A stretch of 53,543 nt of DNA. Origin: Hellea sp. (GTDB lineage Bacteria; Pseudomonadota; Alphaproteobacteria; Caulobacterales; Maricaulaceae). Below the pieces are notes generated by a model. The model was not told the DNA's origin. It did no database searches and saw only the letters and a program-made list of their open reading frames with translations. Of the stretch, positions 1-53,543 are shown piece after piece (the first letter of the stretch is position 1; each line of letters starts with the position of its first letter). The stretch is taken from contig JABGVR010000180.1 in NCBI GenBank assembly GCA_018645985.1, positions 1 to 53,543 on the forward strand, in the 5' to 3' direction. The translations under genes and the position numbers were made by a program.

Positions 1-13
1 TACTAAACTCGGG

Positions 14-340
14 GTGCTAAAAACGCGGTCCGAGTTTTTACATGTAAGATCAGGTAAGTACAGGGCATTTAAAAACCTCGTGGTCCAAGCGAATGCTAAT
101 TCCAACAGCGAGGTCATAAGGGTTGGCTTTACTGCTACAAAAAAGATTGGTAACGCAGTAGTAAGAAATAAAGCCAAACGGCGCCTTAGACACGTGGCTC
201 GCGAGCTACTACCTGAATATGGTTTAAAGGGAGTAGATTATGTATTTATTGCTCGCAATTCCACGGCATCCACTCCATATGAAACCTTAATGAATAATAC
301 ACGTGATGCTCTTGCAAGCATCTCACAAATAAACAAATAA
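14..340 (+). CDS. rnpA: Ribonuclease P protein component (start may lie slightly upstream)
   Basis: RVGFTATKKIGNAVVRNKAKRRLR motif; upstream of yidC. Confidence 0.95.
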   Translation: MLKTRSEFLHVRSGKYRAFKNLVVQANANSNSEVIRVGFTATKKIGNAVVRNKAKRRLRHVARELLPEYGLKGVDYVFIARNSTASTPYETLMNNTRDALASISQINK

Positions 341-367
341 GTATCTAAAAGTTAGAACGGCTAAATT

Positions 368-2119
368 ATGCAAGACCAAGGCAATGACCAGAAAAATTTT
401 ATTTTAGCCATGTTACTATCAGGCTTGGTGCTCATGGCTTATTGGTTTTTCTATGGGCAACCATTAGAGGAAATGGCGAGAGAAAATGCTGCTTTAGAGC
501 TCAGTCAGGGTACAAATAAAGACATTGAATTATCAAATAGGGACCAAACAATTCAAACCAAAAGTCCAACGGGCCAAAGAATTAATATAGAAACCGCCTC
601 TATTTCTGGATCGTTCAATACAGAAGGCTCAAGGTTTGATGATATTGCATTAAAGAACTACGATAAAACCTTGGATACGGCGGATGGCTCAGTCATTCTA
701 TTAGCTCAAGAAGGAAATGAAAAATCAGCTTATTTAATGGATAACTGGACAAATATTAATGGGGGTAATGGGTCAGATACAAAGTGGACATTAGTCTCAG
801 GAGGGACTCTCACTGAAACCTCACCTATATATCTTGAGTATTTAAATGATGAGCTCCTGGTTCAAAGAAAAGTATCCATAGATAATAAGTTTTTAATTAC
901 ATTATCTGATAAAGTGGTAAACTTAAGTAGCAGTGAAAAAACTATCACTCGAGTTGGGGTTAGTCGTCAACACAATTTACCCGACGACTTAACTAACTTT
1001 TTTATTGTCCAAGAGGGCCCCATTTCATTGGTGGACGGAAAGTATCATGATCAAAAGTACAAAGGCCTTAAGAAAAAAAGCAATTGGAATGAAACTGGAA
1101 AAGCTGGATGGGCGGGATTAACTGATAAATACTGGTTCATCGCCAATATTGCTCCACAAGATCAGACTATCAAAGTGAATTATGATTTCAAAACCATAAA
1201 TACTCAAGACGTTTATGAGACCTCCTACACTTTGAGCCCCTTAACACTAACTTCAGGTTCTTCTGTTGAATCTACAAGCCACTTGTATGTTGGCCCCAAA
1301 GAACGCTCAACCCTAGTAAATTATGAATTACAAGGGATAGCAGAAATGGAAAGGGCAATTGACTGGGGAGCGATGAGGTTAATCGTTAGGCCTATAAGCT
1401 GGACACTTAGCTTTCTAGGATCAAAGCTAGGCAATTACGGACTTGGAATACTCGTTTTAACATTTTTCATAAAACTATTCATGTTTCCTTTATTTAATAA
1501 GCAATACGAGAGCCAAGCGAAAATGAAAAAAGTACAGCCGAAAGTAAAAAGGCTGCAAGAACTTTACAAAGATGATAGAATGAAAATGCAACAAGAAATG
1601 ATGGGCCTTTATAGGAAAGAAGGCGTAAACCCTGCAGCAGGTTGCTTACCTATAATACCTACTATTTTTGTATTCTTCTCACTTTACAAAGCTGTTTTTA
1701 TTAATATTGATTTACGCCATGAGCCTTTCTTCGGCTGGATACGTGATCTATCTGCAAAAGATCCACTCTCGATTTTAAATGGCTTTGGTGTTTTACCATG
1801 GGAAGCTGTTCCAGGGCCCATACCATCGATTCTTGCGATTGGGCCACTAGCAATTTTATACGGCATATCAATGAGCCTCATGTACACTTTAACTCCGCCT
1901 GCAGGGGATCCAATGCAAGCCAAAATATTTAAGTTTATGCCCTGGATATTTATGTTTATTCTCTCACCTTTTGCAGCAGGTCTTTTAATATACTGGGTTT
2001 GGAATAATATTTTATCTTTTGGTCAGCAGTACTACATAACCAGGAAGTTCAAAGTCGACACTCCTGTAGATGAATTCTGGAGAAAAATAACAGGTAAAAA
2101 TACATCTGGTAAAGAGTAA
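368..2119 (+). CDS. yidC: Membrane protein insertase YidC
   Basis: N-terminal TM, periplasmic domain, GWAGLTDKYW, IDWG, NPAAGCLP, GLLIYWVWNN. Confidence 0.97.
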   Translation: MQDQGNDQKNFILAMLLSGLVLMAYWFFYGQPLEEMARENAALELSQGTNKDIELSNRDQTIQTKSPTGQRINIETASISGSFNTEGSRFDDIALKNYDKTLDTADGSVILLAQEGNEKSAYLMDNWTNINGGNGSDTKWTLVSGGTLTETSPIYLEYLNDELLVQRKVSIDNKFLITLSDKVVNLSSSEKTITRVGVSRQHNLPDDLTNFFIVQEGPISLVDGKYHDQKYKGLKKKSNWNETGKAGWAGLTDKYWFIANIAPQDQTIKVNYDFKTINTQDVYETSYTLSPLTLTSGSSVESTSHLYVGPKERSTLVNYELQGIAEMERAIDWGAMRLIVRPISWTLSFLGSKLGNYGLGILVLTFFIKLFMFPLFNKQYESQAKMKKVQPKVKRLQELYKDDRMKMQQEMMGLYRKEGVNPAAGCLPIIPTIFVFFSLYKAVFINIDLRHEPFFGWIRDLSAKDPLSILNGFGVLPWEAVPGPIPSILAIGPLAILYGISMSLMYTLTPPAGDPMQAKIFKFMPWIFMFILSPFAAGLLIYWVWNNILSFGQQYYITRKFKVDTPVDEFWRKITGKNTSGKE

Positions 2120-2772
2120 TGGTAAAAAGTGATAACCAATCATCTATTTCAAAAAATAGTATTGAAAAAGGGCGCCTATTATTTGCTAGAGATGTAACTT
2201 TCATGCTTAGTGCAGTCAGCCTTGATACTCTCCCCTCGGCACGGCTTCCTGAAATATGCTTTGCGGGAAGGTCTAATGTTGGAAAATCAAGTTTAATTAA
2301 TGCACTCACAAATAGAAAAGGCTTGGCACGGGCTTCGAATACTCCTGGTCGTACCAGAGAGTTAAATTATTTCAACATTGACGAAAGATTATTTGTCGTT
2401 GACCTACCGGGTTATGGATATGCAAAAGCATCTAAGTCCGACATTGCCAAATGGACTAAATTAACAAGGGAATTTTTATTTGGAAGAGCATCATTGCGCC
2501 GCGTTTTTTTGTTAATCGATAGTCGTCATGGGACTAAAGAAAGTGATATAGAACTTATGAATATGCTAGATGAGACAGCTGTTACATATCAGATAGTTTT
2601 GACAAAGATTGATAAAATAAAAAAAAACGAGATTGATAAAGTTCATATAAAAACCTCGGCTTTAATCGCCAAGCGCCCAGCGGCATATCCAAATATAATA
2701 CTTACATCTTCTGAGAAAAAAAGTGGTTTAGATGAATTGCGCTCAACAATAGCCAGTATAGCAATATCGTAG
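2119..2772 (+). CDS. engB: Ribosome biogenesis GTPase EngB/YihA
   Basis: GRSNVGKSS, SNTPGRT, DLPGYG, TKID motifs. Confidence 0.96.
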   Translation: MVKSDNQSSISKNSIEKGRLLFARDVTFMLSAVSLDTLPSARLPEICFAGRSNVGKSSLINALTNRKGLARASNTPGRTRELNYFNIDERLFVVDLPGYGYAKASKSDIAKWTKLTREFLFGRASLRRVFLLIDSRHGTKESDIELMNMLDETAVTYQIVLTKIDKIKKNEIDKVHIKTSALIAKRPAAYPNIILTSSEKKSGLDELRSTIASIAIS

Positions 2773-2848
2773 ATATTATAAAACTAGTGTAATATTATTT
2801 TTTTAAAGATATACTTAAAGCTATTAAATAACATAAATAGAGGCGGTA

Positions 2849-3712
2849 ATGTTGAAACGGCAAGAAAATCAAACGGGCTGGAAAAGTGCAAAAGAGCTTT
2901 CAGAAGCTTTGCCATTTATACAAAGGTACTCTGGTCAAACTATAGTTATTAAGTTTGGCGGCCATGCAATGGGCAATAAAGACCTTACAATGCAATTTGC
3001 ACGTGATGTAGTTCTCCTGAAGCAATTTGGTCTGTGTCCGGTTATTGTTCACGGCGGAGGCCCGCAAATTGGTTCTATGCTTAAAAAGCTTAACATTAAG
3101 ACAGAGTTTGTAGATGGCTTACGGGTATCAGACATTGAAACAGTAGGTGTAGCTGAAATGGTTCTTTCTGGAGCAATAAATAAGTCAATAGTCCAAGCCA
3201 TAAATGATGCAGGTGGACGCGCTGTTGGACTATCAGGACGTGATGCAAACCTGATCACAGCAACACAAAAAGATAGTAGCTTAGGGTTCACTGGAACCCC
3301 TGTATCAACTGATATATCAGTTCTAAATGTTTTAACTTCAGCAGAACCTGGTTTTATTCCAGTGATATCGCCAATCAGTAGTGGTAATGATGGAAGTTCT
3401 TATAATGTTAATGCCGATACAGCAGCCGGAGTACTAGCCGGTGCCTTAAAAGCATCGCGTTTAATGCTACTTACAGATGTCGAAGGGGTAATGGACAATG
3501 AAAAGCAATTACTCACAGACTTAACTATTAATGATGCTAAAAATTTGATCGAGAAGGGTGTCGCCAAAGGTGGAATGATACCTAAACTTGAAACAGCAAT
3601 TAATTCTATTGCCAGTGGCGTTAAAGCAGTTGTGATTTTGGATGGCCGCAAACCTCATGGCCTATTAGTGGAGTTATTTACAGATCAAGGTGCCGGAACT
3701 TTGATTAAATGA
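2849..3712 (+). CDS. argB: Acetylglutamate kinase
   Basis: [28 protein letters not shown]. Confidence 0.96.
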
Positions 3713-4743
3713 AAACTTTTATTTCTACTTTCTTTAGTCTGACTTTCTCACTCCAAGCACTCTCTGCAACAGATCAACAAAATATATCTCAAAATAATAT
3801 TTCTCAAAATTGGCAAATTTGTAATGAGACAAGCTTCATATTGAATGTATCAACTGCTTATGAAAGTGAAGAAACAGGAGAATATAAAATAAATGATGAT
3901 ACAGAGATTTACCCAGGTGAATGTATAAACAAAGAGGTTCTAAATATATATCTTCGGTATATATATGCAAAGAGCAAACCTATCCATCAAGGCGGGGTTA
4001 GAGAGTGGCGAGGAAACTTCCAAATTTGCAATAATCTTGTTTCAGAATTGAAAAGTATTTCAAAAAACTGCCAAGAAAAAAACCTCGAATCTAAGTTTTT
4101 TAGGTCCATTAAACCGTCAGAAAATACAAGTTATTTAATCGAAAATAAAAACTTTAAAAGCAAAGCAAGAACGGCGGGTATTCAACGTTTATTAAGTGAT
4201 AATGGTTATGATATGAATAAAATTGATGGTATTTCAGGAAGGAAGACTATCAAAGCTTTAAGTAAGTTCAAGAAACTCAATAAGCTGGAAAATGAAATTG
4301 ATAAAAAATTACTAATGCAAAAGCTTTCTAAAATGGCGGAAAAAGAAAGTCAAAAAGTGGGCCTCACTATTTGTAATAGAACTGAGGCACCCTTATGGAC
4401 TGCCCTTGGTACTGAAAATGGAAAAGAGATATCATCACGTGGATGGTGGAATATAAAAATCGATAAATGCACCCAAATTATAAATAGAAAACTCAACTCT
4501 AAAAAAACTTATTATTTTGCCCGCAGCGAAACTAAAGATATCATGAAATCAGAAGAAGGTAAAAAGTATTTGAATATAATCGCAGATAAGGCATCAACCA
4601 AAAACTTTTGCATTTCTAATTCTAAGTTTTCAGCAATAACAAACATTAATTGTACAGTCTCTGGGTACTATGATGCTCAATTTAGACAACTTCCGACCGA
4701 TATCGTAGGTTTGACAGTTACTTTAACTAATAATGATTTTTGA
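3709..4743 (+). CDS. Exported DUF1036-like protein with central peptidoglycan-binding-like domain
   Basis: Signal peptide; two ICN(E/R)T modules, SRGWW; GIQRLL..GY....IDG..G.KT segment. Confidence 0.65.
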
Positions 4744-4776
4744 AATATTTTTATTAATTAATTAAGAAGCTACAAT

Positions 4777-5478
4777 ATGAAACAGAAATCTAATCTCTCA
4801 AATATAAATAATTGGATTTTCGATTTAGATAATACACTCTACCGAGCTGACGCAAATTTCTTCTCACAGATCGATAGGAAAATTACTAAATATATAAGTG
4901 AATACCTTAAAATTCCAGAATTTAATGCACGCCTTTATCAAAAAGAATTTCTGAGAGACTACGGCACGTCACTATCGGGAATGATGTCCGTACACAATAT
5001 GGATCCAGACGAGTTTCTTGAGTTTGTTCATGATGTAGATTTATCATCTTTGACCCCACAACCAAAACTTCGTAACAATTTAAAATTACTCAAAGGGAGA
5101 AAATTTGTATTCACCAATGGGTCACGTCAGCATGCACTGAATGTAACAAATCATTTAAAACTTAATGATTTGTTTGATGGAAGTTTTGGTATTGAAGATA
5201 CAAATTACAATCCTAAACCCAATGAAAATGCATACACTATTTTCTGTGAGCACTATCAAGTTGACCCCAAGATGGCTATATTTTTTGAGGACAGTCCACG
5301 CAATCTTATAATCCCAAAAAAGATGGGTATGAAAACTGTGTTAGTGACTTCAGATGTAGATTGGAGTCATGAGCCTCAGAGCACGAGACCTGCAGGTAAT
5401 GACACAATAGCTGACTGGATTGATTTCAAAACGGATGATATTGAAAGTTGGTTAACTGAACACATATTATCCAAATGA
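4777..5478 (+). CDS. Pyrimidine 5'-nucleotidase (HAD family)
   Basis: WIFDLDNTLY, FTNG, PKP, FFEDSPRNL. Confidence 0.9.
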   Translation: MKQKSNLSNINNWIFDLDNTLYRADANFFSQIDRKITKYISEYLKIPEFNARLYQKEFLRDYGTSLSGMMSVHNMDPDEFLEFVHDVDLSSLTPQPKLRNNLKLLKGRKFVFTNGSRQHALNVTNHLKLNDLFDGSFGIEDTNYNPKPNENAYTIFCEHYQVDPKMAIFFEDSPRNLIIPKKMGMKTVLVTSDVDWSHEPQSTRPAGNDTIADWIDFKTDDIESWLTEHILSK

Positions 5479-5503
5479 TTGAAAAAATAACATGGTGTAA
5501 TTT

Positions 5504-6667
5504 ATGAAAATAATGATTAAAATTTCAATATTTTTTCTTATAATTTCATTAATTGTAATATTCCTGGTGAGCAAAATAGTGGCGCCAAGCCAAGATGCAA
5601 AAATGAATGAAGTAATACCCCATGAAAACTATAAGGTATCAAATAAAAGCGAGAAGTTACACAAAAGTTTGTTTATAACTGATCTCCACTCAGATACACT
5701 CTTATGGAGCCGAAACCCAGAGAAACGTTGGAAACGCGGTCATGTAGACCTACCACGCCTACGAGAAGGCGGGGTAAATATGCAAGTATTTAGTGCTGTA
5801 ACAAAATCTCCTAGAGGCCTCAATTTTGATTCAAACTCACCTGATGCTCCTGATGATATTAGCTTATTAATTAAAGCCCAACTTTGGCCTCCTCGAACTT
5901 GGAATTCAATATTTGAAAGGGCAGTTTATCAAGCTCAAAGACTGCATAAACTAGAAAGTAATCCAAGTAATAATTTGCTAATTGTAAGAAATAAAACAGA
6001 CATGGAACATGCAGATAAGAAAATACTAGCACTGTTATTAACAGAAGGGTCACACCCACTGGAAGGGAAAATAGAAAATATAAATAACCTTTACGATGCC
6101 GGTTACAGAGCGATGGGACTTCAACATTTCTTTGATAATAAATTAGGTGGATCACTTCATGGGAAATCACAAAGTGGGTTAACGGATTTTGGAAGAGAAG
6201 CTGTCCTTGAAATGGAACGCATGAACATTATGATAGATGTAGCACATAGCTCAATAAATACTGTAAAAGATGTTCTTAACACAATTGAGGGGCCTATTTT
6301 CATTTCACATGGCGGAACAATAAGCGGGTGTGAGAAGACATTTAACCGTAACCTACCGGATAAGATACTAAAAGAAATATCGAAGAGAGGCGGAATACTT
6401 GGTATTGGTTATTTCGATGGGGCTATTTGTGATATTTCACCAAAAGGTATAGCAAGAGAAATTATACATGCCATTTCAATAATGGGTGAAAATTCAATAG
6501 CACTAGGGTCAGATTTTGATGGAACTGTAACAACCACCATAGATACTTCCGAATTATCAGCGATAACGTATCAGTTACTCGAGCAAGGCTTAACTGAAAA
6601 ACAAATTCGTAAGGTTATGGGGGAAAATGCTAGGGACTTCTTTTTAAGAAATCTACCTGAAATCTAA
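5504..6667 (+). CDS. Membrane dipeptidase (peptidase M19)
   Basis: DLHSD, HVDLPRL, IDVAH, ALGSDFDG, KVMGEN. Confidence 0.9.
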   Translation: MKIMIKISIFFLIISLIVIFLVSKIVAPSQDAKMNEVIPHENYKVSNKSEKLHKSLFITDLHSDTLLWSRNPEKRWKRGHVDLPRLREGGVNMQVFSAVTKSPRGLNFDSNSPDAPDDISLLIKAQLWPPRTWNSIFERAVYQAQRLHKLESNPSNNLLIVRNKTDMEHADKKILALLLTEGSHPLEGKIENINNLYDAGYRAMGLQHFFDNKLGGSLHGKSQSGLTDFGREAVLEMERMNIMIDVAHSSINTVKDVLNTIEGPIFISHGGTISGCEKTFNRNLPDKILKEISKRGGILGIGYFDGAICDISPKGIAREIIHAISIMGENSIALGSDFDGTVTTTIDTSELSAITYQLLEQGLTEKQIRKVMGENARDFFLRNLPEI

Positions 6668-6702
6668 TGTTTGAATGGAACAATGAAACAGATTTGAGTA
6701 AG

Positions 6703-6828
6703 CTAACCTTGACGGGCTTTAAAACGAGGGTCTGTTTTATTAATAACGTAAAGTCTTCCTTTACGTCTTACTATTTGACAATCACGATGGCGATTTTTTA
6801 AAGATTTCAAAGAACTGCGGACTTTCAT
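6703..6828 (-). CDS. rpmJ: 50S ribosomal protein bL36, zinc-free type B (41 aa; absent from ORF track)
   Basis: Manual translation [41 protein letters not shown]. Confidence 0.97.
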
Positions 6829-6863
6829 CGTACTAGCCTAAATTAGTTAAATTAAAGATGCGC

Positions 6864-6892
6864 ATATAGGGCCCAAAATTTCTACAGTCAAG
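6864..6892 (-). promoter_or_regulatory. sigma70 promoter of rpmJ
   Basis: CTTGAC-N17-CTATAT, exact alphaproteobacterial RpoD consensus, 35 bp before the ATG. Confidence 0.7.
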
Positions 6893-6996
6893 AGATTTTG
6901 AACAAAGAAAATTGACAATATAATTAATTAAATAATGAATTAACCCTTGGCCCCGCTCTCTCCCTCGCTTATGAGATTAGTACTATTCTTATCATA

Positions 6997-8478
6997 ATGG
7001 ATAAACTTATGGAAACCTTTGCTGTTTTAATGGAAAAACTTAATAATTTTGTCTGGGGGCCTCCAATGATGATCTTATTATTAGGGGTAGGTCTTTTTCT
7101 AACAGTCGGTTTGCGGTTTATATCGCTGACCAAAATAGGCTATGGGTTCAATCAGCTCTTTAAAAAACGTGATGACAATGCAGGCCAAGGAGAGGTTTCG
7201 CCTTTTGCGGCATTAATGACAGCTCTCTCATCAACTGTCGGAACAGGAAATATTGCAGGAGTCGCAGCGGCAATCGCAATCGGTGGGCCTGGAGCGGTCT
7301 TTTGGATGTGGGTAACTGCAATTTTGGGAACAGCAACTAAATTTGGTGAAGGCGTGTTAGCGGTCCGTTTCCGTGAGGTTGACTCAAATGGAAATCGTGT
7401 TGGCGGACCAATGTATTACATTAAGAATGGATTAGGGCCAAAATGGCTATGGCTAGCTGGAGCTTTCGCATTTTTTGGAATTATAGGCTCGCTATCTACA
7501 GGTAATGCAGTTCAGGCAAACTCCATAGCTGATGCGCTGAAAAGTGCTTATAATTTTGACCCGCGGATTGTGGCTATAGTTTTGTCTCTTCTTGTAGCGA
7601 CCGTTATTATAGGTGGCATCAAACGTATTGGTGCAGTTGCATCGAAGCTGGTCCCCTTTATGGCCATTATATATTTAGTAGCTGCACTTGTCGTTATAGC
7701 GGCTAATATCGGAGAAGTTCCAGCCGCATTTAGTCTCATTTTCAAAGGGGCATTTGGCATGCAGGGTGCAGGCACTGGAATTACCATTGGGCTTATGATG
7801 CTTGCCATGCAAAAAGGCGTGGCTCGTGGACTTTTTTCAAATGAAGCTGGACAAGGTTCCGCTCCCATAGCACATGCAGCCGCACAAAATGACAATCCCG
7901 TAAATCAAGGTATAATAGCTATGCTTGGCACAATCATAGATACGCTAATCATATGCACAATAACTGCTCTGGTGATACTAACTTCAGGAGTCATGTCAAA
8001 TGATTGCTTGGCTAATCCTGCAATTTTAGAGTTATTAGAATCGGGAACTACCCCTCAAGGCTGCGAAATTGGAGTGCCGCTAACAGCCGCGGCTTTTGAC
8101 ACTATTCTTGTTGGGTTTGGGGAGCATATTGTTACATTCTGCTTATGCATATTTGCTTTCACTACCATTATAGGATGGTCTTATTATGGTGAACGTTGCA
8201 CGGCATTTATTTTCAAAGAAAAATCAATTCCTATTTTTAGAGTATTTTGGGTTTTAGCAGTATTCCTATCAAGTTACGCACTCTCATTTGAGACCGGTGA
8301 AGATAACTTAGTAGTGGCAACATTTTGGTTAATAGCTGATAGTTTGACTGGATTAATGGCAGCCCCGAACTTAATTGCTATCATTCTCCTTTCGCCAGTG
8401 ATATTTAAATTAGCCAAAGAGTACTTCCAAAATGACCGCTTATCTGTGAGCAGTCATAAAAATAAAAGTAACAAATAG
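6997..8478 (+). CDS. Alanine/glycine:cation symporter (AGCS family)
   Basis: [36 protein letters not shown]. Confidence 0.95.
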
Positions 8479-8513
8479 TTAATTTATTTAGTCATGTATT
8501 TAGGAGTTACCTA

Positions 8514-8786
8514 ATGAATATTATTAACCCCAAGGTTGCGGTTGAAGAATTAGACGGCTGGACAGGCGGTGATGATTTTATAACAAAAATTTTTAAATTT
8601 AAGGACTTTGTTGAAGCATTTAGCTTTATGACTAACATTGCAATGATTGCAGAAAAAATGAATCATCATCCTGAATGGTATAATGTTTATAATAGAGTAG
8701 ATATAACGCTCACAACTCATGATTCAGGCGGAGTAACTGAAAAAGATATATCTCTTGCCAAAGCCATGGAAATGGCAGCTCGTTAA
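8514..8786 (+). CDS. phhB: 4a-hydroxytetrahydrobiopterin dehydratase
   Basis: [23 protein letters not shown]. Confidence 0.93.
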
Positions 8787-8838
8787 TTAAGCTTATGCTA
8801 ATGACGAATATTTTTTATTGTGTTAATGAAGATCTCCG

Positions 8839-10005
8839 ATGACCTCTACTTTGATAGCCAACACCCAGCCAAAAATAATATCTGATTCAGATTGTCGTAT
8901 AAAGTTGGTAGGCTTAGGACGAAATGAAATTTCGTATCATCTAGAAAATTTTGGAATAGAAAAACAAAAATTAAAAATGCGAACAAAGCAAATATTCCAC
9001 TGGATTTATAATTACGGGGTACGTGATTGGTCGGAAATGACAAATATAACTAAGAGCCTTAGGAAAGAATTGGAAATCAGATTTTCGCTTGATCGCCCAA
9101 AGGTCATAGAAAAGCAGGTAAGTAATGATGGAACTCGAAAATATTTAATTCAGATGAGCCCCGGTATAGAAGTAGAAAGTGTTTTTATACCAGATGTTTC
9201 GAAAACTGGCGCGCTGTGTGTTTCATCTCAAGTAGGCTGCACTTTAACTTGTAAGTTTTGCCATACAGGTACGCAAAAGTTAGTCAGAAATCTTACGGCC
9301 CGAGAAATAGTATTGCAAGTTATTGCAGCTCGTGACGATCTAAATGAGTGGCCCACAACACAGGAAAATAGAAAACTTACTAATATTGTATTTATGGGCA
9401 TGGGTGAACCCTTATACAATTCAGAACAGGTAGGAAATAGTTTAGATATAATTTGCGATCCAGAGGGCATCGGCATAGGTAGGCGCAGGATTACTATTTC
9501 AACATCAGGTATTGTTCCAGAAATTGGTCCTATTGGGTTAAGAACATCAGCCATGCTGGCCATCTCTCTTCACGCTGCAAACGATGAGCTTCGTGAAAAA
9601 ATAATGCCCATTAATCGTAAGTACCCCCTTAAGGAGCTAATGCAAGCATGTCGTGATTACCCGGGTTTATCCAACTCTAAAAGGATTACTTTTGAATATG
9701 TAATGCTTAAAGGAGTAAATGATAAACCTAAACATGCTAAACAGCTGATAAACCTTTTAAAGGGCATACCCTCTAAAGTTAATCTAATTCCTTTCAATCC
9801 ATGGCCTGGTAGTGATTTTGAATGCTCTGACTGGGCCACAATAGAAAGCTTTGCAGATATAGTAAATAAAGCAGGATATGCTTCACCAATTAGAACTCCA
9901 AGAGGCCGCGATATTCTTGCAGCATGCGGACAACTAAAGTCAGAGTCTGAAAAATTGAGAGCTAGTGATTTAAGAAAATTGAATATATCCAGTAATAAAA
10001 GCTAA
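8839..10005 (+). CDS. rlmN: Dual-specificity RNA methyltransferase RlmN
   Basis: [34 protein letters not shown]. Confidence 0.97.
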
Positions 10006-10071
10006 CTTAATTTGGTATTGATTTTAAGAACTACGCAACTAAAGTCTACCAACATATATAAGGGATATAAG

Positions 10072-10533
10072 ATGGCACTTTTAGGAAATATCATTTGGTT
10101 CTTATTAGGCGGCTGGTTACTTTTTATACTATATTCAATTTCAGCGATAATATTTTTCCCCGTATTTTTACCTTTATTTAGAATTGCAGTTTACGCGGCT
10201 TTTCCATTTGGTAGAAGTGTAATTAGTAAAAGGAAATTAGATAAATATCGTGAATTAAATGGAAACGATACAGAAAATTCCGCAATGACCACTGTAGCTG
10301 GATTTCTCAATATTTTGTGGATTATTACATTCGGTTGGATTTTAGCTTTATCGCACTTATTGGCTTCTATAGCGAACCTCTTCTTATTTTTTCTAATCAT
10401 AACAATACCAAATATTACAGGCCATTGGAAAATGATACGGATAGCATTTATGCCTTTCAATACTGTTATTATACCCAAAACCCTTGCAAATGAGATTGAT
10501 ACAGCCTTAGCCAAAGGCAAATTTAATTTATAA
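10072..10533 (+). CDS. YccF-domain inner membrane protein
   Basis: LGNIIWFLLGGW ... PFG repeated architecture; ATG at 10072 preferred. Confidence 0.75.
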   Translation: MALLGNIIWFLLGGWLLFILYSISAIIFFPVFLPLFRIAVYAAFPFGRSVISKRKLDKYRELNGNDTENSAMTTVAGFLNILWIITFGWILALSHLLASIANLFLFFLIITIPNITGHWKMIRIAFMPFNTVIIPKTLANEIDTALAKGKFNL

Positions 10534-10580
10534 TTTGATTTTAGACTATCTGTCTAGTTGACACCAGTGCCTAAAGGTAA

Positions 10581-11018
10581 TTGATAGAAGCTATGGATTA
10601 CCCGGAAAATGTAAAAGAGATGATTAACGACTTCCAGTTTTTAACTGATTGGGAGGATCGTTATATGCACGTTATTGATATGGGTAAATTACTACCAAGT
10701 CTAAATGCGACGGAGAAAACTGATACTAACAAAGTTAAGGGATGCGTTAGTCAAGTATGGCTTATTTCAAATATCTCCGGTGGTCCAGACCCTATGATAA
10801 ATTTTCGTGGCGATAGCGATGCGCATATAGTCAAAGGGCTGGTAGCAATAACACTAGAAATATTTTCAAATAGGAAATCTTCAGAAATACTAAGTCTGAA
10901 TGCGATTGAGATACTCAGAGAACTTGGGCTTGACGAGCACCTATCATTACAGCGTGCTAATGGTTTGAAAGCTATGATAGCAAAAATTAAAGATTATGCT
11001 CAAGATGCATTAAATTAG
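10581..11018 (+). CDS. sufE: Fe-S assembly sulfur acceptor, SufE family
   Basis: WEDRY, KVKGCVSQVWL, GDSDAHIVKGL, LSLQRANGL. Confidence 0.93.
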   Translation: MIEAMDYPENVKEMINDFQFLTDWEDRYMHVIDMGKLLPSLNATEKTDTNKVKGCVSQVWLISNISGGPDPMINFRGDSDAHIVKGLVAITLEIFSNRKSSEILSLNAIEILRELGLDEHLSLQRANGLKAMIAKIKDYAQDALN

Positions 11019-11049
11019 AGCAGAAAAAATTTATATTACAATTAGTGTA

Positions 11050-11580
11050 TTACTTTCCGTAAACCACAATCTCACTGGATATCGCATTTCCTTTTCTTTT
11101 AAGAATATACAAACGATTGTATTCCGTAGCCTCTATAATAGGCTCTCCAGCAATACCGCCCATAAATTTAGAAAGATCCGGAGTAGTATTCGAGTGCCCA
11201 ACAACTAGAAATATTCCTTCTTTTGATAAAAGCTCTTTGGATAAACCCACTAAGTCTTTTGGATTATAAAGAAGAATTTCAAGGTTTTTATTGTCTGATA
11301 CTGGTTTAGCGGTATTTATGGTTCTCTTAAAATCGGAAGAGTAAATATGTGTTAAGGGTACACCTTTTAATCTATCTGCGAGATCCTTGGCTCTTTGTCT
11401 TCCTAATTCTGTTAGGTCTGGATCAACTTTTTCTGTGGTTTTCTCTGCATGTCTTACCAAGTAATACTGAGCATCAAAAGCAGTAGTATTCAGGATGGGA
11501 TAACTATCCGTAATGATTAAAGAGCTGCAACTAACCAAGATGAATAATGAAAGAATTATTGTTAATTTTCGTATTATCAT
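11050..11580 (-). CDS. Histidine phosphatase family lipoprotein
   Basis: Lipobox LVSC; LVRHAEK, RT..TA, VVGHSNT. Confidence 0.85.
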   Translation of the reverse strand: MIIRKLTIILSLFILVSCSSLIITDSYPILNTTAFDAQYYLVRHAEKTTEKVDPDLTELGRQRAKDLADRLKGVPLTHIYSSDFKRTINTAKPVSDNKNLEILLYNPKDLVGLSKELLSKEGIFLVVGHSNTTPDLSKFMGGIAGEPIIEATEYNRLYILKRKGNAISSEIVVYGK

Positions 11581-11663
11581 TTCATCAGCGCTCTTTTACA
11601 ATTCCTGGACTTGCAGGCAATTTTATTAGTGTAAACTCTTCTTTAGCTTAAACTTTTGAAAAT

Positions 11664-11846
11664 TTATTTTTTCTTCTTATCATTTTTTTTATTTTCTATA
11701 TTTTTTGCTCTTGCTTTGAACCCTAGATCAAAGCCCAACAAACTTATTATAGTTGTTAAGAGTGCAAAAGGCGGATAGCGCAAAGTCAGCAAGACGAATA
11801 CCCCTAGAGACAAACCCAAAATAACTGCGTACGGATGTAATTTCAT
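11664..11846 (-). CDS. Small two-TM membrane protein (60 aa, MKLHPYAV...)
   Basis: ATG overlaps the HNH stop (ATGA); two hydrophobic segments and a Lys-rich tail. Confidence 0.55.
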   Translation of the reverse strand: MKLHPYAVILGLSLGVFVLLTLRYPPFALLTTIISLLGFDLGFKARAKNIENKKNDKKKK

Positions 11847-12424
11847 TTTTCTAATTCCACGTCCCAATATAAATAATCCGCCCAAGTTGTATGTAAATAG
11901 TTAGGAGGAAACTTTCTTCCTTTTGCTTGTAGCTGATGAATGGAGGGCTGGAAAGGTTTTAATTTTGGTGCCATTCCAGCTTCATCTGGCAAACGCCCCC
12001 CTTTTTTAAAATTACATCTAGTACAAGCCGCAACTATATTTTCCCAAGTGGTTTTACCCCCCAATCTTCTTGGAATAAGGTGATCAAAAGTTAACTCTTC
12101 AGCATTGGCGCAATAAACGCACTTAAACCCATCGCGTAAAAATAGGTTAAATTTAGTAAAAGCAGGGGCTCTATCTTGAGAAACATAATCTTTTAAAGAA
12201 ACAACCGAAGGCGCCATCATTTTATAATTTGCAGATCTGATAACTTTGTTATAATTATCAACGACATTAACTCTGTCAAGAAAAACTGCTTTAACTGCGT
12301 CCTGCCAGGGCCAAAGAGATAATGGCAAGTAACTTAATGGCTGATAATCGGCATTCAAAACAAGGCAGGGGTAATCGCTGAGATTAATAGCTGACGTAAC
12401 GCCTTCTTTATCGACATAACCCAC
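11843..12424 (-). CDS. HNH endonuclease, conserved alphaproteobacterial type
   Basis: LVLNADYQPLSY.PLSLW; CVYC, TFDHLIP, CTRCNFKKG. Confidence 0.92.
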   Translation of the reverse strand: MGYVDKEGVTSAINLSDYPCLVLNADYQPLSYLPLSLWPWQDAVKAVFLDRVNVVDNYNKVIRSANYKMMAPSVVSLKDYVSQDRAPAFTKFNLFLRDGFKCVYCANAEELTFDHLIPRRLGGKTTWENIVAACTRCNFKKGGRLPDEAGMAPKLKPFQPSIHQLQAKGRKFPPNYLHTTWADYLYWDVELEK

Positions 12425-12565
12425 CTAATCAAACTCGGTGTAAGAAAAGCAAGTAATTTGGAAATATCTGAAAACTCTTCTCCAAAGCAATTAATTAAAC
12501 ACATTAAACTTATTTAATAAATTTTATCAAGTCATGGCTAAGAAAAAATTTAGTACATTAAGGAT

Positions 12566-12642
12566 TGGTAGTGAGAGTGAGACTTGAACTCACGACCTCA
12601 GGATTATGAGTCCTGCGCTCTAACCAGCTGAGCTACCCCACC
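12566..12642 (-). tRNA. tRNA-Met(CAT), probably elongator
   Basis: GGTGGGGTAGCTCAGCTGGTTAGAGC...CT-CAT-AA...GTTCAAGTC...ACCA, 77-nt cloverleaf, paired 1:72. Confidence 0.93.
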
Positions 12643-12661
12643 ATTCACTTGAGAAGCCGCC

Positions 12662-12690
12662 ATTTAAGGGAAATTAACATTCATTACAAG
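12662..12690 (-). promoter_or_regulatory. Putative sigma70 promoter of the tRNA-Met
   Basis: CTTGTA-N17-TTAAAT followed by GC-rich GGCGGC. Confidence 0.45.
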
Positions 12691-12921
12691 TCTCTTTATA
12701 ATTATAAACAGAATAAATATAGTTGTGTACAGAATAAATAATAGAAGACCCCAAAACAGTTCTTTTCTGTACTAAAAATCACAGAATTAAAAGTGAGCTA
12801 TGTTACACTTAATAATAAATTGATATATTAAGCATACTCATACCTCATAATATAAAATTATGTCTTGAATTTATAGTATTAACGCATATTTTTCTATTAT
12901 TGACACATTAGAGAGACTATT

Positions 12922-13416
12922 ATGCCCATACAAATTGATGGTATCGATGCCAAAATATTAAATATAATTCAAAAAGATGCTTCTATTTCCGTTGCGGATA
13001 TAGCAGATGAAGTTGGTTTATCTTCGTCTCCCTGCTGGAGAAGAATAAAACGAATGGAAGAATTAGGTATTATAAAAAATAGAGTTACTATTCTTGACAG
13101 AACCAAGCTAGGTCTTGATTTTGAAGTTTTCGTTGCTGTGAAGTTAGCTCTCCCAAATAGGGAAAACATGGAAAAGCTTGAAAGAGCAGTGGCTAACATG
13201 CCAGAAGTTGTTCAATGCGCCTCAGTTACTGGAGCAGTTGATTTTATGCTTCGCGTTGTAACAAAAGATATGCATTGCTATGAAGACTTTCTACGTGAAG
13301 TTCTTTTGTCAATTGATCTAATCTCAGATGTTCAATCCCGTATAGTGCTTAGACAAACCAAAGAAAGCAATTCAATACCCTTAAACTTAATAAGCAATGC
13401 AGTACCAAGAGTTTAA
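12922..13416 (+). CDS. Lrp/AsnC family transcriptional regulator
   Basis: D.KIL..IQ.DA, VGLSSSPCWRRIKRME, VTG..DF. Confidence 0.95.
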   Translation: MPIQIDGIDAKILNIIQKDASISVADIADEVGLSSSPCWRRIKRMEELGIIKNRVTILDRTKLGLDFEVFVAVKLALPNRENMEKLERAVANMPEVVQCASVTGAVDFMLRVVTKDMHCYEDFLREVLLSIDLISDVQSRIVLRQTKESNSIPLNLISNAVPRV

Positions 13417-13432
13417 TGACAAAATGCAAATA

Positions 13433-14017
13433 TTAAATTATTTCCATATAACCATCGAGTTGGCTTTGATTATTTATATTAACAAAGCAATCACCTTTAG
13501 GCCAACTAACTAATTTCGCCCCAGCCATTATAGCTAATTTATTTAATGAGATAGAATCATTAAATGATAAATTATTAAAAATTAAATCAAGGTCTTCCAT
13601 TCGCCACCATCCATGAGCAGGGTGTTGCTGTAATCCAACTGCAGATATATTAGAAGTTGAAGCAGAGTAAATTTTTTCTAAGAAATTCGCAGGGGGGTTA
13701 GGAACATCAATCGCTAAAGTATAAAAGCCTTTCACGCACGAACTACTTTTATCTTTAAAGAACTTCCAAGTTGAATATATTCCGCCCACAGGCCCCAACG
13801 GGCCACTTAAATCATCTGATATAACTAATGCCTTCAATCCATAATCGTGATGACCTGAGATAATAAGTGGATTGGTTTTATATTGAATATTTTGAAGAAT
13901 AATATCGATCATCCGCTTACCACCAATTAATATTTGGCCTTTGTCCCTTCGATTGAAACGAACGGCTGAACCCCCAGCTAAGATGACTATAGGTTTAGAG
14001 TAAATGGGGATGTTCAT
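13433..14017 (-). CDS. mobA: Molybdenum cofactor guanylyltransferase-like protein
   Basis: VILAGG.A.RF...DKG, GPVGG, FVNIN. Confidence 0.8.
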   Translation of the reverse strand: MNIPIYSKPIVILAGGSAVRFNRRDKGQILIGGKRMIDIILQNIQYKTNPLIISGHHDYGLKALVISDDLSGPLGPVGGIYSTWKFFKDKSSSCVKGFYTLAIDVPNPPANFLEKIYSASTSNISAVGLQQHPAHGWWRMEDLDLIFNNLSFNDSISLNKLAIMAGAKLVSWPKGDCFVNINNQSQLDGYMEII

Positions 14018-14071
14018 GGGACTTCACGATAACTATTAGGCTAGCTTTTGCAATGAATATAGTAATTAAGT

Positions 14072-14166
14072 GGAAGGTTATACCTGACCCAACAAGGACT
14101 TATATTCGGCTGCTTCGTTCCCGACCTGACCGGGTTAACAAGAATGTCGTCCAAGATAACCTTCCG
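14072..14166 (-). ncRNA. ffs: Signal recognition particle RNA (small bacterial SRP)
   Basis: GGTCAGGTCGGGAACGAAGCAGCC domain IV; terminal GGAAGGTTAT/ATAACCTTCC stem. Confidence 0.93.
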
Positions 14167-14173
14167 GGGAGCT

Positions 14174-14202
14174 AGTTACGTAAATTATCGCTCTCATGCA
14201 AG
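14174..14202 (-). promoter_or_regulatory. Putative sigma70 promoter of ffs
   Basis: CTTGCA-N17-GTAACT about 7 nt before the RNA 5' end. Confidence 0.45.
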
Positions 14203-14274
14203 AGGCTAAAAAAATAAACTATTTAAATTCATCAAAAACATTTACTAATGCTTACATTGAACTAAAGAGACAAA

Positions 14275-15183
14275 ATGATGAAATCTCAAAATAAAAACAA
14301 AACTTTCATTATGCCATTTTCAGGAGATGAACTTGATCATGCAGAATCAAGACGCACACCAGAAGAATTAGAATTTTTTATAAAGCAAGATAATGCCCAA
14401 TGCTTATGCATTTATAATGGGTCCGTCGCCATTAACAGTGCTGGAGGCTTAAAGCTTATACATCCATCAAAGCTTATAGGTAAAAAGATAAATGACCCAG
14501 GACCAATTTTTCTTGGTATTAGAAATAATACACCTATATTTTCAGCATCTTTGGTGGAACCTGGTGAAATAAAAGAAGATCTAACCTTTGAAGACTTAAG
14601 AAAAGCATCCAAGTTTTTAAGTCCTCAGGAAATGTCAGTTGCTGGCAGAGCAAAATCTCTTTTGGACTGGCACATAAATAATAGATTTTGTTCTAAGTGC
14701 GGACAAATAACACAACCCAGCAGTGGGGGTATCAAACGTGAATGCAATAGGTGTAGTACAGAGCACTTCCCTCGAGTTAATCCAGTAGTAATTATGCTCA
14801 TAATATCAAACAATAAAGTTTTACTTGGAAGAGGTAAAGGTTGGCCAGAGGGTGCAATGTCAGCTCTAGCAGGCTTTATATCACCAGGTGAAACAATCGA
14901 AGAGGCTGTAAAAAGGGAAACCTATGAGGAAGTAGGCATTAAAATAAAAAACGCGAAGTATATATTTAGCCAACCCTGGCCTTGGCCTTCACAGCTAATG
15001 ATTGGTATGATTTGTGAAGCGGAAAGTGAAGACCTGAATATAAATACAGATGAAATTGAAGAAGCTAAATGGTTTAAAAAAGATCAAGTTAAAGCTGTTT
15101 ACGACAACTCAGGCGATCATTTTCTTAGATTGCCTAAATTTACTATAGCCCATCATTTATTAAGGAATTGGATTGATAGTTAA
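14275..15183 (+). CDS. nudC: NAD(+)/NADH diphosphatase NudC
   Basis: FCSKCG..CNRC zinc ribbon, Nudix box, SQPWPWP. Confidence 0.95.
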   Translation: MMKSQNKNKTFIMPFSGDELDHAESRRTPEELEFFIKQDNAQCLCIYNGSVAINSAGGLKLIHPSKLIGKKINDPGPIFLGIRNNTPIFSASLVEPGEIKEDLTFEDLRKASKFLSPQEMSVAGRAKSLLDWHINNRFCSKCGQITQPSSGGIKRECNRCSTEHFPRVNPVVIMLIISNNKVLLGRGKGWPEGAMSALAGFISPGETIEEAVKRETYEEVGIKIKNAKYIFSQPWPWPSQLMIGMICEAESEDLNINTDEIEEAKWFKKDQVKAVYDNSGDHFLRLPKFTIAHHLLRNWIDS

Positions 15184-15245
15184 GATAAAATTTCTGAGTT
15201 ACCGAGGTATAAATAGTAGAGCGAAATAATCACCAAATTAGGTTC

Positions 15246-16085
15246 TTATAATTTCATACGTGATTCATGCGCAGTGTAAGTACCCAATATTTTAATTGAC
15301 TCAGTATAAAAACTAAGTTCCTCGAGAGCATGCGCCATTCCTTTTTCTTCAGGGTGCCCTTCAACATCAACATAAAATTGTGCAGCTTGAAAAGAACCTC
15401 CAATCATGTAGCTTTCAAGCTTTGTGATATTAATATTATTAGTAGCAAAACCACCCAAAGCCTTATATAGCGCTGAAGGAACGGAACGAACTTTGAAAAC
15501 AAAGCTTGTTACCCAAGGCCCTCTAACTACGTCTGCCTTTAAAGGCTGGCTAGCTAGTATTAAAAATCGTGTTGTATTATGGCTCTCATCCTGAATATCT
15601 TTTTCTATGATATCCAAACCATAGATACTTGCTGCAAGCGATGACGCAATGGCGGATATAGATTTATCTTTCAATTGAGCAACAGCACGCGCCGCTCCTG
15701 CTGTATCAACATCTGCTAAAGGTAAAATATTCATTTTAGCTAGGTTTTTTCGAACTTGCCCTAATGCCATAGGGTGTGACCGCGCCGTCTTAATTGTTTC
15801 AATTGTTGCTCCAGAAATACCTAGTAATTGATGATGCACAGGTAAGTATAGCTCCCCAATAATGTATAAGCCGCCCTCAGGTAGTAAATGATATATGTCG
15901 GAAACTCTGCCCGCCACCGTATTTTCTACAGGTATCATGGCTAGCTTCGCATCTCCTGATCTAACCGCATTGAAAGCTGAGGCAAAGCTTGTACAGGGGT
16001 TTGGAGTAAGATCTGGATATTCCATCTGGCAAGCTAAGTGTGAAAAAGCTCCGGGCTCTCCTTGATAGACTATGATATCTGTCAT
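15246..16085 (-). CDS. pheA: Prephenate dehydratase
   Basis: YQGEPGAFS, PVEN, SHP.ALGQ, NTTRF, ACT domain TKLES. Confidence 0.95.
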   Translation of the reverse strand: MTDIIVYQGEPGAFSHLACQMEYPDLTPNPCTSFASAFNAVRSGDAKLAMIPVENTVAGRVSDIYHLLPEGGLYIIGELYLPVHHQLLGISGATIETIKTARSHPMALGQVRKNLAKMNILPLADVDTAGAARAVAQLKDKSISAIASSLAASIYGLDIIEKDIQDESHNTTRFLILASQPLKADVVRGPWVTSFVFKVRSVPSALYKALGGFATNNINITKLESYMIGGSFQAAQFYVDVEGHPEEKGMAHALEELSFYTESIKILGTYTAHESRMKL

Positions 16086-16214
16086 TGTTATAAAACTTTC
16101 CTTAAACGTTAATCTCTTAAAGCCTTTGCGACGCTTGGCCGCAAGCTATTTTCGGTTTGCATTTGAAGTATATACTTATAAAGGACAACAAATATTTATA
16201 TAAGTGTTTCATGT

Positions 16215-16868
16215 TTGAAACCAACCAAGGACTACGTAATGGATGAACTCGGATTTAATAAGATTGCTGGCGCTATATTGGCGACAGCTCTTGGAGTAAT
16301 GGTTCTACGAACAGCACCACACATATTTATTCATTCAGAAATGCCAAGCACGCCAGCTTACAGAGTAGGACCTCTTGAAGTAGCTTCAAAAGATGACGCT
16401 GAACCACTTCCCTTCCCACAGTTGGTGTGGGTAGACGCTATGGACTCAACACGTGGGTTGAAGGTTTTCAAAAAATGTACTTCATGTCACAATGCCGATA
16501 TTGATGGCGCTAATGGGACAGGACCTAACCTTTGGAATGTAGTAGGTTCAACTGCAGGAGTTAAAGATGGATTTAAGTATTCAAATGCACTTGTAACCTC
16601 CGGAAAAACTTGGACATATGAAGAATTAGACGGTTTTTTAGCAAAGCCTACAAAATATGTTTCAGGAACCAATATGAATTTTGTTGGTTTAAAGAAAGAA
16701 ACAGATAGGGCAGCAGTTATTGAATTACTACGTCTAGCTTCTGCATCTCCACTTTCAAAACCAACTCCTCAACTTGTTGAAAATGAATCTACTCCCGAAG
16801 CAGAAGTAACACCACAGAGCCTAAACCTAGAAACAAAAGAAAAAGATCATGGTGGTGAGGTACATTAG
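16215..16868 (+). CDS. cycM: Membrane-anchored cytochrome c (CycM/cytochrome cy type); likely start 16239
   Basis: FNKIAGAIL anchor, CTSCH, GPNLW, GTNM.F. Confidence 0.88.
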   Translation: MKPTKDYVMDELGFNKIAGAILATALGVMVLRTAPHIFIHSEMPSTPAYRVGPLEVASKDDAEPLPFPQLVWVDAMDSTRGLKVFKKCTSCHNADIDGANGTGPNLWNVVGSTAGVKDGFKYSNALVTSGKTWTYEELDGFLAKPTKYVSGTNMNFVGLKKETDRAAVIELLRLASASPLSKPTPQLVENESTPEAEVTPQSLNLETKEKDHGGEVH

Positions 16869-17710
16869 AGCCTTTTTACCGAGGTAATCGTCCCCCCTCC
16901 CCGCTCCAAGCTTCTATCAATGACAACGGATAGTGGCTCGATTGTGACAGACATGTAAAATGCGTTTGCATGAATAATATCAGTATTTGAAACCATAATA
17001 CCTACATGACCCTTCCAAAAAACTAGGTCACCTCTAGAAAAGTTATTTTTTTGTATTGGCAAAAATGACCCCAATTTTTTTTCCATCATATCGGTATCTC
17101 TTGGGCTGTCAGACCCAACTGCTCGCAAAGAGGATAAAACTAGTCCTGAGCAATCAAGACCAACTGTACTAATGCCTCCCCAGATATAAGGTAGTCCCAA
17201 ATGCTTCTCAGCAACACTCGTAAAATCTGAAACCTTTGGAGTATCGGATATTTTCATTACATGTGCACGATGAATATAATCGTCTCTTTCAGTTCTGATA
17301 AAATCATCTAAAATGTGTCCAGAGTAAATAAGGGACCCCATAGAGAGAGTCTTATTAATTGGACTTTTGATATTAGCGTCATCAAAGACAGGGGCCCTCA
17401 AAGCAGTAACAATATAATTTGCCTGTGTGGTAAATGTACCTAAATCATTTTTCGGAATAAAACCTACATATCCAGGGCACGTAGAGTTTTCATTTATTGC
17501 TGCAGCCTGACCATATGCGAAACCGTTTTTTATTTCATAAATTTTAAAATTATGACCAAAGAGTAACTCAGTATCTTTAGAGATGCGTGCTCTAGGCTCG
17601 CTGTATAAAGATGCAATCGGCGACACAACTGAACTTAAAGTAAAAGATTGATTATCAGTAAATATTAAATTGAAACGCGGATCTGGGGTGTTTTTTTTTC
17701 TAGGCGACAC
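16865..17710 (-). CDS. NlpC/P60 (C40) peptidase with SH3-like domains
   Basis: LGLPYIWGG, DCSGLV, GDLVFWKGHVG, IHAN. Confidence 0.92.
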   Translation of the reverse strand: MSPRKKNTPDPRFNLIFTDNQSFTLSSVVSPIASLYSEPRARISKDTELLFGHNFKIYEIKNGFAYGQAAAINENSTCPGYVGFIPKNDLGTFTTQANYIVTALRAPVFDDANIKSPINKTLSMGSLIYSGHILDDFIRTERDDYIHRAHVMKISDTPKVSDFTSVAEKHLGLPYIWGGISTVGLDCSGLVLSSLRAVGSDSPRDTDMMEKKLGSFLPIQKNNFSRGDLVFWKGHVGIMVSNTDIIHANAFYMSVTIEPLSVVIDRSLERGGGTITSVKRL

Positions 17711-18123
17711 TAAGCAGCCGCTGAAGAGAAGTTATTCGATTTTATCTCAGATTGTATTATATCTGCAAAATGCTGAAGATATAATATACCGCCAGATGTA
17801 CGCATCACAATTATAGAGCGTCGATCTCTTGGATCTGGCGCCCTTTTAACAAATCCATATTTAGTTAAAGTGTCTAATGCACGCGATATAACTGCTTTAG
17901 TGACATTTAATTTTTCTGATAGAGATTTCACTGTTTGGTTTGAATTATCCAGGTAAATTGTCATTAACACAGAAAGCTGGCGAGATGATAAGTCTGGTCC
18001 ATTCGACAAAACTGTTTCCAAAGTGACCCTGTGCCAAATAGCTAAAGCATCACTTCGTTTTGCTTTAGCTATAGGTGCCAAACTTTGCATTTTTTTGATG
18101 TGCCCTTCTTTAAAACAAATCAC
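17710..18123 (-). CDS. MarR family transcriptional regulator; likely start 18090
   Basis: DLSSRQL, TKAVISRALD.L, DPRDRRS. Confidence 0.9.
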   Translation of the reverse strand: MICFKEGHIKKMQSLAPIAKAKRSDALAIWHRVTLETVLSNGPDLSSRQLSVLMTIYLDNSNQTVKSLSEKLNVTKAVISRALDTLTKYGFVKRAPDPRDRRSIIVMRTSGGILYLQHFADIIQSEIKSNNFSSAAA

Positions 18124-18305
18124 TCATTTACCAACGAATCGCACAAGAATGATTCTTTGGTCAAGAAAGAATTATTATGACAGCCTCAAAATTTTAATAA
18201 GCAACAGAAATACTTACATATTTTTTTAAATAAATAATGAATAGATTACAGAATTAGAGATAATTTATATTTAATATGGCACAATGAATATTAAATACAC
18301 TCAAT

Positions 18306-19718
18306 TTAAATTGATAAATTACTGTTTAGGCCGCCAGATTTTATCCAATGATACAAACTTCTAACTGCAAACATATCGCCGCCTTTTGGGTGACCTGGGT
18401 ATGATGTCGGACACCAGCCATAGACATCAAAATGCATCCAAGGTTGTGCATTAACAAACTTTTCCAGAAATAAAGCAGCAGTAATTGAACCCGCAAAACC
18501 GCCTCCAGCATTTTTCATATCAGCAATTGGGGAGATTAACATTTGATTATACTGTTGCCAGAGTGGCATATGCCACATGGGGTCTTTTTGTTTTTTTGAA
18601 TGCTCTAAAACTGAAGAAACCGGAGCCTCTCGATTGCAATAAAATGGTGGAAGAGTTGGGCCTAATGCCACGCGAGCAGCTCCTGTTAAAGTAGCAAAGT
18701 CCATAATTAAATTAGGTTCCAGTTCCGATGCTTTAGTCAATGCATCAGCCAAAACTAATCTTCCCTCAGCATCAGTGTTATCAATTTCGATTGTCAGCCC
18801 AGAACGGGAAGTTAATATATCCCCTGGTCTGTAAGCCCCAGCTGAAATTGAATTTTCTGCAATCGCAATTAAACAATGCAGTCTTACAGGAAGGTTATTG
18901 GCCATAATCATTTTTGAAAGAGCTAACGCATGAGCAGCTCCACCCATATCTTTCTTCATTATTTTTGCCCCTGCAGCACTTTTGATATTTAAGCCCCCTG
19001 TATCAAATGTGATGCCTTTACCAACTATGGCAAGGCGAGGGTGAGAAGTCTCACCCCATTCAAACTCTACTAACCTAGGTTCTTCATGCGCAGCTCTTCC
19101 AACAGCATGAACCATTGGATATTTTTCTGTAATTAAGTCTTTTCCTTTGGTTATTTTAATAGCTGCTCCATGAAGCTCAGCAATTTTTATAACAGTTTCA
19201 CCAAGAGCGTCGGGACCCATATCATTAGCGGGGGTATTGATTAAATTTCTACACAGATGGATGGCGTCAACTGTAGATCTTATTTCTTCTAATTTATCGT
19301 ATTGGTCTATTACTAGAGTTGGAAAAATAGTTTCGGTAGGTAAATATTCTTCAAACTTGTAAGCACCAGCTCCCCACCCAACAATTGCTAAATCTTGTTT
19401 CCAGTCCTTAGGTAGCAATGAAAACCTGTAAAACCCAGATGGGAGCGAAGCTGAAAGTCCTCCTGCACGCATAGCCCCAAGATCATCTGTGCTTTTTGAG
19501 CCTGCTCCAAATATTACAGATAAAATCTCACCATCAGAACTGGTTAAGCAAAGCTTTTGATCTGTTTTTGCCGAAAACTTTTGAATCTCAGAAAACTTAA
19601 TATGAGACTCTGATAAAGATAATTTGAATTGAGGCCATTCATTATCCCTTACCACATATATTGGAATTACATTTTCACTAGCTGTAATTTCTTCCTGCTT
19701 AACTAATATCGCTGACAT
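18306..19718 (-). CDS. Leucyl aminopeptidase (M17)
   Basis: VGKGITFDTGG, MKKDMGG, NTDAEGRL; ATG 19718 has GGAG upstream. Confidence 0.95.
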   Translation of the reverse strand: MSAILVKQEEITASENVIPIYVVRDNEWPQFKLSLSESHIKFSEIQKFSAKTDQKLCLTSSDGEILSVIFGAGSKSTDDLGAMRAGGLSASLPSGFYRFSLLPKDWKQDLAIVGWGAGAYKFEEYLPTETIFPTLVIDQYDKLEEIRSTVDAIHLCRNLINTPANDMGPDALGETVIKIAELHGAAIKITKGKDLITEKYPMVHAVGRAAHEEPRLVEFEWGETSHPRLAIVGKGITFDTGGLNIKSAAGAKIMKKDMGGAAHALALSKMIMANNLPVRLHCLIAIAENSISAGAYRPGDILTSRSGLTIEIDNTDAEGRLVLADALTKASELEPNLIMDFATLTGAARVALGPTLPPFYCNREAPVSSVLEHSKKQKDPMWHMPLWQQYNQMLISPIADMKNAGGGFAGSITAALFLEKFVNAQPWMHFDVYGWCPTSYPGHPKGGDMFAVRSLYHWIKSGGLNSNLSI

Positions 19719-19734
19719 TATATCTCCGTTCGAT

Positions 19735-21246
19735 TTATTTAGGTTTTTTTGACGGCTCAAGTAAGTTCTCAAGTCTCTGTGCCAGTCCATCAGGAATCAA
19801 TATTTCAAACTTTTCTTCTTGATGGTGCCCCTGCCCTTTATGAGTATTAGGCTTTTTGTCTATTGCTTGCTTCTTATCCATTATCACTGAATTTACTAAC
19901 TTAATCGGCAGTAATGTTTTTTGACCTTTTTCATACCTAGTATGCATAAGTTCTGCTTTTTTCCCAAACAAGTTTATGAGTCGTATCCATTCTTCTTTTG
20001 TATAATCAAAGGCAATTCCTTCAGAACTAATGTCAGACCAATTAGCATCCTTCGGAGCAGTAACTGCTTTTTGCAACCACTCTAAAGACCCTAAATTATT
20101 ATTATTTAATGCTTCAGCATTTGCTGCTAGTAAGCACACCCTTTCATTTACACCATCATTTGATAAATAGGGGGATAATAACTTGAGTGCATTATTACCA
20201 CTTCCTGAATGTAAAAGTTGTTCGACCTTAAACATCTGGGTTTCATAGTGTTTAGGGTTAGTTCTTATTAAGTCATCAAAATGCTTTTCTTTATTTTTTA
20301 TTTTTCCAATTTCTACAAGCTTACGGTAAATAATTGCATAAACTGGATGCGGGCCTTTTCTCCAAGATTTTTTAATAACATTAATAGCCTTCTTAAATTC
20401 CTTCCTTTCAATTAACAAATGCGAATAATTTACCACAGCAGGTGGAAAATTTGACGCAAATTTGAAGCTCTCAGCTGCAGTATTAAGAGCCTCATCCACT
20501 TGATTTAACTTACTCAACCTTACTGTTTCAGCTGAAAACAAGGCTGCTCGATATCGATAAATAGCTTTAAGGTCGAAATGTTTACTTAACTCCACCTCAG
20601 TCAACGTTTCTAGTGCTTTAGACCAGTCTGCCTCGAGTACATGTGATTGGAATATTATGTGATATGCCCAGTAGGATTTCTTATTTTTATTAATGGCATC
20701 TTTAGCGTGCTTAATTGCCTTTGGATAATCAGAGGTAGCAAAAAATTGTTCTGCGAGACCACGTTGCGCCATAGCTAAATAGTCACGGTCCGAAAGCATA
20801 GCTTTATAGTGGCTAATCGCGTCCTCACTGTCACCACACGCCTCTGCCGATTTAGCGTTTATAAAGTAAGTTAGCCCCTTTGGCATTAAAGCACTGCCTG
20901 ACTTTTTTGTATTCTTTCTTACAGTTGTTATATTTCCTTCAGCCACAGCAACCAACATTGCTCTAAAAGAGTTAATTTGACTCCCTTTATCCAAACTCTC
21001 CAACCGTTGACTGTTTAGTAATAATTTTCGAATATTCAGAATAATTGAAAATAATAATGCTAAAAAGGCAAAACCGGCAAAAAATATGCCCGTCGCAGCC
21101 TCTGGTGAAATCGATATATATTGAAATACTGGTGGCCCCTCATTAACCGGCATTTGAAAAATAAGTTTTGGAAATCCATCTAAAATCAAAAATGTAGCTG
21201 ACAAAACCGATAAGAGGATAGTAACAATATTCAAATACCTAATCAT
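19735..21246 (-). CDS. hemY: HemY-like TPR membrane protein
   Basis: Two N-terminal TMs, A.AEG, TPR-like helices, W...PHP, A..AP.D..W; follows hemD. Confidence 0.75.
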   Translation of the reverse strand: MIRYLNIVTILLSVLSATFLILDGFPKLIFQMPVNEGPPVFQYISISPEAATGIFFAGFAFLALLFSIILNIRKLLLNSQRLESLDKGSQINSFRAMLVAVAEGNITTVRKNTKKSGSALMPKGLTYFINAKSAEACGDSEDAISHYKAMLSDRDYLAMAQRGLAEQFFATSDYPKAIKHAKDAINKNKKSYWAYHIIFQSHVLEADWSKALETLTEVELSKHFDLKAIYRYRAALFSAETVRLSKLNQVDEALNTAAESFKFASNFPPAVVNYSHLLIERKEFKKAINVIKKSWRKGPHPVYAIIYRKLVEIGKIKNKEKHFDDLIRTNPKHYETQMFKVEQLLHSGSGNNALKLLSPYLSNDGVNERVCLLAANAEALNNNNLGSLEWLQKAVTAPKDANWSDISSEGIAFDYTKEEWIRLINLFGKKAELMHTRYEKGQKTLLPIKLVNSVIMDKKQAIDKKPNTHKGQGHHQEEKFEILIPDGLAQRLENLLEPSKKPK

Positions 21247-21943
21247 TCATCACCTCTAAGTTCTTAACCAAGTCTATTATTGCCATTTCATTAGGTTCTT
21301 TTGAAACTTTGTGTCTCACACCTTTCAGAGTTCCCAAAGCATCTTTTGTAGCCTTGCTAATAGAGATAACTGTAACCCCTAAAAGGTTAAATTGGTATTT
21401 AACAAGCGTTCTTGCCGCCAAGGGGGAATATAAAATTAAATAATCTATCTCATTAACATTAATTGAAGGCTTAACCTTAATTGGAGTAGAGTTATAGTAA
21501 ACTAGTCTCTCAGCATTATACCCCTTTTGTAGTAAATCTTTGACAATGGAACCTTGTAAATTATTACCGCCGCAATGATAGATATTATTATCTTTACTGA
21601 AGTTATTTAAAATTAAATTAGCAACATCTCTAGAGTCACCGTTTGCAGTTAACGGGTACTCAAATCCAAATTTTCTTGCTAAACGTTGTGTCTCTTTACC
21701 AACAGTGACAACACTCCAGTCTCTTTCTGTTGTCTTTTCAGAAAAAGCTCTAACCCCGTTACCTGAAGTAAAGACTAGTATCCCCTTTTTTAGAGGTAAA
21801 TTTGGCTCTTCAGAAGGTTTCGATATTTCCAATAGTGGAAAGGTGAGCGGATTAAATCCTGCATACGACCAGTTTTTTGAACTTCTATCCGCAGCTGGAA
21901 GCGATCGAGTCACCCAAACTGTTGGCTTTGGTCTGCTTAACAT
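21239..21943 (-). CDS. hemD: Uroporphyrinogen-III synthase
   Basis: VWVTR, PLLEI, FTSGNGV, VG..T, YSP; follows hemC. Confidence 0.9.
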   Translation of the reverse strand: MLSRPKPTVWVTRSLPAADRSSKNWSYAGFNPLTFPLLEISKPSEEPNLPLKKGILVFTSGNGVRAFSEKTTERDWSVVTVGKETQRLARKFGFEYPLTANGDSRDVANLILNNFSKDNNIYHCGGNNLQGSIVKDLLQKGYNAERLVYYNSTPIKVKPSINVNEIDYLILYSPLAARTLVKYQFNLLGVTVISISKATKDALGTLKGVRHKVSKEPNEMAIIDLVKNLEVMND

Positions 21944-21950
21944 TTCTTTT

Positions 21951-22865
21951 TTAATCCCAAAGAATTTTTTTTCCAATTTCTTCACGCACATCAATTCCTA
22001 GCTTATATCCTAGAGAAATAGCTTCATCTATGCCTAATATTTTTTGTTTGACTTCACGTGAAAACACTAAAGTCCCATCCTTAGAGATAACTTCTCCTCG
22101 GAAATTAAGAATTTTATCTTTATAATTTGCGAGAGCAGCAATTGGGGTTTTACACGAGCCATCAAGTGCTCTTAAAAAGGACCTCTCAGCTGCAATGGAA
22201 ATCTCTGTTTCATAGTGATTTAGTGATGCAATTATTTTCTTTGTTTGAGTGTCTAATTTGCGGATTTCTATACCTATTGCTCCCTGTGCTGGCGCAGATA
22301 ACATAATATCAGATTCTATAGTCTCTGTTATTAACCCTTGCTCCCCCAGGCGGTTTAAACCTGCCACAGCAAGGAAAGTTGCATCACAGTCTCCATTCTT
22401 TAGTTTATTGATACGTGTGCCCACATTACCTCGGAGCAATGAAAATTGAATGTCGGGCCGTATGGCACTTAACTGAGCTCGGCGACGTATTGAAGCTGTC
22501 CCAACGATAGCTTTATGTGGCAAATCAGTGAGCTTGGATACTTTATAAGATATGAATGCATCTCGAGGGTCTTCTCTTTTCAAGACGGCCTCTATGCTCA
22601 AGCCTTCTTGGCTAATTGTTGGAACGTCTTTCATTGAGTGTACAGCTAAGTCAATATCTCCGTTAATTAACGCCGCCTCTAACTCTTTTGTAAACAACCC
22701 CTTACCTCCAAAATCTTTTAGGTCTCCACTTATTTTATCGCCAGATGTTTTGAAAATTTTAATCCTAGACTCATGGCCCAGAAGGGTTTTGACTAAATTA
22801 GCCTGATAAAGAGCCAATGGAGAACCCCTTGTTCCTATAATAAGCTTACGTTGCATCCCGGCCAA
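21951..22865 (-). CDS. hemC: Hydroxymethylbilane synthase
   Basis: [34 protein letters not shown]. Confidence 0.97.
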
Positions 22866-22876
22866 ATACTCCCTAT

Positions 22877-24016
22877 GTGATATTTGTGACTCTAACGCCT
22901 TTAAAATACCCTGTCCAAGAGAAAGCGCTTATACTGGGCATAGAAAGTAGCTGTGATGAAACAGCTGCTTCTGTTGTGTTATGGGAAAAAGGCAAACCAA
23001 TAAAAATTCTATCCTCTATTATAGCAAGCCAAAATACTGAGCACGCTCCTTATGGCGGTGTTGTTCCAGAAATAGCAGCAAGAGCACATCTTCTAAAAAT
23101 TGAAGGTATAATAGAAAATGCAGTGCAAGAAGCTGATATAAATTACGTAGATTTAGATGCAATAGCAGCAACTGCTGGCCCGGGGCTTATCGGCGGAGTG
23201 ATTACGGGGCTCATGGCTGCCAAAGGTATTTCCATGTCTTTAAATATACCTTTGATAGCCGTAAATCACCTTGAGGGGCATGCGCTTTCTCCAAGTCTTT
23301 CTGAAGACTGTCCTTTTCCATATTTATTATTACTTGTTTCTGGAGGTCATACTCAACTGTTATCCGTAAAGGGACTTGGTAACTACAGAAGAATTGGAAG
23401 TACATTAGATGATGCTGCAGGTGAAGCATTCGATAAGACAGCAAAGGTTATGGGACTAGGTTTTCCTGGCGGCCCAAAAGTCGAGCATCTTGCAAAAAGT
23501 GGAGACTCTAAAGCTGTAGACTTACCCAGGCCATTAAAAGGCAAGAACCATGCTGATTTTTCATTTGCAGGATTAAAAACAGCAGTGTCCCGTGCATATA
23601 ATGCCTCGAACAAGACAGAGACTGCCAAAGCAAATATCGCAGCAAGCTTCCAAGAGGCAGTTTGTGATGTGCTAAATGATCGTTCCCGAAGGGCAATGAA
23701 ATTTTTCATTGATGATCCAGATGTTAATTCTAATAAAAAACACCACTTTGTGGTTGCGGGCGGGGTCGCAGCTAATACTAAGATAAGGGAGTCACTTGAA
23801 ACATTATGCGAGAGTGAGAATTTTAAATTTGTTGCACCTCCTCTAAAGTATTGTACAGATAATGCTGCCATGATTGCTTTAGCTGGGGCACAGCACTATG
23901 CCGTCGGTAATTTTGACAACATTTCAGTAAAAGCTAGACCTCGGTGGCCACTCGACATGATTGCAGCTACCCAAAAGCCCAAAAGTGGGTACGGTAAAAA
24001 GGGGCCGAAGTCATGA
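22877..24016 (+). CDS. tsaD: tRNA N6-threonylcarbamoyltransferase TsaD
   Basis: [33 protein letters not shown]. Confidence 0.97.
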
Positions 24017-25023
24017 AAAAAAGAAATCAAAACTTCCAAAGAATAGGCGTTATTGGTGGAGGCGCATGGGGAACCGCACTTGCGCAAAGACTTGCCTTAG
24101 CAGGTCGCGATACTTTGCTTTGGGCTTATGAAGGCCAATGCGTGTCTGATATAAATAAAAAAAGACAAAATAGTCTATATTTGCCTGACATAAATTTACA
24201 TCACAACATATTTGCAACATCCGATATTAAAGATTTAGCAGACATGGATGCCATATTTTCTGTGGCTCCAGCCCAGCACACGAGAAATATTTTAGAGGAA
24301 TTTTCACCCTTCATTAAAGAGGGGTTACCGATAGTGCTCTGTTCTAAAGGCATAGAAATTTCTTCACATAGTTTCATGTCTCAAGTTCTTGATCAAGTAT
24401 CACCAAAGTCAATAGCAGCAGTTTTATCAGGCCCAAGCTTTGCTATTGATGTGGCTAGAGGCTTACCTACAGCGGTAACATTGGCTTGTGCGAATAAAAC
24501 TATTGGTCAGAAACTAGTTGAGGCAATAGGCGCCCCCACATTCAGGCCATATTTTTCTAAAGATGTGATCGGTGCAGAAGTAGGTGGAGCAGTTAAAAAC
24601 GTTCTCGCTATTGCTTGCGGTATAGTTATCGGAAAAGGCTTTGGAAAGTCAGCCCATGCAGCCGTTATTGCTCGTGGTTACGCTGAAATGACTCGGTTCG
24701 GCATTGCCCTTGGCTGTAAGCCCGAAACTTTAGGCGGTTTATGTGGTTTAGGAGATCTAGTCTTAACCTGCTCATCAGAACAGTCCCGAAATATGTCATG
24801 CGGCCTATCTCTGGGTAAAGGCATGACTTTAAACGAAATAATATCATCACGAAATTCTGTGACAGAGGGCGTTGCAACCGCTCCCGTTTTGGAGGCCATG
24901 GCAAAGAAACTTAGAATAGACATGCCAATATGCACGGCTATGTCTCAAATTCTTTCCGGAAAAATAAATGTTGATGAAGCCATAAAACAACTATTATCTC
25001 GTGAAATAACAACGGAGATCTAA
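24013..25023 (+). CDS. gpsA: NAD(P)H-dependent glycerol-3-phosphate dehydrogenase
   Basis: [35 protein letters not shown]. Confidence 0.97.
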
Positions 25024-25024
25024 A

Positions 25025-25306
25025 TTGGAATTTATTATTTATAGCGAGGACAAGCCTGATAGCTTGCACATCAGGCAGTCTGCGCGCAATGACCACTTAG
25101 CTTGGCTAAAAACTAAGAGTGAAGTCGAATTACTTATAGCCGGACCATGGATGGATGAAAATGAAATAATGAGAGGTAGTTTATTAATCGTAAAGGCTAA
25201 AAATAAAAATACAGTCACTCAATGGTTAAAAGGTGACCCATATGGATCGGCAGGACTAACAAATAAAGTTATAATAAAGCATTTTAATTGGGTTATCGGT
25301 AAATGA
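25025..25306 (+). CDS. YciI family protein
   Basis: DKP..L..R...R..HL, AGP, GSL, DPY. Confidence 0.9.
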   Translation: MEFIIYSEDKPDSLHIRQSARNDHLAWLKTKSEVELLIAGPWMDENEIMRGSLLIVKAKNKNTVTQWLKGDPYGSAGLTNKVIIKHFNWVIGK

Positions 25307-25453
25307 CTATTCTTAATTTATTTTCAGTCTTGCTATTGTTTCACGCAGGGTTTTATTAAAAGTTGTACAGGTTAGTCTCATAGCTCTTGATAGATAACTA
25401 ATCTTCCTTACATATAAACTAAATTATTCGACAGCCTTAAGAGGACAGCAACT

Positions 25454-26860
25454 ATGCCTAAAAAACTATTGGTAACTACATTGTTAATAGGGTGCCTAAT
25501 TTCACAAGAGGGGCATTCACAAGCACTTCTCAACTCAGGTTCAGCAATGAGTTTAGATAGTGAAAGAGGGGTATTAAGCATGGCGCCACTTCTCGATAGA
25601 ATCACTCCTGCAGTCGTATCAATTAATGTCAGAAGCACAGCTAAAGCTCCCAAACTATCGAATAGGAACGAAGAACTTCTCGAACGTTTCTTTGGCGGAC
25701 GCATGCCGAATGAGCCAAGAGAAAAAAGTGGCCTAGGCTCTGGCGTTATAGTAAATGCTGCTGATGGGCTTATTATCACTAACGCGCATGTAATTGAGGA
25801 TGCAGATGAAATAATCGTGACGCTTAAAGATAAAAGGCAATTGGAAGCTAAAATAGTCGGAACAGATAAAAAGACAGACATAGCATTGATTAAAGTATCG
25901 GCCAAAAAACTAGCTGAATTACAAATAGCTAAAGCAAGTGAAGTAAGGGTAGGTGATTATGTGATCGCAGTGGGAAATCCATTTGGCTTATCGCATTCTG
26001 TAACATCGGGTATTGTATCTGCACTTGGCCGTGATAACGGGAGTGGTGATGGGTATCAGGATTTTATTCAGACTGATGCATCAATAAATCCAGGAAATTC
26101 AGGTGGAGCATTAGTAAACTCAAAAGGTGAACTAATAGGAATAAACTCTGCTATAATATCAAGATCAGGTGGCAACCAAGGTATCGGGTTCGCTGTACCC
26201 ACAAATATAGTTCAAGCTGTTATGCGTCAGTTGATTTCCTATGGAGAGGTACGCCGGGGTAGAATTGGTGTGCTGATAGGAGATATAACACCTACGCTCA
26301 AAGAGGCTTTAGACCTTACAACGCTCGATGGCGCCTTAGTAAGCCAAGTGGTGGAAGACAGCCCTGCAGAAAAAGCAGGTCTAAAGCGCGATGATGTAAT
26401 TATTTCTTTTAATGGAGGAGCAATAAAAGATGCGTCAGACATTAGAAATGCAGTTGGTCTCGTTGAACCAGGAGAAAGGTACACCATTACCTATTTGCGA
26501 GAAGGAAGAAAAATAAAACGCAGAATAGAAGTCGAGGCCGTTGACGAAAATGATGAACAGTCAGATAGCCTAGCCATGAATAATGGTCCTGAAACGAAAA
26601 ACTTCTCAGGAGCAACTCTTGCAAATATTCCAGCAGATTTAAACCTCAGAGGCGGTAGCGAAGGAGTCTATGTTTCAGAAGTAGAAATAAGCTCAAAAGC
26701 TCAAAGAGCTGGACTTGTCAAAGGAGACGTTATTCGTTCGGTAAACCGGAGAGACGTGCAAAACCTTGAAAGCTTCAATAAACTTACAAAAGGTGAAGAT
26801 GGACCATTCGCACTATCAGTAGAACGTAATGGAAGTACATTTTACGTAGCTATTAAATAA
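25454..26860 (+). CDS. DegP/DegQ (Do family) periplasmic serine protease
   Basis: TNAHV, DIA, INPGNSGG triad motifs; two PDZ domains. Confidence 0.95.
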   Translation: MPKKLLVTTLLIGCLISQEGHSQALLNSGSAMSLDSERGVLSMAPLLDRITPAVVSINVRSTAKAPKLSNRNEELLERFFGGRMPNEPREKSGLGSGVIVNAADGLIITNAHVIEDADEIIVTLKDKRQLEAKIVGTDKKTDIALIKVSAKKLAELQIAKASEVRVGDYVIAVGNPFGLSHSVTSGIVSALGRDNGSGDGYQDFIQTDASINPGNSGGALVNSKGELIGINSAIISRSGGNQGIGFAVPTNIVQAVMRQLISYGEVRRGRIGVLIGDITPTLKEALDLTTLDGALVSQVVEDSPAEKAGLKRDDVIISFNGGAIKDASDIRNAVGLVEPGERYTITYLREGRKIKRRIEVEAVDENDEQSDSLAMNNGPETKNFSGATLANIPADLNLRGGSEGVYVSEVEISSKAQRAGLVKGDVIRSVNRRDVQNLESFNKLTKGEDGPFALSVERNGSTFYVAIK

Positions 26861-26871
26861 TAAATGCGCAT

Positions 26872-26921
26872 GTTAATTTGAGTTTAAAGCCTCATATGGT
26901 GCTTTATTAAGGTTTCATTAA
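26872..26921. promoter_or_regulatory. Two tandem putative CtrA boxes
   Basis: GTTAA-tttgagt-TTAA (26872-26887) and TTAA-ggtttca-TTAA (26907-26921), both with N7 spacing. Confidence 0.5.
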
Positions 26922-26982
26922 ATGATGCTAATGTGAACATTTTTTAGTAATTCTTCTCAAAATTTTATGCTATAGTATTGGA

Positions 26983-27519
26983 GTGGAATACAGTATGAAA
27001 AATTATTTGAAAATTACATTCCTTTATGGAAGTTTATTATTTGCAGCCAGCAGCGCGACTGTAGCTATCGCAAATGAAATCGAAAATAATAAAGTTATTA
27101 CCTCTGATCAGTTTTTTTTAAATGCCCATAAAATATTTTCTTCAGCTGACACAGATCTCGACCTCAAACTATCAAAAGCAGAATTAATGAATTTCCGTCG
27201 TAAAAAAAATATCGAGCGAGCAGAAAGGGATTTCAATAAAATTGATGAAGATAAGAATGGGGTATTAAGTATTGATGAATGGAAATCGCAAGCTATTGAC
27301 TTTAATCTCAGAAGAAATTCTCTTCAAAGATCAAATTTTAAAACCTCAGAAAATCGTCCCACAGCACTTGGGCGTGATTTAAATTCCGATGGTTTTATTT
27401 CCCTTGAAGAACATAATATATCCACAAGATCTAATTTTTTAAAAATGGATACTAATAGTGATGGGGTGTTAACAAGTCATGACCGCTTTAGACATAACCC
27501 CCGTAATAAACTTAAATAA
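26983..27519 (+). CDS. Exported EF-hand calcium-binding protein; likely start 26995
   Basis: Signal peptide; DTDLDLKLSKAE, DEDKNGVLSIDE, DLNSDGFISLEE, DTNSDGVLT. Confidence 0.85.
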   Translation: MEYSMKNYLKITFLYGSLLFAASSATVAIANEIENNKVITSDQFFLNAHKIFSSADTDLDLKLSKAELMNFRRKKNIERAERDFNKIDEDKNGVLSIDEWKSQAIDFNLRRNSLQRSNFKTSENRPTALGRDLNSDGFISLEEHNISTRSNFLKMDTNSDGVLTSHDRFRHNPRNKLK

Positions 27520-27668
27520 GTACTTTGATCAGTCAAACTCAGTAGCTCACGAACTGCTGAACCTAGCACTCAAAATAACAAATAAAAAACTGGATTCCCA
27601 AAAGCATTAATTTCCGTTAACTATATTACTAGCTTGGGGTTTTTGATTCGCAAGGAAGGGAATATATT

Positions 27669-28364
27669 ATGCGTGTTCTGCTAATTGAGGATGATAGTGC
27701 TACAGCACAAGTTATAGAATTAATGCTAAAGTCAGAAGGGTTTAACGTATATACTACGGACCTAGGAGAAGAGGGCGTGGACCTAGGTAAGCTCTATGAT
27801 TATGATATAATATTATTAGACTTGAACTTACCAGATATGCCAGGTTTTGATGTCCTTAAAACCTTAAGATTGGCAAAAATTAATACCCCTATCTTTATAT
27901 TATCTGGAACCAGCGATATTGAATCTAAAGTGAGAGGTCTTGGCACTGGGGCTGACGATTTCATGACAAAGCCGTTCCACAAAGATGAATTGGTAGCACG
28001 TATTCATGCAGTAGTAAGAAGATCTAAAGGGCACAGTCAATCAACTATTACAACTGGTGAAATTAAAGTTAATCTTGATGCTAAAACAGTAGAAGTAGGG
28101 GATCAAAGAGTTCATCTCACAGGTAAAGAATATCAGATGCTTGAGCTTTTATCTTTACGTAAAGGAACTACTCTCACGAAAGAAATGTTTCTCAACCACC
28201 TTTATGGCGGTATGGATGAACCAGAATTAAAAATAATTGACGTATTCATATGCAAATTAAGAAAAAAAATTGTTGCAGTTTCAAAGGGAGAACATCACAT
28301 AGAAACTGTATGGGGAAGAGGTTATGTTCTTAGAGATCCCGCCAAAGATAAAGTTTCAGTTTAA
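27669..28364 (+). CDS. ctrA: Cell cycle response regulator CtrA
   Basis: [14 protein letters not shown]..., [49 protein letters not shown]. Confidence 0.98.
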
Positions 28365-28654
28365 AGCGTTTTACGATTTTTCATAGCTTTCAGTTGCTCT
28401 TCCGTAGCAGGTTTTTGGTACATCTCTTTCCAGTCTTCATAAGGAATCCCATAGATTCTTTTCCTAGCTTCAGCATCAGAAATTTCTACTCCGTTTTTCT
28501 CAGCACCTTTTTTATACCATTTTCCCAAGCAATTTCTGCAAAAATTAGCCAAGATCATTAAATCGATATTTTGTACGTCCTTTCGTGCGTCTAGATGTGA
28601 GAGTAACTCTCGAAATGCGGCAGCATCCAATTTGTCTTTTAATTCATTGTTCAT
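28361..28654 (-). CDS. DUF1244 family protein
   Basis: [25 protein letters not shown]. Confidence 0.9.
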
Positions 28655-28657
28655 TTT

Positions 28658-29668
28658 CTATCGACTTCCTCTATTACGTTTTCCGCGTAATCCCTTAGCG
28701 CCCTCTTTAGCTGGGGGGCTTGCGAGAGTTCCTAGTTTCTCAATCACTTGCTCCATCGACGGTCTATTCGATGCAACGTGATTATCTATTGCACTACGCA
28801 TATGCGATATATGTTCAGGTGCGGTACCACAACACCCGCCTATAATTTTAGCACCTGCATTTATTGCTAGACTTGTATATTCTGCCATTAACTCAGGTGT
28901 TCCTGAATAAATAGTTTCTTTTCCTTTAACTACAGGTATTCCACAATTTGCTTTTCCTATAATAGCCGCTTCTAGTATCTCTGATGTCATTTCAAGAATT
29001 GATAATACCATATCGGATGCACCAACCCCACAATTGGCTCCATAAGCGAGGGGCGATATTGTTAAATGGGCTGTAGCTTCATGTATTTTAGAAGGTTTTA
29101 TTCCCATCATTGTGCGTCCAGCTGTATCAAAGCTGGCAGTGAAGACATAGGGAATTCCAACTTTAATAGCCGCTCTCGCAGCTGCTTCTATTTCTTCGAT
29201 AGAGGACATTGTTTCAATCCAAGCCAAGTCTGCACCGCCATCTTTAAGTCCTTGAATTTGTTCTTCAAAATAACCTATGCAATCTTTCATGGTTAAATCA
29301 CCCATGGGCTCAAAAAGCTCACCTGTTGGACCTACTGAACCCCCTACTACTATTTCTCTTTCTGAATTTTCAGCGACCCGTCCTGCAATTTTTGCTCCAG
29401 CTTTATTTATTGCGTAAGTTTCACTTTCAGCATTGTGTAATTTTAATCGAGGTCTGTTCGCTCCAAAAGTATTTGTTAATATTATATCTGAGCCTGCATC
29501 CGCAAAGGACCTGTGCAAGGAAGAAGGTTTTTCTGGGTGCGATACGTTCCATAAGTCAGGTGGAAATCCTGGCTCAAGACCCATTGACATAAAACTTGTT
29601 CCTGTAGCACCGTCAGCTAGTAAAGGAATATTTTTCTTAAGTAGTTTTTCTAGTGAACTACGCATCAC
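28658..29668 (-). CDS. bmt: Stand-alone homocysteine S-methyltransferase domain (Bmt-like)
   Basis: LADGATGT, GSDIILTNTFG, GANCG, IGGCCGT; no pterin or B12 domains. Confidence 0.85.
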   Translation of the reverse strand: MMRSSLEKLLKKNIPLLADGATGTSFMSMGLEPGFPPDLWNVSHPEKPSSLHRSFADAGSDIILTNTFGANRPRLKLHNAESETYAINKAGAKIAGRVAENSEREIVVGGSVGPTGELFEPMGDLTMKDCIGYFEEQIQGLKDGGADLAWIETMSSIEEIEAAARAAIKVGIPYVFTASFDTAGRTMMGIKPSKIHEATAHLTISPLAYGANCGVGASDMVLSILEMTSEILEAAIIGKANCGIPVVKGKETIYSGTPELMAEYTSLAINAGAKIIGGCCGTAPEHISHMRSAIDNHVASNRPSMEQVIEKLGTLASPPAKEGAKGLRGKRNRGSR

Positions 29669-30077
29669 GGTAGCGCGTTATGCGCACACCTACGGCTTCG
29701 GCTTCGGCGAAAGCACTTAACTTAGAAACTGAAACGGTTGCTTGCTCTGCTCGGTCATAAAGCAAACATATTTCTGCGACAGATTCAGCCAATGTTTCAA
29801 CAAGGTCAATATGACCTTTTGATAGTAACTTTTTCACATCTTCAACTATGTAATCATAGCGCAATATGTTCTGAGTCGGGTCAGTAATTGTATTTTCAAG
29901 AAACCCTAGATCAACACTTATATCAAATCTAACAGGCTGCTCAATTCCGCGCTCACTTTCAAAAACACCTATCTGGGCTTGTAGCACAAGGCCTTCAATA
30001 AAAACTTGATCGTTAATAGCACTCTTTGCAGGCTTTAGATTTGTATGACTCGTATTTTCATAGACTTTAAGCATCAA
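29658..30077 (-). CDS. folB: Dihydroneopterin aldolase
   Basis: IGV..SE....Q.V.FD, Y..I, LVETLAE.VA, V.V.K. Confidence 0.85.
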   Translation of the reverse strand: MMLKVYENTSHTNLKPAKSAINDQVFIEGLVLQAQIGVFESERGIEQPVRFDISVDLGFLENTITDPTQNILRYDYIVEDVKKLLSKGHIDLVETLAESVAEICLLYDRAEQATVSVSKLSAFAEAEAVGVRITRYRDA

Positions 30078-30252
30078 AACTTCCTTAAAAACTAAAAATT
30101 TATCTGAGCCTTATTACTGCAATTATCAAGCTTAATTTTAATGAAATAATAAAGAATTATTAGATTTAATATATTAATTTTCAAAAATTTTAATAGTATC
30201 GCTACATAGCAACATATACTTGCCTACCCATATATTATGTTCTAAGTGCAAT

Positions 30253-30409
30253 TTTATTGGTCGCCTTGTGCGTTAATAAGGGAATGGAGTTTAAAGCTTC
30301 AACTGCACCCGCAGCTGTAATTGGTAAGTTTCTCTTACATATGTCACTGATTTTTCGGGAAGACGTAAGAGCAGCATTTGAACCAAAAGTCAGAAGACCT
30401 GCCAATAAA
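30253..30409 (+). promoter_or_regulatory. Cobalamin riboswitch
   Basis: P1 TTTATTGG/CCAATAAA; AAGGGAA, CCCGCAGCTGTAA, GTCACTG, GGGAAG, B12 box AGTCAGAAGACCTGCC; upstream of btuB. Confidence 0.93.
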
Positions 30410-30528
30410 GTCGCCAGCGCACGCGGGCGGGGATGACCGATGTGCATGGAAAAAAGGTAATAATACCTTTCCCAATGACGACACTTTTATATTTAAAATC
30501 GCTATTTTAGCGAAATTGGAGTCGTGTA

Positions 30529-32388
30529 ATGAAAAAATATCTGCTGAGCAGTGCCATGATCTTTTTATCTAGCAATGCATTTGGTCAAAATGGGCAAGAT
30601 TTAAATAAAAATAATGAAGATATAATTGTCTTGGGAACAAGACTAGGAAACATAGATAAAAATAATCTCACCTCACCTGCAATAATTATCACTGAAACCG
30701 AAATAATTAATCGAGGGCAACAGTATGTCTCAGATTTGCTGAGAACTATACCAGGAGTTGCTGTTAACTCCTCAGGACCACAAGGCAGCTTAACGCAAGT
30801 AAGAGTGAGGGGCTCTGAAGCAAACCATGTCTTAGTATTAATTGACGGCGTAGAAATGAATAATCCCACTACAGGCGAATTTGATTTTGCAGGTCTACGC
30901 GCGTCCGATGTCATACGAATAGAAATCTTAAAAGGAGAGCAATCAGCCTTATACGGTTCGGATGCAATAGGAGGTGTTATAAACATAAACACACGAGCAA
31001 ATTCAGTAACCAAAAGTGTTCAGGGCTCTATCAGTGGTGGTAATGAGGAAAGCTATCAAGGTAATCTCAATGCAATAATTCCGGTTGGCTCGGCCTCCTT
31101 ATCATTGAACGGAACAGCATTTAAGTCCCAAGGCTATGATATATCTGGGCTCAACGGCGAAAAAGATGGCTCAAAAGGTAGCAATGTAACCCTCGGTTTA
31201 AATAACGTAAATTTTGCAGGTATATCTTTGAGTGCCAAATTCGGATTTTCTGACATTACAGCTGATATAGACGAAGATACCGATTTCAATGGCCGGCTTG
31301 ATAACACAAATGGAGAAACAAACGTAAAAAGTGATACAGCAAGAATAGATGCTAAATTCGATTTAGCCGGTTTTTCTAATGCAATCACCTCACATATGGT
31401 TGCCACCGACACAAATACTCAAGCAGGGTTCTCAAGTCTTTCAAAAGGTGCAAGGCATGGAATAAACTGGGTTACAAAAAAAGTGATCGGAGGCAATACA
31501 ATATCATTCTTAACTGAAGCCGAGCACGAGTCTTATTCTATCTTACCAAATTTCACAGAAGCTGATGCTGAGCCTGAAATTTGGTCATATGCACTTGCTG
31601 GCGATTACGTTCATTCTTCTGGACCGATGACAATAACAGCTTCTGGCCGTCACGATATAAATGATTTTTTCAAAAATGTTACTACATGGAGGGTAGGAGC
31701 AGGCTATAAACTAGACGAAATAAATGGCAGATTCCGTGCGTCCATAGGTTCTGGTATAAAAAATCCTTCGTTAATCGAACTATTTGGTTTTTATCCAACT
31801 TCTGGTTTTTCTGGAAACGAAGACCTGAAGCCCGAAAACTCATTAGGTTTTAATATAGGCTACGAACATAAAATTGCCAATCTACAACTATCTATTGATT
31901 ATTTCAGATCAGAATTAAAGAATGAAATTTCTACAATATTTGCTCCTGACTTTACTTCCACTGTGATCAATTTAGGCTCTAAAAGCATTCGCCAGGGTAT
32001 TGAATTCGACGCTCAATGGGATATTTCAGAAAAATTAAAAGTTAAATCCTCCGCAACTTTTCAAAAAAGTAAGCAAAATGATTTAGAAGAAATTCGAAGG
32101 CCTAAGTTTACAGCTAGCACATCGATCACATATATACCCAACGATGACATACTAATTTCAACTTCGCTTGATCATAATGGCAGTCAGCTTGATACAGATT
32201 TTTCAACTTTTCAGAATGTAAAGCTTGATGCTTTCACATTAGTTGGAGTTAATGCTTCCTATAGAGTAAACGATAATTTCAAATTTACACTACGAGGTGA
32301 CAATTTACTCAATGAAGATTATCAAGAAGTCGTTGGTTATTTTTCTCAAGGACGAAAATTGTATGCCGGATTTCAAACAAGTTTTTAA
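30529..32388 (+). CDS. btuB: TonB-dependent cobalamin receptor
   Basis: Plug motifs IPGV, RG....H.LVLIDG, IEILKG.QSALYGSDAIGGVINI; C-terminal F; riboswitch upstream. Confidence 0.88.
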   Translation: MKKYLLSSAMIFLSSNAFGQNGQDLNKNNEDIIVLGTRLGNIDKNNLTSPAIIITETEIINRGQQYVSDLLRTIPGVAVNSSGPQGSLTQVRVRGSEANHVLVLIDGVEMNNPTTGEFDFAGLRASDVIRIEILKGEQSALYGSDAIGGVININTRANSVTKSVQGSISGGNEESYQGNLNAIIPVGSASLSLNGTAFKSQGYDISGLNGEKDGSKGSNVTLGLNNVNFAGISLSAKFGFSDITADIDEDTDFNGRLDNTNGETNVKSDTARIDAKFDLAGFSNAITSHMVATDTNTQAGFSSLSKGARHGINWVTKKVIGGNTISFLTEAEHESYSILPNFTEADAEPEIWSYALAGDYVHSSGPMTITASGRHDINDFFKNVTTWRVGAGYKLDEINGRFRASIGSGIKNPSLIELFGFYPTSGFSGNEDLKPENSLGFNIGYEHKIANLQLSIDYFRSELKNEISTIFAPDFTSTVINLGSKSIRQGIEFDAQWDISEKLKVKSSATFQKSKQNDLEEIRRPKFTASTSITYIPNDDILISTSLDHNGSQLDTDFSTFQNVKLDAFTLVGVNASYRVNDNFKFTLRGDNLLNEDYQEVVGYFSQGRKLYAGFQTSF

Positions 32389-32398
32389 TTATTAATAT

Positions 32399-33373
32399 TT
32401 AATTCGGCTTTTCAATACTTGGGTTAATTGGTCTAATGACATTTGGCCCTTGGAATGCATAATATCTGGATACCTCATAGCCTTGCTTCCTAAGCATTTC
32501 TATGAGGCTGTCTTCTCCTAGCAAATGACTAATCCCCACCGCAGCAAAACCCGTTCCGCTACCTTCTATAAAAAATATAAGCTTATCTAACCATTTTTTA
32601 TTTCTTTCCAAAATTAGGCTATTATAAAATTCTGGGGATTTATATTTCATCGTTTCAACTAACTCGCGAGATAAATAATCCGTTCTTCCTAAAGCCCACG
32701 ACTTGGCGATACTATTAAGATCATCACCAAGACTATTAAAGCCCTCAAGGCTTTCAGTAAGTATTGAAATTTGGGTAGAATGAGAGAGATTAACTGAGGC
32801 AAGAATTTGCTCCTCGACAGTTTCTAAATATATAATATTTTTTTTATCTCTCATAGCTCGTGACTTTAAGGCCTCATCAGCAGAGAGTTCTGATGATAAG
32901 TCGGCACTTTTAGCCGCTGCCATAGTAATGAATTCACTAGCAAACCACGGCTTAAAACTATCCAATGCAGCAATACTCAAATTACCATTGTGTGCAACCG
33001 CCTCTAATAATTTTAACTGATAATTATCAAGCCCATCAGACAGCCTGAGTCCATCCTGCCGCATACCAAGGCTCGTTGCTAAAATATTTGCTGCAACCTT
33101 CTCATCTGTTGCGGAATTAACTTCAAAAAATATAGTACCTGAGGATGAAAAAGCTTTTTTCATATCATTTTTTTGCCAATTCAGGTCAGGCGGTAAAAGG
33201 TGAACAGTGCCGTATAAGTAAAGCACCGTATCGCTGTCCTTAAGGACCCAGATAGCCGGACCATCATTGCGATCGCGAGCAAGCTCAACTTGCGAATTAA
33301 TATCGGAGGAAATTGTTGAACTGTCACAGCTAATGAGCCAAACAGTAAACATTATGATAATAAATCGAAACAT
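32399..33373 (-). CDS. TraB/GumN family lipoprotein
   Basis: PAIW, YLYGTVH, LET..EQ, RN..W, AVG..HL. Confidence 0.9.
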   Translation of the reverse strand: MFRFIIIMFTVWLISCDSSTISSDINSQVELARDRNDGPAIWVLKDSDTVLYLYGTVHLLPPDLNWQKNDMKKAFSSSGTIFFEVNSATDEKVAANILATSLGMRQDGLRLSDGLDNYQLKLLEAVAHNGNLSIAALDSFKPWFASEFITMAAAKSADLSSELSADEALKSRAMRDKKNIIYLETVEEQILASVNLSHSTQISILTESLEGFNSLGDDLNSIAKSWALGRTDYLSRELVETMKYKSPEFYNSLILERNKKWLDKLIFFIEGSGTGFAAVGISHLLGEDSLIEMLRKQGYEVSRYYAFQGPNVIRPINPSIEKPN

Positions 33374-33427
33374 ATTTTATTATTGAACTCACCTATAAAT
33401 ATATTCAATAGTTCTTTTTATGAATAC

Positions 33428-35410
33428 TTATTGGATGTTTTTGGTGTCTAATTCAGGAATGTACTCATAAAATTCAGATCCTGCTAATTCCGAGAGATTG
33501 CACCAACTTGAGGTAGCAAAAAAAACTCTACCCCTTAAGACTTCAGCACTGCGAATTCCATTGGCGCAAGGGTTGCCAAAACCATTACTTGTTAGAACAC
33601 GAGGTGGACCATACCCCTCAAAAACTACAAGATCACCACCTGGAATAAAATCTTTACCATTTCCATTCTTCTCCATTTGTTTTCTCATATGCCTATGTAG
33701 CACATGTGTTAGGCTATTATTCTTCTTATTTTCCCAACCAATAATTGGTATAGAAAGTCCTGGAATTATTAATAGTCTATTTGCATTTGCTTTTTCGAGT
33801 AAATCATGAGTCCCTGAAAATGCATCAAAGAAACCCCAAAATAAACTTCCATTATGATTTAGTGATGTCCACGAGTAAATATTTCCTGGATTACCCATGC
33901 CAGCATCGCCAAATAAAGGAATCTGCTTAAGGTTATTTGGTACGCTTCCCCATTGCCCGTCATCATTAACAACATTGAAATTTTCATATCCATATAGTAA
34001 TTCCGGGTCTTTAGCTCCTTTACTAATCTGATCCAGGTCAGTTAGTTTCATCCTAAAAATGGAGCTAGCCCTCCATTGGTTGATTGTGAATACTTCATGC
34101 TTTTTATTTGTAGATGTCAGTTTTTTAAAAAGCTTTTTATCTGCTTTTTTAAAATGTTCATATCCTGAAGCAGTCCCTTGATGGTAGGTTCCAAAATAAA
34201 TGTACCCATTAAAAATATTAGTTGTGCCCCACTTTGAACCCCAGCGACCCCTAGTATCTGGATCATACTGTTCCATTCCAAAAATAACTTTAAATTTCAT
34301 ATGATTGTTTTTTGTCCACCCCCCCAGAGGTAAGGGATCTGATAAGAGCATTTTAGATTCCTCACGAGTAGGGTCAAGATCACTTGTATCGTTATTATAT
34401 AATAGAGGGTGTGCCGCTGATGACATTATAAGTCTTTGACTGCCATCATAATGCTTGAACTGTTTTAAATCACCGATCATTCCGTGCCGGCCATCAAGCT
34501 TTTCAGAAGAAACTATATCCCAACCTGCCCCGGTTCCATCTTCAGTCTGTAGGTAGTTACCACCTTTAAAGGGGTTATCTTGACTTCCAATCCAGCGCAG
34601 CATCACGGTAGGGCCTTGACCGTTTTGCAGCATGCCTGTTTCAGCTCCAACTATAGTATAAAATCCAATTTGACCCGCTGCATCTTTAATGGCTACAAAG
34701 CGGCGGATTGTGTCGCCTTTAATATCTCGGTAACCCAAAAAGGACCTTTTCTTAGCATTAAAAGCAAATATTCTGAGCCACCCTTCTGATTTAGCATGTT
34801 TATGATGCCCTACAAAAAATACAATATCGCCAATTGTTCCTGCAGCCCTTAGTCCCATTACTGAACGGCGCGACATTTCTTTATGACGTTTCATTGCAAG
34901 GTGAAATCTTTCTCCTCCATCTAGTAACCAATCTTTATTGACTAACTCTTGTTGGCCTGTCTCAAAATTATAAACAATAATTTGGGAAAGACTTGAAAGT
35001 GTATCTTGAATTGAACACCCGGTATATTGGCTTTGATAAGTGCTCAAAGAAAGAGGCCATTTAAGATTTACGGATGGCCAGACACACCACCCTTGAGAAA
35101 TTGTACCCATCCATAATTCATTACCATGGATCGTTGTTGACCATGGATAAGATGCGCCCCTCTTCGCTTGGTGACCATTGAGGATGCGGTTGTCCCATTT
35201 TCTAGAGTTGTTATTTAAATTCTTACTACTAGTTACAGATTTAAACGAACCATCAATACTGCTGGTGGCAACTAACTTAAAAGGTCCATCAACTGCTTTT
35301 CGAACAACCGGCTTAAATTTAAGGTTGCCAATAAATAAATTCGAAAAGGCAACAAAAAGCAGACCAAAGAGTAAAGAAATCAGAACAAATACTCTTCGCC
35401 TTTTAATCAT
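33428..35410 (-). CDS. Hypothetical membrane-anchored protein, probably beta-propeller
   Basis: 660-aa ORF, N-terminal basic plus TM segment, repeated W/R-x5-G-x-phi-phi-phi-GT motifs. Confidence 0.7.
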   Translation of the reverse strand: MIKRRRVFVLISLLFGLLFVAFSNLFIGNLKFKPVVRKAVDGPFKLVATSSIDGSFKSVTSSKNLNNNSRKWDNRILNGHQAKRGASYPWSTTIHGNELWMGTISQGWCVWPSVNLKWPLSLSTYQSQYTGCSIQDTLSSLSQIIVYNFETGQQELVNKDWLLDGGERFHLAMKRHKEMSRRSVMGLRAAGTIGDIVFFVGHHKHAKSEGWLRIFAFNAKKRSFLGYRDIKGDTIRRFVAIKDAAGQIGFYTIVGAETGMLQNGQGPTVMLRWIGSQDNPFKGGNYLQTEDGTGAGWDIVSSEKLDGRHGMIGDLKQFKHYDGSQRLIMSSAAHPLLYNNDTSDLDPTREESKMLLSDPLPLGGWTKNNHMKFKVIFGMEQYDPDTRGRWGSKWGTTNIFNGYIYFGTYHQGTASGYEHFKKADKKLFKKLTSTNKKHEVFTINQWRASSIFRMKLTDLDQISKGAKDPELLYGYENFNVVNDDGQWGSVPNNLKQIPLFGDAGMGNPGNIYSWTSLNHNGSLFWGFFDAFSGTHDLLEKANANRLLIIPGLSIPIIGWENKKNNSLTHVLHRHMRKQMEKNGNGKDFIPGGDLVVFEGYGPPRVLTSNGFGNPCANGIRSAEVLRGRVFFATSSWCNLSELAGSEFYEYIPELDTKNIQ

Positions 35411-35500
35411 TGTGAATTCCTGTTTTGCTATTAATATTAAAATATATCACTTTGAATAGAAGCGCTATGAATAATAACTATTAAAGATGAGGAGTCTAAT

Positions 35501-35884
35501 GTGAAGATAATGAAAATTTATTTCATCATAATGGTAGCTGTTTGGTTACCATGGGGAATACAATGCATTTTTAATATATCAAATATAACTGAAATTATTG
35601 GGGTTAGTGCACTAAACCCCAACGGGGCAACTGATATTCGAGTAATGTACGGGGGCGTTCAAACAGGTTTAGGTTTGATGGCACTTATTGCTTTCTTTAA
35701 ACCATCTCTAGGCAAATACACACTTTTCTCTCTAGCAATGCTTGGCTCATGCATGGCCCTTACAAGAAGTTATGGAGTTGTAGTAGACGGTAGTACATCA
35801 TTATTTAATCTAAGTGTTTTAGCCTTTGAGAGCTTTACTGGAATTTCTTCAGGTTTTTTACTAACGAGAGATAAGCTGAAATAA
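35501..35884 (+). CDS. DUF4345-like membrane protein; likely start 35510
   Basis: DIRVMYGG...GLG, R.YG...DG; four TMs. Confidence 0.7.
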   Translation: MKIMKIYFIIMVAVWLPWGIQCIFNISNITEIIGVSALNPNGATDIRVMYGGVQTGLGLMALIAFFKPSLGKYTLFSLAMLGSCMALTRSYGVVVDGSTSLFNLSVLAFESFTGISSGFLLTRDKLK

Positions 35885-35916
35885 TATTATAAAAATAAAC
35901 CTAGATTTATAAAAAA

Positions 35917-36243
35917 ATGATGATAAGTAGCTTTATGTTTAGAACGAAGTTTCATAAGATTTTGGTTAGCTTATTAGCTGTCCTTTTTCTATGCCTCCAG
36001 ACGACTAGCGTTGTACATAGCGCCGAATTAGAAGGTGATACAGACCATATAGAATGTTCTGTATGTCATTTGGTGTCTGAAAAATCTGACTCTAAAATAA
36101 CTCAATCATACTTTAATGATGGTTTTGATAACTCTATTGAACTTAAAAAGGATACTTTTGCATCCATCTCTGACACTTGGATAATTAAAGAAACAGAAGT
36201 TCGAGGCCCACCTCCAAGAGCGCCGCCGACTACTCTCATATAA
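35917..36243 (+). CDS. Exported leader protein with CxxC and C-terminal RGPPPRAPP (CruR/CutF, DUF2946-like putative arrest peptide); start may be 35935
   Basis: Signal peptide, HIECSVCH, RGPPPRAPP at 36202-36228, directly upstream of a TonB-dependent receptor. Confidence 0.8.
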   Translation: MMISSFMFRTKFHKILVSLLAVLFLCLQTTSVVHSAELEGDTDHIECSVCHLVSEKSDSKITQSYFNDGFDNSIELKKDTFASISDTWIIKETEVRGPPPRAPPTTLI

Positions 36244-36289
36244 ATTAAAACAACTTTCCGCTGCTTTTGCAGTAATTTATTATATGAGA
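36234..36289 (+). promoter_or_regulatory. RBS-sequestering mRNA hairpin between leader ORF and receptor
   Basis: TCTCATATAA (36234-36243) is the exact reverse complement of TTATATGAGA (36280-36289); inner CTGC-tttt-GCAG hairpin. Confidence 0.7.
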
Positions 36290-38431
36290 ACAACTATGTC
36301 TTTTTCAAACTCTACATCAAAGATAGCATTAGCTACTCTTTTATTATCCTTGCCTTTTTCGGCACAATCTCAAACTACTGATAATAACGATGAAATCGTT
36401 ATTACAAGCGCACGTATTCTGGGCGGTTCGCCTGATGATGCAATAACAGGTATCACTATTTTAACAGGTGATACACTGGATAACCGCTTAGCTTCAACCA
36501 TTGGTGAGACACTAAAATATGAACCCGGTGTTTCCTCTTCTTTCTTTGGTGCGGGTGCATCACGCCCAATCATAAGGGGCCAAAGCGGTAACCGCGTACG
36601 TGTTCTAGTCAATGGCATTGGTACAATTGACGCTGCTGCAGCCTCACCAGATCATGCCGACGCAGTACAACCAGCACAAGCTGAAATAATTGAAGTCCTA
36701 AAAGGCCCAGCTATGCTGCGGTTTGGCTCATCTGGGTCAGGAGGTGTTATAAATGTTATTGATGGTCGTATTCCAAGTGAAATTCCTGAAAGCACTGAAG
36801 CATCAGCGCGAGTTGGGTTTAGTTCAGTTGATTCAGGTAAAGAGGCCGCAGCATCTATTAAACAGAATCTTGGCAATAACTTAGTGTTACATTTAGATGG
36901 CACATGGAAAGAGAGTAAAGATTATAGAATTCCAGGTTTCGCTGAAAGTGAGATTTTCCATGAAAGTGAAGAAGATCATGACGAAGATCATGATGAGGAT
37001 CATGACGAAGATCATGATGAAGATCATGACGAAGATCATGGTGAAGAACGCGAAGGAGAAATGAGAGACCGACTTGAAAACTCATTTACAAAAACTGCTT
37101 CTTTAACAGGGGGTTTATCTTACATATCCGATAAAGGCTTTATAGGCATATCAGTTCACCAACTTGATAGTGAATATGGTATACCAGGTGGCCATGAACA
37201 TGGTCATCATGAAGATGACGATGAAGATCATGATGAAGATCACGATGAAGATCATGATGAAGAGGAAGAACTAGTTTCTATTGACCTTAAGCAAACACGC
37301 ATTGATCTAAATGCAGTAAGGGAGCTTGGTGGATACTTCGAGAGGGTGCAATTGTTTGCAGGATATGCAGATTATGAACACACGGAGCTTGAAGGTGATG
37401 AGGTTGGTACCGTTTTTGCTAATGAGGGACTGGAAGCACGTCTTGAGTTAGTTCAAACAGAAGAAAATGGTCGTAAAGGCGCAACTGGAGTCCATATTCG
37501 AAAAAGCGATTTCAGCGCAATAGGAGCAGAAGCATTCGTACCTCAAACTGATACACGTGAAATTGCTATCTACACATTCCAAGAGCAATCCTATGATAAT
37601 TTACATATCAGAGGCGCTATGCGTTATGAAAATAATCGAATTGTGTCAGAAGCATTAAACCAGAAAAAATCTTATGGCTTATTTAGTGTTTCCGCAGGCA
37701 GTGATTATCATTTTAACAGCCAAAATAGATTAGGGTTAACTGCCTTTAGAACAGAAAGGTCACCTACAAGTGAAGAATTATATTCCAACGGTCCTCATTT
37801 AGCTACTGATACTTATGATGTTGGCAATGCCAATTTAGACAAAGAAACAGCACTGGGTGTTGAATTAGCATACCGTTTTAAGTCTGATAATTACTTCTTA
37901 ACTGCAAATGCATTCATCACAGATTATCAGGATTATATCTACAAGGAAATGATTACTGATCAGATGATCGATGGTCTTGATGTATATAACATGTTAAGCT
38001 CCGATGCAGTTTTCAAAGGCGGAGAGATACAGGGTGCATATACATTTGAGGACATTAACAATGTTTCCATATCAATTGATGGGCTCCTTGAATATGTACG
38101 CGCTAAAACAACAGCTGGAAACCTGCCGCGAATAGCTCCACTATCAGTCCTAGTCGGAGCAGATGCTGAATGGAAGAATATACAATTCCGTACCGAATTA
38201 GATTATTCAGCTAAACAAAATGAATTATCTTCTTATGAGCTACCGACAGAGAGCTTTGCTCAAGTAAATGCATTTTTAACTTGGACCCCTGAAGTTAATC
38301 AAAATATTAAATTTAAGCTTTCAGCTCTAAATTTATTTGATGAAGAGGCCAGACAGCATTCATCCTATCTCAAAGATGTAGTGCCGTTACCGGGAAGAAA
38401 TTTCCGCTTCTCCATTAAAGCGGCATTTTAA
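36284..38431 (+). CDS. ZnuD-like TonB-dependent metal receptor with His/Asp-rich loops; likely start 36296
   Basis: TIGETL...PGV, FGAGASRPIIRG, SPDHA, YGIPG.H, LYSNGPHLAT, PLPGRNF, C-terminal F. Confidence 0.88.
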   Translation: MRTTMSFSNSTSKIALATLLLSLPFSAQSQTTDNNDEIVITSARILGGSPDDAITGITILTGDTLDNRLASTIGETLKYEPGVSSSFFGAGASRPIIRGQSGNRVRVLVNGIGTIDAAAASPDHADAVQPAQAEIIEVLKGPAMLRFGSSGSGGVINVIDGRIPSEIPESTEASARVGFSSVDSGKEAAASIKQNLGNNLVLHLDGTWKESKDYRIPGFAESEIFHESEEDHDEDHDEDHDEDHDEDHDEDHGEEREGEMRDRLENSFTKTASLTGGLSYISDKGFIGISVHQLDSEYGIPGGHEHGHHEDDDEDHDEDHDEDHDEEEELVSIDLKQTRIDLNAVRELGGYFERVQLFAGYADYEHTELEGDEVGTVFANEGLEARLELVQTEENGRKGATGVHIRKSDFSAIGAEAFVPQTDTREIAIYTFQEQSYDNLHIRGAMRYENNRIVSEALNQKKSYGLFSVSAGSDYHFNSQNRLGLTAFRTERSPTSEELYSNGPHLATDTYDVGNANLDKETALGVELAYRFKSDNYFLTANAFITDYQDYIYKEMITDQMIDGLDVYNMLSSDAVFKGGEIQGAYTFEDINNVSISIDGLLEYVRAKTTAGNLPRIAPLSVLVGADAEWKNIQFRTELDYSAKQNELSSYELPTESFAQVNAFLTWTPEVNQNIKFKLSALNLFDEEARQHSSYLKDVVPLPGRNFRFSIKAAF
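36971..37042 (+). repeat. 12-bp coding tandem repeat x6 (EDHD)
   Basis: GA(A/G)GATCATGA(C/T) x5 plus GAAGATCATGGT. Confidence 0.95.
37193..37270 (+). repeat. Second His/Asp/Glu low-complexity tract with three EDHD units
   Basis: Encodes HEHGHHEDDDEDHDEDHDEDHDEEEE. Confidence 0.9.
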
Positions 38432-38439
38432 GAAAATAA

Positions 38440-38480
38440 TTTTATCCCCGTGTAAAATGGATATTTGCACGGGGATAAAA
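38440..38480. repeat. 17-bp intergenic inverted repeat (stem-loop)
   Basis: TTTTATCCCCGTGTAAA / TTTGCACGGGGATAAAA; no U-tract directly after the GC core. Confidence 0.8.
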
Positions 38481-38504
38481 AAATAGTAGGCTATAGAGGC
38501 TATC

Positions 38505-38906
38505 ATGATAAAGACACAATTAACATCCGACAAAGTAGCCATTAGTCTATCATTGGTTTGCGTGCTGCACTGCTTTTTTGTACCTTCTTTTATTATTTTA
38601 ACTCCAAGTTTTATGTCTTTTTCATTAGGGAACGAGTTCATACACAAACTGATCGTTATAGTTGCAGTTCCTGTAAGTTCGTATGCTTTAGTATTGGGGT
38701 ATAAAAACCACAAGACAGCTTCATATCTTCCCGCTGGTATTTTGGGGTTATTGGCAATTATTTTTGCTGTAGTCTTAGGGGAAGAAATTTTAGGTGAGAC
38801 TATAGAGAAAGGCTTAACTTTAACGGGGTCAATATTAATAGCTTTGGCCCACTATAAAAATTATCAGATTTGTAAGCAATTAAATTGCTCATGTCACGAG
38901 GACTAA
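38505..38906 (+). CDS. MerC-domain membrane protein
   Basis: DK.AI.LS..CVLHC...P, E..H, GY..H, AH..N, C-terminal CSCHED. Confidence 0.85.
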   Translation: MIKTQLTSDKVAISLSLVCVLHCFFVPSFIILTPSFMSFSLGNEFIHKLIVIVAVPVSSYALVLGYKNHKTASYLPAGILGLLAIIFAVVLGEEILGETIEKGLTLTGSILIALAHYKNYQICKQLNCSCHED

Positions 38907-38930
38907 AAAACTATCCTCCGAGTGATTAAT

Positions 38931-39971
38931 CTACCACTCACGTATTATCTTTTGTACAAATTTTCCAGAAGAAGTTAAATCTTGTGGTCTCCATGGTCCA
39001 CTAGAGTCAGCTCCTTTTGTCAAGATAGAGGCTGCCTCATTTTTATCGCTTACTGCCCAGTTTAAATGAGTTAGATTATTTTTCCTAATAAAGCGTAACC
39101 ACTCAAGCGTTGACTCCTCATCCATAAAACCATCTCCATCAGAAGATACTGTACCCCACTCTGATATAATAAGAGGTAGTCCTTTACTTATCGCGTATTC
39201 TGCTTTTTCGCGAAGTTCGTTTTTATGGGAGGCTGCATAAAAGTGCAAAGCGTATAGTAAATTATGCTGGTCAAGTATGGGGTTGTCAGCAGCAAGATCA
39301 ACATCTTGGCTCCAACTTGGAGTCCCGACAATTATCAAATTATTAGGGTCTATTTTGCGGATGGCATTAATAATAGTCTCAGAGTAGGGCTTAACTATTA
39401 ATTCCCATGAAATATCATTCAAAGGCTCATTATAAATCTCATATATGAGATTGGGTGTGTTCCCATACCTTTCTGCTATGAAAGTAAAAAACTCTATAGC
39501 TGCGTCTAAATTTTGTTCTGCTTGGTGCGAATGCCAATCGACTATGACATAAATTTCATTAGCTATTGCCGCATCGATTACGCTAGTTACTCGGTCAAGA
39601 TTAGCTTTTCTTTTCTCTAAATAGCTACCAGTGCCCTGCGCCCCCATTGCAATACGAATTATGCCCGCCTTCCAATCTTTTGCAAACGAAGCAATAGCTT
39701 CTGAATTATAAAATCGTTCTTGCCCCCACCCCGTGTTAGACCAAAATAAACTTACTCCTGCCAAAGATATGACTTCTTTTTTAACATCACGAATAAATGT
39801 ACCATCAACGGATAGCTGTCCATGGTGGGCAACTGGAGAAGTTTTTTGGGATTTAAAAGATGCTTTTAAGTGATGTGAATTAATGTCTTTAGCATAAGAA
39901 AAGCTGGCAGATGCAGCTATCATAATTACATATATTATAAAAAGCTGCATTCGCATTTTAAGCTCTGACAT
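38931..39971 (-). CDS. Secreted glycoside hydrolase family 5 endoglucanase (no CBM)
   Basis: HGQLSV.G, SLFWSN.GW, IVDWH, YEIYNEP, LHFYA, ISEWG, NWAVSDK. Confidence 0.93.
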   Translation of the reverse strand: MSELKMRMQLFIIYVIMIAASASFSYAKDINSHHLKASFKSQKTSPVAHHGQLSVDGTFIRDVKKEVISLAGVSLFWSNTGWGQERFYNSEAIASFAKDWKAGIIRIAMGAQGTGSYLEKRKANLDRVTSVIDAAIANEIYVIVDWHSHQAEQNLDAAIEFFTFIAERYGNTPNLIYEIYNEPLNDISWELIVKPYSETIINAIRKIDPNNLIIVGTPSWSQDVDLAADNPILDQHNLLYALHFYAASHKNELREKAEYAISKGLPLIISEWGTVSSDGDGFMDEESTLEWLRFIRKNNLTHLNWAVSDKNEAASILTKGADSSGPWRPQDLTSSGKFVQKIIREW

Positions 39972-40010
39972 ATATATTTATACGGCCTATATTCTAAGCT
40001 TAGGTGAAGA

Positions 40011-40517
40011 TTATTCTGTAGAAACTTTTTTTGCACTTTTCATCATGAAATGTGTATCATCAAAAACCTGAAACTTTATATACTTACCATTTTCAATAAC
40101 TGCCACATGCAGAGAATCGCTTACTTCACCGCCTGTTGTCATTTTAGTTCTTATAAAGACGGTATTACCAGAAGCATGATAAGAAATAGGCTCAACCTTA
40201 AAATCTGGCCAATATTCCGCTATTGGTGCAAATACATTTTTTATAACATCTTCTGGGCCTATATATGTGCCGCCATAAGGGAAGCCTTTAGGCATAGTCC
40301 ATACTGCATCATCAGCTTGTGTGAGCGCCCACGCCTCCATATCATTTACTTTAAAAGCATCATACCCTAACTTTGCGAAAGCAATTAAATTTTCACTACT
40401 TACCACATCAGGTGTACTCACTGAATCTTGTGCTGTCTGGTTAGAATTAACGGAACACCCCATAAGAACCATTCCCGCAAATGTTAAAGCAGTAAACTTA
40501 ACTATACTATTAATCAT
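40011..40517 (-). CDS. NTF2/SnoaL-like lipoprotein
   Basis: Lipobox LMGC; YDAF...D, D.VW, GFPYGGTY.G, F...DT; GGAGG upstream of ATG 40517. Confidence 0.8.
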   Translation of the reverse strand: MINSIVKFTALTFAGMVLMGCSVNSNQTAQDSVSTPDVVSSENLIAFAKLGYDAFKVNDMEAWALTQADDAVWTMPKGFPYGGTYIGPEDVIKNVFAPIAEYWPDFKVEPISYHASGNTVFIRTKMTTGGEVSDSLHVAVIENGKYIKFQVFDDTHFMMKSAKKVSTE

Positions 40518-40684
40518 AATTTCCTCCAAAAATTAAACTAGCCCTTACCTCAATACATTAAAAGAACTCTTATTGCAAAGCATTAAATGAGAACCATTCG
40601 CAAAGTAATTGACAATTTATCTTAACTATACTTAAATATGGTATGAGAATTTACTCATTATATTCTTAAGTTTAGGAGAAAATT

Positions 40685-41098
40685 ATGGAAAATTTATTAG
40701 AATATCAAACATTAAGTATGTTTGGTACATACAGTATAGCTTTTGCGCTCAGGGCAATAGGAAGCGTATTGGCGATCTGGCTTGCACTTCGTGTGGCAAA
40801 CAATATTCGTATGTCAAATGATAGTAATGTAATCAGCAAACTATTAGGTTCTGCTTTTGGCATCTTAGTGATGTATGGAGCATTATATTGGCAAATGGCT
40901 TATATAACAATTCGGGCTAATACAGCTAACGGCCTGAAAGCTATGAGTGAAGGCGGAATGCAGCTAACTCCTGGTAGCGAACAATTTTTAGCTAATTTTG
41001 CAACAGATGCAGTATCACTTCCAATACCAGTAGCTGTTTTTGATTTAGTTATTATAGCAATGATCTTACTACAAATTTGGATGCCTAAAAAAGCATAA
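40685..41098 (+). CDS. Hypothetical membrane protein
   Basis: AGGAG RBS, three hydrophobic segments, own terminator. Confidence 0.8.
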   Translation: MENLLEYQTLSMFGTYSIAFALRAIGSVLAIWLALRVANNIRMSNDSNVISKLLGSAFGILVMYGALYWQMAYITIRANTANGLKAMSEGGMQLTPGSEQFLANFATDAVSLPIPVAVFDLVIIAMILLQIWMPKKA

Positions 41099-41109
41099 AT
41101 AACACCCCT

Positions 41110-41136
41110 AAAACGCCGTATAATACGGCGTTTTTT
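41110..41136 (+). terminator. Rho-independent terminator
   Basis: AAAACGCCGTA-taa-TACGGCGTTTTTT. Confidence 0.85.
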
Positions 41137-41170
41137 ATTTAAAGTTAATTTCTATTTATACTTTGTATAA

Positions 41171-42067
41171 ATGAATTTAAATGCATCAAGTATCTCGTTG
41201 CACCTTTGCGATTTAAACCATAGAATCAAGGTTATGGTCTTTCACATTATAAACATAACCAAGACTTTCTATTCTATCTTTTTTATCTATCTTACAATTA
41301 TGCTTTCTCTAGCCATCGAGACAAAAGCGATGGAAATTAAGTCAATAGCGAGTACATCGCTTTGTGGTGATACATTTATTCTCGAACTTGCACCTAAGCA
41401 TATCAGTCACCTTTCATGGCAATCTAGAAGCCCTTTATCTACTGCTAATGAAAAACAAAAAAAGCTTCCGCAAGTATGGAATGATACTGAAACTCTCATA
41501 AATTCGGGTGCTTCTCATATTTTATTTGGCCCCGGCGAAACTAATAATAATGTTCTACCTACTGTCCAAAAAATAGAATTAAAATGGGGCGAAGGTTTTG
41601 AGACCATAAGGTCTAATGCTGAACTTATAATTAAATCCTTAGAGTTAGAGGGTGATATATTAGATAATTGGGAGGAACGAATAAATAGCCTTCAAAGAAA
41701 AGTAGAAACCCGTGAAATTAAACCAAAGGTTTTATATTTATCTCGTTCAGGTAGCTCTGCTGGTTCAAATACCTTTGTAGATGAAGCTATAAAGTCAGCA
41801 GGTGGAATGAATGTTGTCAAGCAAACTGGTTGGTACAAACCAGATGCTGAACAGCTGATAAAATATACGCCCGACCTTATCATAACAAGCTATTTCGGTA
41901 ATGGTTATGAATCGGTTGAGGCAGTTGCAATTAGAAATAAAGTTATAAAACGTTTTATTTATTCCCACCCTGTTGTAGAAATAGAGGGTGGATTATGGCC
42001 CTGCGCTGGACCTGGCCTTATTAAGGCTGCTGAGAAAATATCGATAGCGTTGGATAGTCTACCATGA
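41171..42067 (+). CDS. ABC substrate-binding protein, BtuF-like (true start probably downstream)
   Basis: I.S.SLC.D..L.LA, G..TF.D..I..AG..N, E.L....PD, W.C.GP. Confidence 0.8.
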   Translation: MNLNASSISLHLCDLNHRIKVMVFHIINITKTFYSIFFIYLTIMLSLAIETKAMEIKSIASTSLCGDTFILELAPKHISHLSWQSRSPLSTANEKQKKLPQVWNDTETLINSGASHILFGPGETNNNVLPTVQKIELKWGEGFETIRSNAELIIKSLELEGDILDNWEERINSLQRKVETREIKPKVLYLSRSGSSAGSNTFVDEAIKSAGGMNVVKQTGWYKPDAEQLIKYTPDLIITSYFGNGYESVEAVAIRNKVIKRFIYSHPVVEIEGGLWPCAGPGLIKAAEKISIALDSLP

Positions 42068-43026
42068 AGTTTACTATCTTAATCATATGCACACTTAGCT
42101 GTGTTATTTTTTCATTATTCATAGGCACAGTAGACTTATCTTTTATAGATGTGTTAAAAGCACTTCTTGGGCGTGGCACTGACACTAATAATATTATAAT
42201 AAGAGAGTTAAGGCTCCCGAGATCACTTACTGGAGCAGTTATTGGAGCTGGCCTTGGTGCCTCGGGGGCAGCCTTACAAGGTTATACCCGTAATCCATTA
42301 GCTGCTCCAGGAATTCTTGGGTTTACAGCCTGCGCTGCTCTTGGGGCAGTTATAGCATTATATTTTGGCTTTTATAAGTGGATTCCATTAGCTGCCTTAT
42401 CAGGGACAGCGATAGGTGCATTTCTAATTTTAAAAATTTCAGGTAATCGCAAAAGTGCCTCAACTCTTATTTTAGCTGGAGTGGGTGTAAGTGCCTTAGC
42501 TACAGCACTCACTGGGCTTACCATGAATTTCTCTCCAAACCCATGGGCTCTATCAGAAATGGTTTATTGGCTAATGGGTTCCCTCAGTGACTCTCAATTT
42601 GTAGACTTATTAATATGTGCCCCGCTTACAATTATCGGTATAATAATGCTAACTCTAATCGGTCCTGATTTAAAAACTTTAAGTCTCGGTGAAGAAACTG
42701 CTGTTTCGTTAGGTGTTTCGCTTGGCAGGTTACGCGCCATACTCATTATTGGAACAGCTCTATGTGTTGGAAGTGGCGTAGCAATAGCAGGAGCAATCGG
42801 CTTCATAGGTCTTTTCATTCCTCATATTATTAGGCTTATATTTGGTTCAGATCCTATTAAACTAATTCCATTATCTGCAATTTCTGGGGCTGGGTTTTTA
42901 GTTTTTGCTGATATAATTTCTCGTTATCTTACAGGCCCGGGTACTCAACTATATCTCGGTATACTAACCTCACTTATCGGGGTTCCCTTTTTCTTATATC
43001 TAGCGATTAAAGAGACCAAAGTATGA
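42064..43026 (+). CDS. FecCD/BtuC family ABC permease
   Basis: LRLPR, RNPLA.PG, LGEE.A.SLG, IGFIGL..PH, G.PFF. Confidence 0.92.
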   Translation: MKFTILIICTLSCVIFSLFIGTVDLSFIDVLKALLGRGTDTNNIIIRELRLPRSLTGAVIGAGLGASGAALQGYTRNPLAAPGILGFTACAALGAVIALYFGFYKWIPLAALSGTAIGAFLILKISGNRKSASTLILAGVGVSALATALTGLTMNFSPNPWALSEMVYWLMGSLSDSQFVDLLICAPLTIIGIIMLTLIGPDLKTLSLGEETAVSLGVSLGRLRAILIIGTALCVGSGVAIAGAIGFIGLFIPHIIRLIFGSDPIKLIPLSAISGAGFLVFADIISRYLTGPGTQLYLGILTSLIGVPFFLYLAIKETKV

Positions 43027-43775
43027 TACATATTAACAACCTGCTATCCGGCTATGGTCCCTGCGATGTAATTCAAAATATTTCAGCAGAAGGGAAACAA
43101 GGAGAATTAATTGCTCTTGTAGGGGCAAATGGATCAGGTAAATCAACATTACTAAAAACCTTAGCTGGCATTATAACACCCACTTCAGGAACAATTAACT
43201 ATTTAGGAAAAGAACTTGCAGGGTTTTCATCGCGAAAACGAGCCAAAATAATTTCTTATCTAGCACAAAATCGTGAGGCATATCCCAGCATGCCTGTTTA
43301 TGAAATTGTTGAACTTGGTCGCGCCCCCTACAGGGGATCTCTAGGGCAAATAAGTTCAACGGGTAAAGATATTATTGAGAGTTCGATGGTGCACACAAAA
43401 ACTCAAGCACTTAAGGACAGAAAATTCAATAACCTATCGGGAGGGGAGCAAGCTAGAGTTCTCCTTGCAAGAGCGCTAGCAGTAGACGCGCCAATTATTT
43501 TAGCTGATGAACCAATATCTGCGTTAGACCCTGCATTCCAAATTTCCATGATGCAAGCCCTCCAAAGAGAAGCTAAAAAAGGAAAAATTGTAATAACTGC
43601 ACTTCATGACTTATCTCTTGCATCTCAATTTTCTAGTAAAATTTGGATGCTAAAAAATGGAAAAATTGTCGCTAAAGGTGTCCCTAAAAAAGTCTTAAAC
43701 GCTGAAAATTTAAAAAATACTTTCCAAGTAAAACTTCCGAAGGGAGGCTTTAAAGCTCTTCAATTAGCTAATTAA
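43023..43775 (+). CDS. ABC ATP-binding protein, BtuD/FepC-like
   Basis: GANGSGKST, LSGGE, ILADEP, LHDL. Confidence 0.92.
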   Translation: MIHINNLLSGYGPCDVIQNISAEGKQGELIALVGANGSGKSTLLKTLAGIITPTSGTINYLGKELAGFSSRKRAKIISYLAQNREAYPSMPVYEIVELGRAPYRGSLGQISSTGKDIIESSMVHTKTQALKDRKFNNLSGGEQARVLLARALAVDAPIILADEPISALDPAFQISMMQALQREAKKGKIVITALHDLSLASQFSSKIWMLKNGKIVAKGVPKKVLNAENLKNTFQVKLPKGGFKALQLAN

Positions 43776-45148
43776 CATTCCACTACATTTACAGCCAATC
43801 CACCTTGGCTTGTTTCTTTATACTTAGTTGACATATCCAAACCCGTTTGACGCATCGTTTCTATAACTTGGTCTAACGAAACTTTCATTTTGCCCTCTGA
43901 ATGCAAGGAGAGTCTTGCCGCATTCACTGCCTTTACAGCTCCAATTGCATTTCTTTCTATACAAGGTATCTGCACAAGGCCTCCAACTGGGTCACAAGTT
44001 AAGCCAAGGTTGTGCTCCATACCAATTTCAGCAGCCTGTGCAATCTGTAATGAACTGCCGCCCCATATTGCCGCTAATCCTGCAGCAGCCATGGAACATG
44101 CGACGCCGACTTCACCCTGACACCCCATCTCTGCCCCTGAGATGGATGCTCTTTGCTTGTAAAGCAATCCGATGCCACCGGCTGTTAATAAAAACTTTCG
44201 AATATTCTTTACTGAATTAGAATCATCGTAACAATAATGCCTAATTATGGCAGGAATAATTCCAGCTGCACCATTTGTAGGTGCAGTTACAACCTGTCCG
44301 CCTGCAGCATTTTCTTCATTAACTGCCAAAGCATAAACATTAAGCCAATCAAATAATTGTTCTCGCTCATTAGACATTTCCGTTTGTGTTAATTTTTTCC
44401 ACAAATCTGGGCTGCGGCGGCGCACCTCAAGGCCTCCAGGTAAAACGCCCTCGCAATTAAGACCTCGGTCAATACAATCAAACATTACTGCACCAACTTT
44501 ATCTAAAGCCGCGTTTGTCTTTGATCGTTTCCTGATTGCATCTTCATTAGTAATGATAATTTCATCTATAGACATTTTATGATCAGCACATAAACGCAAT
44601 AAATCCTCTGCGGAACCAAAATCATGCGGCACTCTAAAACCATTGGAAATAATATCACCCTTAAGCGGAGAGGATAACTGATCATAAGAGGCTATGAATC
44701 CGCCTCCAGTCGAATAGTATATGCGCTCTAGAAGTATATTGCCCTCAAAGTCAAAAGCAGTCATTTGCATTTCGTTGGGGTGTAACTTTGTCGGCGTCTC
44801 ATAATCAAATAGTAAATCTAAAACTGGGTTAAAGTTTATGCTTTTACTTCCATTTAATATAATCTGGTTTTTACTATAAATTTCCGACAGGTTTTTAGAT
44901 GCTAGTTCAGGGTCAAATGCTTCGGGGCTATAGCCCAACAGACCATAAATAGTTGCCTTAGGTGTTGCGTGGCCCTCTCCAGTAAAAGCCAAAGAGCCCC
45001 TGAGTATAACTTCAACCCGCGTAGTGCTTTCTAGTACGCCTTGCTTGGATAGTCTCTTTACGAAACGCTTTCCGATGCGCATTGGACCGACAGTATGACT
45101 GGATGAGGGCCCTATACCTATTCGAAATATATCTAATACTGATAACAT
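43772..45148 (-). CDS. sdaA: L-serine ammonia-lyase
   Basis: [42 protein letters not shown]. Confidence 0.97.
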
Positions 45149-45283
45149 ATAAATTAACTATAAAAAAACTTATGGCCAAAATAATTTTTTGACTTCGAAT
45201 GCAAGAGTAAAATACACAGCACTTAAAAGTTGATTAGTTAATTTATCCAAAAAATCTTATCTATTTTATTATGATAAGTATAA

Positions 45284-46165
45284 TTAAAGAGAACCGTTAA
45301 TAAGTTTCATAATACCAGAAAAATCTAATGAGTCTTTTTTTGCTGATTCCATCAAGGAGTACATAGCTTCTGACTGACTTCCTAAAGGTGTAGAAGCACG
45401 TGCTGAAGTAGCTGCATCTTGCGCAAGCCTTAAATCCTTAAGCATCATCGCGGCAGTAAATCCTGGTTCATAATTTTTATTTGAAGGTGCACTCTCTACC
45501 GGTCCTGGGGCAGGGCAGTAACTGGTCATAGACCAGTTTTGGCCACTTGCTGTCGAAGAGATATCATAAAATTTCTGAGCATCTAATCCTAATTTTTCAG
45601 CAAGGTTAAATGCTTCACATGTACCAATCATATGAATACCAAGTAGCATATTGTTGCAGATCTTAGCCACCTGACCATTTCCTGCATCACCTGCATGGAA
45701 AATATTCTTGCCCATTACCCTAAGGTAAACCTCAGCTCGGGAATACGCTTCCTCTGAGCCACCGCACATAAAGGTTAGAGTTCCAGCAGCAGCACCCCCT
45801 ACACCTCCAGAAACTGGGGCATCAATCATATCAATATTTTTTAAAGCGGCAGCTGCTACCATTTCCCGCGCAGTTGCAACGTCAATGGTAGAGCAATCTA
45901 TAACTAAAGTTTTTGATGAAATTTCTGCTATTATTTCAGCACATACGCCTCTTACTATTTTTCCATTAGGTAACATCATTATAACAACTTCGACTGTTTT
46001 AACTGCCTCCTTTATCTCAGAGACTACAGTACAGCCGGCAGAAGAAGCAGCATCTTTAGCTTTGTCTGAAACATCAAAAGCTATAACTTCATGACCCGCC
46101 TTTACTAGGTTTGTTGCCATGCCAATTCCCATGTTACCTAGGCCTATAAATGCTATTTTGCTCAT
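45284..46165 (-). CDS. mmsB: 3-hydroxyisobutyrate dehydrogenase
   Basis: FIGLGNMG, DAPVSGG, AKICNNM, YCP.PG, KDL. Confidence 0.95.
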   Translation of the reverse strand: MSKIAFIGLGNMGIGMATNLVKAGHEVIAFDVSDKAKDAASSAGCTVVSEIKEAVKTVEVVIMMLPNGKIVRGVCAEIIAEISSKTLVIDCSTIDVATAREMVAAAALKNIDMIDAPVSGGVGGAAAGTLTFMCGGSEEAYSRAEVYLRVMGKNIFHAGDAGNGQVAKICNNMLLGIHMIGTCEAFNLAEKLGLDAQKFYDISSTASGQNWSMTSYCPAPGPVESAPSNKNYEPGFTAAMMLKDLRLAQDAATSARASTPLGSQSEAMYSLMESAKKDSLDFSGIMKLINGSL

Positions 46166-47208
46166 GTAATAAACTCCTGAGGAGGTTTTGCTGTTTTACG
46201 AAACAGTCGTTCAACTTGTGTGGGAGAAACTTCATCAACACTGGAGTGTGACCACTTTGGGTTACGGTCTTTGTCGATTAATTGAGAACGAATTCCTTCA
46301 TAAAAATCCTGAGTACTCAAAAAGTTTAGTGATATATCTAGTTCCTGCGCCATAACCTGACGGAAAGTCATATTTATGCCTCGCTTTAAGGCCTCAAAAG
46401 TTACACACATAGCTATAGGGGATTTACGTCTTATATTCTTTGCCTGCTTAGCAGCCCATTCACTATTATCACTATCGAGCGATAATAGTATCTCAGGTAC
46501 AGAGCTACAATTAAATGCTTTAATTGCCTCCGGTATTGCATCATGAGCAGGAGGAACTTGTGCAAAAACCTCCAGCACTTTGTTTACTCTATTGTCGGTA
46601 CCGTCTAAATCTGCCGTGCCAAGTGCTTCAATTAGATCTGAATGTTTATTTGTTGGCACGTAAATATTTGCAATGCCTATGTCACATGTTTGCCCTACGT
46701 TTAATCTAGCACCGGTGAGACCTAACCACTGCCCAATACTCATGCCAAGTCGGGGTAGAAAAAAAGTCCCCCCCACATCAGGGAAATAACCTATCCCAGT
46801 TTCAGGCATAGCAAAAACAGTAGCGTCGCCTGCGATACGATATTTTCCATGTACAGAAAGCCCTACGCCGCCGCCCATAACAAAACCATCTATTAATGAA
46901 ATATAAGGTTTAGGGTAACAATGGATGAGCTCATTTAGCGCATATTCAATTCGCCAAAACTCTTCCGCGCGACTATCGCCGGCTTTCCCGCTATCGTGTA
47001 GCAAAATAACGTCGCCTCCAGCGCAAAATGCTCTATCTCCAGCTCCATCAATTAATACAGCACCTATTTCAGAATTGTCCTGCCACTCTAGTAGAAGTTC
47101 AGTTATTTTCTCGCACATGGCGAATGTCAAAGCGTTTAATGCTTTAGGTCTGTTCAACGTTATGTGACCTAAATTACCAATTATTCGATATTGTATTTCG
47201 TCAGTCAT
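46162..47208 (-). CDS. 3-hydroxyisobutyryl-CoA hydrolase-like crotonase
   Basis: LNRPKALNAL, FCAGGD, MGGG.G, MPETGIG.FPDVG, DFYEG.R..LIDKD. Confidence 0.9.
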   Translation of the reverse strand: MTDEIQYRIIGNLGHITLNRPKALNALTFAMCEKITELLLEWQDNSEIGAVLIDGAGDRAFCAGGDVILLHDSGKAGDSRAEEFWRIEYALNELIHCYPKPYISLIDGFVMGGGVGLSVHGKYRIAGDATVFAMPETGIGYFPDVGGTFFLPRLGMSIGQWLGLTGARLNVGQTCDIGIANIYVPTNKHSDLIEALGTADLDGTDNRVNKVLEVFAQVPPAHDAIPEAIKAFNCSSVPEILLSLDSDNSEWAAKQAKNIRRKSPIAMCVTFEALKRGINMTFRQVMAQELDISLNFLSTQDFYEGIRSQLIDKDRNPKWSHSSVDEVSPTQVERLFRKTAKPPQEFIT

Positions 47209-47214
47209 ATATTC

Positions 47215-48354
47215 CTATTGCCTTAAAAGAGATCGCGAAATAATCACTCTCATTATCTGATTAGTACCTTCAAGTATCTGATGAACCCGAAGATCTCTTA
47301 CTATTTGTTCAATCTCATACTCTGACAAATAACCATAGCCCCCATGCAACTGAAGAGCATTGTCAGCTATTTTACTACACATATCAGTGGAATAGCGCTT
47401 AGCCATCGCACAAGCAGCGCTCACATTTGCAATGCCTTTATCAATCATATCTGCACCCCTATATATCATCATACGAGATGCCTCTAATTCAGTAGCCATA
47501 TCAGCAAGCATAAATTCTGTATTTTGAAAGTCAGATATAAACTTTCCAAATTGCTTTCGTTCAGATGTATATTTAATTGAAGCGTTTAAAGCTTTTTGCG
47601 CACCTCCTAATGAGCATGCACCTATATTAATACGCCCACCATCAAGGCCGCTCATTGCAAACTTAAATCCTTCACCCTCTGCGCCCACACGATTTTTTTC
47701 TGATACTTTACAATCTTCCATTATGACTTGGGCGGTTGGCTGGGCATTCCAGCCCATCTTCTTTTCAGTAGCCCCAAAACTTAAGCCCGGTGCGTCTTTT
47801 TCAACTATGAAAGTTGAAACCCCCTTAGCTCCTTGGTCAGAGGTGCGTGCCATTACAAGATAAATATCCGACCAGCCCGCTCCTGAAATAAAAGTTTTAG
47901 TTCCATTAAGAATATATTCATTTCCCACTTTTTCCGCTTTAGTCGAAAGTGATGCAGCGTCAGAACCAGAACCAGGCTCAGTCAAACAATAGCTTGCTAT
48001 CAAATCACCTGAGGTAAGACCCGGCACATATTTTTTTCTTATTTCATCCGAACTATAACGGTCTATCATCCACGTCGCCATATTATGAATTGTAATCATA
48101 GCTGTATGCGAAACATCACCGGCTGCAAGTTGTTCAAAAACAAGAGCGCAGTCTAGACGAGAAAGTGCTGTTCCTCCATATTCCTCAGAAGTGTAAATTC
48201 CCATAAAACCCAGTTCTGCAGCTTTTAAAAAAACATTGCGGTCGAGAAATTTTTTCTCATCCCATTTTGCAGAAAATGGAGCAAGCTCAGATGCTGAAAA
48301 ACTTCTAGCCATATCTTGAATTAAAATTTGTTCTTCTGTTAATTGAAAGTCCAT
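47215..48354 (-). CDS. Acyl-CoA dehydrogenase (isobutyryl-CoA type)
   Basis: YCLTEPGSGSDA, KMGW.AQPT, LQLHGGYGY, ILEGTN; within the mms cluster. Confidence 0.9.
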   Translation of the reverse strand: MDFQLTEEQILIQDMARSFSASELAPFSAKWDEKKFLDRNVFLKAAELGFMGIYTSEEYGGTALSRLDCALVFEQLAAGDVSHTAMITIHNMATWMIDRYSSDEIRKKYVPGLTSGDLIASYCLTEPGSGSDAASLSTKAEKVGNEYILNGTKTFISGAGWSDIYLVMARTSDQGAKGVSTFIVEKDAPGLSFGATEKKMGWNAQPTAQVIMEDCKVSEKNRVGAEGEGFKFAMSGLDGGRINIGACSLGGAQKALNASIKYTSERKQFGKFISDFQNTEFMLADMATELEASRMMIYRGADMIDKGIANVSAACAMAKRYSTDMCSKIADNALQLHGGYGYLSEYEIEQIVRDLRVHQILEGTNQIMRVIISRSLLRQ

Positions 48355-48435
48355 AGATTATTAATTACCTTAAATATTCAGCATTATAAATTGATAACAT
48401 TTACTTAAATAGAATGTCGACAAAAGAAATGGTAG

Positions 48436-49929
48436 CTAGAATGTGGGAATGATAAAAGCACTATCCTCTGTTTCACCCTCAGGCCATCTTTGAGTTACCG
48501 TTTTAACTTTAGTATAAAAACGCAAGCCCTCCATTCCATATTGGTTAGCATCACCAAATGCACTTCGCTTCCACCCACCAAAACTATGGTAAGCAACAGG
48601 AACAGGAATAGGTACATTAATACCTACCATACCAACCTCAACCCGGTCGGCAAACTCGCGTGCTGCTCGTCCATTTTGAGTAAATATAGCTACACCATTA
48701 CCATACTGATGCTCAGAGGGTAATTTAATTGCCTCTTCAAATGTTTTAGCCCTGACTATTTGAAGCACAGGTCCAAAAATTTCGTCTTGATACGTTTCCA
48801 TATCAGGCGTTACGTTATCTAAAAGGCTTGGCCCTATAAAAAACCCATTTTCATAACCCTGCAAAGAAAAATCTCTTCCGTCGACTAGTAATTTAGCGCC
48901 CTCACCTACAGCCTTTGTGACCTGGGCTTTTATGCTATCCCTATGTTCGCGTGTTACAACAGGACCATAGTCAGCTTCTTTATCCTCTGAAACACCCACA
49001 CGCATAGAATCTATTGCTGGCAACATTTTTTCTAAAAACCGCTCAGCTGTACCTTCTCCAACGGGAACAACAACTGGTAAAGCCATGCAACGTTCACCTG
49101 CAGAGCCATAAGCAGCTCCTAAAATATCTTTTACAGCCTGATCCATATTTGCATCCGGCATTATTATCCCGTGATTCTTGGCCCCGCCCATACATTGCGC
49201 GCGCTTACCATTAGAGGTTGCGCGGGAGTAAACGTATTGTGCAATATCTGAGGATCCCACAAAACTTACAGCTTTGATAGTTGGGTGGTCACAGATAGCG
49301 TCTACAATTTCTTTATCACCATTTATGCACTGAAGAAGGCCACGGGGGCCGCCTGCCTGAACAAACAATTCTGCAAGCCGCATTGGAACTGACGGATCCT
49401 TTTCTGAGGGCTTAAGTATGCAAGCATTTCCGGTGGCTATTGCCATACCAAACATCCACATAGGTATCATAGCAGGGAAATTAAAAGGTGTTATTCCAGC
49501 CACAACACCAAGTGGTTTACGCATGGAGTAAACATCAATTTCTGGTCCGGCACCGTATGTATGCTCGCCCTTTTGTGCATGAGGGACTCCGCAAGCAAAT
49601 TCAATAACATCAACACCTCTTATTACATCACCGCGCGAGTCCGCCAAAACTTTTCCGTGCTCTGAGGATAATAAAGCCGCCAACTCATCAATGTGAGACT
49701 CCACAAGTTGTTTGTAAGCAAACATAATTCTTGAACGGCGTTGCGGATTTGTATTGTGCCATAAAACTTGGGCTTTAGCAGCAGAAGCAACCGCAGCATC
49801 TAACTCTTCTGGTGTTGCCAAGTTTACTTGAGCTTGAATATCCCCTGTATTTGGATTGTATATATCTTTCTGTCGACCTGAATTACCTGGAACCAATTCC
49901 CCGTCTATAAAATGCCCAATTTGTTTCAT
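48436..49929 (-). CDS. mmsA: CoA-acylating methylmalonate-semialdehyde dehydrogenase
   Basis: ITPFNFPAMIP, KPSE, GAKNH, GERCMA, EIFGP, VPIPVP. Confidence 0.96.
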   Translation of the reverse strand: MKQIGHFIDGELVPGNSGRQKDIYNPNTGDIQAQVNLATPEELDAAVASAAKAQVLWHNTNPQRRSRIMFAYKQLVESHIDELAALLSSEHGKVLADSRGDVIRGVDVIEFACGVPHAQKGEHTYGAGPEIDVYSMRKPLGVVAGITPFNFPAMIPMWMFGMAIATGNACILKPSEKDPSVPMRLAELFVQAGGPRGLLQCINGDKEIVDAICDHPTIKAVSFVGSSDIAQYVYSRATSNGKRAQCMGGAKNHGIIMPDANMDQAVKDILGAAYGSAGERCMALPVVVPVGEGTAERFLEKMLPAIDSMRVGVSEDKEADYGPVVTREHRDSIKAQVTKAVGEGAKLLVDGRDFSLQGYENGFFIGPSLLDNVTPDMETYQDEIFGPVLQIVRAKTFEEAIKLPSEHQYGNGVAIFTQNGRAAREFADRVEVGMVGINVPIPVPVAYHSFGGWKRSAFGDANQYGMEGLRFYTKVKTVTQRWPEGETEDSAFIIPTF

Positions 49930-49999
49930 GCTATCTACCTTTGTTTTTTATACCTATAAGCTATAATTTTAACTTACCTAGCTGTCCTTCAGCCTAGGT

Positions 50000-51463
50000 T
50001 TATTGTATTATTTGAGAGGTAGTAACCATAAAATTCTTAACAATTGGCGCTCGCAAACGCTTATTATATTCATATGAACTTCCATACCAATTATTAGTTA
50101 CTCTCCCGCCATCCTTGTACCAACTTGCATCAATTTTTGACCATGCTAATCTTGATAATTTTTTCTGTGCTTGAGCGTTATACTGCTTTTCTACTGAGTC
50201 CTTTACCTCAATGATGCCATCACCCGTAATAGATAAAAGTTTTAGAATATGTTCAAATTGAGCCTCTAACTTATAGATTATTGATGTATGCCCTGTATTG
50301 GTATTTGGCCCATACAACATAAACATATTAGGAAACTTATGAGTAGTCACCCCTAGATAAGCAAAGGCTCCGTCTTTCCAGCTTTCCTTCAATTCAAACC
50401 CTGACTTCCCAAGTACATTAATTTCTTTCAAAAAAGGGTTTGTATGAAAGCCAGTTGCAAAAACTATTATATCATGGTCATGTTTGTTACCACTTATTGT
50501 TTCGACTGACCTTTTCCCAATCCGAGAAATAGTAGAAGTCTCTAAAGTCACATTACTCTGACCTATTGCCTTATAGTACTTGTCTGATAGCAATATTCGT
50601 TTTGCTCCTACCGCATAATCAGGTATTAGTTTCGAAGCTTTATCTCTATTCTTTACATGCTTTTTAATCTCTAGGTTATTTAACCGACGAACTAATGAAC
50701 CGCGTAATTTAGCACCTTTTATAACGGGCCAAATTAAAAATTCACCTTGGCACCACAATGACAGCCTATATATTTTTGATAAAAACGGTAGTTTCTTTGC
50801 AAGCCATTTTTCAAATGAAGAATAAGGTCTATCATGTTTATTGATTATCCAATTAGGACTCCGTTGATATACAACAAGCTTTTTAGCACTTTTAGCTAAC
50901 TCTGGAATTAATTGGGCGGCACTCGCCCCAACACCAATTACACCAATTTTTTTACCTTCATATTTTACACTGTGGTCCCATTCAGCTGAATGAAAGCTAT
51001 TGCCTAAAAACCTATCTTTTCCTTTAAAGTTTGGCACTGAAGGATGGTGCAACTGACCAATTGCACTTACAAAAAATTGGCAATTATAAATTGTCCCGTT
51101 TTTTGTTTTTATATCCCACCTTCCATTACTATATAATGCATCAGTAACTTTTTCTCCAAATTTAATATAGCTATATAAATCACGGTCGTTCGTAAATTTC
51201 TCAAGATAATTTAAAATTTGAGGTTGCTTGGCCCATTTAAAGTCCCACGCAGGGTTGGGCGCAAAACTAAATGAATAAAGCATTGATGCAATATCACACT
51301 CTGCACCTGGATATGTATTATAACGCCATGTACCACCAACCCCTTCCGATTTTTCTAAAATTACGAAATCATCTATTCCCTTTTCTAGGAGTCTAGATGC
51401 CATTCCTAAACCCGCAAAACCAGAACCGACTATGACTATTCGCTTTTTTTTGCAGTCAACCAC
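50000..51463 (-). CDS. Flavin-containing monooxygenase (Baeyer-Villiger-like)
   Basis: GSGFAG, GGTW..N.YPG..CD, F.G..FHSAEW, G.GASA, ATGF. Confidence 0.92.
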   Translation of the reverse strand: MVDCKKKRIVIVGSGFAGLGMASRLLEKGIDDFVILEKSEGVGGTWRYNTYPGAECDIASMLYSFSFAPNPAWDFKWAKQPQILNYLEKFTNDRDLYSYIKFGEKVTDALYSNGRWDIKTKNGTIYNCQFFVSAIGQLHHPSVPNFKGKDRFLGNSFHSAEWDHSVKYEGKKIGVIGVGASAAQLIPELAKSAKKLVVYQRSPNWIINKHDRPYSSFEKWLAKKLPFLSKIYRLSLWCQGEFLIWPVIKGAKLRGSLVRRLNNLEIKKHVKNRDKASKLIPDYAVGAKRILLSDKYYKAIGQSNVTLETSTISRIGKRSVETISGNKHDHDIIVFATGFHTNPFLKEINVLGKSGFELKESWKDGAFAYLGVTTHKFPNMFMLYGPNTNTGHTSIIYKLEAQFEHILKLLSITGDGIIEVKDSVEKQYNAQAQKKLSRLAWSKIDASWYKDGGRVTNNWYGSSYEYNKRLRAPIVKNFMVTTSQIIQ

Positions 51464-51468
51464 CCTTA

Positions 51469-52470
51469 TTACCCGCCAGTGACTGACATATGACGTGCAA
51501 CAGTGGGTTTAGCGCCGCGCTCTGATATATCAAAAAAATGTTTTTCAGGCTTCTCACGCATTGCAACACCCAAAAGTCGTTCTAACTCAGCATCAGAGTT
51601 CTCACCTCTAATTGCAGCTCTCAAATCAAGTTTGTGACCATGGCCAAGACATGTATAAATTTGCCCTGTGCAAGTAACCCTTACGCGATTGCAACTCGCA
51701 CAAAAATTATTTGTTAAAGGCGTTATCATACCCAAAATACCACCTGTTTCTTTAATTTTTGCGTAACGCGCAGGACCACCGGTTCTCAGTGGTACATTAT
51801 TAAGGGTAAAGCGTTGCTCTAGATTATCTCTAATGGCATTAAGAGGGATATATTGATCTACGCGATCTTCATCGATATCTCCTAGAGGCATCACCTCTAT
51901 TAACGTGATATCCATACTCTTATTATGCGCCCATTCTATTAAGCTGGGTATCTCTGTATCGTTGACACCCTTTAAAGCAACTGTGTTTATTTTAACTTTG
52001 ATCCCCGCCTCTAGTGCTGTGTCAATACCTTTCAAAACAGCTTCCAGAGCATTACGGCGAGTTAATTTAGTGAAAACTATTGGGTCAAGCGTGTCCAAGG
52101 AAATATTAATGCGCTCAACTCCATTTAGTTTAAGCTCTTTAGCATAACGCGACAGAAGAGTTCCATTTGTCGTTAAAGTAATCTCGTCGAGTTTTCCACT
52201 AATACGGTGTTTGGATAATTTATGTATAAAACTCATTAAATCTCGCCTAACAAGCGGCTCACCGCCAGTTATTCGAATTTTTTTAATGCCGCGCTTGATG
52301 AAAGATTCACATAGAGTGGCAAGCTCCTCAAGCGAAAGTAGATCTTTACGTGGCAAAAATGTCATATTTTCAGCCATGCAGTATGTACACCTTAAATCAC
52401 ATCTATCCGTTACGGATAAACGCAAATAAGTGATTTCTCGGCCAAAGCTATCTATAAGTTGTTGAGTCAT
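51469..52470 (-). CDS. moaA: GTP 3',8-cyclase MoaA
   Basis: LSVTDRCDLRCTYC, TGGEP, FCASCNR, C-terminal MSVTGG. Confidence 0.97.
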   Translation of the reverse strand: MTQQLIDSFGREITYLRLSVTDRCDLRCTYCMAENMTFLPRKDLLSLEELATLCESFIKRGIKKIRITGGEPLVRRDLMSFIHKLSKHRISGKLDEITLTTNGTLLSRYAKELKLNGVERINISLDTLDPIVFTKLTRRNALEAVLKGIDTALEAGIKVKINTVALKGVNDTEIPSLIEWAHNKSMDITLIEVMPLGDIDEDRVDQYIPLNAIRDNLEQRFTLNNVPLRTGGPARYAKIKETGGILGMITPLTNNFCASCNRVRVTCTGQIYTCLGHGHKLDLRAAIRGENSDAELERLLGVAMREKPEKHFFDISERGAKPTVARHMSVTGG

Positions 52471-52602
52471 CAGGTTACCTTATGGAAGGCGATTGCAACA
52501 CTGACAAGTTATAATGGCCATCACAAAAATAAATTAATATAAATTATTAATTTTCTTTACTTACCGCTTGATATCTTCGGTCTATCCACATATATCCCCT
52601 GA

Positions 52603-52679
<77 letters not shown>

Positions 52680-52708
52680 AACATTTTTGATTTGTTTTTT
52701 TAGAATTA

Positions 52709-52927
52709 TTATGGTGCGTTTAGGTAGCCTATTAATAATGATAAAAAAGCCCCAACATGTACAACCATTATAGCCTTGTCTTTCCACATAACTCCTACAG
52801 AGAACCATAAAAAAATCCCGACTAAGAAAAAATAAACATTCAGGGGAGTATAATTAAGGCCAGTAAGAGCATAACCTATTAACTGTATAACAGTCGCTAC
52901 CCACTTAACAATATCAACTTTTTGCAT
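52709..52927 (-). CDS. Small 3-TM membrane protein (DUF6552-like)
   Basis: VKW.A...Q..GY..T.....P.N, W..VG..W.D.A...H; family recalled, not searched. Confidence 0.7.
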   Translation of the reverse strand: MQKVDIVKWVATVIQLIGYALTGLNYTPLNVYFFLVGIFLWFSVGVMWKDKAIMVVHVGAFLSLLIGYLNAP

Positions 52928-52948
52928 AAAATTTTCCTAAATTTACCC

Positions 52949-52976
52949 AAAAAAAAACCGCTTTAAGTAAAGCGGT
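52949..52976 (-). terminator. rRNA operon terminator
   Basis: Minus strand ACCGCTTT-actt-AAAGCGGT followed by a long T run, downstream of 5S. Confidence 0.85.
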
Positions 52977-53015
52977 GAATATTTTTGCTATATGGAGGAA
53001 ACATGAGTTGTATAA

Positions 53016-53131
53016 ACCGGGCAGCGACCTACTCTCCCGTGCCTTAAGACAAAGTACCATCGGCGCTGAGAGGCTTAACGACCGAGTTCGGAATGGGATC
53101 GGGTGGGGACCTCTCGCAATAACCACCCAGT
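53016..53131 (-). rRNA. rrf: 5S ribosomal RNA
   Basis: CCCGATCCCATTCCGAACTCGGTCGTTAAG, GATGGTACT, GGGAGAGTAGGTCGCTGCC. Confidence 0.97.
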
Positions 53132-53242
53132 TAATGCAAGTCATGTGTAATAGTAAAGATATCGTCTGATTGTTTATTTTTTGTTATGCGAGCTAATCGC
53201 TACGCACGAACACCGTATTATGAAAATCTTCAAGACCTGAAA

Positions 53243-53543
53243 AATCAAGCCAATCGAGTTATTAGTACTGGTAAGCTCCATATGTTGCCATACTTCCACA
53301 CCCAGCCTATCAACGTTGTGGTCTACAACGACTCTCAAGGGAGTTCTAGTATTGAGGGGGGTTTCCCGCTTAGATGCTTTCAGCGGTTATCCTGTCCATT
53401 CATAGCTACGCTGCAATGCCACTGGCGTGACAACAGCTCCACCAGAGGAATGTCCACCCCGGTCCTCTCGTACTAAGGGCAGATCCTCTCAAAACTCCTA
53501 CTCCCACGGTAGATAGGGACCGAACTGTCTCACAACGTTCTAA
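53243..53543 (-). rRNA. rrl: 23S ribosomal RNA, 3' end (partial)
   Basis: Sarcin-ricin loop AGTACGAGAGGACC, GCATCTAAGCGGGAA, conserved 3' terminus. Confidence 0.97.

Follow-up and report, generated by a model that had tools for sequence, protein, structure and literature searches.

Metal-sensing arrest leaders are a kind of system already known from CruR and CutF. CruR (Bp2923, DUF2946/PF11162) of Bordetella pertussis is a copper leader of about 145 amino acids with a 162-nt spacer and acts via Rho; metal relieves the stall of this importer leader (PMC9426467). CutF of Rhodobacter capsulatus carries a CxxxC motif, also responds to copper and controls a detoxifying oxidase, and metal prolongs its stall (PMC9973294). 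The signal peptide is required by CutF (PMC9973294) and dispensable for CruR (PMC9426467). The CutF paper already noted clusters with His alone as possible sensors of nickel or cobalt, and the word zinc is absent from its main text (PMC9973294).

RAPP arrest has been shown for CruR and for 7/7 Streptomyces C-terminal cases (PMC12992588). The catalogue of Fujiwara et al. 2025 (PMC12992588) lists 5450 RAPP uORFs before TonB receptors and 137 before DUF2796/ZrgA, and its supplement holds at least 9 rows before "zinc-regulated" receptors. Zinc is absent from its main text, and the zinc-gene leaders are listed without comment; the matches listed contain no analysis of Zur, of a helix or of metal specificity, and those listed from the supplement include no Hellea or Litorimonas rows. 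An earlier note on the DNA described here suggested that use of such a leader on a zinc-type uptake operon may be new. RAPP leaders ahead of TonB receptors and of zinc genes had already been catalogued (PMC12992588).

ZrgD (DUF2607/PF10795) is encoded first in zrg, the zinc-uptake operon that Zur represses in the Vibrionaceae, and accounts of that operon assign it no function (PMC9817125, PMC9820375). Knocking out zrgD in Vibrio reportedly left growth unimpaired when zinc was chelated (cited via PMC9820375). In an engineered construct, zinc folding of a His2Cys2 domain releases the SecM stall (PMC4571824). A search of the open literature, which covered the supplements of PMC9973294 and PMC12992588 in part, returned no zinc-sensing RAPP leader. 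Control of zinc uptake is usually taught as transcription under Zur, and the tested metal-sensing arrest leaders found respond to copper.

A leader ORF before a ZnuD-type receptor

The window analysed is a stretch of 53,543 nucleotides from Hellea sp. (contig JABGVR010000180.1). Re-reading of the sequence bore out the earlier note's ~100-aa leader ORF, its coordinates and motif positions, and the order of a hydrophobic N-terminal segment followed by H34-x9-H44-x2-C47-x2-C50-H51. The two receptor ATGs sit 40 and 52 nt downstream, again as reported.

Table 1. Features of the leader, receptor and MerC-domain gene cluster in the window
Feature	Coordinates	Strand	Basis or remark
Leader ORF	35917..36243	+	108 aa from first ATG; likely true start ATG 35935, giving 102 aa
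Signal-peptide-like helix	35935..36015	+	Hydrophobicity; -3/-1 pattern in homologues
Putative metal site	36016..36069	+	H34, H44, C47, C50, H51; family conservation
First arrest motif, RGPP	36202..36213	+	45 residues after C50; its Arg 60% conserved
Second arrest motif, RAPP	36217..36228	+	Arg and last Pro invariant; followed by 4 codons and stop
Predicted masking helix, 5' arm	36234..36249	+	Last codons, stop and 4 more pairs; z -3.7; p 0.005 vs shuffled arm
Small inner GC hairpin in masking-helix loop	36260..36273	+	Weakly terminator-like score; similar in many relatives
Predicted masking helix, 3' arm	36276..36289	+	Covers ATG 36284 and GAGA site 6 nt before ATG 36296
ZnuD-type TonB-dependent receptor	36284..38431	+	Two His/Asp tracts, 36968-37048 and 37187-37270
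17-bp hairpin between receptor and merC	38440..38480		Unique in genome; no U tract
MerC-domain membrane protein	38505..38906	+	CxxHC motif; PF03203 over cut-off

The likely leader start is ATG 35935 because it is the only Met common to the window leader and its orthologues in genomes G105 and G142. A leader precedes the ZnuD-type receptor in 105/180 usable loci, and its profile collects 2640 representatives at E<=0.001; mean identity in the family is ~21%. By sequence comparison the ORF is under purifying, protein-level selection. Against the G105 orthologue, pN is 0.10 and pS is 0.31, with zero amino-acid changes across the metal and arrest segments and a linker that is near neutral and kept in length. 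No leader turned up in G081, where a contig end truncates the receptor, or in G016, which is without a receptor, and an Rfam scan of 29000-45000 gave no match over the window leader.

The earlier note's ZnuD-like His/Asp-loop receptor stands, as a relative rather than a strict family member. ZnuD (NF038289) is the best of 23 NCBIfam families at 390 bits, below the 950 cut-off, and neisserial ZnuD is the sole PDB match at E<=1e-20. At a constant offset of 14, receptor residues D123, H124, E368 and H505 line up with the four residues that form the zinc site of that protein. The ligands are listed as D90/H100/E340/H499 (PMC4557270), where D90 is read here as D99 from the alignment offset. A comparison of 172 receptors finds the three ligand motifs retained in 150, 172 and 146 of them, and the mature chain of the window receptor contains no Cys.

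The MerC-domain gene is third in the cluster, as reported; PF03203 has no match in G081. A Zur box lies before 11/14 merC homologues, and because of this link the protein is likely an inner-membrane zinc carrier and not the product of a mercury gene. No mer genes occur among the genes scanned on both sides of the locus. In the synteny survey merC follows the receptor in only 7/180 locus rows, two of which are the window itself and a duplicate, and znuD-merC as a conserved unit was dropped. The hairpin between the two genes is likely an mRNA end or stabiliser, and one RNA contig of run X3 stops at 38438.

Conserved residues, arrest motifs and a predicted masking helix

The signal-peptide assignment was made from hydrophobicity and the -3/-1 pattern rather than with SignalP. 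The first His is likely the first residue after cleavage, since the homologues carry small residues at -1 (72/88) and -3 (73/88); the window leader has an atypical Val at -1. H34 is conserved in 94% of the family, H44 in 78% and C50 in 100%, the C47 column holds Cys in 34% and Gly in 49%, and His51 is absent from the columns conserved in at least 35% of leaders. The first His and the Cys lie 15 residues apart in 63/88 homologues, and most leaders have one Cys and 3-4 His. On alignment, the conserved putative sensor set is two His and one Cys, with Gly usually in place of the first Cys. CxxC, which the earlier note took for the sensor, is present in the window leader and in only 40/103 leaders overall. 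Its expectation that homologues would keep both CxxC and RAPP held for the invariant Arg and last Pro of the second motif and failed for CxxC.

The Cys lies 43-46 residues before the first RxPP Arg in 83/103 leaders; in the window leader the distance is 45 residues to RGPP and 50 to RAPP. A single C-terminal R[AG]PP is at chance level (1 seen among 1455 ORFs of 70-150 aa vs 0.41 expected), the tandem C-terminal motif has 0 occurrences in 200 shuffles, and RGPP is present in 1/5266 six-frame ORFs of the genome. The earlier note suggested that the tandem form may be new. It is carried by 57/103 leaders and by 108 of the 150 best representatives, with about 3 changes on the tree, and was set aside as a peculiarity of this locus. 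The second motif alone is invariant and placed to open the masking helix. By analogy with CruR, ApdA and ApdP we infer ribosome arrest at the leader RAPP, and the CruR toeprint predicts a stall with 36223-36225 in the P site.

The earlier note did not mention the masking helix, that relatives have a Zur box or that this lineage has lost zur. In the folding model, bases downstream of the final RAPP are paired with the ribosome-binding site (RBS) of the receptor, and a stall at RAPP is for this reason predicted to switch receptor translation on. Helix arms pair with their own partners at -9.08 kcal/mol vs -4.48 with swapped ones, and the best of 10,000 permutations reaches -5.37. Same-locus shuffled arms give -4.27 kcal/mol, with p<0.05 in 64/100 loci, and 84% of the pairing partners of the RBS fall between +6 and +20 nt, counted from the P-site codon. 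Judged from these comparisons, the leader and receptor-RBS arms vary together across loci. With 45 loci aligned by MAFFT, RNAalifold returned 0 consensus pairs, probably owing to poor alignment of the spacers.

The computed cost of opening the window RBS is 8.1 when free, 9.0 with a ribosome stalled on RGPP and 3.4 with one stalled on RAPP. A stalled-ribosome footprint cut this cost by <2 kcal/mol in 31/103 loci. For a ribosome terminating on the leader the computed cost is 2.7 kcal/mol; in this model termination would open the helix as well, so the arrangement may be no more than translational coupling. This prediction for any ribosome that finishes the ORF also bears on a very unlikely reading without metal sensing, in which the leader, like SecM, would gauge Sec export capacity or would constitutively meter receptor synthesis. 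The first RAPP leaders to be recognised lay upstream of sec genes, and AlphaFold returns no folded sensor domain: the model is one helix, residues 2-32, with no further element (pTM 0.34), and is uninformative on the metal site. However, an invariant Cys and a 94% conserved His at fixed distances, in a family of such low mean identity, are hard to explain without a ligand.

It is highly improbable that the output is transcription termination, whether by Rho as in CruR or at the inner hairpin, and that the RBS helix plays a lesser part. In favour are an excess of C over G between about 36154 and 36390 (0.29 vs 0.13 at 36206) and the weakly terminator-like score of the inner hairpin. Against this, the spacer is 40-52 nt vs 162 nt in CruR, the terminator scan is at shuffle level (3 terminator-like sites vs 2.3 in shuffles), and the covarying arms favour control of initiation; termination could still act downstream, via polarity on untranslated mRNA. 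The sigma-70 promoter scan was likewise at shuffle level. RNA contigs of runs X3 and X5 span the leader-receptor junction, with a depth of 0-2 over the upstream gene, and run X8 covers everything and is DNA-like; these data are contigs only, from which level or a single transcript is not readable.

Zur and the ligand

The Zur-box matrix was trained only on leader-less loci, and its consensus agrees with Caulobacter Zur sites. In 39 leader-less loci zur adjoins the receptor. A box lies before 76/104 leaders and before 4/4 DUF2607 genes; DUF2946 leaders (n=11) have none, scoring <=2.4. The window promoter has no Zur box (score 5.9, p 0.16), and a remnant box was considered there and dropped. Genome sites scoring >=14 number 21 vs 42-50 in shuffles. 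Genomes G000, G081, G105 and G142 encode one Fur-family gene each, that of G000 scored as Fur. In G000 the two neighbours of zur sit side by side on a single contig, and in G081, G105 and G142 they are colinear. On this genomic evidence zur was deleted in place in the window lineage, and the box was lost too. Box loss tracks zur absence across independent pairs (6.4 vs 0.0, median p 0.03); beyond the four Hellea-type genomes, the assemblies in which zur is missing are incomplete. In genomes without detected zur, 25/28 receptors carry a leader. CxxC as an adaptation to zur loss was tried and dropped (raw counts 19/25 zur-less vs 18/71; independent pairs 1.6 vs 1.0, p 1).

What is new is the in-place deletion of zur, along with loss of the box, in this small-genome lineage, where the leader is the sole control detected on the receptor. 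In most relatives the leader is likely a second layer under Zur. In G000 (88% complete), ZnuA (PF01297) and ZIP (PF02535) were not found, and PF02492 gave one weak partial match. Zinc rather than copper is supported as the ligand from context, because Zur boxes precede most leaders and merC homologues and the ZnuD ligands are kept.

The earlier note's central proposal, a CruR/CutF-like arrest leader gating a zinc-type receptor, agrees with the conservation, the Cys-to-RxPP spacing, the RBS helix and membership in the Zur regulon. We give an even chance to the reading that the leader is a zinc-sensing translation switch. When zinc is scarce, the ribosome would pause on RAPP and hold the helix open, so that the receptor is made; zinc on the emerging peptide would release the pause, and the helix would close. 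From context, sensing would take place at the periplasmic mouth of SecY, and metal would release rather than prolong the stall. Against a zinc switch, the closest leaders that have been tested respond to copper, and sites built of His and Cys are not specific for zinc. Where Zur already senses zinc, another sensor for it would seem superfluous. The short spacer and RBS helix resemble CutF, which has the opposite polarity, and the reported normal growth of the Vibrio zrgD knockout also counts against the switch. A broader and more tentative idea, a little under an even chance, is that zinc pulling the ribosome off the RAPP stall is self-sufficient, letting streamlined marine bacteria drop Zur and its regulon, and that ZrgD is the same device. 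The switch would then be kept on one detectable zinc-uptake operon, that of the receptor and the MerC-domain carrier.

The same arrest-helix switch may instead answer to copper or another metal (Ni, Co, Cd), which we regard as unlikely. Zur would handle zinc, and the leader would shut a promiscuous receptor when toxic metal reaches the periplasm. Two layers are most sensible with two inputs, and 63/95 leader loci have both zur and the box, but zur-less genomes would leave the receptor without any zinc control. A His as the first residue of the cleaved chain is reminiscent of copper-binding N-termini, and both tested relatives sense copper; the family nevertheless has mostly one Cys and 3-4 His, and no copper genes are seen at the window locus. 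The HMM search against DUF2946 was divided. PF11162 does not match the window protein at E<=0.1 or 0.5 or anything in G000, while 33/92 leader homologues match weakly at E<=0.5 (best E 2.9e-7). The leader-PF11162 profile match spans a 14-column tail only, against a 5-sequence alignment, and DUF2946 leaders differ in N-terminal layout and lack Zur boxes. Clusters from the ESM Atlas are mostly unnamed, with one DUF2946 cluster (54% of members) at rank 10.

With zinc as ligand and the polarity of CutF, bound zinc would prolong the stall and turn the receptor on, so that receptor synthesis would need both a starved cell (Zur off) and external zinc. The short spacer, RBS-masking stem, conserved signal peptide and 45-residue spacing all match CutF. 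This arrangement is quite unlikely: in the two tested leaders polarity follows function, the importer being off with metal and the detoxifier on, and zur-less lineages would have positive feedback on an importer with no brake.

If the zinc-sensing switch is true, it adds a translational layer to zinc homeostasis, suggests a way for abundant marine bacteria with small genomes to handle zinc when Zur is missing, and offers functions for DUF2607/ZrgD and for non-mercury MerC-domain proteins.

Comparison with described leaders and receptors

The receptor shares its family and His/Asp tracts with neisserial ZnuD (PDB 4RDR; PMC4557270) and Caulobacter ZnuK/L/M (PMC4176598). Four aligned zinc ligands, and a Zur-type box in relatives, are common to the window-type receptors and these proteins. 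In those accounts, Zur control is at the promoter and a leader is not described.

Like ZrgD, the window leader has about 100 aa, a Zur box upstream (in its relatives) and a hydrophobic N-terminus. ZrgD carries His...His..His-x-Cys, 44 residues, then R[AS]PP, as in the layout of the leader family, and the two profiles match over 79 columns (probability 90.8%). Unlike the window leader, ZrgD precedes the binding protein ZrgA and has another His/Cys register and a single motif. RBS pairing is clear in only 2/4 DUF2607 loci. PF10795 does not match the window protein and is not among the 25 of 30 families listed for 92 members.

The leader has the traits of the broad CutF-like filters (<150 aa, signal peptide, PP in the last 15 aa, same-strand neighbour). 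It also shares with CutF a Sec signal, a metal motif 45 residues before the Pro-rich tail, and a stem-loop hiding the next Shine-Dalgarno site, which in the window is a computed structure.

Like CruR, the leader is the first gene of a TonB-receptor import operon, with an export signal and a Cys motif about 45 residues before the C-terminal arrest motifs. Unlike CruR, it is about 102 aa long, with conserved His, usually one Cys in its family, and a 40-52 nt spacer, and its family has an RBS helix and a receptor of the Zur-regulon type. In CruR the stall keeps the importer on, and the same polarity is proposed for the window leader.

The leader ORF and its family

The leader is a small ORF that precedes a ZnuD-type TonB-dependent receptor and a MerC-domain gene (merC). 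The leader's position, its His/Cys pattern and tandem RGPPPRAPP, and the positions of the receptor and merC are all as the earlier note described them. A single RxPP near the end of a small ORF is at chance level in the window's genome (1 seen, 0.41 expected), but the tandem RGPPPRAPP form exceeds chance, appearing in 0 of 200 shuffles. The leader ORF is under protein-level selection, strongest on the metal and arrest segments. The window's genome (G000) is 1.98 Mb, 38% GC and 88% complete, and window DNA is present in seawater runs. The closest matches to the receptor are from Hellea sp. (84-97% identity). The upstream DUF4345 gene has scant RNA-contig coverage in run X3 and none in run X5, and by this coverage it may be a unit separate from the leader.

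Features of the window and variant-tail leader loci
Feature	Position	Strand	Remark
Cobalamin riboswitch RF00174	30241-30420	+	103 bits; upstream of second TonB-dependent receptor
Second TonB-dependent receptor, probably BtuB-like	30529-32388	+	preceded by the cobalamin riboswitch
660-aa protein, N-terminal hydrophobic stretch	33428-35410	-	Pfam: no match at E<=0.1
DUF4345 membrane gene	35501-35884	+	same strand as leader; stops 32 nt 5' of leader's first ATG
Leader ORF	35917-36243	+	likely start ATG 35935; RGPP 36202-36213, RAPP 36217-36228
ZnuD-type receptor	36284-38431	+	
merC (PF03203)	38505-38906	+	
GH5 cellulase-family gene	38931-39971	-	convergent with merC
Periplasmic binding protein, FecCD permease and ATPase	41171-43775	+	ABC importer, B12/iron-chelate class
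Variant-tail loci	L192:825-1130; L195:772-1143; L062 upstream ORF; L029:2681-2923 (oriented)		two REPP-tailed, one very His-rich and ending near RPPR, one truncated ahead of its motif

The comparison covered 190 receptor loci: 80 came from the search for receptor matches and 110 from the window's family, in which 139 relatives had a match and only part of them were used. Usable upstream DNA was missing in 10. An ORF with a hydrophobic start and an RxPP-like ending lies upstream of the receptor in 105 of the remaining 180; the window, two duplicate loci and three longer leaders that differ in type are counted among them. Searching with a profile brings in two further leaders with REPP and one that is truncated, and with 50% clustering the profile finds 2640 representatives. 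All of 103 leaders share the last Cys, the last Arg and the last Pro, while 94% have the first His and 78% the second. The CxxC pair reported for the window's leader is there, yet only 40 of the 103 have it, the first Cys usually being Gly. Of the 103, 57 carry the motif in tandem, and the distance from Cys to the first Arg is 43-46 residues in 83. At L176, L182 and L190, RAPP leaders of 115-130 aa differ in layout and have a Zur box (a site for the zinc repressor) upstream and the same receptor family downstream, which suggests independent recruitment.

Zinc linkage of the operon and deletion of zur

ZnuD is the sole solved-structure match to the receptor at E<=1e-20, and all four of its zinc ligands align. 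The zur gene adjoins the receptor in 39 leader-less loci; at leader loci, none was found beside the receptor within the DNA fetched. A Zur matrix trained on 38 sites, all from leader-less loci, resembles the published Caulobacter sites (PMC4176598). Scanning with it placed a box immediately upstream of 76 of 104 leaders and of 11 of 14 scored merC homologues (17 were fetched besides the window's, and 3 were not re-found). Two of the three box-less homologues sit after a zur-like gene; in three relatives (L222, L228, L253), merC-domain genes lie directly 3' of one. Given the likeness to ZnuD, the zinc ligands, the zur adjacency and the boxes, the leader-receptor operon is very likely a zinc-uptake operon.

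Zur-like genes are present in 136 of 151 family genomes. None was found in four genomes of 1.8-2.0 Mb (G000 and its Hellea-type relatives G081, G105 and G142), each of which has a single Fur-family gene. In ten relatives zur is flanked by the same two genes, immediately in nine and with one additional gene intervening in the tenth. In G000 the two flanking genes adjoin on contig C34, separated by ~170 bp, and G081, G105 and G142 are colinear across this junction; the absence of zur is therefore a deletion and not an assembly gap. The leader-promoter box is also lost in the three of these four genomes that could be scored (5.9, 4.8 and 2.8), and Zur-like sites across G000 are fewer than the shuffle level. 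Absence of the box follows absence of zur: the two agree in 83 of 95 cases, and a separate comparison of independent pairs gives a median p of 0.03. This favours assigning the box to Zur.

The deletion provides a natural experiment. In the wider set, a leader accompanies 25 of the 28 receptors whose genomes have no detected zur, vs 74 of 124 with it, counts in which kin are not independent and many zur-less assemblies are incomplete. Two of the three leader-less receptors in zur-less genomes have leader-like ORFs with altered tails. Neither ZnuA nor ZIP was found in G000 (88% complete), so merC, downstream of the receptor in G000, G105 and G142, is left as the candidate inner-membrane zinc step. 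G105 has two receptor-merC copies, on contigs C60 and C69, which share 86% and 99% identity with the receptor of the window; the bin may hold a mixture of strains.

At the Zur-positive Hellea-type loci L092, L093, L094, L108, L109, L126 and L127, the box lies ~8 nt 5' of a TTGAC hexamer, itself ~35 nt 5' of a GTG. Transcripts from such a promoter may be leaderless, with Zur bound 5' of the -35. Caulobacter Zur is described as activating when bound there (PMC4176598).

Predicted pairing at the receptor start

In the window, 36234-36243 is perfectly complementary to 36280-36289, the region holding the receptor start signal. Over 103 loci, the 18 nt past the motif pair with the 20 nt upstream of their own receptor at -9.08 kcal/mol vs -4.48 for those of other loci. 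None of 10,000 locus-swap permutations went beyond -5.37, and shuffling the arm within its own locus gave -4.27. Start codons were picked from signal-peptide geometry and purine words, never from pairing, and probably include a few errors.

Relative to the predicted P-site codon, the bases that pair concentrate between +6 and +20 nt, where a stalled ribosome should reach them. The computed cost of opening the window site is 8.1 kcal/mol when free, 3.4 with a stall at the second motif and 9.0 at the first. Only the second stall lowers the cost, so this model predicts that stalling switches receptor translation on and that RAPP is the working motif. Three results count against this prediction: a terminating ribosome is also computed to open the helix (2.7 kcal/mol), the drop is below 2 kcal/mol in 31 of 103 loci, and an alignment-based consensus fold of the leader loci found nothing. 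We hold an arrest-gated switch to be highly probable. Overall, the sequence comparison supports the zinc link well, and the switch geometry is specific.

Polarity, place of sensing and known relatives

If stalling means on, and the importer is needed at low zinc, zinc would release the stall. We consider such release likely. We infer that the leader itself would sense zinc, and if it does sense a metal, zinc is a reasonably good guess for the ligand. For the full model, in which a zinc-released arrest leader gates the receptor, the case is evenly balanced. Precedents are described: copper releases the stall in CruR, the copper-responsive DUF2946 leader of Bordetella (PMC9426467), and an engineered zinc finger frees a SecM stall at 24-26 residues, within the tunnel (PMC4571824). 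A 45-residue spacing is estimated to put the Cys at the periplasmic mouth of SecY (PMC9973294), and the mature protein probably begins at the first His. Sensing in the periplasm is therefore plausible, but the CruR signal peptide is reported as dispensable (PMC9426467).

The DUF2946 model does not match the window protein, and weak matches to it come from about a third of family members. No Zur box was found upstream of 11 scanned DUF2946 leaders. At L243 and L245-L248, DUF2946-like ORFs combine a His-rich stretch, HHAHxCGSCH, with a YRPPR tail and precede outer-membrane efflux genes. Four DUF2607 genes, one of them checked against Pfam, have a Zur box, His and Cys residues followed 44 residues later by R[AS]PP, and a ZrgA-type gene directly downstream, and DUF2607 matches the leader profile along its length (only 4 sequences). 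DUF2607 corresponds to ZrgD, whose function is given as unknown (PMC9817125, PMC9820375). The supplement of a 2025 catalogue already lists RAPP leaders upstream of zinc genes, DUF2607 among them, on which its text does not comment (PMC12992588). Literature searches found no paper in which a zinc-responsive arrest leader is put to the test.

The layout of the leader is like that of CutF, the copper-responsive leader of Rhodobacter, and by analogy it would share the logic of CruR. The family's Cys-to-Arg distance is the spacing published for CruR (PMC9426467) and CutF (PMC9973294). The leader is real, and it is a variant of the arrest leaders already known from these two systems.
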